The notes under the pieces: model-generated
The model's database searches: none
What the model was told of the DNA's origin: nothing
What the model saw: only the letters and a program-made list of their open reading frames with translations
Position numbers and translations under genes: made by a program
NCBI GenBank assembly: GCA_002269645.1
Contig: NIVC01000657.1
Span: 62,001-126,000 of the forward strand
Length of the DNA: 64,000 bases
Reading direction: 5' to 3'
From: Macrostomum lignano
Lineage: Eukaryota
Shown: piece after piece, positions 1-64,000 of the stretch
How the letters are laid out: every line of letters starts with the position of its first letter
Numbering within the stretch: position 1 is the stretch's first letter

Positions 1-833
1 TATCTTTGTACGCTCGTATATTTGCTGTTTATATTCGATAGCAGTCTGTTCCTTATTTCGTTTTCACCTTCAGTCTTCTTTTTTTTGAGCTTCTTTTTTT
101 GAGCGTGTGAAACATCCAATTTGTTGCCGTGCCGCGGCCCTCGAAAGCCGAACGCCAGAGGCGTTTTTCAGCGTTCTTTCTTTTCTATGTGCCTGTTTTT
201 TTCTGCGCCACTGTGCGCGTGTCTGGGCGGCTTCTGCGTCCCATCGATGGCGCGCCCGTGCGGTCCGCCGGGACCGGCCCAGCTGGTGAGCCGTCTGCCG
301 TCTGTCGGCTGGCTGCACTCTGCAGCGGATGCATTCTGCATCGGTTTCGCCTTCGCCTTTTAACTCCGTCGCATCGGCGGCGTCTTCCCGTGTGCTTAAT
401 TATCTTGTTATTTTCATTAACCCATCTGCGCATTACGTACTTATTCCCACTCTACAGAAGGTTGAAATTTTTTGATATTGCATTAGTTTGTTCTTGCTAC
501 ACTTCCAATATTGCTGCATTCTTCACTTTAATTCGACAATGTTCAACAAAATTCGCTTAATAGTTCGTTGTTTGCCCTTGCCTTAATAGTAGATCGTACA
601 ATCTTCGATTTGACGTTTTGCTCTGAAACTTTCCTATTTATGAGACATATACTCAACAATATGCTTTTTAAAGAAAACTATATTTTCGCTCTAAGACGTT
701 CAGTATTCTTTCGATAATTAGTATGCGCACACCTTTCTATTTGTAAGTAGTGTAGCTAACCTCTGGAAGAGAGGCGAGTGTGACAATGTCACTTTCTTTC
801 ATGCTTCTTAATTCTTATTTTGCGTCGTACATG

Positions 834-1000
834 TATGTCAAGGCTTATGGGGGGAATTGCTGAGATGTCAAGGCTTATGGGGGGAATTGCTGAGATGTCA
901 AGGCTTATGGGGGGAATTGCTGAGATGTCAAGGCTTATGCGGGGGAATTGCTGAGATGTCAAGGCTTATGTGGAATTGCTGAGATTTCAAGGCTTATGGG
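834..1000. repeat. 30-bp tandem minisatellite (AAGGCTTATGGGGGGAATTGCTGAGATGTC), about 5 copies
   Basis: Unit seen repeating directly at 841, 871 and 901; a degenerate array of the same unit lies at about 6810-7130. Confidence 0.9.
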
Positions 1001-1677
1001 GGACAAGCTGTTGAAACCCGCGGATTTTGAACCCGGGGAATTCCAATACCCGGAACTACTTTTGCATGTATTCTGAAATCTAAGGCCATACACAAACAAA
1101 AACTTGTTAATAGTTAGTAGGATAGAGGTAGACATAAAATGGAGCACATTCGTTTAAAATTAGGGTTTGAGACATTGTTGGCTGGGGTACTGCGCAGAAT
1201 GTCAGGCAATGTCTGTCTGACTCTAAAACATATATTGCTAAACTCTGGTCTCTCCCTGTCTCTCCCTACATCCCTTGGATCCTTTAAAATTTCTATCGTC
1301 TCTTTGTTTCCTCTCATCTCTCTCGTCCCTCGTCTCTCCTCTCTCGTCTCTCCTCTCTCCCCTCTTCTTTCGTATCTTCCCTCATCTCTCTTCTCTTTCA
1401 TTTCTCTTATCTCATATCTTGTCTCTTCTTTTCTCTCTCCTCTCTACTTTTTCGTTTTCTCTCTTCTCTCTCCCCCTCTCCTCTCTCCTCTCACCCCCTC
1501 TTCTCTCTTATCTTCCTTCTCCTTTCTATTTCTTTTCTCTCTTCTCTTAACTCTCTCATCTCTCCCCTGTTCTCTCGTCTCTTCCCGCACCTCTTTTCTC
1601 TCTCGTCTTTGCTCTCTCATCTTTCCTTTCTCTTCTTTTTATCTTTTCTCTCTTATCTCTTCTCATTTCTCTCTGCT

Positions 1678-1752
<75 letters not shown>

Positions 1753-1766
1753 GTCTTTCTCTCTTA

Positions 1767-1862
<96 letters not shown>

Positions 1863-2646
1863 TATCTCTCCTCCTCTCTCTACTCTCTCCCCTCTCCATT
1901 CTCCTCTTTCCTCTCCTCTCTTCTCACTCACTTCTCTACCTTTGTCTCTCCTCTCGTCTCTGTAACCTCTCCTCTGTTCTCTCTACTCTCCCATCTTTTA
2001 TCTGTTCACTCTCGTCTCTGCTCTCTCATCCCCCTCTTTAATCTGGCATCTCTGTCTTATATGTTCTCTCACCTCTCTCCTCTGTACTCTTTTCTTTCCC
2101 CTCTTTTGACTCCTCACTTTCCTTTCTCCTTTCTTCTTTTCTCTTCTCTTCCCTTTTCTATACTCTGTCTCCCTCTCTTCTCTCACTCCACTCTCCTCTC
2201 TCCGTTATCTCTCATCTCTCATTTCTTATCTCTCCTTCAACCTCTCTCATCTCTACAACCTTAGAGATGTAGAGATGTATCTTTATCTCTTCTCTCTTCC
2301 CTTTACTCTCTCATCTCTTCTTTCACCTGTTTCCTCTCTGCTCTCCTCTCTGCTCTCTGCTCTCTCCTCTCATCTGCAGCTCTCTGCTCTCTCATCTCTA
2401 CTCTCTCTTCTCGCTTTTCCTCTCTCCCCTCTTCTCCCCCTCTCTCTCATCGTCCTCACCCCTCATCTCTCCTATTATCTTTTATCTTTTCTTTTATCCC
2501 CTCTGTCGCCTCTCCTCTCTTCGAATCGTCTATTCGTTCTTCTTTCCACTTTCATCTGCCCCTCAGCTATGAGCTGGATTCTTTATCTGGCCTTTGAGGT
2601 AAAAGTCTGCCCATCCCTGCTTGGAAAGCCAGTTTGTGGGACGTAG
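834..2646. repeat. Composite dispersed repeat, copy 1 (30-bp minisatellite + conserved block + CT-rich tract + conserved tail)
   Basis: Blocks ATAGAGGT...CAGAATGTCAGGCAATGTCTGTCTGACTC (about 1120-1225) and CTGCCCCTCAGC..ATGAGCTGGATT...TTTGTGGGACGTAGT (about 2555-2646) recur in the same order at about 7355-7470 and 8690-8778. Confidence 0.8.
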
Positions 2647-4305
2647 TACTCTCATGGTTGTTCTCATGCTTTGATCATGTCATCTTTCTTGCCAATTTGC
2701 AGCCCTGAAAGGAATTTGTGTATCTTCAGCTCCACTGCAGTCTGCATCAGTCTAACAACCAAGGAAATACGCATTTCTTAGGAGGCCATTTAATATTTAC
2801 ACTGCTTACACAGTACCTTTAAAAGAAACCTAAAATTTCCATGGTGTGCCCAATTTAGTAGGGTTGTATTGCATTGCATCGCATCGCCTTTTCATAAATC
2901 TTTCGCTTTTACAAACCATGCTGGATAGTGGATTCCCTCGATTTGCCAATTGCCAATTGCCATCCACTGTTAACTGCTGCAGACTTGTGTCTATACAGAG
3001 GACAGTGGTTTGAATCTCTCGCTAAACTGTCTCTCCTCTCTATGCCTCTCCACTCGCGGGGTGCAGAGAAGGCTATAAATAAAGTTATTCCAAAACACTG
3101 TACATTTGCTATGTACATTCAGTTCTATCGCCTGACCCTTCGTCTGGCTCTGGGGGGAATGAGTGGAGTGAGTGAGTGGCAGAAACAATAGAAAAAGCAG
3201 ACAAACTTCACATGCTTACAGTTTCTTTTTCGGTTGAGTTACAGAGTTGAAACTTTACATTTAGATAGAGAATGAGTCAATGAAGAATTGTGTCAAGTTT
3301 GAAGTCAATCGCTTTATTTGGAGCAAACTTATGGCAGCTGAAAGTTAGTCAATTTTGAAACCCTTTTACACATCTGGGCCCAGATCGGGATCGAGAAAGA
3401 GAGGCAGGCGGGCGGAGGTTGGGGTGGTTGCTACGCTGAAAAAAGCAGCCTAACTTTAAAAGTGCACAGCGCCGTTCAGGATTAACTTTGAAACTCGAAA
3501 TTTTACATGATTGTTCCAAAATAGTTGAAGATTATCTGTGTCAAATTTGAAGAGAATCGGTAAAAGTGGAACGGCGCTATGGAGGATTTAGTGAAAAAAT
3601 CGCGCATTTTGAGCAGTTTTTTGTACTTTTAGGTAGGAAGACTCAAATTTAGGAAATTTAAAGGTAGCCTAAGACATTCTCCGTAGTGAGTTTAGGGTGG
3701 GTGTAAAATTTGGTGTCATTTGGTTGAGCGGTTTGGGAGTCCATAGCGATCAAAATTGTCCACACACACAATCACGCACCGGGCACTTGTTGGTACGGTA
3801 TACAATGGTGGGCACTTATTTTGCAATTTTTTTTGACACACGAAAACACACACATACACACAGTGCAATGACCTATTAAGTATTTTTAGCATTTAAATGA
3901 TGAAAAAAAGCATACATTGAAATAAAAAGCACGTCCCATACTAATAGTATGATCTATTGAAAGTGAAGGAATAGCATATCATCGTGTAACTATATTGTCC
4001 TCAGTCCAGCGAATTCAGCATTACTTGAAATACAAAAGGCTTCGTTAAAGCCAATCCACATGAAGGAAAAACTAGTTACAAGCAGTCTATTTACCTTTAC
4101 CTTTACTAATACGCTATAATGCTGTACGCAATATGCCTGACTAATATGAATAAAAAATTCAATTACACTTGCGCTTAGAAAAAAACCTAAAATTGACAGT
4201 GAAACTGAAAAACTGAAACGCAGAGATTAGTTAAGCAGATTAAACAACAAATTCCGGTCGAGTGAGAAAACAGGAGTCTCGTTATTTAGAGCACTCTGGC
4301 ATTCA

Positions 4306-5522
4306 GCATTACGCTCGTAGTCTATTAGCTGCTCTCCTGAGTTCGAAGCTGACAGGTCTGTTGCAGTCGGCATCGATTGAGTCGACTGCCAATTTAGTCA
4401 ATGGGTTTCGTTTCTTCTTTTCACTGGAACCTGTGGTGGGATTAGCAAAAGATCGATTTCGCATATCGATTTAGTGATTTCAAGGACGACAAAATCATTC
4501 TTCTCTGCATGTCAGCTCCAGAAGATGCTAGTTTGCTTGCAGCTTTCTGTAGGAGCATTCTACTTTAGTAAAGTGTACCCATTCTAAAATAAGCTGTTTT
4601 TAATATGTCCCAACAAGTCTCTGTGCAGTGTGTCATCCGTTTGCCCATCAATTTTTTCTGGAGCCCTTTATTAATTGAGTTCTTTAGGTGACTTAACAAA
4701 TGCGGAAAAAACTAGACACACACACAGTGGCCCAACACTTCGTGTCCCAATAATTGCTAGGAAAAATGCACTGCAGTGTTTAAGCATCTCCTCTGAGGGG
4801 CCCTTGCATGCATAGCTATAGAATCTGCTAAGACCCGATCTGAGAGTTAAAAGTACAAAAAGTTATAACGCTTCTAGACACGAAAACGAATGCAGCCACA
4901 GCATGAACTAACCTTTCATTGAAGCTTCTGCTTAAGACTTTGATGCTGTGAAGCATTCTGGCATCTAGCATTACTCTCGTAGTCTATTAGCTGCTCTCCT
5001 GAGTTCGAAGCTGACAGGTCCGTTGCAGTCGGCATCGATTGAGTCGACTGCCAATTTAGTCAATGGGTTTCGTTTCTTCTTTTCACTGGAACCTGTGGTG
5101 GGATTAGCAAAAGATCGATTTCGCATATCGATTTAGTGATTTCAAGGACGACAAAATCATTCTCTGCATGTCAGCTCCAGAAGATGCTAGTTTGCTTGCA
5201 GCTTTCTGTAGGAGCATTCTACTTTAGTAAAGTGTACCCATTCTAAAATAAGCTGTTTTTAATATGTCCCAACAAGTCTCTGTGCAGTGTGTCATCCGTT
5301 TGCCCATCAATTTGTTCTGGAGCCCTTTATTAATTGAGTTCTTTAGGTGACTTAACAAATGCGGAAAAAAACTAGACACACACACACAGTGGCCCAACAC
5401 TTCGTGTCCCAATAATTGCTAGGAAAAATGCACTGCAGTGTTTAAGCATCTCCTCTGAGGGGCCCTTGCATGCATAGCTATAGAATCTGCTAAGACCCGA
5501 TCTGAGAGTTAAAAGTACAAAA
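4306..5522. repeat. Direct tandem duplication of about 555 bp (about 4306-4860 and 4969-5522)
   Basis: Near-identical text offset by about 662 bp, with only a few SNPs and small indels (e.g. GGTCTGTTG vs GGTCCGTTG). Confidence 0.9.
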
Positions 5523-6716
5523 CTTATAATTTTTGTGGTTAGACACGTAGGCTATTGAATGTCAATGGATTCAGACGAAATGTCAAGTTTTACTCAAAGC
5601 TTTTACAGCTTACCGGTTAAAGTCGACGGATCCTTTGGCAATTGCGCCACATGGCAGTTGATCAAAGGTGATATACCTGAAGTAAAGGTAGGTACTGCTT
5701 AGCAGGAGCAGTCTTTTTTATAGCATTTAAATATAAATGCTTCTTGTTTCCGACAAAGTTTTTTAATACCACTTACATGTTTATCGCTGTGCCATTCCAT
5801 GCTGTTCTTTCCATACCATGGTGACTCGGGTGCCATGGCAGAGGCAGAGTTGACCATTGATTTTAGCATGGCGAGTACATGCCAATTTTGTTTACCGTAC
5901 GTTTGCGGGTGGCGTCAATAATAGACCAAAATAAATGTACACTTAACTAGCAAGGGGACTCTGGTAAATTGGAGCCATGTACACAGGGGGGTAGGGCTTA
6001 GTCCTAACATGTACGGGGTAAGTCCTAATATGAGTGGGCTTTTGTAAACGACACTCTAGCACACAGTTCCAACAATTTATAGAATATCGAATGCGCGCAG
6101 CAGTCAATAGCATGAGTCCTAACAAGAGTGGGCTGTTGTATTCAACACTGCAACACTGTCCTAACAATTTAGTTCGTGTAGAGTACTGATGCCCATCACA
6201 GTCAGAAGTAAATTTAAGCCCTTGTCATTTCTTTAGGTTTATCTCCATCCAGAACCATCCTTTGACAATAAAATACCCTTAAAAGTGTTTTGCTATGCTT
6301 TGCTTTGTATGTATTTTAATGTTTGCTATGTATTTACGTCTTGAAACAAAGACTGCAGCAAATGAATGCGCTTGAAATCTACTATTAGTAAAAATATGAG
6401 AAAAAACCAATAAAAATATGCGGGAGCAGATTAGCCATTTCAGTGTCCCAATAGTGATTTGGTCGAATTTTGTATCATTTTTCCTTATTGGGACGCCAGT
6501 TTTTGCTTATTTGTTGACACAGCAAGTAAAATTATTAAAAATGAGTTGCACCATCAAAAAGAGGCTGTCGAGCTGAATCCATAGAGTATTTTTTTGAGCT
6601 GCTATTGTAACTTTTTTGGAAGTGTTGGACGAACTTGATGGGACAGTCCCAACATTTTTTTTGGCCCAACAGTGCGGGTCCCGTTGTACGCGTATGGCCC
6701 AACAAATGCCCCGTGC

Positions 6717-6754
<38 letters not shown>

Positions 6755-6809
6755 TCCACACACACACAGACACACAGAGTTTTGATTTTTATAGTTAGAG
6801 ATTGTTGAA

Positions 6810-8778
6810 ATGTCAAGGCTTACACATTTCACTGCTAAGATGTCATTGTCAAGGCTTATGGGGAATTGCTGGGATGTCAAGGCTTACTGGGGGATTTCTG
6901 GGATGAGGCTTACAGCTGGGGGAATCGCTGAGACGTCGAGGCTAATGGGAGGAGTTGCTGGGATGTCAAGGCTTATGGGGAAATTGCTCAGACTCCAAGG
7001 CTTAGTGGGAAAATTTCTAGGATGACATGGCTTATTGGAGGAATTGCTGAGACGTCGAGGCTTATGGGGAATTGCTGGGATGTCAAAGCTTATGGGGAAT
7101 TGCTGGGATGTCCAGGCTTACTGGAAGCATGGGTCCATTCTTTATTATTTTCAGCCATATTTTCATTTTTATTTTTGCGCTCCCCAAACGGGCTGGATTG
7201 CTAGTATCCACTAAATGTATCGTGCTCAATATTTACAATATAAATCGCAGTCGCTTGCCTCGTATCAAGCGTAATATCGTTCTACAATCTAAAGTGAAGT
7301 CTTCAGACATTGAAAATCTACGGTCTACTCAAACAAAAAATTGTTAATAGTTAGCATAGAGGTACATAAAATGGAGTACATTCGTGTAAAATTAGGACTT
7401 GAGGCAAACATTGATATTGTTGGCTGGGGTGCTGCACAGAATGTCAGGCAATGTCTGTCTGACTCGTAGAACATGTATTGGCAAACTCTGGCCTCTGCCT
7501 CTGCCTCTCCCTACATTCCTTGGATCCTTTGAAACTTCTATCTTCTCTTCTGTTTCCTCTCTCTTCTCTCTCATCTCTCCTCTCTCCTCTCTTCTCTCTT
7601 CGCATCTCTTCTCTTCTTTCCTCTCTCCTCTCTCCTTTCTCCTCTCTCCCCTCTTCTCTCGTCTCTTCCCCCATCTCTCTTTGCTTTCATCTCTTTTATA
7701 TCATCTCTTCTCTCTTTCCTCTCTCATCTCTTCCCTCCTCTCTTCTCTCTCGTTCTGCTCTCTAATCTCTCCTTTCTCCTCTGTTCTCTCTCTTCTCTCT
7801 CCCCTCTTCTCACTCCTCTCCTCTCTCAACACTTCCCTCATCTCTCCTCTCTTATCTCTTCTTATTTCTTTCTGCTCTCTCCCTCTCTCTCTCCCTCTCT
7901 CTCTTTCTTATCTCTCCTCTCATCTCTCTCTGCTCTCTCCAGTCCCATCTCTCCTCCTCCTCTCTACTCTCTCCCCTCTCCATTATTCTCTTTCCTCTCC
8001 TTTTTCCATTTTCCCTTCTCTCTCCCTTTTCCCTTATCTCCCCTGTCCTCTACCCCTTCTCTCCCCTCCTCTCTTATCTCTTCACTCACTTTTCTCTCTC
8101 CCTTTGTCTCACCTCTCATCTCTCATCTCTTTTCTCTTTTCTCTTAACTCTCCTCTGCTCTCTCGTCTCCCCTCTCCCATCTGTCATCTTTACTCTTAAA
8201 TGTTCTCTCACCTTTCTCCTCTGTACTCTTTTCTTTCCCCTCTTTTCACCGATCTTTCTTTCCTTTCTCCTTTCTTCTCTTCTCTTCTCTTCCCTCTTCT
8301 ATACTCTCTCCCTCTCTTGTCTTCTCTCTTATCTTTCAATACTCCTCTCTCCTCCTTCATCTCTCATCTCTCTTTCTCATTTCTCCTTACACCTCTCTCA
8401 TCTCTATAACTTTATCTCTTCTCACTTGCCTTTACTCTCTAATCTCTCCTTTTATCTCTTTCCTCTCACCTCGCTGCTCTCCTCTCTTCTGTCTCTTCTC
8501 ATCTGCAGCTCTCTGCTATTTCATTCCATCTCTTTCATCTCGCTTCTCCTATCTCCCCTCTTCTCCCCCTCTCTCTAATCGTCCTCACCCCCTCGTCTCT
8601 CGTATTATATTTTATCTTTTCTCTTATCCCCTCTCTCGCCTCTCCTCTTTTTTCTAATCGTCTATTTCTTCTTTTTTCCGCTCTCATCTGCCCCTCAGCG
8701 ATGAGCTGGATTTTTTATCTGGCCTTGGAGATAATAGTCTGCTCATCCCTGCTTAGAAAGCCAATTTGTGGGACGTAG
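6810..8778. repeat. Composite dispersed repeat, copy 2 (diverged)
   Basis: Same order of modules as 834-2646, including the CT-rich tract that produces the spurious Leu/Ser ORFs. Confidence 0.8.
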
Positions 8779-9872
8779 TCTCAATAAACTAAAAGTCTAG
8801 CGTTGTTGGTGTGTATGTTGCAAATTATGTGAAAGTTAAAAATTAAAATAGCCTATAGCCTTTTCCGGAAAATTTGCAGCTTTCCCATATATAAGTTTCG
8901 ACGCTGACTTGCTGGTAGTCTAGAAGAAAAGTTGCAACATACACACAAACAACGCTAGACTTTTAGTATATTGGACTTTTAGTATATTGAGAAGAGAGAA
9001 GAGGGAGATAGTACATCAGTGATTGCGGTGATCGGTGATGTATTATCATGCATATTGCTCTCTTTATCAAGATCGACCTACTAATACTTGTGGGGGGGGG
9101 GCAAATTACAATGCCAGCTATAGGCAAAATCTGCCGCGGGCCCATGCAGTAACTTAGATTTTTTTTGGGCCGGCCTAATTATAGGTGCATGGAGTCTGGG
9201 CATTGAGTATAGGATTTAGCTGAGAAAGTCTATTGGACAGAAACCGTGGTCCCTGGCAGTATCACCTCCAGGTTTTCGTTTCCACATATGCATGTAGCTA
9301 TAGCTGTCATATCTATAAACTCTATGTCTATTTTATCTATGCTACATATATGTACATGTTAAATTCTATCTTTTTAAAGCTGTAGAATGTGCAAACGCGG
9401 TAATAGTATATAGGATCACCCATTTTATAAACTTTAAAAAAGTTCCATATACAAAAGTTACCAACTACATACATTTGTGTACCATCCTAAGCAATAAGCA
9501 ATATCATATCTCACATTCATGAAAAGATTACTGTAGCTTATACCAAGCCAAAATATTTGCTACCTTTTTAAACGGATTGAAACGTTATGCAGCTCTTCCG
9601 TTGGTTATTAGTGTCTAAAAATAGAATCGAGGCTTTCCTCTGTAATGATTAAATTTAGCTGCAATGTACTCAACTCGTATTGAAGGGTGTTCAGCTAAAA
9701 CACGTGTGTGTACATACAATGCATGCACATCTGCAAGGCAATTCCACCGATTTTCCGTTGATCTATAAAAACCATTCTGTTGCTTGACCCAAGATTCTGA
9801 TGCATATCTGTACTGTACACTGTACGGCTACTACTGCGAGCTACAAGCATGTAGACGCGTATTAGTACAATT

Positions 9873-12800
9873 ATGATACTGCCACTTCAAAGAGAAGCTG
9901 GTCCAGACAACGAAGAGAACAACAATGATGGTTGGTCCGCTTTGCACTTCGCTAGCCACCGCGGCGACCTAGAGTCAATTCAGAGCCTCATCAAATCCGG
10001 AGTTGACGTCAATCTTCAAGCTAAGTGCGGAAGAACAGCATTGCATCTGGCTATATACGAAGGGCATGTTGAGGCTGTTGAAATTCTGCTATTTGAGGGT
10101 CTGGCTAATCCCAATGCTCCATCAGCCAACAGTATCTTGCCCATTCACCTGGCAGTTGTTAAAAAATCGGTTTCAATGCTGCATCTTCTGATCAATGCCG
10201 GTGCTGACGTGAATCTACAACAAGACTCTGAACCGCCGCCTATCCTGCTAGCTATTGTTGCTGATTTCTCCACTGGCGCAGATTTTCTGATTTCACACGG
10301 AGCAAATGTCGACTCGTGCACCACGTCGAGTACTTTTATAGACATTTGCAAAGTTTTAACCGACGATTCAGCTCCCAATCACTTCACTTCAAGAGAGAAA
10401 TCTATTCTCAGCCGCCCAGGGGTGCCAGCAATGGTAGCCGCCACCCTCCGAGGAGATCAATACATCGTCAAACGACTCATCGACTCCGCAGCCATCGTAG
10501 AGGCTCACGGTAAACTCGGCTCGGCGGCTTTGCATCACGCGGCGTGCAGCAACAGATTCAATATCATGAAGGATCTGCTGAAATCTTCACTGGATGTTGA
10601 TGTGCAAAACAACTGGGGCAATTCGGCTCTTCATTTAGCCGTGAAGAATGGTTACACCGACTTAGTCGATATGCTGCTTGATTACGGTGCAAATATAAAC
10701 ATTCAGAACTGTAACGATGGCTGTACTCCGCTGCATAGGGCAACCGACTATAACCACATAAAGGTCGTCACACAGCTGGTTAATCGTGGCGCCAATATCA
10801 ACGCCCAAGACTGTGCCGGTTGTTCGCCTTTACACCTGGCAGCTGCTAGTGACCTGCCAAAAATGGTTGCTCATCTTATTTCTCTAGGCGCTACAGTTGA
10901 CTTAGTGTCGAATCAGGGTTACACGCCGCTGTGCTATGCTACCGAGATTGGATCAATCGGCGTTGTTCGCGTTCTAGTTAACGCTGGCGCTCAAATTGAT
11001 TTTCGATCGATTTCATCGTCTGCTGCTACTCCCATGGAGTTAGCTGCGCTTAACGGTCATCTAGGAGTTTTAGCTGAACTTGCCGCACATTCTGGAGCAA
11101 TGCTCGATAAAATTGATGCTCAATCTGATGGATTGTCCATATTGCACATGGCCTCGTTAGGCGGTCACTCTCATATTGTTCATCACCTGGTTATGCACTG
11201 TGGCGTCTGTGTGGATCAGCTGACAACTAAATCTGGTCTGACTCCCTTGCACATAGCTGCCCAGTTAGGTAACAAAGATGTAATAACTAAGCTAGTCGAA
11301 TTAGGGGCCAATTTGAATTCGTCAACGACCGATGGCTGGCGGCCTTTAGACTACGCCTTCGCGTTGGGACACAAAGAAGCTGTAAGAGTTTTGCTTCAGA
11401 GCTGCACCAGTCTGCCAAGAAAAAATGCACAATTATGCATCACTTCGATTGAATTGCACGAAAGAATGTTAAATGCCGGCTTCTGCGCTGCCAATGCCTC
11501 TGTGCAGAGAGGCTGCGCTGGTGTTCTTGAGGAACTCACTCGACTTCGCAACGGGATAAACTGCTATCTATTAGGCAGTTTTGCTGACGGCTGGGCCAGC
11601 AGCCTGACTCGAGGCGACTCTAGAATTGGCAGAGATTCTGACTTAGATTTGACCTGCATTGAGCCGCGACTTGTTCTATCTTTCGTTGACGGAACCAACG
11701 ACTGTACTAATCAGAACTTTAGAAATCCTGTCGGAACTGTTTGCTATGAAAATGGTCACCTTTGCTACGAAGTACAATGTAAGTTTATTTAGAATATGCA
11801 TGCACAACTTGCTGTGCTATGTTGGTTTAATTATAAATTCTACATTTTTTTCTCACGCAACCGTCATTTTAGCAACAAGGCCAAACAAAGTAATCCCTGG
11901 ATCTTGCCTAAGACCTGCGATTGATAGGATAACCGCCCATCCCTGCGCTCGCTATCCTCTGATCAAGCCACTTCAACCAGACTATAAGACAAGCATTCCC
12001 AAACACGTGCTGCAGCAGCTGCAAAAAGTATTGACCTCGTCAGTGTGTCACGCAGTTTCAGCAGCTCCTCCGGGACTTGAAGGCCGACGGATGCGACTGA
12101 GCAGTACATTTCTAGAGCTAGTTCTCATGAGCAATCTCAGCACTGTTCAAGGTCAACTATACGTGCTTATCAAGTTTGTGATAAAGCTTGTGATTAATAA
12201 GCGAACTCCTGGGTTGAAAACGTACCACGCCAAGACCTTATTTTTTTCACATGCTTGACAGTATGCCTGCTGGCGACTGGAGACCCGATAATCTTATTCA
12301 ACTGTTGGATCTGTCGCTAGATAAACTTATTGGTTTCCTTTTGGAAGATGATACTAGCGTGTCCAGGCACCACTGTATGCCTCATTTCTTCTTTCAGAAT
12401 GCTGTCATATTTCAGAAAGAGAACCACAGATCCAAGAGCTGCATTGCTAACTATGTTGAACAAGTTAAGCGCGATCTGCAACTCGTACTGTCAGACTTTG
12501 CGGCTAACCTTTATAATAAAACTGACACTTTTATTGAGTTTCATCCGTTCGCCATCATGCCGCTGCTGCACGACGTATCGGCGCCAAGACCGAGCGGCAG
12601 TGCAACCGTTAGCTATCTGGAAATTTACGATCTAGTCCGTCATGTTGTACTGTTTTTAAGTCAGAACGACGCTGATCAGAGCTTTGAAAGCCTGATGCAG
12701 CTTACGAATAGGCTACCGGATAGTGCAAGAACTACAAGAGACTGCCTTCAAATTATGCTGTGCATGAAGTTTGACAAGCCACTGCCAGACTCAACTAGGC

Positions 12801-15800
12801 AAGACTGTGCAGCCTGTTGCGGTATTCCTTATTCATTAGGAAACAGTGAAATGTCGACCCACGAAGCACGAAGCCTGATATGGAAACACCTGCAAGAGAA
12901 CAATACCGCCTGGAAGTTTTGTTTCGAGTTCATCGAAGATCTGGACTTTCCATTTCTTCCGGCGCGTATCAGAGAAATATTTCTAATGCGAACAGGCGGT
13001 TACGGAAGCAGCACCAAATACTGCTATATCAACTTTGATGCTTTAAAGAAAGCCTTGAATTTAGAAGCCTTCACGAAAGACCATGACACTAGTCTGACGA
13101 TGGCTCGGAGATGGTTGGACCAGCTTCGCTCAAAAGATGCAGACCTGCACGAGCTGCTGACCGCATTGCAGTATTGCAACGACCAGTCGCTCGTGTTGAG
13201 CGCTGTTCGCGAGCACCTGAAGGAAATCTCAGAAGCGGGACTTCACACCAAATTTGTTAAAATATTAGAGCGATGGGTAAGTGTCCATTTTTATTTAAGT
13301 CTGTTAAACAAAATTTCTCACGAATATACTACTTTTTGTACGCTAACACTACGTAATGCGCAGATAGAGCCGGGTTTTCAGATGTTTTGACGCAAAAAAC
13401 GCAAATTATACTACTATCTGAAAAATGAAGTAAGTAGTATACAAAAACGCTATCCTAAGCGTGATATGGCAATATGTAGTCGTAATAATCCATGTGCTCA
13501 TATATGTACATTAATTCCATGTACATTAATCCCTATCTATCTCAAATTGGATATGTACATTAATTCCATGTACATTAATCCCTATCCCAAATTGTCTATC
13601 CCCAATTCTATATGTACACTCACATTAATCTACAGTGTCATCCCCAGCGCGCGCACCAAAATTACAACTCGAAACCCTACTACATGTACAATCTCATCCA
13701 AATGAGTCAACATTCAAGTTTTACAAACCTCGTTATATACACATTACCATTTATATGTCAATTATTCAAAACCTACATGTAGCTAATTACACTACTACCT
13801 TTAGTAGAGTTACAAATCAAGATTCTATTGAAAAAGACTGTAGTCATATAGTTTTCACATTGGAAAAGCGTATATTTTCATTTCAATAATTGAAAAAGAG
13901 AGCAAAAACAGTAAGGAGACAACAGCAAGTTGAGACTTAATTATAGCCTGTACTACCAAACCCTCCTGCACCGCGAATTGAGTGGCTGCCAGCGGCCTCC
14001 TCATCGCCATTCCCTCTAGTATATCCTCACCCCTCGAAGCCCCTATACTGAATGTTGAATCACCCTTTAACTCGGACCATAGTCAAATTCAACCCTGTTC
14101 GAAAACAGCCACCCCTCCGATGTTTACCAGACACAGCGCAGACCCCATAACAAATCGAGCTAAATTTTAACACTCGCCCCTGTTCTCTCTGTCCCCCCTT
14201 CTAAATGCCAAGGAATTTCGACCCTCTCTCCATTTTCAGTGTACAGACAGACCTTTCCACAACACAGACCATATATTAAACTTCAAAACCCCTCTCTTCT
14301 CCGATTACGTCATCCATGCCGCCCCAGATAGCAAGAAACCAACTTTTAATGCACACATCAACCCCGCGAGCAAATCCGAGTCCGCCAACCTCTACCTGCA
14401 TTGACAAACCCCAGCTGCATTTGTAAATGTACACAGCCTATGAATCAGTGTCTCCACCGCATGCAATTCTGATTTACTTGATTCTAAACTTTGTAAATTG
14501 TATAAGTCACCCTTGCGTTATACTAGAAGTAGTGAAGTCCACATATTTAAATACGTGAGGCTATTCAATTCTGCCTCTCCGCCTCCCCTACCTTCTCACT
14601 TCAAGCTTTCAGAATTGGTCTTTGAGACGGTCGGTTTAATCTGTTAGAAGCAGGAATGAATCATGCACTGACCTCTCCATACAAAGTAAAGTTGGAATTT
14701 CAGACAAGAAATTTGGTTATTTTAAAAGCTAAATGACTAGAAATGCACATTTTTTCATTAAAATGCAGCTTTTTACAGTTTTTTTACGATTTTAACCTTA
14801 AAATGCAGACTTTATTGATCAAAATCAGTAGTTTCATCACTAGAAACCATACTTTCAACAGCTAATTTGTCCAAATGTCGCTTTCAACTTGACCTTAGAC
14901 TGCTTTTAAGCAGGAATGAACCCCACACAAACATCCACAAGCCAGCCCAAAATCATCCAAAGACATGGCTATTGAAGCCTAAATTGCTAGAAATTCGCAT
15001 TTTTTTCATAAGAAAATACAAATTTTCACAGTTTTTATGCATTTTTACGTTAAAATGCAGACTTTATTGATCAAAATCAGTAGTTTCATCACTAGAAACC
15101 ATACTTTCAGCAACTAATTTGTCCAAATATCGCTTTCAACTTGACCTTAGACAGCTTTTAAGCAGGAATGAACCCCCCCACGAACATACACAAGCTAGCC
15201 CAAAATCATCCAAAGACGGCTGTTGAAGACTCAATTGCTAGAAATGAGCATTTTTTCATAAGAAAACACAAATTTTCACAGTTTTTACGCATTTTTTTCG
15301 TTAAAATGCATACTTTATTGATCAAAATCAGTAATTCATCACTAAAAACCACAATTTTAACACAAAATTATCACAAATGCTACTTCTGGAACTCTGAGAC
15401 AGCTTTGAGCAGGAATTATAATCGCACACGGATTACCCGAGCCAGTCCAATATTCCACTGAAGCCAGGGTTTTTTAAAGCTGAATTGTTAGAATTGCTCA
15501 TTCTTTCGTTTAATAAATGACAATTTTCACAGTTTTATTATTTTATAACGTTAAAATGCGAAATGTATTGGTCAAACTTAGTAGTTTCATCCCAAAAAGC
15601 CATAATTTCAACCGCTAATTTGTCCAAATGCTGATTTCAAAGTTGGCAAGAGACAGCTTTCGAGCAGGAATGAGTCACACACTGATCTCCATATGCACAC
15701 CCCGGCCCAAGTTGGAATTCCACCCAAGACATTTTCATTGAAAGCTAAATTACTAGAAATTGCACATTTTCGTTTTAAAAAGGTCAATTTTCACAGTTTT

Positions 15801-18800
15801 TACTCTTTTTAACGTTAAAATGCTGACTTTATTGAACAAAATTAATCACTTCATCAGCAGAAACCATAATTTTTACAACTTAATGCTGTTTCATCATTCA
15901 AATGTATGTATTTGGTACGTGTAATACCCCTCAAGAAGTCAGGGAAGGGATTATTCTTGAATATTGGGTTAAAACGTACAGTTTGCTATAAACCTAGCTA
16001 TAATAATTTTAACATATACAGTCGGCGAAGCGGCCCGTTGATTTCGATTGACATTTAAACTGTCCCTCCCATGCCAGACCTCTCTCTCTCTCCTGCACCC
16101 ACCGAGAAAAGTGACTCATGCGGCAATCAGTTTGACAGGTTTAGTATATTACTGAATTGGCAAAACAGCCAACACACAATGTTCATTAGACTCGTCTTCA
16201 CAGCACAGACCCATGTAGAACAGAACCACTCGTCCCTGTCTCTCTGACCTTACCATTTCTAACTGTCAAGGAATTCCGACCCTCCCTCTCCAATTTCAGT
16301 GTACAAACAGATATTTTCACAGCACAGACTCATATATTGAGCCTCCTCCAACCAAAACCCTATCTTGATTACGTCATCCACCTCCCCCATAGAAGCAGTT
16401 AGCAAGAATCAAAATTTTTCGATGCACATATGAACACTGTGAACCATGCAAAATAGCACATCTACGGGTCGATTTTGATTGACAATTTAATACCTTTTGT
16501 TGATGCTGCTGTGTACAGTAGTCTTATTTCCGAAGCTCCTAGCAGTCATCTTTTAGATGTGGTGAATCAGTGTTGTTTTTGCCAACTTTACATCTTGATT
16601 CATCCTCCAAATTCTTCAACTCTGACCATATTCAATAATTTAACCCATGCAAGTAGATTTGCCAATTCGCCAAATTGCCAATACGAATGGGGCCAGAGGA
16701 CCCACCCAAATCGAGCCCTTGTCTCTCTCAGGCCTCTCTCTCCTACACATACCCCAGAAAAGTGACTCATGAGGCAATCAGTTTAACAGGTTCAGTATAC
16801 TGAATTGGCAAAACAGCAAACACCCAATGGTCAATGGACTCGTCTTCGCAGCACAGACCATTTTGAATAAAGCCAAAACACACATACACCCCTATTCTCT
16901 GACCAAACCTTTCCATTTCTAGTTGTCAACGAAATTCGACCGGCCTCTCTCTCAATCCCAATGTACATTTTGACGAAGCAAGCAGATCTTTTCACAGCAC
17001 GGACCCAGCCTCCCCCAACCAAAGCCCTATCTCTGATTACGTCATCTATACATCCCCATAGAAGCAGTTAGCAAGAAAAAAATTTCGATGCGCATATATG
17101 AACAATGCGAACCAAGCAAATCCGCGCGTCTACCAAAGCCAACCCTACCCTGCGTGCTGTAATTGCATTTGTCAATGTACACACCCTATGAATCAGTGTC
17201 TCCTTCTTTGGAACACACGAAGGCATTAGTCAGAAAGTTTGGATGCAATTAAAAACTCTCTCGATGCTTTGCGTATAAACGAGTAATCGATTGAATCAAT
17301 TGTACACTTGACACATTTAATTACGTGCTGCCATGCAACGGAAAGACAGGATAATGGGGTGGGTGGTCACGCAGCCTCATTCTCTCTTTCCTACTGATTT
17401 TTCATTATCTATCAATCTCAGCTCTTTCCGGGGCAACTCGCGCATTTGTGCATAGTTCCTCATCAGATTTACCACATGTTCATTTACATGTGATGTACAT
17501 ATGCAAGCGGCAGCCGATTTAAACCTGAGAAATGGTTGAAGCACTCCCCCGACTATGACTAAATGCACGTACGTTCAGTCAAATACAGGAAAATTTGACA
17601 CCCGTAGTATGAAGATGAAATCTTCACGAAAGCTTCACATGTTTATCTTTCTCTGTGGAAATGACGATAGTTTCTCAAAAAAATCTGTCATAGGCCCAAT
17701 ATAGCAGTTTAAATATTTTCACGAAAATGTCGCATTATTCAAAGAACTGATTTTTGCAAACTCTACTGTCAGTAGGAAGATGAGTTTTCATAGAGACATT
17801 TTGTAAAACATAGACTAAACTTTCAAATCATTCGTTTACACGACCAACTGTCTATATTAATGGTGGGGTTATTATTACTTTACAGAAAAACGCATGTCCT
17901 GTGTTACGACACTGCCTAGCAACCGTATAATTTTTGCAGGTCAAGGAGCATTAATACATGAACTAACACTCCTATTTTACATTCATTGAGAGGCGGCGGC
18001 AGCGGGCAGAGGGGGGCCGGACCGTGACTGTGCGCAGCACAGTCCCTGTCTCTACTGCCGCCTCCGCCCGCGCCGCCGCCTCTCAATGAATGTAAAATAG
18101 GAGTGTTAGTTCATGTATTAATGCTCCTTGACCTGCAAAAATTATACGGTTGCTAGGCAGTGTCGTAACACAGGACATGCGTTTTTCTGTAAAGTAATAA
18201 TAACCCCACCATTAATATAGACAGTTGGTCGTGTAAACGAATGATTTGAAAGTTTAGTCTATGTTTTACAAAATGTCTCTATGAAAACTCATCTTCCTAC
18301 TGACAGTAGAGTTTGCAAAAATCAGTTCTTTGAATAATGCGACATTTTCGTGAAAATATTTAAACTGCTATATTGGGCCTATGACAGATTTTTTTGAGAA
18401 ACTATCGTCATTTCCACAGAGAAAGATAAACATGTGAAGCTTTCGTGAAGATTTCATCTTCATACTACGGGTGTCAAATTTTCCTGTATTTGACTGAACG
18501 TACGTGCATTTAGTCATAGTCGGGGGAGTGCTTCAACCATTTCTCAGGTTTAAATCGGCTGCCGCTTGCATATGTACATCACATGTAAATGAACATGTGG
18601 TAAATCTGATGAGGAACTATGCACAAATGCGCGAGTTGCCCCGGAAAGAGCTGAGATTGATAGATAATGAAAAATCAGTAGGAAAGAGAGAATGAGGCTG
18701 CGTGACCACCCACCCCATTATCCTGTCTTTCCGTTGCATGGCAGCACGTAATTAAATGTGTCAAGTGTACAATTGATTCAATCGATTACTCGTTTATACG

Positions 18801-21800
18801 CAAAGCATCGAGAGAGTTTTTAATTGCATCCAAACTTTCTGACTAATGCCTTCGTGTGTTCCAAAGAAGGAGACACTGATTCATAGGGTGTGTACATTGA
18901 CAAATGCAATTACAGCACGCAGGGTAGGGTTGGCTTTGGTAGACGCGCGGATTTGCTTGGTTCGCATTGTTCATATATGCGCATCGAAATTTTTTTCTTG
19001 CTAACTGCTTCTATGGGGATGTATAGATGACGTAATCAGAGATAGGGCTTTGGTTGGGGGAGGCTGGGTCCGTGCTGTGAAAAGATCTGCTTGCTTCGTC
19101 AAAATGTACATTGGGATTGAGAGAGAGGCCGGTCGAATTTCGTTGACAACTAGAAATGGAAAGGTTTGGTCAGAGAATAGGGGTGTATGTGTGTTTTGGC
19201 TTTATTCAAAATGGTCTGTGCTGCGAAGACGAGTCCATTGACCATTGGGTGTTTGCTGTTTTGCCAATTCAGTATACTGAACCTGTTAAACTGATTGCCT
19301 CATGAGTCACTTTTCTGGGGTATGTGTAGGAGAGAGAGGCCTGAGAGAGACAAGGGCTCGATTTGGGTGGGTCCTCTGGCCCCATTCGTATTGGCAATTT
19401 GGCGAATTGGCAAATCTACTTGCATGGGTTAAATTATTGAATATGGTCAGAGTTGAAGAATTTGGAGGATGAATCAAGATGTAAAGTTGGCAAAAACAAC
19501 ACTGATTCACCACATCTAAAAGATGACTGCTAGGAGCTTCGGAAATAAGACTACTGTACACAGCAGCATCAACAAAAGGTATTAAATTGTCAATCAAAAT
19601 CGACCCGTAGATGTGCTATTTTGCATGGTTCACAGTGTTCATATGTGCATCGAAAAATTTTGATTCTTGCTAACTGCTTCTATGGGGGGGTGGATGACGT
19701 AATCAAGATAGGGTTTTGGTTGGAGGAGGCTCAATATATGAGTCTGTGCTGTGAAAATATCTGTTTGTACACTGAAATTGGAGAGGGAGGGTCGGAATTC
19801 CTTGACAGTTAGAAATGGTAAGGTCAGAGAGACAGGGACGAGTGGTTCTGTTCTACATGGGTCTGTGCTGTGAAGACGAGTCTAATGAACATTGTGTGTT
19901 GGCTGTTTTGCCAATTCAGTAATATACTAAACCTGTCAAACTGATTGCCGCATGAGTCACTTTTCTCGGTGGGTGCAGGAGAGAGAGAGAGGTCTGGCAT
20001 GGGAGGGACAGTTTAAATGTCAATCGAAATCAACGGGCCGCTTCGCCGACTGTATATGTTAAAATTATTATAGCTAGGTTTATAGCAAACTGTACGTTTT
20101 AACCCAATATTCAAGAATAATCCCTTCCCTGACTTCTTGAGGGGTATTACACGTACCAAATACATACATTTGAATGATGAAACAGCATTAAGTTGTAAAA
20201 ATTATGGTTTCTGCTGATGAAGTGATTAATTTTGTTCAATAAAGTCAGCATTTTAACGTTAAAAAGAGTAAAAACTGTGAAAATTGACCTTTTTAAAACG
20301 AAAATGTGCAATTTCTAGTAATTTAGCTTTCAATGAAAATGTCTTGGGTGGAATTCCAACTTGGGCCGGGGTGTGCATATGGAGATCAGTGTGTGACTCA
20401 TTCCTGCTCGAAAGCTGTCTCTTGCCAACTTTGAAATCAGCATTTGGACAAATTAGCGGTTGAAATTATGGCTTTTTGGGATGAAACTACTAAGTTTGAC
20501 CAATACATTTCGCATTTTAACGTTATAAAATAATAAAACTGTGAAAATTGTCATTTATTAAACGAAAGAATGAGCAATTCTAACAATTCAGCTTTAAAAA
20601 ACCCTGGCTTCAGTGGAATATTGGACTGGCTCGGGTAATCCGTGTGCGATTATAATTCCTGCTCAAAGCTGTCTCAGAGTTCCAGAAGTAGCATTTGTGA
20701 TAATTTTGTGTTAAAATTGTGGTTTTTAGTGATGAATTACTGATTTTGATCAATAAAGTATGCATTTTAACGAAAAAAATGCGTAAAAACTGTGAAAATT
20801 TGTGTTTTCTTATGAAAAAATGCTCATTTCTAGCAATTGAGTCTTCAACAGCCGTCTTTGGATGATTTTGGGCTAGCTTGTGTATGTTCGTGGGGGGGTT
20901 CATTCCTGCTTAAAAGCTGTCTAAGGTCAAGTTGAAAGCGATATTTGGACAAATTAGTTGCTGAAAGTATGGTTTCTAGTGATGAAACTACTGATTTTGA
21001 TCAATAAAGTCTGCATTTTAACGTAAAAATGCATAAAAACTGTGAAAATTTGTATTTTCTTATGAAAAAAATGCGAATTTCTAGCAATTTAGGCTTCAAT
21101 AGCCATGTCTTTGGATGATTTTGGGCTGGCTTGTGGATGTTTGTGTGGGGTTCATTCCTGCTTAAAAGCAGTCTAAGGTCAAGTTGAAAGCGACATTTGG
21201 ACAAATTAGCTGTTGAAAGTATGGTTTCTAGTGATGAAACTACTGATTTTGATCAATAAAGTCTGCATTTTAAGGTTAAAATCGTAAAAAAACTGTAAAA
21301 AGCTGCATTTTAATGAAAAAATGTGCATTTCTAGTCATTTAGCTTTTAAAATAACCAAATTTCTTGTCTGAAATTCCAACTTTACTTTGTATGGAGAGGT
21401 CAGTGCATGATTCATTCCTGCTTCTAACAGATTAAACCGACCGTCTCAAAGACCAATTCTGAAAGCTTGAAGTGAGAAGGTAGGGGAGGCGGAGAGGCAG
21501 AATTGAATAGCCTCACGTATTTAAATATGTGGACTTCACTACTTCTAGTATAACGCAAGGGTGACTTATACAATTTACAAAGTTTAGAATCAAGTAAATC
21601 AGAATTGCATGCGGTGGAGACACTGATTCATAGGCTGTGTACATTTACAAATGCAGCTGGGGTTTGTCAATGCAGGTAGAGGTTGGCGGACTCGGATTTG
21701 CTCGCGGGGGTTGATGTGTGCATTAAAAGTTGGTTTCTTGCTATCTGGGGCGGCATGGATGACGTAATCGGAGAAGAGAGGGGTTTTGAAGTTTAATATA

Positions 21801-22825
21801 TGGTCTGTGTTGTGGAAAGGTCTGTCTGTACACTGAAAATGGAGAGAGGGTCGAAATTCCTTGGCATTTAGAAGGGGGGACAGAGAGAACAGGGGCGAGT
21901 GTTAAAATTTAGCTCGATTTGTTATGGGGTCTGCGCTGTGTCTGGTAAACATCGGAGGGGTGGCTGTTTTCGAACAGGGTTGAATTTGACTATGGTCCGA
22001 GTTAAAGGGTGATTCAACATTCAGTATAGGGGCTTCGAGGGGTGAGGATATACTAGAGGGAATGGCGATGAGGAGGCCGCTGGCAGCCACTCAATTCGCG
22101 GTGCAGGAGGGTTTGGTAGTACAGGCTATAATTAAGTCTCAACTTGCTGTTGTCTCCTTACTGTTTTTGCTCTCTTTTTCAATTATTGAAATGAAAATAT
22201 ACGCTTTTCCAATGTGAAAACTATATGACTACAGTCTTTTTCAATAGAATCTTGATTTGTAACTCTACTAAAGGTAGTAGTGTAATTAGCTACATGTAGG
22301 TTTTGAATAATTGACATATAAATGGTAATGTGTATATAACGAGGTTTGTAAAACTTGAATGTTGACTCATTTGGATGAGATTGTACATGTAGTAGGGTTT
22401 CGAGTTGTAATTTTGGTGCGCGCGCTGGGGATGACACTGTAGATTAATGTGAGTGTACATATAGAATTGGGGATAGACAATTTGGGATAGGGATTAATGT
22501 ACATGGAATTAATGTACATATCCAATTTGAGATAGATAGGGATTAATGTACATGGAATTAATGTACATATATGAGCACATGGATTATTACGACTACATAT
22601 TGCCATATCACGCTTAGGATAGCGTTTTTGTATACTACTTACTTCATTTTTCAGATAGTAGTATAATTTGCGTTTTTTGCGTCAAAACATCTGAAAACCC
22701 GGCTCTATCTGCGCATTACGTAGTGCTAACAGTCTTGCGTGAAATGTTTCAATTCATTTTAGAAACCGAAGGACATTCTGTCTTATCAAATGGAAAGAAG
22801 AGAACAATCTAAAAAATATGGTTGA
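9873..22825 (+). CDS. Ankyrin-repeat + Mab-21/cGAS-like nucleotidyltransferase (cGLR-like), about 1120 aa; exons 9873-11778, 11873-13276 (one extra T at about 12241-12247), 22763-22825
   Basis: About 14 ankyrin repeats (GWSALHFA, GRTALHLA, GCTPLHRA, GLTPLHIA etc.). Then the NTase motif LLGSF...DSDLD, the third-acidic motif IDRITAHPC, and the Mab-21 C-lobe motifs RLSSTFLE, LKTYHAKTLFF, W..DNL and CMPHFF. GTAAGT donors at 11779 and 13277 match in phase with AG acceptors at 11872 and 22762. The start codon and last exon are less certain. Confidence 0.85.
13347..22725. mobile_element. Giant foldback (palindromic) non-autonomous DNA transposon-like element, 9379 bp, termini CACTA...TAGTG
   Basis: Positions i and 36072-i were complementary wherever checked from 13347/22725 to 18000/18072, and every ORF pair in the track mirrors exactly with coordinate sum 36072. 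Flanks carry a direct repeat: CTAA at 13343-13346 and 22726-22729. No transposase ORF is visible. Confidence 0.88.
14640..15850. repeat. About 250-bp tandem repeat x5 inside the left arm (mirrored at 20222-21432)
   Basis: GCAGGAAT anchor at 14650, 14910, 15162, 15409 and 15664, with shared TTTATTGATCAAAATCAGTAGTTTCATCACTA-like blocks. Confidence 0.85.
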
Positions 22826-23599
22826 AAAAACAGCTGCTAATGGAATATTGCTTGCATCCGTGCACTCCTTCTCCACTCTTCTAGCAGAAAAAAATGACTG
22901 TTTACTGCTAGTTAAACAGTTGAATTCGGCTTGTGAAGCAATTGGCGCCTTTCATGACACATGAAGCAGATTAACGGGCTGTACTCGATGCTATTGTCAA
23001 CTGCCTGGTGGCTGATGCGGCATCCCGGATGCTGTCGGCGGACACGGGCTATGTTGGTACCCAATGCTTTCAAGCGCGGTTTGACGCCGTTTTCTTTCAG
23101 GCCTTTTATACAAACACGTGTTGCTGATGCTTTTGTATAGTTGTTTTTACTTGAAAGCTTTCTACTGAAGACCGACGTCTAAAAGATGTTTATAAAACGA
23201 TCTTGATAATTTTTTATCGCTATTGATTTTGCACAGTTTGCAATTGGCATTTGAGCACTTTTTGTTTCTACATGTATTTCCTGAAAATTTTCAAAATACT
23301 GTATACGAACGTAATGTGAAAGTTGAATCGATTTTTTTAATTTGTTGCAATTTTTAATACATAAGTATTCGACAAAGGTAGCTGATAATTTTTGAGTTCT
23401 GTCTACACCCTGTCATCATGTACTGTACTGTCTACATCCTGTCATTTGTCAGTTGATCGCTAAATGGGCCAATAGGGTTTCAACTGTAGCCCGCTTCTAA
23501 TATATTTTCCGAGTTCCTGGAATTCACTATCATTTTTCGTAGCATCGAGACTTTTCTTCTAAGAGTCTGAGAGTGACAAGATGCTTTCTGTAGCGATGC

Positions 23600-24130
23600 T
23601 CTCAGATTTGCTCGTCATTTTCTAGAAGTTCATCCTCAGGTGCTGCATCTTGCACGGGTGCCCTGGACAAGACGTCAGCGTCCTCGTTTTCTTTGCCTCT
23701 TACCCACCTATAGATAAGTAGATGAATGCGTCTAACTTCTGGAGGAGCCCCAACAGTCCCAGAATTCTCGATCTGGTCCAGGGTGTTAGCGATTGAGCTT
23801 CAATAGGCTCCAATGGTTTGTGATCTGTTATCATTTCAAACATCAGCAAACCCTTCAGAAATACCCTGTAATAGAAAGTTGTCTTCGCATACCTTCGAAG
23901 CATCCCTGGTCCCTGTCACTCGATAAGGATTTGTTTTTCTTCTTTAGCAGTTCTCCCTTGTCGCGTATTGGAACTACCTAATTCACCTAACTTTCTGGTG
24001 ACAGGTTTCTGGTTCTATTTTGTACTCATTAGAGCCGATGCGGAATCCTGCTAAAGTTGCGTCAGTTTCTGCTACATCAAATTTTCTGCATTCAATGAAA
24101 TCCCGAATTCCATACGCTGAGCGCAAAGAT
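23600..24130 (-). mobile_element. Degenerate Ty3/gypsy LTR-retrotransposon pol remnant (RNase H-like region)
   Basis: Minus-strand translation gives FEMITDHKPLEPI and WVRGKENEDADVLSRAPVQD, matching the gypsy motifs TDHKPL and GKxNxxADALSR. The frames are broken. Confidence 0.8.
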
Positions 24131-24869
24131 GCAGTCGCTGCTTTCTGGGTCCGCGTGGAAGAACTGCTAGGCCTGAAATTACTTCAAAGCTGTTCCATGT
24201 TTGGATCCATTGCGAGAACAGGTTGCCTGTGAAACTCCATGTCGAATTTTGACACAGCTCTAATATCAAGCTTTAGCGTGTCTGTGGCATTCATTGCCTG
24301 CCGTTCCATGCGTTGTCATGTTGCGTCGTCTGTCCGCGAAGTCACTTATTTACTGTGCCTAACAGTAAAGCGCCCACCGAAATGAAATAACAGCATTGGA
24401 GCTCCACAGGCGGCTGGTTGTCTGTCTGTCTATCTGTCTGTCTGTCTGGCTGGGTGGCTGGCTGGCTGGGTGGCTAGCGCACTCGTGCTTATAGGTCGTT
24501 AATGTACTCAAAAGCCGTGTGTTACCTATCCAATGGAGAGATAGATGCACGGCTTGAGAGTGGAATAATGCCTAGACCACCAGTGCGCGTTAGCACTGGC
24601 ATTATTGCAAGATCAAGCCGTGCATCTATCACATTGCTGACTGGTATCGCCAATTGTGGAGAAGATGTCAAATTTACCATAGACAAAGATCAATTAGCGT
24701 GCATTAATACGTCATTAGCACGTACGGCTAATTTTCGTATTTGGATACGCTATTTACTCTCGTATTTACGAGCTATTTATTTATTTATTTCGATGCACCC
24801 GTTGCACAAATTACGCAACGCTTTAGTATTCGGGTTCCGAAAAGATAGCCAGAATCCAGTAAACTCCAC

Positions 24870-26026
24870 TCAGATGAGCATCTCGATTTCTTTGAGTGAA
24901 TATAGGAAGCCGAATGGAAAGTACCAGTTGATTCCCACGGCGAACTCTTCCGTGTGCAGAGCAGCGGGTGGATAAAAGTACAAACCGTTTGGATTCGTCC
25001 TGTGGCACGCCGAGTACCACCAACTTCCGCGAAACCTCTTGGCGCAGTTCCGCCTCGATGCGTTATTGTCCTTGTCGTGGGTGCTGAACTTCATGCCATT
25101 GTGATAGGCCATGCAGTCTCCAACGCCAGGGTGGCTGGCGGAGAACCCCGAGATGCTAAGCCGGAACTTGTCGGCCTCGCTGGCCACGGAGAAGCTGGAG
25201 TAGTCGGCCCAGAACTCCGTGCCATTCCACAGCCTCATTCGCATGCGAAGTGCTCGACCAGACGGCCAGGTCAGAGAGTGCACAGCTCGCAGACCTGCAG
25301 TTGTCAAGCAGAGCTCAATGCTGAGCAGCTCACAGCCACAGGAGGCCAGCGCTATCAAAAAGTGCATCAATACCGTCATGACCGCACTGCACTGCACTCA
25401 CTGAGCCAGTGGTTCGTGTGGGCTCCCTCTCCGAAGCCGGCTGCGTACTCGGTCCAGTTGCGATAGAAGTCTGTCGAGTTGTCCACCCGACGCTGGATGC
25501 TGATCCAGCAGTCGCTGAGTGACGTCACAAACACCTGCAGTGAGGCATTGAGAGCTGCGGTCAGACAAGTGCTGTCAGTTACCTGGCTGTCAGGTGAGTC
25601 AGTGCACGCTTGCTACTCACCCTGATGCAGCACGGAGACTGGTGAGTGTGAGGCGTCAGTCTGCGACACACAGCGCCACTTCGGTTTGCTGGAATGCGAA
25701 TGAGCTCAGCTGGGTGAGCAGCTTCATCAGGTTTAAGGCATCGAGCATGCAGCCAGGACTCACTCACCCACGATGCACTGGGGCTGCTGAGCACCGTCTC
25801 GAGGGATGAAGACCAGCAGCTGGTGAGCGAGCAGGTGCTTGGCAGCCTGTGCAGCGCACTGCAGCACATCGCTGGCTTGGTTGATGGAGGAGACGAAGAA
25901 GTGGCGGACTCGACCGCCCGACCAGCTGCTGCTGTGCACCTCATGCAAGCCAGTGCTAAAAGCGGGCAAGCTGAATATGCCGACCAGTATGAATATAATT
26001 ATTGTGAGCCTCAATGTTTTTAGCAT
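24870..26026 (-). CDS. Secreted fibrinogen-related domain protein (FReD) with a short N-terminal Cys-containing, possibly PAN-like, region; exons about 26026-25768, 25709-25621, 25534-25402, 25294-24870
   Basis: Signal peptide MLKTLRLTIIIFILVGIFSLPAFS. FReD motifs IQRRVDNSTDFYRNWTEYAAGFG, HNGMKFSTHDKDN, NCAKRFRGSWWYSACH..NPNG and YSLK..EM. Introns are phase-consistent GTGAGT...CAG; the first is inferred. Confidence 0.88.
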
Positions 26027-26668
26027 TAATTCGGATGGATAATTTTTCAAATGATGAAATTTAGCACCTTGTATAGCTCCTGAATTAATGGTTTGATGCA
26101 CCCACTCGTGCCACCTCATCCTATATATAGATTATAGCAGTTCCATTAGCCCGTGGCTGTCTCTAAAACGTGCCTAAGCGGAAATCTACGCCTAAATGTG
26201 TTTGCTTTGCAACTATTTGAGCTGCTGCAACGCACCAGCGATGCTTTAAGCTTTTTGTCAAACAATCAGCTTACAGAACCTGACTAGTTACTACATTTCT
26301 ACTCTTCTGTTTAGTCAGGAAACTCATCTTACACGACAGCTTCTAGAATATTTGCGTTTTAGTATTGTGAACATAATTTCCTTGCAAACTGCCAATAATG
26401 AGTAAGAATGCTACAAACACTTGCACAATACATATCTATGGATGATAAAATCAAGAAAAACGTTGTCAATTAGCCTCCAGCAAAATAATTTTAGGTTAAT
26501 GAACTCGCAACTTTCATGATTGACAGCTAAACAGAGAACCTACATAGGCAATAATGCGGTCTGATTTTAGTTTTCTAGGTATCCCGGTTTTAGAATCATC
26601 CTAAAGTACAACTTGGGGTTCGGTTCAGGGAATTCGGTACTCTTATTCATTCATCCATTCTCACTCAG

Positions 26669-27245
26669 GCACCAAGGGCTTTAGCACCAGGGGCTTTAGC
26701 AGCAGGGGCTTTAGCATCAGGGGCGCCAGCACCAGGGACTTTAGCACCAGGGGCTTTAGCACCAGGGGCTTTAGCAGCAGGGGCTTTAGCAGCAGGGGCT
26801 TTAGCAGCAGGGGCTTTAGCACCAGGGGCTTTAGCACCAGGGGCTTTAGCAGCAGAGGCTTTAGCACCAGGGGCTTTAGCAGCAGGGACTTTAGCAGCAG
26901 GGGCTTTAGCACCAGGGGCTTTAGCACCAGGGGCTTTAGCACCAGGGGCTTTAGCACTAGGGGCTTTAGCACCAGGGGCTTTAGCACCAGGGGCTTTAGC
27001 ACCAGGGGCTTTAGCACCAGGGGCTTTAGCACCAGGGGCTTTAGCACCAGGGGCTTTAGCACCAGGGGCTTTAGCACCAGGGGCTTTAGCACTAGGGGCT
27101 TTAGCACCAGGGGCTTTAGCACCAGGGGCTTTAGCACCAGGGGCTTTAGCACCAGGGGCTTTAGCACCAGGGGCTTTAGCACCAGGGGCTTTAGCACCAG
27201 GGGCTTTAGCACCAGGGGCTTTAGCACCAGGGACTTTAGCACCAG
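26669..27245. repeat. 15-bp minisatellite (ACCAGGGGCTTTAGC), about 38 copies
   Basis: Direct visual periodicity; source of the LVLKP-repeat ORF. Confidence 0.95.
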
Positions 27246-27742
27246 GATGTTTCCCAGAGTGTGTACACTATCTTAAAAGATGAGAAAGTCAGGGGCTGCA
27301 CAGTCTATAGGACATGACTGCTTGCTGTTCTCATTATTGGCCACGCTTCAACTATCACCATGAGTTGCAACGGTGCTCAAAGTGTATCTTCCACTATTTT
27401 AACAACACTAAACTCTTGTGATATGGGTATAGGGATAGAAAGTTCAAATTTAACATAATTCTTATTTGTTTAAACGTTTCAAGTTAATTAAAAAACGCAT
27501 GCGCGGAAACTAGTATCGTTAAACGTTACGTTGCGTGAGAAGCAAGCAAATAGAATATATATTTATAATTTTTAGCAAACTAATGCACACAATCTGATAT
27601 ACAAAAATATTTTATTCACTAAATAAAAATCATTTAATGATAGAAAATTCTACGTATAATTGGTTGCAGTTTTGCTTTCTGTTATAGATACATATTATAA
27701 TTTCTGTTGTTTAATGTTGTTTGCTGCTTGCGATCGTTCAGA

Positions 27743-28930
27743 GGGGTCGCCATCACAAGCTTGAAAAGTCACATCGTCGAAAAGTTTAGCAACCACCATC
27801 ACAAGCTTGAAAAGTCACATCGTCGAAAAGTTTAGCAACCACCATCACAAGCTCGAAAAGTCACATCGTCGAAAAGTTTAGCAACCACCATCACAAGCTT
27901 GAAAAGTCACATCGTCGAAAAGTTTAGCAACCACCATCACAAGCTCGAAAAGTCACATCGTCGAAAAGTTTAGCAACCACCATCACAAGCTCGAAAAGTC
28001 ACATCGTCGAAAAGTTTAGCAACCACCATCACAAGCTCGAAAAGTCACATCGTCGAAAAGTTTAGCAACCACCATCACAAGCTCGAAAAGTCACATCGTC
28101 GAAAAGTTTTGCATCCACCATCACAAGCTTTAAAAGTCACATCGTCGAAAAGTTTAGCAACCACCATCACAAGCTTGAAAAGTCACATCGTCGAAAAGTT
28201 TAGCAACCACCATCACAAGCTTGAAAAGTCACATCGTCGAAAAGTTTAGCAACCACCATCACAAGCTCGAAAAGTCACATCGTCGAAAAGTTTTGCATCC
28301 ACCATCACAAGCTTGAAAAGTCACATCGTCGAAAAGTTTAGCAACCACCATCACAAGCTCGAAAAGTCACATCGTCGAAAAGTTTAGCAACCACCATCAC
28401 AAGCTTGAAAAGTCACATCGTCGAAAAGTTTAGCAACCACCATCACAAGCTTGAAAAGTCACATCGTCGAAAAGTTTAGCAACCACCATCACAAGCTCGA
28501 AAAGTCACATCGTCGAAAAGTTTAGCAACCACCATCACAAGCTTGAAAAGTCACATCGTCGAAAAGTTTAGCAACCACCATCACAAGCTTGAAAAGTCAC
28601 ATCGTCGAAAAGTTTAGCAACCACCATCACAAGCTCGAAAAGTCACATCGTCGAAAAGTTTAGCAACCACCATCACAAGCTTGAAAAGTCACATCGTCGA
28701 AAAGTTTAGCAACCACCATCACAAGCTTGAAAAGTCACATCGTCGAAAAGCATCCATCATCATAAGCTCAGGCTCAGGCACGGGCTCTAACCCTAACCCT
28801 TTTCGAGCTTGTGATGGCGGCTGCTAAGTCCGTTTTCGACGATGTGACTTATCGAGCTTATGACTTTTCGAGATTGTGATGATGGATACTTTTCGACGAT
28901 GTGACTTTTCAAGTTTGTGATGTGACTCCC
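27743..28930. mobile_element. MITE/foldback-like element with an expanded 46-bp subterminal array (about 21 copies), a (CCCTAA)-containing core and short inverted copies of the unit
   Basis: 46-bp unit ACCACCATCACAAGCTTGAAAAGTCACATCGTCGAAAAGTTTAGCA at about 27750-28750; CTAACCCTAACCCT at 28787-28800; reverse-complement unit fragments at 28801-28925; imperfect terminal inverted repeat GGGGTCGCCATCACAAG / GTTTGTGATGTGACTCCC. Confidence 0.7.
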
Positions 28931-29127
28931 GTGTGGATTGTTAGCTGTTTGAGATTTTTGTTTGGATAACGGGTTATTTAGGGATTAAAAAAATTAGATT
29001 CTTCTTCAATTCGTCTTTTGCTATCTTGGCTGTTTAAGCCTTGCCAATCCAATCACAGCAAAGTCACACACATAGAGCAAAATAAGGCAAACAATAAAAT
29101 CATGATTAAAATTTCTGAATAAATTCT

Positions 29128-31107
29128 CTACACGGCTTCATACCCAGCAGAAGAGCGACCAATGCCACCCCCATAGCAACCAAGTTTGCCAATGGTAAAC
29201 AGGAAGCCATCTCTCACATATCCGGGCAATACGATCCAGAAGTTTTTGTTCGGCATCAGCTCGGAGCCCTCCTTGCCCAATATGAACTTGTTGGCCATCA
29301 GGCCTAGGCTCAGGTACAGCACTAAACCGCACAGGAATATGATGCACAGAATGTCTCCCGTGCTGATGCCCTCTCCTCCGTCACCGCCGCCTCCACCTCC
29401 GCCGCCGCCTACGCAGGCGTGCTTGCTTCTCAGGTGCATGAAGATATCGTACACTCCGCCTTCGGCTGAGAATTCCGCCCTGAATGAATTTGGGAAATGA
29501 AAAAACAATTGCAAAAGTTGTCATGGGAGCTGGTCCTGAGGGGCGGCTTACTGATGCACGCTCGTATTTTAGCCAGTAATCAACAAATCAATTACTTGGT
29601 GTTGCAACATCGACAACACGACGCTTCAAAAACAGGTTTGACATTACTCTACTCAGTGGTAACAATAATAATTATAATAAAAATTATAATTTATTACACC
29701 CCCCCCTGATGGCCAGATGTGCAACAACCGACAGCTCAGCCGCAGCTATTGTGCGGCGCATCTGAAGGCTGCGTACGGCTGTTCAGTCCAAGGACTGGGG
29801 GGGGGGGTCGTCACAAGCACCCTCAATTACCCCAGCTAATGCTGGCACCCAGTTTACAGCTGGGTGAACTGAAGCAATGCAGAGTTAAGTCTCTTGCTCA
29901 AGGACACAAATTGTTCCAGTGGGATCGGGAATCGAACCCCCGACCTTCAAGTCGTGAATCCGAGGCTCTAACCACTAGGCTACAGCCCCTTGTAAACAGG
30001 TGTTGAGGATTCCTTTCGTTGTAATTATAATTGCTTTGTAAATTTATAAGTGAATGCTTTGCTTAAATAGTTAGTAATCATTTTTGCCTAAAATATAGGT
30101 TACTGACAGTAGTCACTACTCGGTTTATTGTATCACCTCTCAGCGTCTGGATCGCACGCCAATATTACGGAGGAGGTGTACAGCAGGCCTGCCCGATTGT
30201 CAGTGTACACCAGCTGCAGGCCGCGGGCTGGGTTGGTGACAAACTTCGCGCTGCTGGCAGTGCCGACTGGTAGGGTCTGTGGGGTGTTTATGAGAAAGGC
30301 TTCTAGATTTACATGTAGATTTTGATGATTTGAAAGACAGTAAAAACGGCAGTAGAAAAGCTGTAGAACCAGGGGCTTTAGCACCAGGGGCTTTAGCTCC
30401 AGTGCCTTTAGCACCAGTGCCTTTACCACCAGGGGATTTAGCACCAGGGGCTTTAGCACCAGGGGCTTTAGCTCCAGTGCCTTTAGCACCAGGGGCTTTA
30501 GCACCAGGGGCTTTAGCAGCAGGGGTTTTAGCACCAGGGGCTTTAGCTCCAGTGCCTTTACCACCAGGGGCTTTAGCACCAGGGGCTTTAGCACCAGGGG
30601 CTTTAGCTCCAGTGCCTTTACCACCAGGGGCTTTAGCACCAGGGGCTTTAGCAGCAGGGGTTTTAGCACCAGGGGCTTTAGCAGCAGGGGCTTTAGCACC
30701 AGGGGCGCCAGCACCAGTTCGCCAGCACAATTGGTGTTAGCATATACCATTGCCTACCGAATGGGGTTCCTTGTCCTCCCTTGTCTACGCCCCAGCCCGA
30801 GTACCCCCCCCCCATTCGAACTCACGCTCGAGCCGTAGAACTCGCACACGGCCGTGTCAAACTGGTTGCCGCACAGCTGGCCAACGCACGGGCTCCACCG
30901 GAACGTGTCCTGGCCACCGCTGGCGCTGGCGCTGAACGGATAGCCAGACGGCGAAGACAACGGCGACAGGTCGATAACGCCGCCATCGGCTGTTTCGCAA
31001 GAGCAGGACGACAGCTGGCGAGCGCACGTGATGACGGAGCATTGCACTGTCGCAGTCATCAAAGCGACTGTCAATGCCGACAACAGCAGCATGTTAGTTT
31101 CGGTCAC
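29128..31107 (-). CDS. Cation-dependent mannose-6-phosphate receptor / ATG27-like type I membrane protein; exons 31107-30826, 30276-30137, 29479-29128
   Basis: Signal peptide, MRH-like luminal domain (GVIDLSPL, WSPC, AVCE, VILACDP, RSKHAC), TM helix ILCIIFLCGLVLYLSLGLM, tail motif GSELMPNKNFWIVLPGYVRDG and terminal YEAV. Splice phases 0 and 2 are consistent. Confidence 0.85.
29660..29988 (-). mobile_element. tRNA-derived SINE, copy 1 (in intron 2 of the M6PR-like gene)
   Basis: Minus strand starts GGGCTGTAGCCTAGTGGTTAGAG (A box), has GGTTCGATTCC (B box), then a CORE-like block TCCTTGAGCAAGAGACTTAAC...CTTCAGTTCACCCAGCTGTAAACTGGG and an (ATT)-rich tail. A second copy lies at about 51620-51932. 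Confidence 0.85.
30367..30716. repeat. 15-bp minisatellite (same family as 26669-27245), in intron 1 of the M6PR-like gene
   Basis: ACCAGGGGCTTTAGC units with CTCCAGTGCCTTTA variants. Confidence 0.93.
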
Positions 31108-31597
31108 AGACCTGCAGCACAGCTGTCAGCCTGTTTGAGTTTAAAGCTTTATCTGTTGGGTGAGAGTACCCTTGAAGCAGTTTTGCACATTGTACATGCC
31201 CGTTTTTGGCTTATCTGGATAAGTTTCACATTCTTAGAACGCGGCTCTCACTCCTTTGCTATGTGCACGGGCTGGTAATATTTTAGCACCTAGCTAATGT
31301 ATGATCTCTGTAGGACTAAAGAAATTTCTGAGACACCCATGTCTTAGGGCTATCTGAAGTGTAGCATCCACCTCATCTACAGCATCCACTGTCATCTACC
31401 AATGCACTCCACTCACCCAAGATGGGGGACAACTGCCATGGCACAGAATGTGTACATTCCTGACAATTAGAGAGTCAGGGCAGCTGTGCACTCTGTGTGA
31501 GCGTGTGTGAGTGCATGCCTTCGTACATGACTGGGTTTTCGATGATGTCACCGAAGGCGTTGCGACAGGCAGTCTACAATTATTAGTCATCGAAAAC

Positions 31598-32212
31598 ATC
31601 CCCTCATCTACAACATCCCCTCATCTATTGCATCCCCTCATCTACTGCATCCCTCCCCTCATCTACAACATCCCCTCATCTACTGCATCCCCTCATCTAC
31701 TGCATCCCTCCCCTCATCTACAACATCCCCTCATCTACTGCATCCCCTCATCTACTGCATCCCCTCATCTACAGCATCTCCTCATCTACAGCATCCCCTC
31801 ATCTACAGCATCCCCTCATCTACAGCATCCCCTCATCTACAACATCCCCTCATCTACAGCATCCCTCCCCTCATCTCCAGCATCCCCTCATCTACAGCAT
31901 CCCTCCCGTCATCTACAGCATCCCTCCCCTCATCTACAGCATCCCCTCATCTACAGCATCCCTCCCCTCATCTACAGCATCCCCTCATCTACAGCATCCC
32001 TCCCCTCATCTACAGCATCCCCTCATCTACAGCATCCCCTCATCTACAGCATCTCCTCATCTACTGCATCCCTCCCCTCATCTACAGCATCTCCTCATCT
32101 ACTGCATCCCTCCCCTCATCTACAGCATCTCCTCATCTACTGCATCCCTCCCCTCATCTACAGCATCTCCTCATCTACAGCATCCTCTCATCTACAGACT
32201 ACAGCATCCCTC
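31598..32212. repeat. 17-bp minisatellite (CATCCCCTCATCTACAG), array 1
   Basis: Direct periodicity. Confidence 0.93.
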
Positions 32213-32923
32213 ATGCCATGTACAAAATCTGTAAAGAAGCATATGCTGTAAAGGTGTAAAAATATTGTTAAATAGAAATATAGTCTTTGAAAACCTCAGC
32301 AAGTTAACTTTTCTTGTTCCATATATTTTGAGAAAAATCGTATAAAAACGTCTCCTTGTAATAGCAAAATCGAAAATATTTTGACATTTTTTAGTAAACG
32401 CCATTTGATTTCCAACAAGCTATAGACGGTCTCATGTTTAAACATGTCAATAGCATACTGATATATCGTTACTCACACGTTTATAAATAGTAGTTTTCTA
32501 TTTGAAATCAGCATCAAATAGGCAAAATTAATATTAAGCACATTGAAACGAATAATATTCAATAAAAGAGAGCGAAAACACCTTTCCAATTGGATACTGA
32601 ACTGCTACTCGTACTAACTTAGTTACTGGCTACTAACAGTAGGCAGTAGTAGCTGTCGAGTGGAAAATGTCCACGTGCGAGTGATCACTTATTTATTCTT
32701 CATTAATTTTTATTTTAGTCAGGATTCGAACCTGAGTCCGACCGACTACCAGACCGCACTTGTCAACCTCTGTGCTAAGCGACGCGCCCCAAATTTTGCT
32801 GCACTGATTGATATAAATAAACATGAGGCATTTTCGACGGTCGGAAAAATTAACAGTGGAATTTTTGTCAGTCAATTTGTGTTCAAGGTGGGGCTAACGG
32901 GGGGAAAGCAGGAAGGCCAGTTG

Positions 32924-33388
32924 CTAGGGCGGTGCAGACACTAAACCGGCTGGCCCGTGCCCCAGCTGCTGACCGCCAACTGTCGACTCCAAGGGTTTGA
33001 AGCCGAGCTCCTCAACTGGGATGCCGTATTGTCGCAGCTTCGCCTCGTAGGTCTTCAATAAATCGTTGTGCGCTTTGCAAACTCGAGCTAATTCGTACTG
33101 CAGATCTTTGATCGCACTGTTCTTTGAGTCCAAAACATCCTGAAAAAGAGACACCAAATATTGCTTATACTTTAAAAAGTCGTATGAACTCGTTATTGCA
33201 ATTCGAATGTAAAAACATTAGTCCACTCACCTCCAATTTCCTCGTGACTACAGTGAGCGCAGTTGGATCCAGATTCGACGCTGACAGCACCTCATTGAGC
33301 TGGGCGTCTTTCTTCTCCAACGTGTCGGCCAGAGTGCCCAGCTTCCGCTCCAGGAGAATATTCTTCAAGCCGCTCTTCTGCTGCACCT
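32924..33388 (-). pseudogene. GAS8: Partial duplicate of the GAS8 3' end (part of exon 3, intron, exon 4)
   Basis: Encodes the same peptide as 35206-35668 ([14 protein letters not shown]...GLVSAPP) but is cut at 33388 by the 17-bp minisatellite; a few SNPs versus the intact copy. Confidence 0.88.
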
Positions 33389-34483
33389 CATCTACAGCAT
33401 CCCCTCATCTACTGCATCCCCTCATCTATTGCATCCCCTCATCTGCAACATCCCCTCATCTACAGCATCCCCTCATCTACAGCATCCCCTCATCTACAAC
33501 ATCCTCTCATCTACAGCATTCCCTCCTCTACTGCATCCCCTCATCTACTGCATCCCCTTATCTACAGCATCCCCTCATCTACAGCATCCTCTCATCTACA
33601 GCATTCCCTCCTCTACTGCATCCCCTCATCTACTGCATCCCCTTATCTACAGCATCCCCTCATCTACAACATCCCCTCATCTACAGCATCCATCCCCTCA
33701 TCTACAGCATCTCCTCATCTACAGCATCCCCTCATCTACTGCATCCCCTCATCTACAGCATCCCCTCATCTACAGCATCCCCTTATCTACTGCATCCCCT
33801 CATCTACTGCATCCCTCCCCTCATCTACAGCATCCCCTCATCTACAGCATCCCCTCATTTACAACATCCCCTCATCTAAAGCATCCCTCGCCTCATCTAC
33901 AGCATCCCCTCATCTACTGCATCCCCTCATCTACTGCATCCCCTCATCTACAACATCCCCTCATCTACAGCATCCCTCCCCTCATCTACAGCATCCCCTC
34001 ATCTACTGCATCCCCTCATCTACTGCATCCCCTCATCTACAGCATCCCCTCATCTACAACATCCCCTCATCTACAGCATTCCCTCCTCTACTGCATCCCC
34101 TCATCTACTGCATCCCCTTATCTACAGCATCCCCTCATCTACAACATCCCCTCATCTACAGCATCCCCTCATCTATTGCATCCCCTCATCTACTGCATCC
34201 CCTCATCTACAGCATCCCCTCATCTACAGCATCCTCTCATCTACAGCATTCCCTCCTCTACTGCATCCCCTCATCTACTGCATCCCCTTATCTACAGCAT
34301 CCCCTCATCTACAGCATCCCCTCATCTACAGCATCCCCTCATCTACAGCATCCCCTCATCTACTGCATCCCCTCATCTACAGCATCCCCTCATCTACTGC
34401 ATCCCCTCATCTACAGCATCCCCTCATCTACAGCATCTCCTCATCTACTGCATCCCCTCATCTACAGACTACAGCATCCCTCA
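33389..34483. repeat. 17-bp minisatellite, array 2
   Basis: Same unit as 31598-32212; source of the [10 protein letters not shown]-repeat ORFs. Confidence 0.93.
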
Positions 34484-35205
34484 TGCCATGTACAGAATCT
34501 TAAAAAAAGCATATGCTGTAAAGGTTTAAAAATATTGTTAAATAGAAATATAGTCTTTGAAAACCTCAGCAAGTTAACTTTTCTTGTTCCATATATTTTG
34601 AGAAAAATCGTATAAAAACGTCTCCTTGTAATAGCAAAATCGAAAATATTTTGACATTTTTTAGTAAACGCCATTTGATTTCCAACAAGCTATAGACGGT
34701 CTCATGTTTAAACATGTCAATAGCATACTGATATATCGTTACTCACACGTTTATAAATAGTAGTTTTCTATTTGAAATCAGCATCAAATAGGCAAAATTA
34801 ATATTAAGCACATTGAAACGAATAATATTCAATAAAAGAGAGCGAAAACACCTTTCCAATTGGATACTGAACTGCTACTCGTACTAACTTAGTTACTGGC
34901 TACTAACAGTAGGCAGTAGTAGCTGTCGAGTGGAAAATGTCCACGTGCGAGTGATCACTTATTCATATTTATTATTCATTAATTTTTATTTTCAATCCAT
35001 TCAGGATTCGAACCTGAGTCCGACCGACTACCAGACCGCACTTGTCAACCTCTATGCTAAGCGACGCGCCCCAAATTTGGCTGCACTGATTGATATAAAT
35101 AAACATGAGGCATTTTCGACGGTCGGAAAAATTAACAGTGGAATTTTTGTCAGTCAATTTGTGTTCAAAGTGGGGCTAACGGGGGGAAAGCAGGAAGGCC
35201 AGTTG

Positions 35206-37689
35206 CTAGGGCGGTGCAGACACTAAACCGGCTGGCCCGTGTCCCAGCTGCTGACCGCCAACTGTCGACTCCAAGGGTTTGAAGCCGAGCTCCTCAACTG
35301 GGATACCGTATTGTCGCAGCTTCGCCTCGTAGGTCTTCAATAAATCGTTGTGCGCTTTGCAAACTCGAGCTAATTCGTACTGCAGATCTTTGATCGCACT
35401 GTTCTTTGAGTCCAAAACATCCTGAAAAAGAGACACCAAATATTGCTTATACTTTAAAAAGTCGTATGAACTCGTTATTGCAATTCGAATGTAAAAACAT
35501 TAGTCCACTCACCTCCAATTTCCTCGTGACTACAGTGAGCGCAGTTGGATCCAGATTCGACGCTGACAGCACCTCATTGAGCTGGGCGTCTTTCTTCTCT
35601 AACGTGTCGGCCAGAGTGCCCAGCTTCCGCTCCAGGAGAATATTCTTCAAGCCGCTCTTCTGCTGCACCTCGTGAATGGCTTTCTCGAACTTCCGATAAA
35701 GTTCGTCGCGTTCTTCTTGCAGCTGAAAATGAAAAAGTCACAATTTTTAACCTCATAGAAAAAGTGCCGTTGTACAAAGAGAAAAGCAGCATTTATAACA
35801 GCGCTTACCTTTTCAAACCTCTGATCCAGCACTTCGTGTTCCCATTCTAGCTTCTTTCTTTCAGCTTCCATCATCTTGATTCGCGCTTTGGCATTCTTCA
35901 AGCTCTGCTTGTCCTTCTCGTAATTAGCCAGGGTTCGCTTGAGCTCGGCGTTCTCATCCTGCGCCTGGCGCAACGGCTCGCTCAGCCTCCGATTCTCCGC
36001 CATCACCTCGGCCATCTGCTTCTCCAAGCGATCTTCTTTGGCCTTCATCTCGTCGATTTTCTCCTTCAAAGTGTTGATCAAAGCCAAGTTGTTTAGCGTG
36101 ATGTCGTTATAGTAGTTCTTAATATCGCTGAACGCTTTCTCGTGATTCTTCATCAGCGTGTTGATCTGATCGTTCTTGCGCTCCTCGACCTCGTGGATTT
36201 CCGTCTTGCGTCGCAGGTCCATCTCGTCGCGCAGCTGGCGCATTTTCTTCTCGTACTTCTGCTCGATCTCCTGCGCCTGGCGCTCAAAATCGTTTCGCAC
36301 CTCAGTCAGGTGGGCCTCGTAGTGACGCTTCAACTCCTTCACTGACTGTTGGTTAGCCAGCTCGTGCTCCTTCAGGTCCACCTTCAGGCGGCGTTTGTCC
36401 TTCTTCAGTTCGGACTCCTCGTCACGGTGCTCATCCTGAGCTAGCTTGAGCTGTACAGTGTTCTCAGCCTTCAGCTCAGAAATGTTATTCTGATGCTCGT
36501 AGAGCAGATGCTTCACCTTCTGCTTGTAGACTTTGATCTCCAGCTGGTGCCTCTCTTCGGCGTCTTCCATCTCTCGGTCTTTGTTTCTCAATTCCGCTTT
36601 CTTCTCCTCTAGCTGACGCTTGGTAATCTCCCAGAACGTGTTGATCTTGTCCCGTTCCAGCTGGAAGTAGTTTCGCTCCTCGCGTTCGCGCTGCAGCTCA
36701 TCGCGGATGCGGTTGACGTGCTCCTCCAGATCCTCCTTGGTCATCTCCGCCGTGGAGATGCCATCAATGACTGTCGGGGTTTTGGATTTTCCAGACTTCT
36801 TGCCCTTTTTGCCGGACTTCTTTCCCTTCTTGCCTTTCTTTCCCTGAAATGAAAAAATGTGGAAAGGTATAAAAAATGATTTAAGTTTTAAAGCAAAGTT
36901 GAAAAAATCTTATTCGTCATTGATTGGAAGCCAAATTATATAAAGATTGTAGAATTTTTATTGAAGAGTAGTATTGTATTCTTTCGCATTTTAAAACTAT
37001 TATTTTGATTTCCATAGCACTTTGCTTTTTATGCATTCAGTGATGAATAAAATATTAGCTTTTAAAAGTTTGCTCAGGTCTATATTTTGAAAGAGACAAT
37101 GGTTGAATGGTGTTTTTTCCTGAGCATCTTCTTGAGTCTTTGAAGATTTCCTACGTATTTGCATATAAAATTTATTTTTGTAAATTTTTCCAGAACCAAA
37201 TTGGAGTAGTTATTTATTAATTAAAGTACGAGCTACTTAGCTGCAAAGATATGCAGTTGATTTGTTGTTTCCGCTGAGAACAAAAATTCTCTTACTTATA
37301 CAGTTTGGACTAGAGTGTTTTAAAATTTGTCACTGGTTAGTGTTGTGATTTTTATGTTTTATATCACTATAATTAGTTTGAGTCAGCTTAACAATAGCAG
37401 GACGCCACAGAGCATTCAGTGATTATTCAAAAGCGCACATTACTTTAGAAAAATAGTGTCCAGATTCGACTCGACTAAAAAATCCACCCTAAAGTCGAGC
37501 CCATTCACTTTAATAATACTGGAGTGTGTAAACCGTAAACATGGACAAGTGGCACTTGTGACTTGTTGGCTTCAAACTTGTTATTTGAATATTTGGCTCA
37601 ATTTGCTAAGCGCAATTGCTAAGTCGAAAACGTAGTTGATTAAAGATACACCATCGAAAAGCCAAAAACTACAATACTCAACTTACCAT
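35206..37689 (-). CDS. GAS8: Growth-arrest-specific 8 / dynein regulatory complex subunit 4; exons 37689-37687 (ATG only), 36843-35809, 35722-35513, 35421-35206
   Basis: Lys/Gly-rich N-terminus, [72 protein letters not shown]; all junctions phase 0 with GT-AG. Confidence 0.95.
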
Positions 37690-39179
37690 CGTTAGGTATA
37701 TCCAAAGTCCGAGATGGCTAGGAGGGGACACTAAGGAATTTGAAAAGCAATAAATATGGAATTTGAATGAAAAAATAAAATTAAACGTTCACCAGATGTG
37801 GTTTGCATAGAAACTAACTTATTGTTATAGGTTAGAAACGAAAAGTACATTTTAAAAACTTTTTTTGCTTTAAACTGATTCTACACGACTAAATACTCAA
37901 TAGTTATTAGAAGAGGTTAGCATTAAAGACATTTTGTTAAAAATTTAGAATTTGAAATTTTCAACGTCCTTCGAAATTTTAAAGCACGTGTGTGAGCCGG
38001 ATTGTGAACTATAGCTTTGTGATTAATGGTGGTGTTAAATTAATTTTAAGTGTTAAGTTAAGTTAAGTTAATGGTGGTGTTTGCGCGATAGTATTAACTT
38101 ATTTTTTACTCTGACTTTTTATTTTCGTGGATTGGAATAGTTGTTTCTAAATCAAGCAAAATCATCAGTTCAAAATCTATAGTTGATAGGCCCTACAATG
38201 ATAGGCCTACGTGTCGTAATGTATTACATAGTCAGGTCACAGCACACAGCTTATCCTTTGCTTGCTATCAGTTGTCTAAATTTTATCACATGATGGCAAA
38301 AGTACTCCATTCATGCTATATATAGCCATATTTTTGCCAGATTACCCAGATAAATCAACTTCATAATGATTAGGCCTAGACATTTTTTGCTAGATTAGGC
38401 CTAGGCTTATTTAGCCATAGGCCTAGGCCAAAGCTGTGTCAGGCCTAACTTGACTTGTTTTAGGTCTATAGTAGAAAAAAAGACTCCTACATTATCTTTC
38501 TAGCATATAGACACTATAAACAAAAAGATTATAAATGTAGGCTAGGATAGAAAGTAACTATCTTATTGTTATTGTTTTCAATAGGAGGCAGACTCAATGT
38601 TCATCTTTTGATATGTTCCACCTTTTAAGTCTAATATAAGTAAGCTTGTAATTCTATTAAATATATTGACTATTGCCCTTTTGACTATCTTGTTACCTTT
38701 TTGATCTATTTGAAATTTTGGATAAGAACATTTTTTATGTAAATAAAAATGCAATGTCATTTTTATGCTAGGCCCATCATTAAAAAAATAAGGATGCACC
38801 TAAAATCAGTTTAAATATTGAAAATCAAGTAAAATACCCTAGTTTCTTTACCTTATCCTTTATACTATTGAGCCTATGATCTATAAAAGTTAAAAAGTCT
38901 AGATGCCATGATAATTTATTGCTAAAATTTTATAATACAATTGATAGGAATCTATGCAATTCAAAGAATCCCAATAATTCTAAAAGTAAATTGATACTTC
39001 AAATGAAATATATATGATAGAAAATATGCAACTTAAACCTAATAGCCATATAATGCAATTCATTTAAGATACTATGGTGGGTATTAATATGCAATTTATT
39101 GCTTTTAATTAACATTTTTGCTTACTGTATTTCAGATAGTTATTTAAATTATTCAAACCAACAATAACAAAGCCAAGTC

Positions 39180-42100
39180 ATGTCACTGATAGAGACCCTG
39201 AGCATACAGGGCATTCGCAGCTTTGAGCCAAGCCGGCCCCAAAAACTGGACTTCATCCGCCCAGTTACCCTGATAGTTGGCACCAATGGAGCTGGCAAGA
39301 CCACCATTATTGAGTGCTTGAAGTATGCCACCACTGGGGAATTACCGCCAGGTGCTAAAACCAATGGATCCTTTGTGCACGATCCCAAACTGACTGGGGA
39401 GGCTACTATTAGAGCTAAGGTTTGAATCAACAATATTCTCAATATCTCATGTCTACCTTTCAATAAACCTCTAATCTCATACCTATCTTTTAAACCTACT
39501 TCTTTTCGCATCTCTACTCGTACTTCTAATCTCATATCTCCTACTCTCTTATCTCACCTCTACTTCTCCTTTCATATTTACCTTTAAACCTACTTCTCAT
39601 CTCATTTCTACCTCTCAACGAACCTCTGATCTGATTTCTACCTTTTAAACTACTTATCTCATCTCTGCTTCTCATCTCATATCTACCTTTCACCCTATTT
39701 CTCATTTCATATCTAGCTTTTCGCCTCTTGTTAAGGGGAAACTTTTCACCCTTTTGCCCTCTCATCCATACCTTACCTTGAATTTCAATTGATTTTATCC
39801 GCATAACCAACGCTCAGGTCGGTATGAAAATGATTGACGTATTCAAGCAGCCAATGATGGTGACGCGGAGCCTGGAAGCCACGCAGAAGCAAAAGCAACG
39901 CAGCGTCACAGTTCGCACTATGGACGCCACTATTAAACGAGTTCTGCCCAGTGGTCAAGTTCAAAGTCTCAATCAGAAATGTACAAGCATTGACTCTGAG
40001 CTGGCGATAAGCTTGGGTGTGTCCAAACCTGTGCTGGAGTACGTTATTTTCTGCCATCAAGAAGAGTCAAACTGGCCGTTGATGGAGGGGAAGCTGGTTA
40101 AACAGCGATTCGATGAGATCTTTGCCAGTGCCAGGTGATTGTCTGATTGAATTTGAGTTTGGAGATTGGCTAGAGGAGATTAGGGATCTTTATTAGCCAG
40201 TGAGAATCTCTATTAATCTTTTCTTAAGAATCTCGACTTTAAAATCTAAACTTTGAAATCTCCCCGAGAATCTTCTTTCAATAATCTCCCATTAAAATTA
40301 AAATTTATCCTTCAGAATGTCACCCTGAGAATCTCTCCTCCTTGAGAATCTCTCCTTAAGAGTCTCATCTTGAGAATCTCTCCTTAAGAATCTCTCCTTG
40401 AGAATATCTCCTCCCTGAGAATTTCACCTTGAGAATCTCTCCTTGAGAATCTCTCCTTAAGAATCTCACCTTGAAAATCTCTCCCTTAAGAGTCTCACCT
40501 TGACAATCTCTCCTCCTTGAGAATCTCTCCTTAAGAGTCTCACCTTGAGAATCTCTCCTTCAGAGTCTCACCTTGAAAATCTCTCCTTCTTGAGAATCTC
40601 TCCTCCTTGAGAATCTCTCCTTGAGAATCTCTTTAAGAGTCTCATCTTGAGAATCTCTCCTTAAGAATCTCTCCTTGAGAATATCTCCTTAAGAGTCTCA
40701 CCTTGACAATCTCTTCTCCTTAAGAATCTCTCCTTAAGAGTCTCACCTTGAGAATCTCTCCTTCTTGAGAATCTCTCCTCCTTGAGAATCTCACCTTGAG
40801 AATCTCACCTTGAGAATCTCTCCTCCTTGAGAATCTCTCCTCCTTGAGAATCTCTTTAAGAGTATCATCTTGAGAATCTCTCCTTAAGAATCTCTCCTTG
40901 AGAATATCTCCTTAAGAGTCTCACCTTGAGAATCTCTCCTCCTTGAGAATCTCTCCTTAAGAGTCTCACCTTGAGAATCTCTCCTCCTTGAGAATCTCTC
41001 CTTAAGAGTCTCACCTTGAGAATCTCTCCTTCTTGAGAATCTCTCCTCCTTGAGAATCTCTCCTTGAGAATTTCTTTAAGAGTCTCATCTTGAGAATCTC
41101 TCCTCCTTGAGAATCTCTCCTTGAGAATTTCTTTAAGAGTCTCATCTTGAGAATCTCTCCTTAAGAATCTCTCCTTGAGAATATCTCCTTAAGAGTCTCA
41201 CCTTGAGAATCTCTCCTTGAGAATCTCTCCTCCTTGAGAATCTCTTCTTGAAAATCTCTCCTTAAAAGTCTCACCTTGAGAATCTCTCCTTGAGAATATC
41301 TCCTCCCTGAGAATCTCACCTTGAGAATCTCACCTTGAGAATCTCACCTTAAGAGTCTCACCTTGAGAATCTCTCCTTGAGAATCTCTCCTAAAGAGTCT
41401 CACCTTGAGAATCTCACCTTGAGAATCTCTCCTAAAGAGTCTGACCTTGAGAATCTCACCTTGAGAATCTCTCCTTAAGAGTCTCACCTTGAGAATCTCA
41501 CCTCTTTGAGAATCTCTCCTTAAGAGTCTCAACTTGAGAATCTCACCTCCTTGTAAATCTCTCCTTAAGAATCTCACCTTGAGAATCTCTCCTTAAGAGT
41601 CTCACCTTGATAATCTTACCTCCTTGAGAATCTCTCCTTAAGAGTCTCACCTTGAGAACTCTCCTTTCACTCTGAGAATCTCACTCTGAGAATCATCATG
41701 ATACTCGTTTTATTGTATGTCAGCTTCGTAGTCCCGGCCTGAAAATCGCATATACACATATTACCCTTTCTCAGATACGTAAAAGCGCTAGAAGAAGTCC
41801 GCGGCCTGAAGAAGATTTATGATCAGCAGGTGAAATCAACAGACGCCGAATTGGCTCACCTTCGCCAGGTGAAAGAGGAGGCCGATTCCAAGTCGCGCGA
41901 TCTAGCGGAGAAAAAAGTTCGTCTGTCTGCCTACGAAGAGGAGAAGCGCAAAGTGACGGAACGCTTGGAGCCTTTAGAAGCAGCTTTGGCCAAATATGAG
42001 GAACAATTGGAGCAGGTTAATCGACTGCAGGTGAGCTCTCTGACAAATTGATCAATTTTATGAGCTTAGGTCATGATAATGCTGAGGCTGTTAGAGAGGA

Positions 42101-45100
42101 ATGAACGAATGTAGGAAGTTTTACTCAATACTGACTCTTCGAATATGCAGGGTGTCGGTGGATTTGGTAGGGTGTTAGTGGATATTGTAGGGTGTTAGTG
42201 GATATTGTAGGGTGTTAGTGGATATTGTAGGGTGTTAGTGGATATTGTAGGGTGTTAGTGGATATTGTAGGGTGTTAGTGGATATTGTAGGGTGTTAGTG
42301 GATATTGTAGGGTGTCAGAGGATATTGTAGGGTGTCAGAGTATATTTTGGGGTGTCAGTGGATATTGTTGGGTGTCAGAGGATATTGTAGGGTGTCAGAG
42401 TATATTTTGGGGTGTCAGTGGATATTGTTGGGTGTCAGTGGATATTGTAGGGTGTCAGAGGATATTGCAGGGTGTCAGTGGATATTTTAGGGTGTCAGTG
42501 GATATTTTAGGGTGTCAGTGGATATTGTAGGGTGTCAGTGGATATTGTAGAGTGTCAGTGGATATTTTTGGGTGTCAGAGGATATTGCAGGGTGTCAGAG
42601 AATATTGCAGGGTGTCAGAGGATATTGCAGGGTGTCAGAGGATATTGCAGGGTGTCAGAGGATATTGCAGGGTGTCAGAGGATAGTATAGGGTGTCAAAG
42701 GATATTGAAGGGTGTCTTTGGATATTGAAGGGTGTCAGAGGATATTGCAGGGTGTCAGAGGATAGTATAGGGTGTCAAAGGATATTGAAGGGTGTCAGAG
42801 GATATTGCAGGGTGTCAGAGGATATTGAAGGGTGTCTTTGGATATTGAAGGGTATCCACTGTCTTTGGATATTGTAGGGAGTCAGTGGATATTGTAGGGT
42901 GTCAGTGGATATTGCAGGGTGTCAGAGGATATTGCAGGGTGTCAGACAATATTGTAGAATGTCAGGATATTGTAGGGTGTCAGAGGATATTGTAGGATGT
43001 CAGAGGATATTTTAGGGTGTCAGGATATTGTAGGGTGTCAGAAGATATTGTAGGGTGTCAGAGGATATTGCAGGGTGTCAGAGGATATTGCAGGGTGTCA
43101 GAGGATATTGCAGGGTGTCAGAGGATATTGCAGGGTGTCAGAGGATATTGCAGGGTGTCAGAGGATACCGTAGGGTGTCAGTGGATATTGTTGGGTGTCA
43201 GTAGATATTGTAGGGTGTCAGAGATACTTGACTTGTCCCCCTCAGGCCCAGCTGGACTCCGGCAGAGAGCAGCGCAGCAGTCTTGCCCGCGACATCGAGG
43301 AGCAACGCTCGGGCATTGATTCGCTATTCGAAGGCGATGATGAAGCATTAGAAACTCGACTAGCCAGTGTTGCTAAGGAAGACGCCGAACTTGACTCGCG
43401 TCTGGCTAAGCTGCGCCGCGATCTGGACTCGGCTCGAGCGTCAGAGTCGGCTCTGGAGGCGCAGGCGCAGGCCTTGGCTGTTGAACTGGGCCGCCTGCAG
43501 CAGGAGCGGGACAGGGCCGAGGCGGTGGGGCGCGAGGCCCAGGCTCTGGCTAGCCGGCTGGCTGACAAACTGGCCGACGAGGCGGCCACTGAGCAGAGTG
43601 GCGATGGCGAAGATGCTGAGGCTGAGTTCGATGAGCCAGATGGACTGTCGGCTGGGGATAAAGGTGGGGAAGAATTCTGTCTGACCAAATTTGTGTAGAA
43701 TTCTCCACAAACTCACCTGTAGAATTCTCCCCAATCTCACCTGTAGAATTCTCCCCAATCTCACCTGTAGAATTCTCCCCAATCTCACCTGTAGAATTCT
43801 CCCCAATCTCACCTGTAGAATTCTTCCCGATCTCACCTGTAGAATCCTCCCCAATCTCACCTGTAGAATTCTCCCCGATCTCACTTGTAGAATTCTCCCC
43901 AATCTCACCTGTAGAATTCTCCCCGATCTCACCTGTAGAATTCTCCCCAATCTCACCTGTAGAATTCTCCCCGATCTCACCTGTAGAATTCTCCCCGATC
44001 TCACCTGTAGAATTCTCCCCAATCTCACCTGTAGAATTCTCTCAAATGTCACCTGTAGAATTCTCCCCAATCTCACCTGTAGAATTCTCCCCAATCTCAC
44101 CTGTAGAATTCTCTCAAATGTCACCTGTAGAATTCTCTCAAATGTCACCTGTAGAATTCTCCCCATGCTACCTGTAAAATTCTCCCAATCCCACCTGTAG
44201 AATCCTCGCCAATCTTACCTGTAGAATTCTCCCCAATAATCAATATCATCTGTCAGAATGCATCTCATCTCAGCTGTAGAATGCATCTTATCTCACCTGT
44301 ACAATGCATCTTATCTCCATCTCGCCCTGATCCGCTCTCGCTAGGCTCCGTAGACGCAGTCCTTCGCCGTCTGGACGCGCACACACGCCGTCTGGACGCT
44401 CGCCGTCGCCGCCTAGAAGAAGCGGCTGCGGGCGTCCTCGCCGACGTTGAGCGTCGACTTGCCGTCGCCAACGACGATCGGAGCCGGGCCAAGCAGCGAA
44501 TCGAATTCGCCATGTCTCAGGCTGCCCAGTCCACCAGCCGAGCCAAGACTCTGCGCTCCGAAGCTGCCGAGGCGGAACGAGCTGCCGGCCGATTGGGGAA
44601 TCTGCGGGCTCGATTAGCTAAAGCGGAGGCTGAACTGGCTGAGGCTGAGACCGGAACTGATGCTGACGGGGATCGGCGCAGATTGGCTGAGGCGCAGGTG
44701 CGCGCTAGAATTCCATTATCCCAAAATCCCCAGATCCAATTTTTAATACCCTTATCCCCAATCCCGAGATCGAATTTCAATCCCTTTTCCCAAATCCCCA
44801 GGTCACATTTTCAATCCCCTTATCCCAAATCCCCAGGTCACATTTTCAATCCCCTTATCCCAAATCCCCAGCTCACATTTTCAATCCCCTTATCCCAAAT
44901 CCCCAGGTCACATTTTCAATCCCCTTATCCCAAATCCCCAGCTCACATTTTCAATATCCTTATCCCAAATCCCCAGGTCACATTTTCAATCCCCTTATCC
45001 CAAATCCCCAGGTCACATTTTCAATCCCCTTATCCCAAATCCCCAGCTCACATTTTCAATCCCCTTATCCCAAATCCCCAGGTCACATTTTCAATCCCCT

Positions 45101-48100
45101 TATCCCAAATCCCCAGCTCACATTTTCAATCCCCTTATCCATAATCCCCAGGTCACATTTTCAATCCCCTTATCCCAAATCCCCAGCTCACATTTTCAAT
45201 CCCCTTATCCATAATCCCCAGCTCACACTTTCAATCCCCTTATCCCAAATCCCCAGGTCACATTTTCAATCCCCTTATCCCAAATCCCCAGCTCACATTT
45301 TCAATCCCCTTATCCATAATCCCCAGGTCACATTTTCAATCCCCTTATCCCAAATCCCCAGCTCACATTTTCAATCCCCTTATCCATAATCCCCAGGTCA
45401 CATTTTCAATCCCCTTATCCCAAATCCCCAGGTCACATTTTCAATCCCCTTATCCCAAATCCCCAGCTCACATTTTCAATCCCCTTATCCATAATCCCCA
45501 GGTCACATTTTCAATCCCCTTATCCCAAATCCCAAAATCTCATGTTCAATCCCCTTATCCCTAATCCGGAGATCCCATCTTCAACCCCCTTATTCCAAAT
45601 CATAATCATAAAAAAAGATTCTCAATCTCCTTATCTTGAGTGAGTCTCTACTTTTCACATAAATTTCTATCATTACTTTTTATAAGCTTAAAATGACAGA
45701 ACCGATAAACCCGCGCCCCTCCTAGTCGCTAATTGACTCCCACCAATCCGAGCTGGACTCGTTGGATTCGCGCATTGAAGCCGCTGTGCGAGGCGCGGCC
45801 GCTCGAGCCGAAACTGCCGCCGTTAGAAAGGAACTGACGGCCAAGACTGCCCAGTTGGAACGATTGCGCAATCGTCACGGAGACGAACTGGCCGAGGTGA
45901 GGGCTGTGTAATTATAGTGTAAATTTATTGTATTTACTCGTAGTTAAGATTCAGCTAAAATTCTTTTAACTTGAAGATTTTGGACAGAATCAAATTTGGA
46001 ATTTCGGACAGTAGCTGGGAAATAGTGATTTTGGACAGCCGTTAACTGATATTTCGGACAGTATTTAACTGATATTTCGGACAGTAGTTAACATATATTT
46101 TGGACAGTAGTTAACATATTTTTCGGACAGTAGTTAACAGAGATTTCGGACAGTAGTTAACATATTTTTCGGACAGTAGTTAACTGAGATTTCGGACAGT
46201 AGTTAACTGATATTTCGGACATTATTTAACTGATATTTCGGACATTATTTAACTGATATTTCGGACATTATTTAACAGAGATTTCGGACAGTAGTTAACA
46301 TATATTTCGGACAGTAGTTAACTGAGATTTCGGACAGTAGTTAACTGATATTTCGGACAGTAGTTAACTGATATTTCGGACAGTAGTTAACTGATATTTC
46401 GGACATTATTTAACTGAGATTTCGGACAGTAGTTAACGTATATTTCGGACAGTAGTTAACTGAGATTTCGGACACTAAGGGAAGAAGATTTCGTATATTA
46501 ATGCTTGTTGTATTTCGGACAGGAAGGGAAAAGCAAATTTCCGAGCAACTTCCCAATGCACTTTTTCCCATAACTCGCATCCCATTTATCCAGTTGCTGG
46601 GCTCGCCGGTGCCACAGTTATCTTCAAGCGCCGCTACTCAACTTAAGCGCCGTTTTCTCGACCTACAATCAACTGCCGAGAGAGAGTCGCGCTCGGCCGA
46701 AACTGCTCTAGCCGAGCGGCGCTGCGATCGCGGCCGAATTGAGACCGAGCTGAGCCACCTGCGCGAGCAGAAACGCCGATTGGATGCCGACAGGCGCTCG
46801 TTGGAGGAGCGACTTATCAACGCCTGCGGCGGCGGCGACGCTGAATCGGCGGCTACCGCCGTGGCCGAAGCTGAAGAGCGCCGGGCCAAAGCTGAGGATG
46901 AGAAAGCGCTGCTGCAGGGCGAGCTGCACGTGTATCGGGCGTTTTTGGAGAAGTGAGTCTTTCTTTATTTTCTGCTTCTGGCGCCTCAGCATCCCTATGA
47001 AGCCTCAGCATCCCTATGAGGCCTCCGCATCCTTATGAGGCCTCCGCATACCTATGAAGCCTCAGCATCCCTATGAAGCCTCAGCATCCCCATGAAGCCT
47101 CAGCATCCCTATGAAGCCTCAGCATCCCTATGAAGCCTCAGCATCCCTATGAAGCCTCAGTATCCCTATGAAGCCTCAGCATCCCTATGAAGCCTCAGTA
47201 TCCCTATGAAGCCTCAGCATCCCTATGAGGCCTCCGCATCCTTATGAGGCCTCCGCATCCCTATGAGGCCTCCGCATCCTTATGAGGCCTCCGCATCCCT
47301 ATGAGGCCTCCGCATCCTTATGAGGCCTCCGCATCCCTATGAGGCCTCCGCATCCTTATGAGGCCTCCGCATCCCTATGAAGCCTCCGCTTCCCTGTGGC
47401 ACCTCAGCATCTCCCTGTGGCATCTCAGCATCTCCCTGTAGCACCTCAGCATCTCCCTGTGGCACCTCAGCATCTCCCTTTGGCACCTCAGCATCTCCCT
47501 TTGGCACCTCAGCATCTCCCTTTGGCACCTCAGCATCTCCCTTTGGCACCTCAGCATCTCCCTGTGGCATCTCAGCATCTCCCTGTGGCACCTCAGCATC
47601 TCCCTTTGGCACCTCAGCATCTCCCTGTGGCATCTCAGCATCTCCCTTTGGCACCTCAGCATCTCCCTGTGGCACCTCAGCATCTCCCTTTAGCACCTCA
47701 GCATCTCCCTTTGGCACCTCAGCATCTCCCTTTGGCACCTCAGCATCTCCCTGTGGCACCTCAGCATCTCCCTGTGGCACCTCAGCATCTCCCTTTGGCA
47801 CCTCAGCATCTCCCTGTGGCATCTCAGCATCTCCCTTTGGCACCTCAGCATCTCCCTTTGGCACCTCAGCATCTCCCTTTGGCACCTCAGCATCTCCCTG
47901 TGGCACCTCAGCATCTCCCTTTGGCACCTCAGCATCTCCCTTTGGCACCTCAGCATCTCCCTTTGGCACCTCAGCATCTCCCTTTGGCACCTCAGCATCT
48001 CCCTGTGGCACCTCAGCATCTCCCTTTGGCACCTCAGCATCTGCCTTCATCGTTTCAGTATCTCTCATTCCAAGAACAAACGATACCTTAACTCAAATAA

Positions 48101-49973
48101 AGCCATCCTCATCCTCACAAAGCATCCCCAACACAACCCCAGAGTCCGTTCCAAACCTGCCGCTCAAGCCGCCTGCGCCCTGTGCGATCGGCGTTTCGCC
48201 GGCTCAGCAGAGGTGCGCGATCACATCGACCGGCTGGAGCGCCTCGCCGAGCGGCTGCCAAGTCGACTTCGCGATGCCGAAGCGGCCGCCGCCGAAGCCG
48301 CCACCCACTGCGAGGAGCTCCTGCTGATGCGCCCGGTGGTTGAACGCCTGGCCGAGCTGTCCAACGTTGAGGCGCCAAAACTGTCTGAGAAACTCAGCGC
48401 CACCGAGTCGCGCCTAGCCGAGTCTCGACGCGCAATCGCCGAACTGGAGAAGCTAGCGGTTGAACGGCGCCAGATTAGCGCCAGATGTCAGGCGCTAGAA
48501 TCGGACGTGCGCGCTATGGAAAGTCTGGCGCTAGAAGCCGACGGACTCGCCGAACGATGCCGCGTTAGTGACAACGGCGACGATCAGGGCGACGGCGAGG
48601 GCGACGGTCTGGCGGCTCTGCAGGACAGCCGGCGCAAAGTGAAAGCCGCCTACGATGCCGCTTCGGCTGAGGCGCGCTCGGCGCGTCAAGCTGCCGAACA
48701 GCGCGCAGAACGGCGCCAATCGGCGCTCGAATCGGTGAACAAATTGCGCTCCGAGCGGCTGACAGCCGAGGAGAAGCTTCGAGATGCGGCCAGGCTGACT
48801 CAGGTAAGAGAGAGAGAACTAGTCAAATAATTATCTCCCTCAGACAAGCCTGATCTTCTCACCTCCCCTCACATAATTCTCCTCATTTGATTTGATTCCC
48901 TTTAGATAATTCCCTTCATAATCCTCCCCACGTTATTCCCCTCGCGTAATTCCCTGCTCATACATTAATTCATCTCATTCTTCCCCTGAAGTAGTTTCCC
49001 TCATGTAGTTCCCTTAACGTAATACTCCTCTAGTAATTCCCTTCGGCTTCACATAATATCTCTTTAGTAATTACCTTCACAAAATACCCCTCTAGTGATT
49101 CCTTTTACACAATCCCCCTCTAGTAATTCCCTTCACATAATACCCCATAGTAATTCCTTACACTTATTATCGCCTCCTGTAATTTCCCCTGATATTCTTC
49201 ACCTGAAGTAATTCCCCTCACGTAACTCCCTTGACATAATATTCCTCTAGTAATTACCCAAATTAAATTACCATACCCATGCTAAACCTTTCCCTACCCA
49301 CCGGCTGCCGCAGGAGGCATCCCGGCTGGAGGCCGAATCAACCGAGGCTTCGTCCCGCGCCGAAGCCGATGGCCGCACGGTGGTGCCCCGACTCGAAGCC
49401 GCCGTGGCCGAACTCGAGGCCGAGCGCGACCAGCTCCGCCGACAGCAGCGCCATGAAGCTGCCGCCGCGTCAGCTGCTTGGGAGGCGGCCGCCACCGACC
49501 GGTCCCGGCTGGAGGCGCTTCGTCGCGAGGCCGCTTCGGCCGGCGCCGACGGGGAAGCCGTGCGCCGTCTCGAGCAGCAGACTCGGCGCCAGGCTGGCCT
49601 GGCCGCTTCCAGGGAGGCTGCCGCAGCCCAGGCGGCGCGACTAGCCGAGCTGCTCGACTCTGAACGGCGCGCCAAGTATGCGCGCGACGCCGAGCGCAAA
49701 GATCTGGAAGCTTGCCGGCGAGTGCGCCAGCTGGAGGCCCGCCTGTCCTGTCTGGACGCCGAGCTGACGGCCCAGACGGCGCAGCTTGCGGCGCTCAACA
49801 TCGGCGCCGATGCCAGGCTGCGCTATCCGCGAATGCGGCGCGAGGAGGAGGCGCTGCGCGAGGAGCGAAGCCGCCTGGAGACCCGGCGCTGCGAGCTGAA
49901 CGGCCAGGTGCGCGAGCTGGAGAAAGACCTGGATAAAGAGCTGTTTAGATCGGCCGGCGAGAAGTACCAGGTA

Positions 49974-50068
<95 letters not shown>

Positions 50069-50132
50069 ATGTCTGTGTCTGTCTGTCTGTGTGTCCGTCT
50101 GTCTGTCTGTCTGTCTGTCTGTCTGTGTGTCC

Positions 50133-50194
<62 letters not shown>

Positions 50195-50224
50195 GTGTGT
50201 CTGTGTCTGTCTGTCTGTGTGTCC

Positions 50225-50282
<58 letters not shown>

Positions 50283-50375
50283 GTGTGTGTCTGTCTGTCT
50301 GTGTCTGTCTGTCTGCCTGTCTGTCTGTCTGTGTCTGTCTGTCTGCCTGTCTGTCTGTCTGTCTGTCTGTCTGCC

Positions 50376-50408
<33 letters not shown>

Positions 50409-50458
50409 GCCTGTCTGTCTGTCTGTCTGTATGTCTGTGTCTGTCTGTCTGTGTGTCC

Positions 50459-50526
<68 letters not shown>

Positions 50527-50545
50527 GCCTGTCTGCCTGCCTGCC

Positions 50546-50590
<45 letters not shown>

Positions 50591-50591
50591 T

Positions 50592-50634
<43 letters not shown>

Positions 50635-50771
50635 GTCTGTCTGTCTGCCTGTCTGTCTGTCTGTGTCTGTCTGTCTGCCTGTCTGTCTGTCTGTCTGTCT
50701 GTCTGCCTGTCTGTCTGCCTGTCTGTCTGTCTGTCTGTCTGTCTGTGTGTCTGTCTGTATGTCTGTCTGTG

Positions 50772-50820
<49 letters not shown>

Positions 50821-50831
50821 GCCTGTCTGCC

Positions 50832-50866
<35 letters not shown>

Positions 50867-50894
50867 ATGTCTGTGTCTGTCTGTCTGTGTGTCC

Positions 50895-50940
<46 letters not shown>

Positions 50941-50970
50941 GTGTGTCTGTGTCTGTCTGTCTGTGTGTCC

Positions 50971-51056
<86 letters not shown>

Positions 51057-52490
51057 GTCAGTCTGTCAATTGTATTCTTCTGTCCATCCTTCCATCTCCT
51101 ACTGATCATAGCAAGCCAACTCAAAACCTTCCCAGAAAAAGCTAACGGAGTCCCGCATCAAGGACATGTGCTCGCAGGACTTGGCCACTTACTACAAGGC
51201 CCTTGACTGGGCCATCTGCCAGTACCACACGGAGAAGATGACGGAGGTGAACAAGCTGATTCGCGACCTGTGGCGGGCCACCTACCGCGGCTCGGACATT
51301 GACTACATCGAGATCCGCTCAGACGAAGACACCTCCGGAGTGACGAAGTCGCGCCGGCAGTACAATTATCGGGTGGTGATGTGCAAATCAGGAGCTGAGA
51401 TGGACATGCGAGGCAGATGCTCCGCTGGACAAAAAGTCAGTATTGTCAGCTGGCCAGTATAGTTTAAGTAGACCGTAAAAGTACAAAAAAAATCTGAATG
51501 TACTTTTAAACGCAAAATGATCAACTGTTTAAGGTGGCGTATTATATAGCAATTATTAAGTTTTGTGATTATGCTGATATTCAGTAGCGTATTCACACTA
51601 CTTTTAGTAGTGTTCAGTATCCATAGATAATAATAGTAATAATAATTGATTACACCTGCTTTAATGGGCAGATGTGCAACCGACAGGTCAGCCGCAGCTA
51701 TTGCGCTGCGCATCTGAAGGCTGCGTACGGCTGTTCAGTCCAGGGACTGGGGGGGGGGTCGCCACACACACCCTCAATTACCCCAGCTATTGCTGGCACC
51801 TGATCTGATGACCAACAATTTTACTGCTGAATGAACTGAAGCAATGAAGAGTTAAGTGTCTTGCTTAAGGACACAAATTGTTCCAAGTGGGTCGAAAATC
51901 GAACCCCCGACCTCTAAAGTTCGACGCTCTTAGCGTGTTAAATTTATAAAGAAGCTTTTCTAAGTTGCACATTTACGCTACTTTTAGTAGTGTTCAGCAG
52001 CTAAAATAATTAAACAAGTAGAGATTCAGGGGTATCTTAAGTACTAAAATTTCTAAATTTTTTTGTTTTTGTGTTAAGGTTAACAAGATCGCAAAGCACT
52101 ATCCAACTGCCCCTCCCCTACCCCCGACAGGTCCTGTGCTCGCTGATAGTGCGGCTGGCCCTGGCCGAGGCCTTCTGTCACAACTGCGGCATCCTGGCAC
52201 TGGACGAGCCCACAACCAATCTGGACCGGGAGAACATCGAAAGCCTGGCCAATTCGCTTAGCGAAATCATTCGAACTCGGGCCACCCAGCAGCTCAACTT
52301 TCACATGATTGTCATCACCCACGACGAAGAGTTCGTTGAACTGCTGGGCCGGTCGGAGTTTGTCGATCATTTCTTCCGCGTGCAGAGCGACCCGGCCGGC
52401 TCGGGCATTCGGAAATTCATCGGCGCAAAGTTGAAGAGCTGCATCCGCGATGATGCGCCATCCATTGTCTTGATCCGCCATAAAAACTGA
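39180..52490 (+). CDS. RAD50: DNA repair protein RAD50, about 1363 aa; exons 39180-39419, 39818-40134, 41775-42030, 43246-43663, 44345-44697, 45726-45896, 46594-46952, 48143-48803, 49314-49970, 51136-51435, 52131-52490
   Basis: Walker [27 protein letters not shown], zinc hook CALC, signature [12 protein letters not shown], Walker B/D-loop [13 protein letters not shown]-loop ITHDEEF. The exon sum is 4092 nt with consistent phases; the coiled-coil exon boundaries are less certain. Confidence 0.95.
40330..41690. repeat. Variable 11-16-bp minisatellite (CCTTGAGAATCTCT core), RAD50 intron 2
   Basis: Direct periodicity of TTGAGAATCTC / TTAAGAGTCTC variants. Confidence 0.92.
42150..43222. repeat. 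20-bp minisatellite (GGGTGTCAGAGGATATTGCA), RAD50 intron 3
   Basis: Direct periodicity. Confidence 0.93.
43697..44240. repeat. 24-bp minisatellite (CACCTGTAGAATTCTCCCCAATCT), RAD50 intron 4
   Basis: Direct periodicity. Confidence 0.93.
44790..45560. repeat. 35-bp minisatellite (CCCCAGGTCACATTTTCAATCCCCTTATCCCAAAT), RAD50 intron 5
   Basis: Direct periodicity. Confidence 0.93.
46030..46470. repeat. 23-bp minisatellite (ATTTCGGACAGTAGTTAACTGAT), RAD50 intron 6
   Basis: Direct periodicity. Confidence 0.92.
46982..48040. repeat. Compound minisatellite: 19-bp (GCCTCAGCATCCCTATGAA), then 21-bp (GGCACCTCAGCATCTCCCTGT), RAD50 intron 7
   Basis: The unit switches at about 47385; both units share CCTCAGCATC. 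Confidence 0.92.
49971..51066. repeat. (GTCT)n microsatellite of about 1.1 kb, RAD50 intron 9
   Basis: Begins immediately after the GTATGT donor; source of the VCLS/TDRQ ORFs. Confidence 0.97.
51620..51932 (-). mobile_element. tRNA-derived SINE, copy 2 (5'-degraded), RAD50 intron 10
   Basis: Shares CAGATGTGCAAC..GCGCATCTGAAGGCTGCGTACGGCTGTTCAGTCC..CCCTCAATTACCCCAGCTA..AGGACACAAATTGTTCC..ATCGAACCCCCGACC with copy 1. Confidence 0.85.
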
Positions 52491-52929
52491 ATTCACTTCC
52501 GCAAAATTAAATTTGAATTAATTCTTCTTTTTCTTTTTTTGCGTTTCGTATTCCGTATCCTACTGTGTTACTTACAGTAGTTAGCTAACGATTGTAGTTA
52601 ATTAAAATTTTCTATTAAACCAGTTAGTTGTATTATTTAATTTGGTATGCTGCCGGACATATTGGCTAATAGTTAATAGTTAATTTAATTAGCAATTTGT
52701 ACCTTTTGCTACTGTTCTTATCTTATCAAGCTCGTAATAAGTTACACAAAAGTGCGTACTGTTCTTTTGGTATTTACACAATAAAAAGCTGCATTTCTGT
52801 CCCTGTTGCGTTTCGTGTTTTGAGAATAAAAAATAAATAATAAAACTGTTGAAGTTTTTCAACTGTTTATTTTGTTTAAATTTTTGTGTTTTCAAACTAT
52901 TTGTTCTCTCCGTGTTTTGCGTGTCCTAT

Positions 52930-54000
52930 CCATCACCCTGATCAGTCACACTGGTCACTCCATCACCCTGATCTCTCACACTGGTCACTCCATCACCCTG
53001 ATCAGTCACACTGGTCACTCCATCACCCTGATCTCTCACACTGGTCACTCCATCACCCTGATCAGTCACACAGGTCACTCCATCACCCTGATCTCTCACA
53101 CTGGTCACTCCATCACCCTGATCAGTGACACTGGTCACTCCAACACCCTGATCAGTCACACTAGTCACTCCATCACCCTGATCAGTCACACTAGTCACTC
53201 CATCACCCTGATCAGTCACACTGGTCACTCCATCACCCTGATCAGTCACACTAGTCACTCCATCACCCTGATCAGTCACACTAGTCACTCCATCACCCTG
53301 ATCAGCCACACTGGTCACTCCATCACCCTGATCAGCCACACTGGTCACTCCATCACCCTGATCAGTCACACTGATCACTCACTCCCATCACCCTGATCAG
53401 CCACACTGGTCACTCCATCACCCTGATCAGCCACACTGGTCACTCACTCCCATCACCCTGATCAATCACACTGGTCACTCCATCACCCTGATCAGCCACA
53501 CTGGTCACTCCATCACCCTGATCAGCCACACTGGTCACTCCATCACCCTGATCAGCCACACTGGTCAATCCATCACCCTGATCAGCCACACTGGTCACTC
53601 CATCACCCTGATCAGCCACACTGGTCACTCCAACACCCTGATCAGTGACACTGGTCACTCACTTCATCACCCTGATCAGTCACACTGGTCACTCCATCAC
53701 CTGATCAGTGACACTGGTCACTCCATCACCTGATCAGCCACACTGGTCACTCCATCACCCTGATCAGCCACACTGGTCACTCCAACACCCTGATCAGTGA
53801 CACTGGTCACTCACTTCATCACCCTGATCAGTCACACTGGTCACTCCAACACCCTGATCAGTGACACTGGTCACTCACTTCATCACCCTGATCAGTCACA
53901 CTGGTCACTCCATCACCTGATCAGTGACACTGGTCACTCACTCCAACACCCTAATCAGTGACACTGGTCACTCACTCCAACACCCTGATCAGTCACACTG
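52930..54000. repeat. 30-bp minisatellite (CATCACCCTGATCAGTCACACTGGTCACTC)
   Basis: Direct periodicity, with 4-bp ACTC insertions in some units. Confidence 0.94.
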
Positions 54001-54637
54001 GTCGCTCCATCTCTCCATCTCTCTCAAATTTCTTATAGCGTATGAAAAAAGTTGCAGTGCTTACGCGTAAAGTCCTGCAGGGCTCACCGTTAATACCAAC
54101 CGGTTTTATTTTATCAAGGCTGGCTCTTGAAATGGTCTTGACCAGGGGTTGGCAAACTCCGACCCGCGAAGCTTCTCTGTCCGGCGGCCCTCGAGACCTT
54201 TGAAACTTGACAATAGCAGCAATTCGGCTCAAAGTTTGTGTCTCTTCCCAGCTCTCTTCTCCCTTTTCTCCTCGTCTCTTATCTCCGCTATCCCCTCCCT
54301 TCTCCCCTCCTCAGCCTTCTCTCCTCTCTCCCCTCTCATCTCCCCTCTATTCTCACTTCCCTGTGATTAACAGGGTCAGAGCTTTCCGAAAACCTCTTTA
54401 TTATAAACACCCTAGCTGCTTCAAGCCCCCCCCCCCCAAATTTACTACGGTGAGATGTTGTTTATTTTTCAATGCTAAAAACTGAAATCCTACCGGCTCG
54501 CCAATATAGTGGCAAAAACCGGCCTCCAGGATATTTAGTTCTCAATGGAGCTGCATGCACTACTATCTTTCTGTGCCATAAAATTTTTGTCATAAAAAAT
54601 GACGCATCAGTTGATTCTTCCAACATTTAAGACATAT

Positions 54638-55595
54638 GCCCCACCATCGAGATCCCGTGTCCCACCATCAAGATCCCGTGTCCCACCATCGAGATCCCGT
54701 GTCCCACCATCGAGATCCCGTGTCCCACCATCGAGATCCCGTGTCCCACCATCGAGATCCCGTGTCCCACCATCGAGATCCCGTGTCCCACCATCGAGAT
54801 CCCGTGTCCCACCATCCAGATTCCGTGTCCCACCATCCAGATTCCGTGTCCCACCATCGAGATCCCGTGTCCCACCATCAAGATCCCGTGTCCCACCATC
54901 GAGATCCCGTGTCCCACCATCAAGATCCCGTGTCCCACCATCGAGATCCCGTGTCCCACCATCGAGATCCCGTGTCCCACCATCGAGATCCCGTGTCCCA
55001 CCATCGAGATCCCGTGTCCCACCATCGAGATCCCGTGTCCCACCATCGAGATCCCGTGTCCCACCATCGAGATCCCGTGTCCCACCATCCAGATTCCGTG
55101 TCCCACCATCCAGATTCCGTGTCCCACCATCGAGATCCCGTGTCCCACCATCGAGATCCCGTGTCCCACCATCGAGATCCCGTGTCCCACCATCGAGATC
55201 CCGTGTCCCACCATCGAGATCCCGTGTCCCACCATCGAGATCCCGTGTCCCACCATCGAGATCCTGTGTCCCACCATCGAGATCCCGTGTCCCACCATCG
55301 AGATCCCGTGTCCCACCATCGAGATTCCGTGTCCTAACATCGAGATCCTGTGTCCCACCATCGAGATCCCGTGTCCCACCATCGAGATCCCGTGTCCCAC
55401 CATCGAGATCCCGTGTCCCACCATCGAGATCCCGTGTCCCACCATCGAGATCCCGTGTCCCACCCTCCAGATCTCGTGTCCCACCATCCAGATCCCGTGT
55501 CCCACCATCAAGATCCCGTGTCCCACCATCAAGATCCCGTGTCCCACCATCGAGATCCCGTGTCCCACCATAGAAATCCCGTGTCCCACCATCGA
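54638..55595. repeat. 21-bp minisatellite (CCCACCATCGAGATCCCGTGT), about 45 copies
   Basis: Direct periodicity. Confidence 0.95.
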
Positions 55596-56087
55596 GAGCG
55601 GCCGTGTCTGAACAATGCAGCCGCTACACAATGGCTCACTCAAGCATACGAAACATGCATTGTTTTTTCCGCTGTATTGAATAGTAAGGTGCTGTCATTG
55701 TTCCTCCACTCAATTCCTCATTTAAAAAGTTACATAAAAATGCCTAAAAATTTTTTTTCACAAAGACGGAAAGTGCATGCCTTATGCAATTGCAAGCTTT
55801 GCCAGTTTTTTGGCGAAGTCTTGCATGAATTTTCCCACCCTAAAGCGGCAAAAGCTTGTATGGCTTGTGTGCGAACATGAATTATTGAAGTTTAGCTGAT
55901 GGAAAAGAAACGCCACATGCAAACCTTGCCTACCTTTCTCGGAGTGAGCAGTAACTAAGCTATAGAGAGACGACGAAGCAAATTTTTTGTACCGCCATCT
56001 TCCTATTGGACGGCAAGCCAATTAAAAGCCAGCTGCTTCTTCTACAGACTGCATGTTGCTGCTTGCTGCAGCTCTGACTGCTGAATC

Positions 56088-56837
56088 ATGCGGATCGGCA
56101 TCATCAGAGTTCGCCTCCAGCTGCTCATGCTGCCACTCCTCCTGTGGCACAGCGCGTCAGGAAGTTTTTACCATCCAAGGCACGGATTCCTCTGCATCCG
56201 GCCCGAGTACCAGACTACGGTGTCGGGCGTCACGTCCGACATCCTGTGCGCGGAGCTGTGCAGCAATGACCAGCGCTGTCAGGCCTTCAGCCTGGCTGAC
56301 GGTCCGTGCCAGCTGTTCGTGTTCGACAAGTGCAGCAAGTCTGTGAAAGACTGCGGCTGCTCCAGGAGAGGCCGGGTGTTCGTGAAGCAGCAGCCGGGAC
56401 TCGAGCCGGGCGCGCTGTGTCCGTCAGGCTACGCCATGGACCTGTGCGGTGTGAAGTACAAGGCCTTGCTGACACGTGCACTTTGGACTACTCAGAGGCA
56501 GGCTTGCGAGTCGACCAGCGGCTTGGTGATCATGGCTGACGTAACCAGCAGCGCTGAGATGTCGCATATCGGACAGCTTTTCTCCGTTCACAACTTCACT
56601 GGCGGCCTGTCGATGTGGATTAACGGCCTTCAGGCTGCCGGGAGTGTTGAGCCCGACGGAGGCTGGAGCTGGGTCACCTGCAGCATCACAGTGAATGCCA
56701 GCTTCTGGGGTAGTGGCGAGCCTAACAATAATGGCGGAGCTGAAGACGCTATTTTTGCGAGAACGCAGTTGGGTGACGCATCGAAGACAGTGGGCTTGAG
56801 AGGCGGCTTGTGCGAGTGCCTGTCCCCATTTGATTGA
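56088..56837 (+). CDS. Secreted PAN/apple-like + C-type lectin domain protein, 249 aa, single exon
   Basis: Signal peptide; PAN pattern CAELCSNDQRCQAF....CQLF; CTLD motifs CPSGY, RQACE, WING, WSW, FWGSGEPNN, LCE. Confidence 0.85.
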   Translation: MRIGIIRVRLQLLMLPLLLWHSASGSFYHPRHGFLCIRPEYQTTVSGVTSDILCAELCSNDQRCQAFSLADGPCQLFVFDKCSKSVKDCGCSRRGRVFVKQQPGLEPGALCPSGYAMDLCGVKYKALLTRALWTTQRQACESTSGLVIMADVTSSAEMSHIGQLFSVHNFTGGLSMWINGLQAAGSVEPDGGWSWVTCSITVNASFWGSGEPNNNGGAEDAIFARTQLGDASKTVGLRGGLCECLSPFD

Positions 56838-57354
56838 GCCTGTGAATTTAACCAGCTTGATTAAAAGTTAACAGAAACAGTTTTTTTCAAAATCGAGACC
56901 TATCGTTTTATCGTCCAATGACTTAAGTCCAGAAAAATACTAAATAAATTATTAAAACAAATTTAAAACTTGGTTTTTTGAATTGGCAACACAGCAGAAG
57001 CAATTTAATTGTTTTTTTTCAAACTTTTACTGGAGCTGGTGGGTCAATGCAAGGAGCGGCATGCATAGCCATCGCAAAGCTATACTTTTCTCTCTTATTC
57101 TTCGTTATACATGTAATATAAAAGCACTGTTGACATTAGCGCTGGTAAATTAGCTGTATATCACCGAGCCGAGTCTGGGAGGTGTTGCTGCTACTGACTC
57201 TGCAGTCAACCCTACCGACGGGGACAGGCGCTGAATGCCTGCATGCTGGCTGACGCCGCGCAGCGTCCCGGATCTGGTCGGCGGCGTGGGCCTTCGTTCG
57301 CGACTTGTCACAGAGGCGCGCCCTGTGACGCTGCTTTCTAAGAACCCTTACAGC

Positions 57355-58415
57355 GCATTTTGTTGCTGCTGTTGTTGATGTTGTGTTTGTGTGTGTCTTC
57401 GGCTGGGCGGGTTCCCTCATTGCACCCACCCAGGGTGCGTGCACTTCAGGAACCCTAGCACCTTCGCTTCATCTCCCAGATCCTCCAGACCATGAATACC
57501 AAAACGCGCCCTCTCCTTATGCCACCTGTCGCACCACACCCAGTGGTCCTTGTCCTCTTCCTCACCGCAGTCCTGACAACTCGCCTTTGCCTCAGCACCG
57601 ATTTTTTGTCGCCAGTAGGCCGTCTTCTTGCATTGACCACATCTGAGTTGGGCGAGTGTGGTCTCCGTGCTACGATTTTCAGCGCATTTGTTAATTTTGT
57701 GCTTGTATACCCTACGGAGACGCTCATCAGAGGGCGGGGGCGCCGGCTCCTTCCTGATGGCTGCCTTTACACAGTTCCACTTGACGGGGACGTCGTCCTG
57801 CGGTAGAGCCGCTGCTTCCTTAGCCTCCTGGTCGACATCCTCGTTGCCCGCGACACCAACATGACCGGGTACCCACTGCAGCACCACTCTGGTAACTTGG
57901 CTAATCTCACGGAGTCTACTGATCAGGCGGTACGACGTGGTGTCCTGGGTAGCTTTCTCGCTGCTGAGCTTGAGGAGGGCCGATTTACAGTCCGCCAGGA
58001 TGATGGCATTTCGCGGCTTGGCCTCCGCAATGGTATCCAGTGCCAGCTCCAGGGCTCGCTCCTCCGCTACCAGGGAGCTGCACCACTCCCCGGCCGCCGC
58101 TTTCTTGACGCGTCTCTCCGTGTCAACGTACACGACACAAGCTGCACCACCCTTCCGCTGCCCTTCTCCAACAGACCCATCCGTGTAGATTGACAATTCG
58201 AATTCGCCCCAGGCGTTAATGGTGTCGATTGTCTCTGCGGCGAGGTTGCTGTCACCCTTCTTTCCTCCGCGAATAAGCTCCGTAGCGATCACGACGCCGT
58301 CCAAATGTAGCCGTCTCCACGGCGGGTGTCTCTTTCTGATAAAGCTCTCTCTGGGGTGGGTCGACCTCCTCAGGCATTCCTCTCTGGCCTGCTCCCTCCA
58401 CCCTTTGTTCGCCTG
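57355..58415 (-). mobile_element. 5'-truncated non-LTR retrotransposon 3' end (RNase H + CCHC knuckle, CAA-rich tail)
   Basis: IYTDGS, SSLVAEERAL, ADCKSAL, LQWVPGHVGVAGNEDVDQEAK; LAQLRCG...CQDCGEEEDKDHWVWC; stop at 57417 followed by an AAC-rich tail. Confidence 0.9.
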
Positions 58416-58495
58416 TGTTGATGTTGTTGTTGTGGTGGTGGTTGTTGTTGCTGCTATTGTTGCTGATGTTGCTGATGTCGTTGTTGATAATATTC

Positions 58496-58526
<31 letters not shown>

Positions 58527-58639
58527 CGCGGCCGCCAGAATGCTGCAGCCGGCTGGTTGATGGCAACCTCGGACTTTCTGGGTAGCTGCAGCCAGGGAGT
58601 TTTGCGGTCCCAGAACTCGAGGTCGAGGCTGGTTCTCAG

Positions 58640-58872
58640 ACAACTCAAACCCCTGTTGTTGATGTTCTAAATGTACTGCTGTTTTTGTCGTTGCTGAAGT
58701 TGTTGCTGTTGTTGTTGGCAGTTGTTGGCAGTTGTTGTTGCTGATGTTGCTTTTATTGTTGCTTCTGTTGTTTCTGTTGTTGCTGTTGCTTGTTGTTTCT
58801 GTTATTGTTGCTGTTGTTGTTTCTGTTGTTGTTGCTGTCGTTGCTGTTGCTGTAGTAGTTGTTGTTGCTGAT

Positions 58873-58925
<53 letters not shown>

Positions 58926-58927
58926 TG

Positions 58928-58959
<32 letters not shown>

Positions 58960-59290
58960 GTTAGTGATGATGCTTAGATATCCTGCTTCCACCCTTCCGC
59001 TTCCTACTGCTTCCATCTCGTCTTCCACCATTCCCAGAACTGCAGCGCTTCCTCGGGTTTCTCACAAAAGCTCCCCAGCTCCATCAACGGGATACATCTG
59101 CGCTCGCTTGCTGTTGTTCTTGTTGACTGCGGCGTTGGCTCTAACCATATAACCCCAGCATCGACCCCCGTCAAGGGTAGTCGAATACCGAGAGCCAGAA
59201 TGAGCCCCAAACACACGCCCTGAAGCAGGCCCGGTGCCCGATTCCAAGCGCTCTTCGCCGCCATAAATGGGGGCGTTGCCTCCCCTCATC
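58640..59290 (-). mobile_element. Probable LINE 3' terminus with a long (CAA)/(CTA)n tail
   Basis: Short ORF ending CEKPEEALQFWEWWKTRWKQ*, followed by a trinucleotide tail of about 330 bp; no catalytic motif seen. Confidence 0.45.
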
Positions 59291-59299
59291 CCGCGACAA

Positions 59300-59740
59300 A
59301 GACGCGACTGCGAAATCAGGGCGGAATATCGCTTTTTTTGCTAGGCATCGTCACCTCCAGGGAAAAATCCGCAGCGAGGAATGCCCAGTCTGCCTCTCCG
59401 GTGTTGAGAATGGAGAGCACTTTATCTGTGAATGCCCCACCTTTACTCAGGACAGGCTCACCTACCTCGGGCCCAAACCGGGACCTCTCCGACGTACGTT
59501 TTCAGGCCCGATAATCTCTGCCAGCTCGTCGGCTACCTAAGGACTACCGGGCGAGCGATCATCCACCTCTTGGACTCTCCGGAGGGGACCGCGCTGCGGA
59601 CACCGGCACCACCGGATCTCCCTGGGCGACACCGCAGCACCAGCTGCCTGTGCTCGCCAGGGGTTATCGGAATGGGCGGCAACGCCTCTTCGCTGCATCC
59701 GGATGCACGGGGCCCCGCTGCAGCTGAGTCAAGTAATTAA
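59300..59740 (+). mobile_element. LINE 3' fragment (C-terminal zinc knuckle), frameshifted
   Basis: Plus-strand translation CPVCLSGVENGEHFICECPTFTQDRLTYLG, then in another frame DNLCQLVGYLRTTGR. Confidence 0.75.
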
Positions 59741-60229
59741 GGAAGACTCCAATCCTAATTCTTTACTAAATCTCCTTTAGCATAGAAATTTCCTAGAGTA
59801 GAATAAAGAGGTAAAGCATATGAGCAGTATAAGAGAGGCAAGGCTAGAGTGAATTTAGGCAGGCATACAGGATGAAATGAAAAGACAATAGAATCCTGCA
59901 ACAAGTGGGGCCCACAGTGAAGCGCAGCAGCGCATGACAAAATCTACAGCAGTAACCATCTATTTCAGCTAGATCGCGGGCTCGTGAAAGCTGCAGATTG
60001 ATCGATGCGGGTTGGAGATGGCCGGCCGGGGAGTCCTGCACGGAGGCCGCTCTTAGGGAGGAGCTGCGGGCGCACCCAGAGACCGACGGCCAACCCCGAG
60101 GGGCGTAGCAACCGAAGACAGTAAAATAACTCAGAACTGACCTCCCCCAGATACTCTAACTCAACCAGAGTAAAACTGATGAGTTTGAGCGCCTAACTCT
60201 CACCCCCGTAGCAACATGCATGTTTAGTG

Positions 60230-60595
60230 CTAATCTTATTGCATGCGCTGTTTGCATAAACCTTGCCGTCGTTAACCACGCTACATCCCAGTCCATCGAC
60301 GGCAGGGGATAAAATTGTGGAAGACTTGTAGAATTCCAGGAAGTGAGGCCCAGGTACTTGATAAGACTTTTTGCAGACGATAGCTTTATCCTAAATGAGT
60401 AACGGTAGGGAAACGTTTTTGTTCTTAGGGGAGCGACTGAACAGGCAGGCCTCGCACTTACTTGGGTTTAAGTGATCAATCTTGAGATCCTCCGCCCAGG
60501 TGCCCACTCTGTCGAGAGCTGCTTGCCTTCTCATGTTCACTTCCTCGGTTGATTCGCCGCACGTCCAAAGGGCTAAGTCGTCAAGCGCAATGCAC
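60230..60595 (-). mobile_element. Non-LTR reverse transcriptase fragment
   Basis: DDLALW...QAALDRVGTW...LNPSKCEACLF, then KYLGL in a shifted frame; cut off upstream by the 26-bp array. Confidence 0.8.
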
Positions 60596-61226
60596 GTTTG
60601 GATGCTCAAGCAGGATGATACGTTTTGATGCTCAAGCAGGATGATACGTTTTGATGCTCAAGCAGGATGATACGTTTGGATGCTCAAGCAGGATGATACG
60701 TTTGGATGCTCAAGCAGGATGATACGTTTGGATGCTCAAGCAGGATGATACGTTTGGATGCTCAAGCAGGATGATACGTTTGGATGCTCAAGCAGGATGA
60801 TACGTTTGGATGCTCAAGCAGGATGATACGTTTTGATGCTCAAGCAGGATGATACGTTTGGATGCTCAAGCAGGATGATACGTTTGGATGCTCAAGCAGG
60901 ATGATACGTTTGGATGCTCAAGCAGGATGATACGTTTGGATGCTCAAGCAGGATGATACGTTTTGATGCTCAAGCAGGATGATACGTTTGGATGCTCAAG
61001 CAGGATGATACGTTTTGATGCTCAAGCAGGATGATACGTTTTGATGCTCAAGCAGGATGATACGTTTGGATGCTCAAGCAGGATGATACGTTTGGATGCT
61101 CAAGCAGGATGATACGTTTTGATGCTCAAGCAGGATGATACGTTTGGATGCTCAAGCAGGATGATACGTTTTGATGCTCAAGCAGGATGATACATTTGGA
61201 TGCTCAAGCAGGATGATACGTTTGGA
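60596..61226. repeat. 26-bp minisatellite (GATGCTCAAGCAGGATGATACGTTTK), about 24 copies
   Basis: Direct periodicity. Confidence 0.95.
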
Positions 61227-61249
61227 AGGATGCACTCACTAGATATATG

Positions 61250-61608
61250 GCATCAGAACTCAAGCGCTGATTTTCTAGCTGCTTTGGTTGTCCATCTGCA
61301 TTTGCTAACGCGGAGCGCTTACGGCTCGAGTTGGAGTCCTGAGATTTGGTTGCAAACAGCCTTTCTAAAAAATGCAGTGAGCAGATCCGGTAGTTGTGCT
61401 TTGGATCGCTGCACAACTTCTCCGACTCCAACTCTGCAGCTTTCCAATTTCTGGGAAACTTCCCACGCTCTGAGCTTGAGAAAAACGCATCTAAACTTGT
61501 ATAGCGGAGTGGGGTGGGGCTGGTGAGTGTCCCTTCCTGGGGAACGCAGCGACCAAAGAGGCTTCCCTGGCTATACTGTGTTGCTATGTGTTTGCATTCG
61601 GTTATCAA
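61250..61608 (-). other. Possible degenerate THAP-domain coding remnant
   Basis: KFPRNW...YRICSLHF resembles the THAP FP..W..CSxHF pattern; the N-terminal Cys pair and the AVP box are not clear. Confidence 0.42.
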
Positions 61609-61723
61609 CGATACAATAGTCTTAGCTAGCCTTAGTAATGTAGCCTCAGCTCAGTAAAACATTTAAAAACGGAAACGTATGCATACATGATTAAATTGTG
61701 CAGACGCCGCAATAGTGACTGTG

Positions 61724-61796
61724 GGTTCGGTGGTGTAGTGGTTATCACATCTGTCTCACACACAGAAGGTCCCCGGTTCGAGCCCGGGCCGAACCA
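61724..61796 (+). tRNA. tRNA-Val (anticodon CAC), intronless
   Basis: Acceptor stem GGTTCGG/CCGAACC; anticodon arm TCTGT-CTCACAC-ACAGA (CAC at 61757-61759); T-loop GGTTCGAGCC; downstream T-run Pol III terminator. Confidence 0.96.
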
Positions 61797-62564
61797 TAGT
61801 TTTTTATAAACGATAATTTAAGACTCGTTTTTGATTATGCTAAAAAAATTCAGATCATTTTTGTTTATTTTTATTTGTTTTCGTTTTTCAATGTTAGAAT
61901 CTAATAACAATGTACTTATCAGATAAGTGAAAGTGGGCAAGTGGCACAAGTGCAAGTAGTGTACTATAAGTAGTAGTAGAATTTAGTAAAAATTTAGTAG
62001 AACTTGTAAAATTTTTCAATTCAACTAACTACGGCTAAAGTTATAGTATGATGCTTGTGGACATATGTATATACACGAAAACTACGAGTATTTCAAGTCC
62101 TCACCGACCTCACAATTTGAAAAGTTTTTTCTCAAAAACGTGTTTGATTTTAAATGCCAAGTGTGATGCTTTCTACTAACAACAGCTAATAAGTAGTGCA
62201 GTTAGGATGCCAATTTTATTTGAATGTAAGAAGAACAATATGGAAGAGCTAGCTTTGCAATTTAAACAACTTTAAATCCTCTTTAAAATCGATTCAAACA
62301 AAGGAAATAATAACAGTCAAGAAGACGATCTTACCCAGCAGACAATCGGGTACAGAATTGTTTATATTGGGTGAAGTTAAAATTCGTATTTACAGAGCAA
62401 AAATGATTTCGCAGAAAAAAATATTTTACGAGCCGTTGTATGCCACGACAGCGTTTACACTGGTTTTAAATGTACATGTATAGGTGCCTTGGGCTAACCG
62501 GCTAACTGTTAAATTGGTACTTTGATTATGCTTGACAGCTGTGTGCTTACCTTGGCCGTCAGAT

Positions 62565-63010
62565 TTAGCTACCTGTCAGATTGGCTAGCTTTCCTGCCTG
62601 ATTAGCTACCTTCTCAAATTAGCTACCTGTCAGATTAGCTACCTGTCAGACTAGCTACCTGTCAGATTGGCTACCTGTCAGATTGGCTACCTGTCAGATT
62701 GGCTACCTGTCAAATTAGCTACCTGTCAAATTAGCTACCTGTCAGATTAGCTACCTGTCAGACTAGCTACCTGTCAGACTAGCTACCTGTCAGATTGGCT
62801 ACCTGTCAGATTGGCTACCTGTCAGATTGGCTACCTGTCAGATTGGCTACCTGTCAGATTAGCTACTTGTCAGATTGGCTACCTGTCAGATTGGCTACCT
62901 GTCAAATTAGCTACCTGTCAGATTGGCTACCTGTCAGATTGGCTACCTGTCAGATTGGCTACCTGTCAGATTGGCTACCTGTCAGAGTAGCTATCTGTCA
63001 GACTAGCTAT
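62565..63010. repeat. 16-bp minisatellite (GTCAGATTGGCTACCT)
   Basis: Direct periodicity. Confidence 0.93.
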
Positions 63011-63119
63011 ATGTACCTGCTGCCATGGATTAGGCGCCATGTCATTAGCAACAGGGGCCTAAGGGCCGCTATATGAGCTACATTGCCCGTGTACACACCG
63101 TACACTCAGCCTGCGCAAG

Positions 63120-63575
63120 TCAAGCTGACCCAGCCGGCAGCAGCTGCTCAGTCTGCAGCTTTAACTGACTCAGCGCGTCGTAGGCCGCTAACCGGTTCGT
63201 CGTTGGCGTCGCCAACTTGCCCGGCCCGGTTTGGGGACCCATCGCCAGCTGCAGCTCTTCATAATCGTGCTCGCACAGAATTCGCGACTCGACAATATAG
63301 TACCGGTCGCCGACGCAGAAACGCTGATCGCAGTGCTGGCAGGAGAAGCACTCCAAATGATAGACGCTGTTGTCTCTAGTTCGCATGACCATCTCGAAGG
63401 CCGGTATGTGCTTGTGACAGGCGGCGCAGAGGCCTGTGCAGCCGAATAAACGGAGATAGTCTCGACGGCACAGCAGCAGATTGGCTCGGGCAAATAGCGA
63501 GGTGCCAACTTCGGCTAGGCGACAGTCGCAGCAGTGACAGCGAAGGCAGTCCTCGTGCCACAGCTGGTTCATGGC
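63120..63575 (-). CDS. LIM-domain-only protein (rhombotin/Beadex-like), last exon; 5' exon(s) lie beyond the window
   Basis: [67 protein letters not shown]; CAG acceptor at 63578-63576, in frame. Confidence 0.92.
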
Positions 63576-63617
63576 CTGTTGGAGTCCGGATGGCGGGTAG
63601 TAGAAGCGTAGCGATTC

Positions 63618-64000
63618 GCTGATTGGCTGTCTCAGAAATGGAGTGGGGCTAGGAGCCAGGGGTCGATTGACACCCACCCCATGTTTTATAACCACCGAGA
63701 CAAGCGAAACATCTATCTCTTTCTATCTACCCCTTATCAGTTGCTGATTGGCTGGCTTAGAAATGGGTCGGAGCTTAGTGGCTAGGGGTCGATCGAACCC
63801 CACCCCATGTTTTATAACCCCCGAGACAAGAGAAACATCTATCTCTTTCTATCTACCCCTTATCAGTTGCTGATTGGCTGGCTTAGAAATGGATTGGGGC
63901 TAGGAGCCAGGGGCCGATCGGCACCATCCCCATGTTTAATAACCACCGAGACAAGCGAAACATCTATCTCTTTCTATCTACCCCTTATCAGTTGCTGATT
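63618..64000. repeat. About 125-bp tandem repeat (3 or more copies) in the LMO intron
   Basis: GCTGATT anchor at 63618, 63743, 63869 and 63994. Confidence 0.9.

What the first reader, a model, noticed from the sequence alone, without database searches (positions are those of the whole stretch)
13347..22725. 9.4-kb near-perfect palindromic transposon-like element with 4.65-kb arms
Seen: the two arms mirror without detectable indels (coordinate sum 36072 throughout), the ends are CACTA...TAGTG, a direct repeat flanks them, and there is no transposase. Removing the element restores an ordinary 103-nt intron and an in-frame last exon, which argues for a true insertion rather than a fold-back read artefact. 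Established: CAC...GTG ends with a 4-bp TSD fit the CMC superfamily (Chapaev-like), and multi-kb perfect palindromes are normally unstable. Inference: this is a giant non-autonomous foldback family made almost entirely of its own TIR, either very young or homogenised arm-to-arm.
Basis: partly seen in the sequence, partly recalled or inferred. Interest (0 to 1): 0.9.

Follow-up and report, generated by a model that had tools for sequence, protein, structure and literature searches.

The report
Giant palindromic transposon-like insertion in flatworm
A 9.4-kb stretch of non-coding DNA built as an almost perfect mirror image of itself sits in the last intron of a Macrostomum lignano gene and has the ends and flanking duplication of a cut-and-paste transposon; it is an unusually large example of a known kind (foldback elements), and only this one copy could be seen.

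Summary
Window 13347-22725 (9,379 nt) consists of two 4,654-nt inverted arms with no substitutions. A 71-nt GC-rich, imperfectly palindromic centre joins the arms. The ends are CACTACG...CGTAGTG, flanked by CTAA/CTAA. The arms hold no ORF over 97 aa, no Pfam or Rfam match, and no protein relative among 1.84 billion representatives.

The window is Macrostomum lignano contig NIVC01000657.1 (Mlig_3_7: PacBio CLR, Canu, Pilon). The host is an ankyrin + Mab-21 gene. Removing the element leaves a 103-nt GTAAGT...TTTTAG intron, like the gene's other 94-nt intron.

A fold-back read artefact is unlikely: the two flanks are not mirror images, the centre is asymmetric, and no adaptor core is present.

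Best reading: a real, young, non-autonomous cut-and-paste element of foldback architecture, with one arm copied from the other by fold-back synthesis. CMC/Chapaev-like ends fit but are not proven, because the TSD can also be read as 2 or 5 bp.

That it represents a family could not be tested: no other copy is in the window, and the rest of the genome was out of reach. It is a new member of a known kind, of moderate interest.

The parts
13343..13346 (.). Left copy of the putative target-site duplication, CTAA
   Evidence: the left flank ends ...GTACGCTAA. The same 4-mer follows the right end. Chance is about 0.005.
13347..18000 (.). Left arm (4,654 nt), starting CACTACGTAATGCGCAGATAGAGCC
   Evidence: 100% complementary to 18072-22725 apart from two 1-nt indels. 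No ORF over 97 aa, no Pfam match, no Rfam match.
13347..13358 (.). Terminal 12-mer CACTACGTAATG, itself a near-palindrome around TACGTA; candidate transposase recognition and cleavage end
   Evidence: unique to the two ends of the element within the window. Its reverse complement, CATTACGTAGTG, differs at 2 positions.
13504..13586 (.). Subterminal 15-bp repeats ATGTACATTAAT(T/C)CC, about 4 copies, mirrored at about 22486-22568; candidate accessory binding sites (inferred)
14717..15880 (.). About 251-bp tandem repeat, 5 copies at 65-93% identity, mirrored at 20191-21354
   Evidence: The copies are far more diverged from one another than the two arms are.
16084..17120 (.). Two copies of an approximately 650-bp direct repeat (about 77% identity), mirrored at about 18952-19987
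18001..18071 (.). 71-nt GC-rich middle domain: an imperfect continuation of the palindrome with an 8-bp tip hairpin (18026-18044)
18072..22725 (.). Right arm (4,654 nt), ending ...GGCTCTATCTGCGCATTACGTAGTG
22726..22729 (.). Right copy of the putative target-site duplication, CTAA
9873..13276 (+). Host gene (ankyrin repeats + Mab-21 nucleotidyltransferase-like). Exons are 9873-11778 and 11873-13276, with a 94-nt intron between them and a 1-nt frameshift at a T7 run near 12242
   Evidence: PF12796, PF20266. Paralogues P0122-P0125 align along the whole length.
13277..13342 (+). 5' part of the interrupted intron (donor GTAAGT)
22730..22762 (+). 3' part of the interrupted intron (acceptor TTTTAG)
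22763..22825 (+). Predicted last exon, KPKDILSYQMERREQSKKYG plus stop, in frame with ...KILERW
   Evidence: It shows only weak similarity to the tails of paralogues P0124/P0125. No transcript evidence was available.

Best explanation
This is a real insertion of a non-coding, non-autonomous cut-and-paste (TIR) DNA transposon with foldback architecture. It lies in the last intron of a Macrostomum lignano ankyrin/Mab-21 gene.

Shown:
- two effectively identical 4.65-kb inverted arms;
- a 71-nt asymmetric middle domain;
- CAC...GTG ends;
- a flanking CTAA direct repeat;
- no coding capacity;
- flanks that rejoin into a normal 103-nt intron.

Inferred:
1. A transposase supplied in trans binds the near-palindromic terminal 12-mer, and perhaps the subterminal 15-bp repeats. 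It cuts at CAC/GTG and integrates with a 4-bp stagger. That pattern fits the CMC (Chapaev-like) group best.
2. The arms are identical because one was copied from the other recently. During repair of a break or excision gap, a 3' end that had copied one arm folded back on the short imperfect inverted repeat now at the centre. It then primed synthesis back out to the terminus, giving a perfect palindrome around an asymmetric loop. The internal repeats within an arm are only 65-93% identical. The arm sequence is therefore old, while the palindrome is young.
3. Whether the fold-back happened before this copy transposed (a propagating foldback family) or in place at an older insertion (a one-off derivative) cannot be decided from the window.
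For: - The palindrome boundaries coincide with CAC/GTG and with a flanking 4-bp direct repeat (chance about 0.005).
- The two flanks are unrelated to each other's reverse complement. Joined, they form a GTAAGT...TTTTAG intron of 103 nt, like the neighbouring 94-nt intron of the same gene.
- The predicted last exon is in frame. Paralogues all continue 11-53 residues past the same point.
- There is no ORF, Pfam, Rfam or protein relative in the arms.
- The arms contain tandem and dispersed internal repeats, as in described foldback elements (Tetris, PMC4079207; Galileo, PMC4168063).
- Chapaev hallmarks are a 3-4 bp TSD with invariable 5'-CAC...GTG-3' ends (PMC4079192).
- The centre is an imperfect hairpin, not a clean fold point. 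This is what fold-back priming on a pre-existing short inverted repeat predicts.
- The only two arm differences are homopolymer indels. The same error class causes a 1-nt frameshift at a T7 run in the host gene.
Against: - Only one copy was seen, so mobility rests on a single TSD whose length is ambiguous (2, 4 or 5 bp).
- No transposase partner was found, and none could be looked for.
- The sequence comes from a PacBio CLR/Canu assembly polished with Pilon. No reads could be inspected. Short-read polishing could have made similar arms look identical.
- Multi-kb perfect palindromes are generally unstable in vivo (established knowledge), which makes a perfect 9.4-kb one a priori suspicious.
- No transcript evidence was available for the intron or the last exon.
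Confidence: 0.6

Rival explanations
1. One reading: this is one member of a propagating family of giant foldback elements that transpose as 9.4-kb palindromes. The arms are kept identical by youth or by arm-to-arm conversion.
For: Foldback families with long, repeat-rich TIRs and no ORF are well documented. The ends and TSD are intact, so the copy looks competent for transposition.
Against: There is no second copy in 64 kb, and no access to the rest of the genome. The sequence fits a one-off derivative formed in place equally well. A perfect 4.65-kb hairpin is a poor substrate for replication and, probably, for synapsis of the ends.
Confidence: 0.3
2. Assembly artefact. The palindrome, or its perfection, was produced by fold-back or chimeric long reads, or by consensus and short-read polishing, rather than existing as such in the genome.
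For: The assembly is Canu 1.4 on PacBio CLR reads with Pilon polishing using Bowtie2-mapped short reads (PMC5730564). Fold-back reads are a recognised long-read artefact (PMC12870357). Residual homopolymer errors are visible in this very region. Multi-mapping short reads would homogenise two near-identical arms.
Against: - A fold-back read gives X followed by the reverse complement of X, so the right flank would mirror the left flank. It does not.
- The palindrome ends exactly at CAC/GTG beside a direct repeat.
- The flanks restore an intron.
- The centre is a 71-nt asymmetric sequence, not a clean fold.
- The SMRTbell adaptor core (sequence recalled from memory) is absent from the window.
- The cited survey saw virtually no fold-back artefacts in PacBio genomic data.
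- Polishing could exaggerate identity but cannot create the structure.
Confidence: 0.1
3. It is a transposon, but of another superfamily. One option is Tc1/mariner-like, reading the TSD as TA and the ends as A-CACTACG.../...CGTAGTG-C. The other is Transib-like, reading the TSD as CTAAC (5 bp) with CAC ends.
For:: the junctions are ...ACGCTAA|CACTACG and CGTAGTG|CTAACAG. The flanking direct repeat can therefore be read as TA, CTAA or CTAAC. Transib also has CAC termini and a 5-bp TSD (own knowledge).
Against: The TA reading needs a mismatch at the first TIR base. The 5-bp reading makes one end a base shorter than the other. Both are odd beside 4,654 otherwise perfect positions. The 4-bp reading needs no exception.
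Confidence: 0.12
4. It is not a transposon. A palindromic DNA, such as a hairpin-capped break product or extrachromosomal inverted dimer, was captured at a double-strand break in the intron.
For: Large palindromes can arise from breaks next to short inverted repeats (established knowledge). The centre has such a repeat.
Against: Capture by end joining does not predict a clean 4-bp duplication of the target, or CAC...GTG ends with a near-palindromic 12-mer at both termini.
Confidence: 0.04

Closest known systems
Foldback elements of animals (Drosophila FB, Tetris, Galileo/Kepler/Newton; sea-urchin TU; C. elegans Tc4)
   Same: - Very long terminal inverted repeats make up most of the element, around a short middle domain.
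- The arms contain tandem repeats.
- Most copies have no ORF.
- Mobilisation is in trans.
(PMC4079207; PMC4168063; Tc4 and TU from own knowledge.)
   Different: - The arms here are 4.65 kb, 99% of the element, and identical to each other, longer than the arms I recall for those elements (own knowledge; their arm lengths were not looked up here).
- The putative TSD is 4 bp with CAC...GTG ends. Tetris and FB have 8-10 bp (Mutator-like) and Galileo has 7-8 bp (P superfamily).
- Only one copy is known.
CMC superfamily, Chapaev group
   Same: Invariable 5'-CAC...GTG-3' termini and a 3-4 bp TSD (PMC4079192). The first five bases are CACTA.
   Different: - No DDE transposase is in the element, and no partner was identified.
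- The Chapaev3 subgroup makes a TWA TSD between A and T, which does not fit CTAA in GCTAAC.
- The Chapaev and CMC literature read here does not mention kilobase-scale TIRs or foldback architecture; no search for such a report was made.
Mu killer of maize (inverted duplication of part of a MuDR element)
   Same: It is a one-off inverted duplication of transposon sequence whose transcript forms a long hairpin (own knowledge; the preprint on Mu silencing was listed but not read). This is the model for the 'one-off derivative' reading, and for a possible small-RNA consequence.
   Different: Mu killer is not bounded by both element termini and is not itself a mobile unit. No small-RNA or expression data exist here.
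Large palindromes formed by fold-back priming at short inverted repeats next to a break (yeast, Tetrahymena rDNA, gene amplification in mammalian cells)
   Same: The predicted product is two perfect arms around an asymmetric loop bounded by the original short inverted repeat. That is the anatomy of 17980-18090. The comparison rests on own knowledge.
   Different: Those events are chromosomal rearrangements, not bounded insertions with a TSD.

Membership tests
CMC (Chapaev-Mirage-CACTA) superfamily / Chapaev | Invariable 5'-CAC ... GTG-3' termini | tested here: met
   the ends are CACTACG... and ...CGTAGTG. The criterion is taken from PMC4079192.
CMC (Chapaev-Mirage-CACTA) superfamily / Chapaev | 3-4 bp target-site duplication | tested here: inconclusive
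   CTAA flanks both ends. This is the only reading that keeps the TIR perfect. However, it comes from one copy only, and TA or CTAAC readings are possible.
CMC (Chapaev-Mirage-CACTA) superfamily / Chapaev | DDE transposase with CMC-specific residues, in the element or in an autonomous partner with the same ends | not testable with these tools
   It is absent from the element, and no ORF of 150 aa or more in the window looks like a transposase. The rest of the M. lignano genome could not be searched.
CMC (Chapaev-Mirage-CACTA) superfamily / Chapaev | Repbase rule for non-autonomous elements: same TSD length and terminal positions 1-11 matching a classified family with at most 1 mismatch | not testable with these tools
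   The rule is quoted in PMC4455052. No Repbase or Dfam library was available.
Foldback elements (structural class) | Long inverted arms forming most of the element around a short middle domain | tested here: met
   2 x 4,654 nt plus 71 nt.
Foldback elements (structural class) | Arms containing internal tandem repeats; no coding capacity | tested here: met
   (251 bp x5, 15 bp x4-5, 650 bp x2). (no ORF, domain or relative).
Foldback elements (structural class) | Dispersed multi-copy family with TSDs at independent sites | not testable with these tools
   There is one copy in the window. The terminal 24-mer is absent from the metagenome and prokaryote collections, which are uninformative for a flatworm.
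Drosophila FB / Mutator-like foldbacks | 8-10 bp TSD | tested here: not met
   the flanking direct repeat is at most 5 bp. The criterion is from PMC4079207.
Transib | 5-bp TSD with CAC termini | tested here: inconclusive
   CTAAC can be read on both sides only if the first C of the left end is assigned to the TSD, which makes the ends unequal.
Long-read fold-back or missed-adaptor assembly artefact | Right flank is the reverse complement of the left flank; clean symmetric fold point or adaptor at the centre | tested here: not met
   complementarity ends at 13347/22725; the centre is a 71-nt asymmetric sequence; no SMRTbell adaptor core (sequence recalled from memory).

The most novel reading that the evidence does not exclude
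M. lignano carries a currently active Chapaev-like transposon system whose non-autonomous derivatives propagate as multi-kilobase perfect palindromes. At each round of transposition or gap repair, one arm is regenerated from the other through a snap-back intermediate, so the arms stay identical however old the family is.
Probability: 0.08. Interest if true: 0.65.

Novelty: new member of a known kind. Interest (0 to 1): 0.35.

Why it matters
If the structure is real, it points to recent cut-and-paste transposon activity in M. lignano. This flatworm is a regeneration model in which heterologous transposon vectors did not mediate integration (PMC5730564). An endogenous active system with defined ends could therefore be a useful tool.

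It would also be one of the longest perfect inverted repeats tolerated inside an animal gene. Transcribed with its host intron, it would form a 4.65-kb double-stranded RNA stem. That makes it a candidate source of small RNAs, and it lies in a gene of the Mab-21/cGAS-like family.

On the practical side, it is a useful test case for palindromes in the Mlig_3_7 assembly.

Tried and rejected
1. Looked for other copies. blastn of an arm against the rest of the window and the terminal 25-mer with up to 3 mismatches found only the two ends. A 14-mer with 3 mismatches gave chance-level hits.

2. Tried to reach the homeologous or duplicated locus for an empty site.
- The junction ORF is not on record.
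- P0121, a 97%-identical ankyrin ORF from another locus, is not on record.
- A chimeric protein query meant to catch three neighbouring genes returned only host-gene paralogues.

3. Looked up nine element ORFs and the 639-aa host ORF by exact sequence in the 15-billion-protein collection: none is present. phmmer of the concatenated element ORFs gave 0 hits.

4. Searched for the terminal 24-mer in the metagenome and prokaryote genome collections: 0 hits. This was expected and is uninformative.

5. Searched the literature for M. lignano DNA-transposon families. The only finding was that DNA transposons make up 3.05% of Mlig_3_7. There is no superfamily breakdown and no foldback report.

6. Rejected a head-to-head dimer of two complete elements, because the inner ends of the arms carry no CGTAGTG terminus. 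Rejected a double-Ds-type nested insertion, because that would not give a perfect palindrome.

7. Wasik et al. 2015 (PMC4603488) is not held. I could not check how the PacBio DNA was prepared.
Full report
**Where the window comes from.** A conserved coiled-coil ORF in the window (35647-36744, minus strand) is 100% identical to a Macrostomum lignano GAS8/DRC4 protein. The contig that encodes it matches the window exactly: the reverse complement of L001 equals window 25206-47788. The contig is NIVC01000657.1 of assembly GCA_002269645.1 (Mlig_3_7). The window is therefore NIVC01000657.1:62001-126000, and the feature lies at 75347-84725 of that record. Mlig_3_7 was built from PacBio CLR reads with Canu 1.4 and polished with Pilon, using Bowtie2-mapped Illumina reads and RNA-seq (PMC5730564). 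This history matters when judging a perfect palindrome.

**The observation.**
- The repeat finder and a global alignment show two arms, 13347-18000 and 18072-22725, each 4,654 nt, with no substitution.
Between 14362 and 16382 the mirror is shifted by one base, because of two compensating single-base indels.
- Both indels sit in C-runs: C4 versus C5, and CCTCCCCC versus C7.
- The 71 nt between the arms are GC-rich and only partly self-complementary. As single-stranded DNA they fold into a bulged extension of the stem, capped by a perfect 8-bp hairpin with a 3-nt loop.
- Complementarity stops exactly at CAC/GTG: the next outward pair, 13346/22726, is a mismatch.
- Both ends are followed by CTAA. 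The chance of a 4-mer match at two fixed positions is about 0.005 with this composition.

**Content of the arms.**
- The longest ORF is 97 aa.
- A six-frame Pfam scan at E<=1 gave only noise.
- Rfam at E<=0.1 gave nothing.
- Eleven concatenated ORFs found no relative among 1.84 billion representative proteins.
- Each arm carries a 15-bp subterminal repeat (about 4 copies, 13504-13586). It also carries five copies of an approximately 251-bp tandem unit (65-93% identical) and two copies of an approximately 650-bp unit (about 77%).
- These internal repeats are much more diverged than the two arms are from each other. The arm sequence is therefore old, while the arm-to-arm duplication, or its homogenisation, is recent.
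- With 0 differences in 4,654 sites, and assuming 1e-9 to 1e-8 substitutions per site per generation, the 95% upper bound on age is about 3e4 to 3e5 generations. This is inference and depends on the assumed rate and on the assembly being right.

**The host gene.**
- ORFs at 9873-11792, 11659-12258 and 12251-13390 are one gene.
- The first ORF is full of ankyrin repeats and ends in a nucleotidyltransferase-like motif, GSFADGW...DSDLD.
- The rest carries a Mab-21_C domain (PF20266). It aligns along its whole length with M. lignano Mab-21 paralogues P0122-P0125.
- The first frame change is a canonical 94-nt intron, GTAAGT...TTTTAG (11779-11872).
- The second frame change is a 1-nt frameshift at a T7 run near 12242. 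Removing one base restores ...TYHAKTLFFYMLD..., matching the paralogues' ...TYHAKNLLFYMLD....
- That frameshift is either a residual homopolymer error or a real lesion. It belongs to the same class as the two arm indels.
- The element lies 70 nt after a GTAAGT donor (13277) and 33 nt before a TTTTAG acceptor (22762). Without the element and one CTAA, the intron is 103 nt.
- The next 20 codons plus stop are in frame. All paralogues continue 11-53 residues beyond the equivalent of ...KILER. The predicted tail has only faint similarity to those of P0124 and P0125.
- No transcript evidence was available. The GenBank annotation deliberately drops transcripts that overlap repeats, which may be why this gene has no annotated protein.

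**Real or artefact.** A fold-back or missed-adaptor read gives a sequence followed by its own reverse complement, so the right flank would mirror the left flank and the fold point would be clean or contain adaptor. None of this is seen:
- the flanks are different sequences;
- together they make an intron;
- the palindrome ends at a transposon-like terminus next to a direct repeat;
- the centre is a 71-nt asymmetric sequence;
- the core of the SMRTbell adaptor, recalled from memory, is absent.

A survey of fold-back artefacts found essentially none in PacBio genomic data (PMC12870357). Polishing can still have affected the degree of identity: short reads map equally well to both arms, so Pilon would tend to make similar arms identical. 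I put about 0.1 on the structure itself being artefactual. I put a higher, unquantified chance on the identity being somewhat overstated.

**What it is.** The anatomy is that of a foldback-type, non-autonomous TIR transposon: long repeat-bearing arms, a short middle domain, no ORF, defined ends and a flanking duplication. Comparable elements are Tetris and Galileo and, from my own knowledge, FB, TU and Tc4.

The ends and the TSD point to the CMC group. Published Chapaev hallmarks are a 3-4 bp TSD and invariable CAC...GTG termini (PMC4079192). The Chapaev3 subgroup does not fit, since it makes a TWA TSD between A and T.

The assignment is weak for three reasons. It rests on one copy. The junctions (...ACGCTAA|CACTACG, CGTAGTG|CTAACAG) also allow a TA or a CTAAC reading. 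No transposase could be sought. Repbase's rule for non-autonomous elements, same TSD length plus terminal 11-nt match (PMC4455052), could not be applied without a repeat library.

**How the palindrome arose (inferred).** Perfect arms change abruptly into an imperfect, asymmetric centre bounded by GC-rich short inverted repeats. Fold-back priming predicts exactly this. A 3' end that has copied one arm, during repair of a break or of an excision gap, snaps back on a short internal inverted repeat. It then copies the same arm outwards again. Template switching during gap repair is the accepted source of rearranged transposon copies (PMC4168063).

This can happen in two ways that the window cannot separate. 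Or it can happen in place at an older, ordinary insertion, giving a one-off derivative in which the TSD dates from the original insertion.

**What could not be done.**
- No tool here searches eukaryotic genomes by DNA.
- Attempts to reach the duplicated copy of the locus through protein look-ups failed.
- The last homology search returned only paralogues without contigs.
- Copy number, TSD consistency, an autonomous partner, an empty site and read support all remain open. They are listed as decisive next steps.

**Verdict.**
- The artefact reading is unlikely.
- The transposon reading is well supported.
- 'CMC/Chapaev-like' is plausible but unproven.
- 'Family' is untested.
- It is a very large and very clean example of a known kind of element, not a new kind. 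Interest is moderate (0.35).

Noticed in passing
window 12237-12250: A 1-nt frameshift at a T7 run splits the host ankyrin/Mab-21 ORF. Deleting one base restores ...TYHAKTLFFYMLD..., matching the paralogues. It is either a residual PacBio homopolymer error or a real disabling mutation.
   Followed up: partly
window 9873-13276 and 22763-22825: The host gene is an ankyrin-repeat + Mab-21 (cGAS-like nucleotidyltransferase motif GSFADGW...DSDLD) protein of about 1,120 aa. M. lignano has several paralogues at 35-43% identity (P0122-P0125) and a 97%-identical second copy of the ankyrin part (P0121). The gene is not in the GenBank protein set.
   Followed up: partly
window 8782-8973: A MITE-like inverted repeat with 45-nt arms, 93% complementary, and a 102-nt spacer. 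It is followed by a 16-bp tandem duplication, GACTTTTAGTATATTG x2 (8958-8989).
   Followed up: no
window 28717-28922: A 53-nt inverted repeat (92% complementary, 100-nt spacer) made of units of the adjacent 46-bp minisatellite (27750-28750). The array appears to reverse orientation at its end.
   Followed up: no
window 26669-63002 (many sites): Extreme density of minisatellites with 14-55 bp units, each array 0.4-1.4 kb. Many lie in introns of the ATG27-domain gene and of the SMC_N/RAD50-like gene. There is also a 1.1-kb (TGTC)n tract at 49974-51067. Some translate as long spurious ORFs on both strands.
   Followed up: no
window 835-2448 and 6847-8405: The same 30-bp minisatellite (ATGTCAAGGCTTATGGGGGGAATTGCTGAG) followed by a long CT-rich tract occurs twice, about 6 kb apart. 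This suggests a segmental direct duplication.
   Followed up: no
window 57417-58643 (-): A 408-aa ORF with RNase H (PF00075, E=2.5e-13) and RVT_3 domains. It is probably a retroelement fragment.
   Followed up: partly
window 13347-13358 and 22714-22725: The terminal 12-mer CACTACGTAATG is itself nearly palindromic around TACGTA, differing from its reverse complement at 2 positions. This could reflect symmetric binding by a transposase dimer.
   Followed up: no
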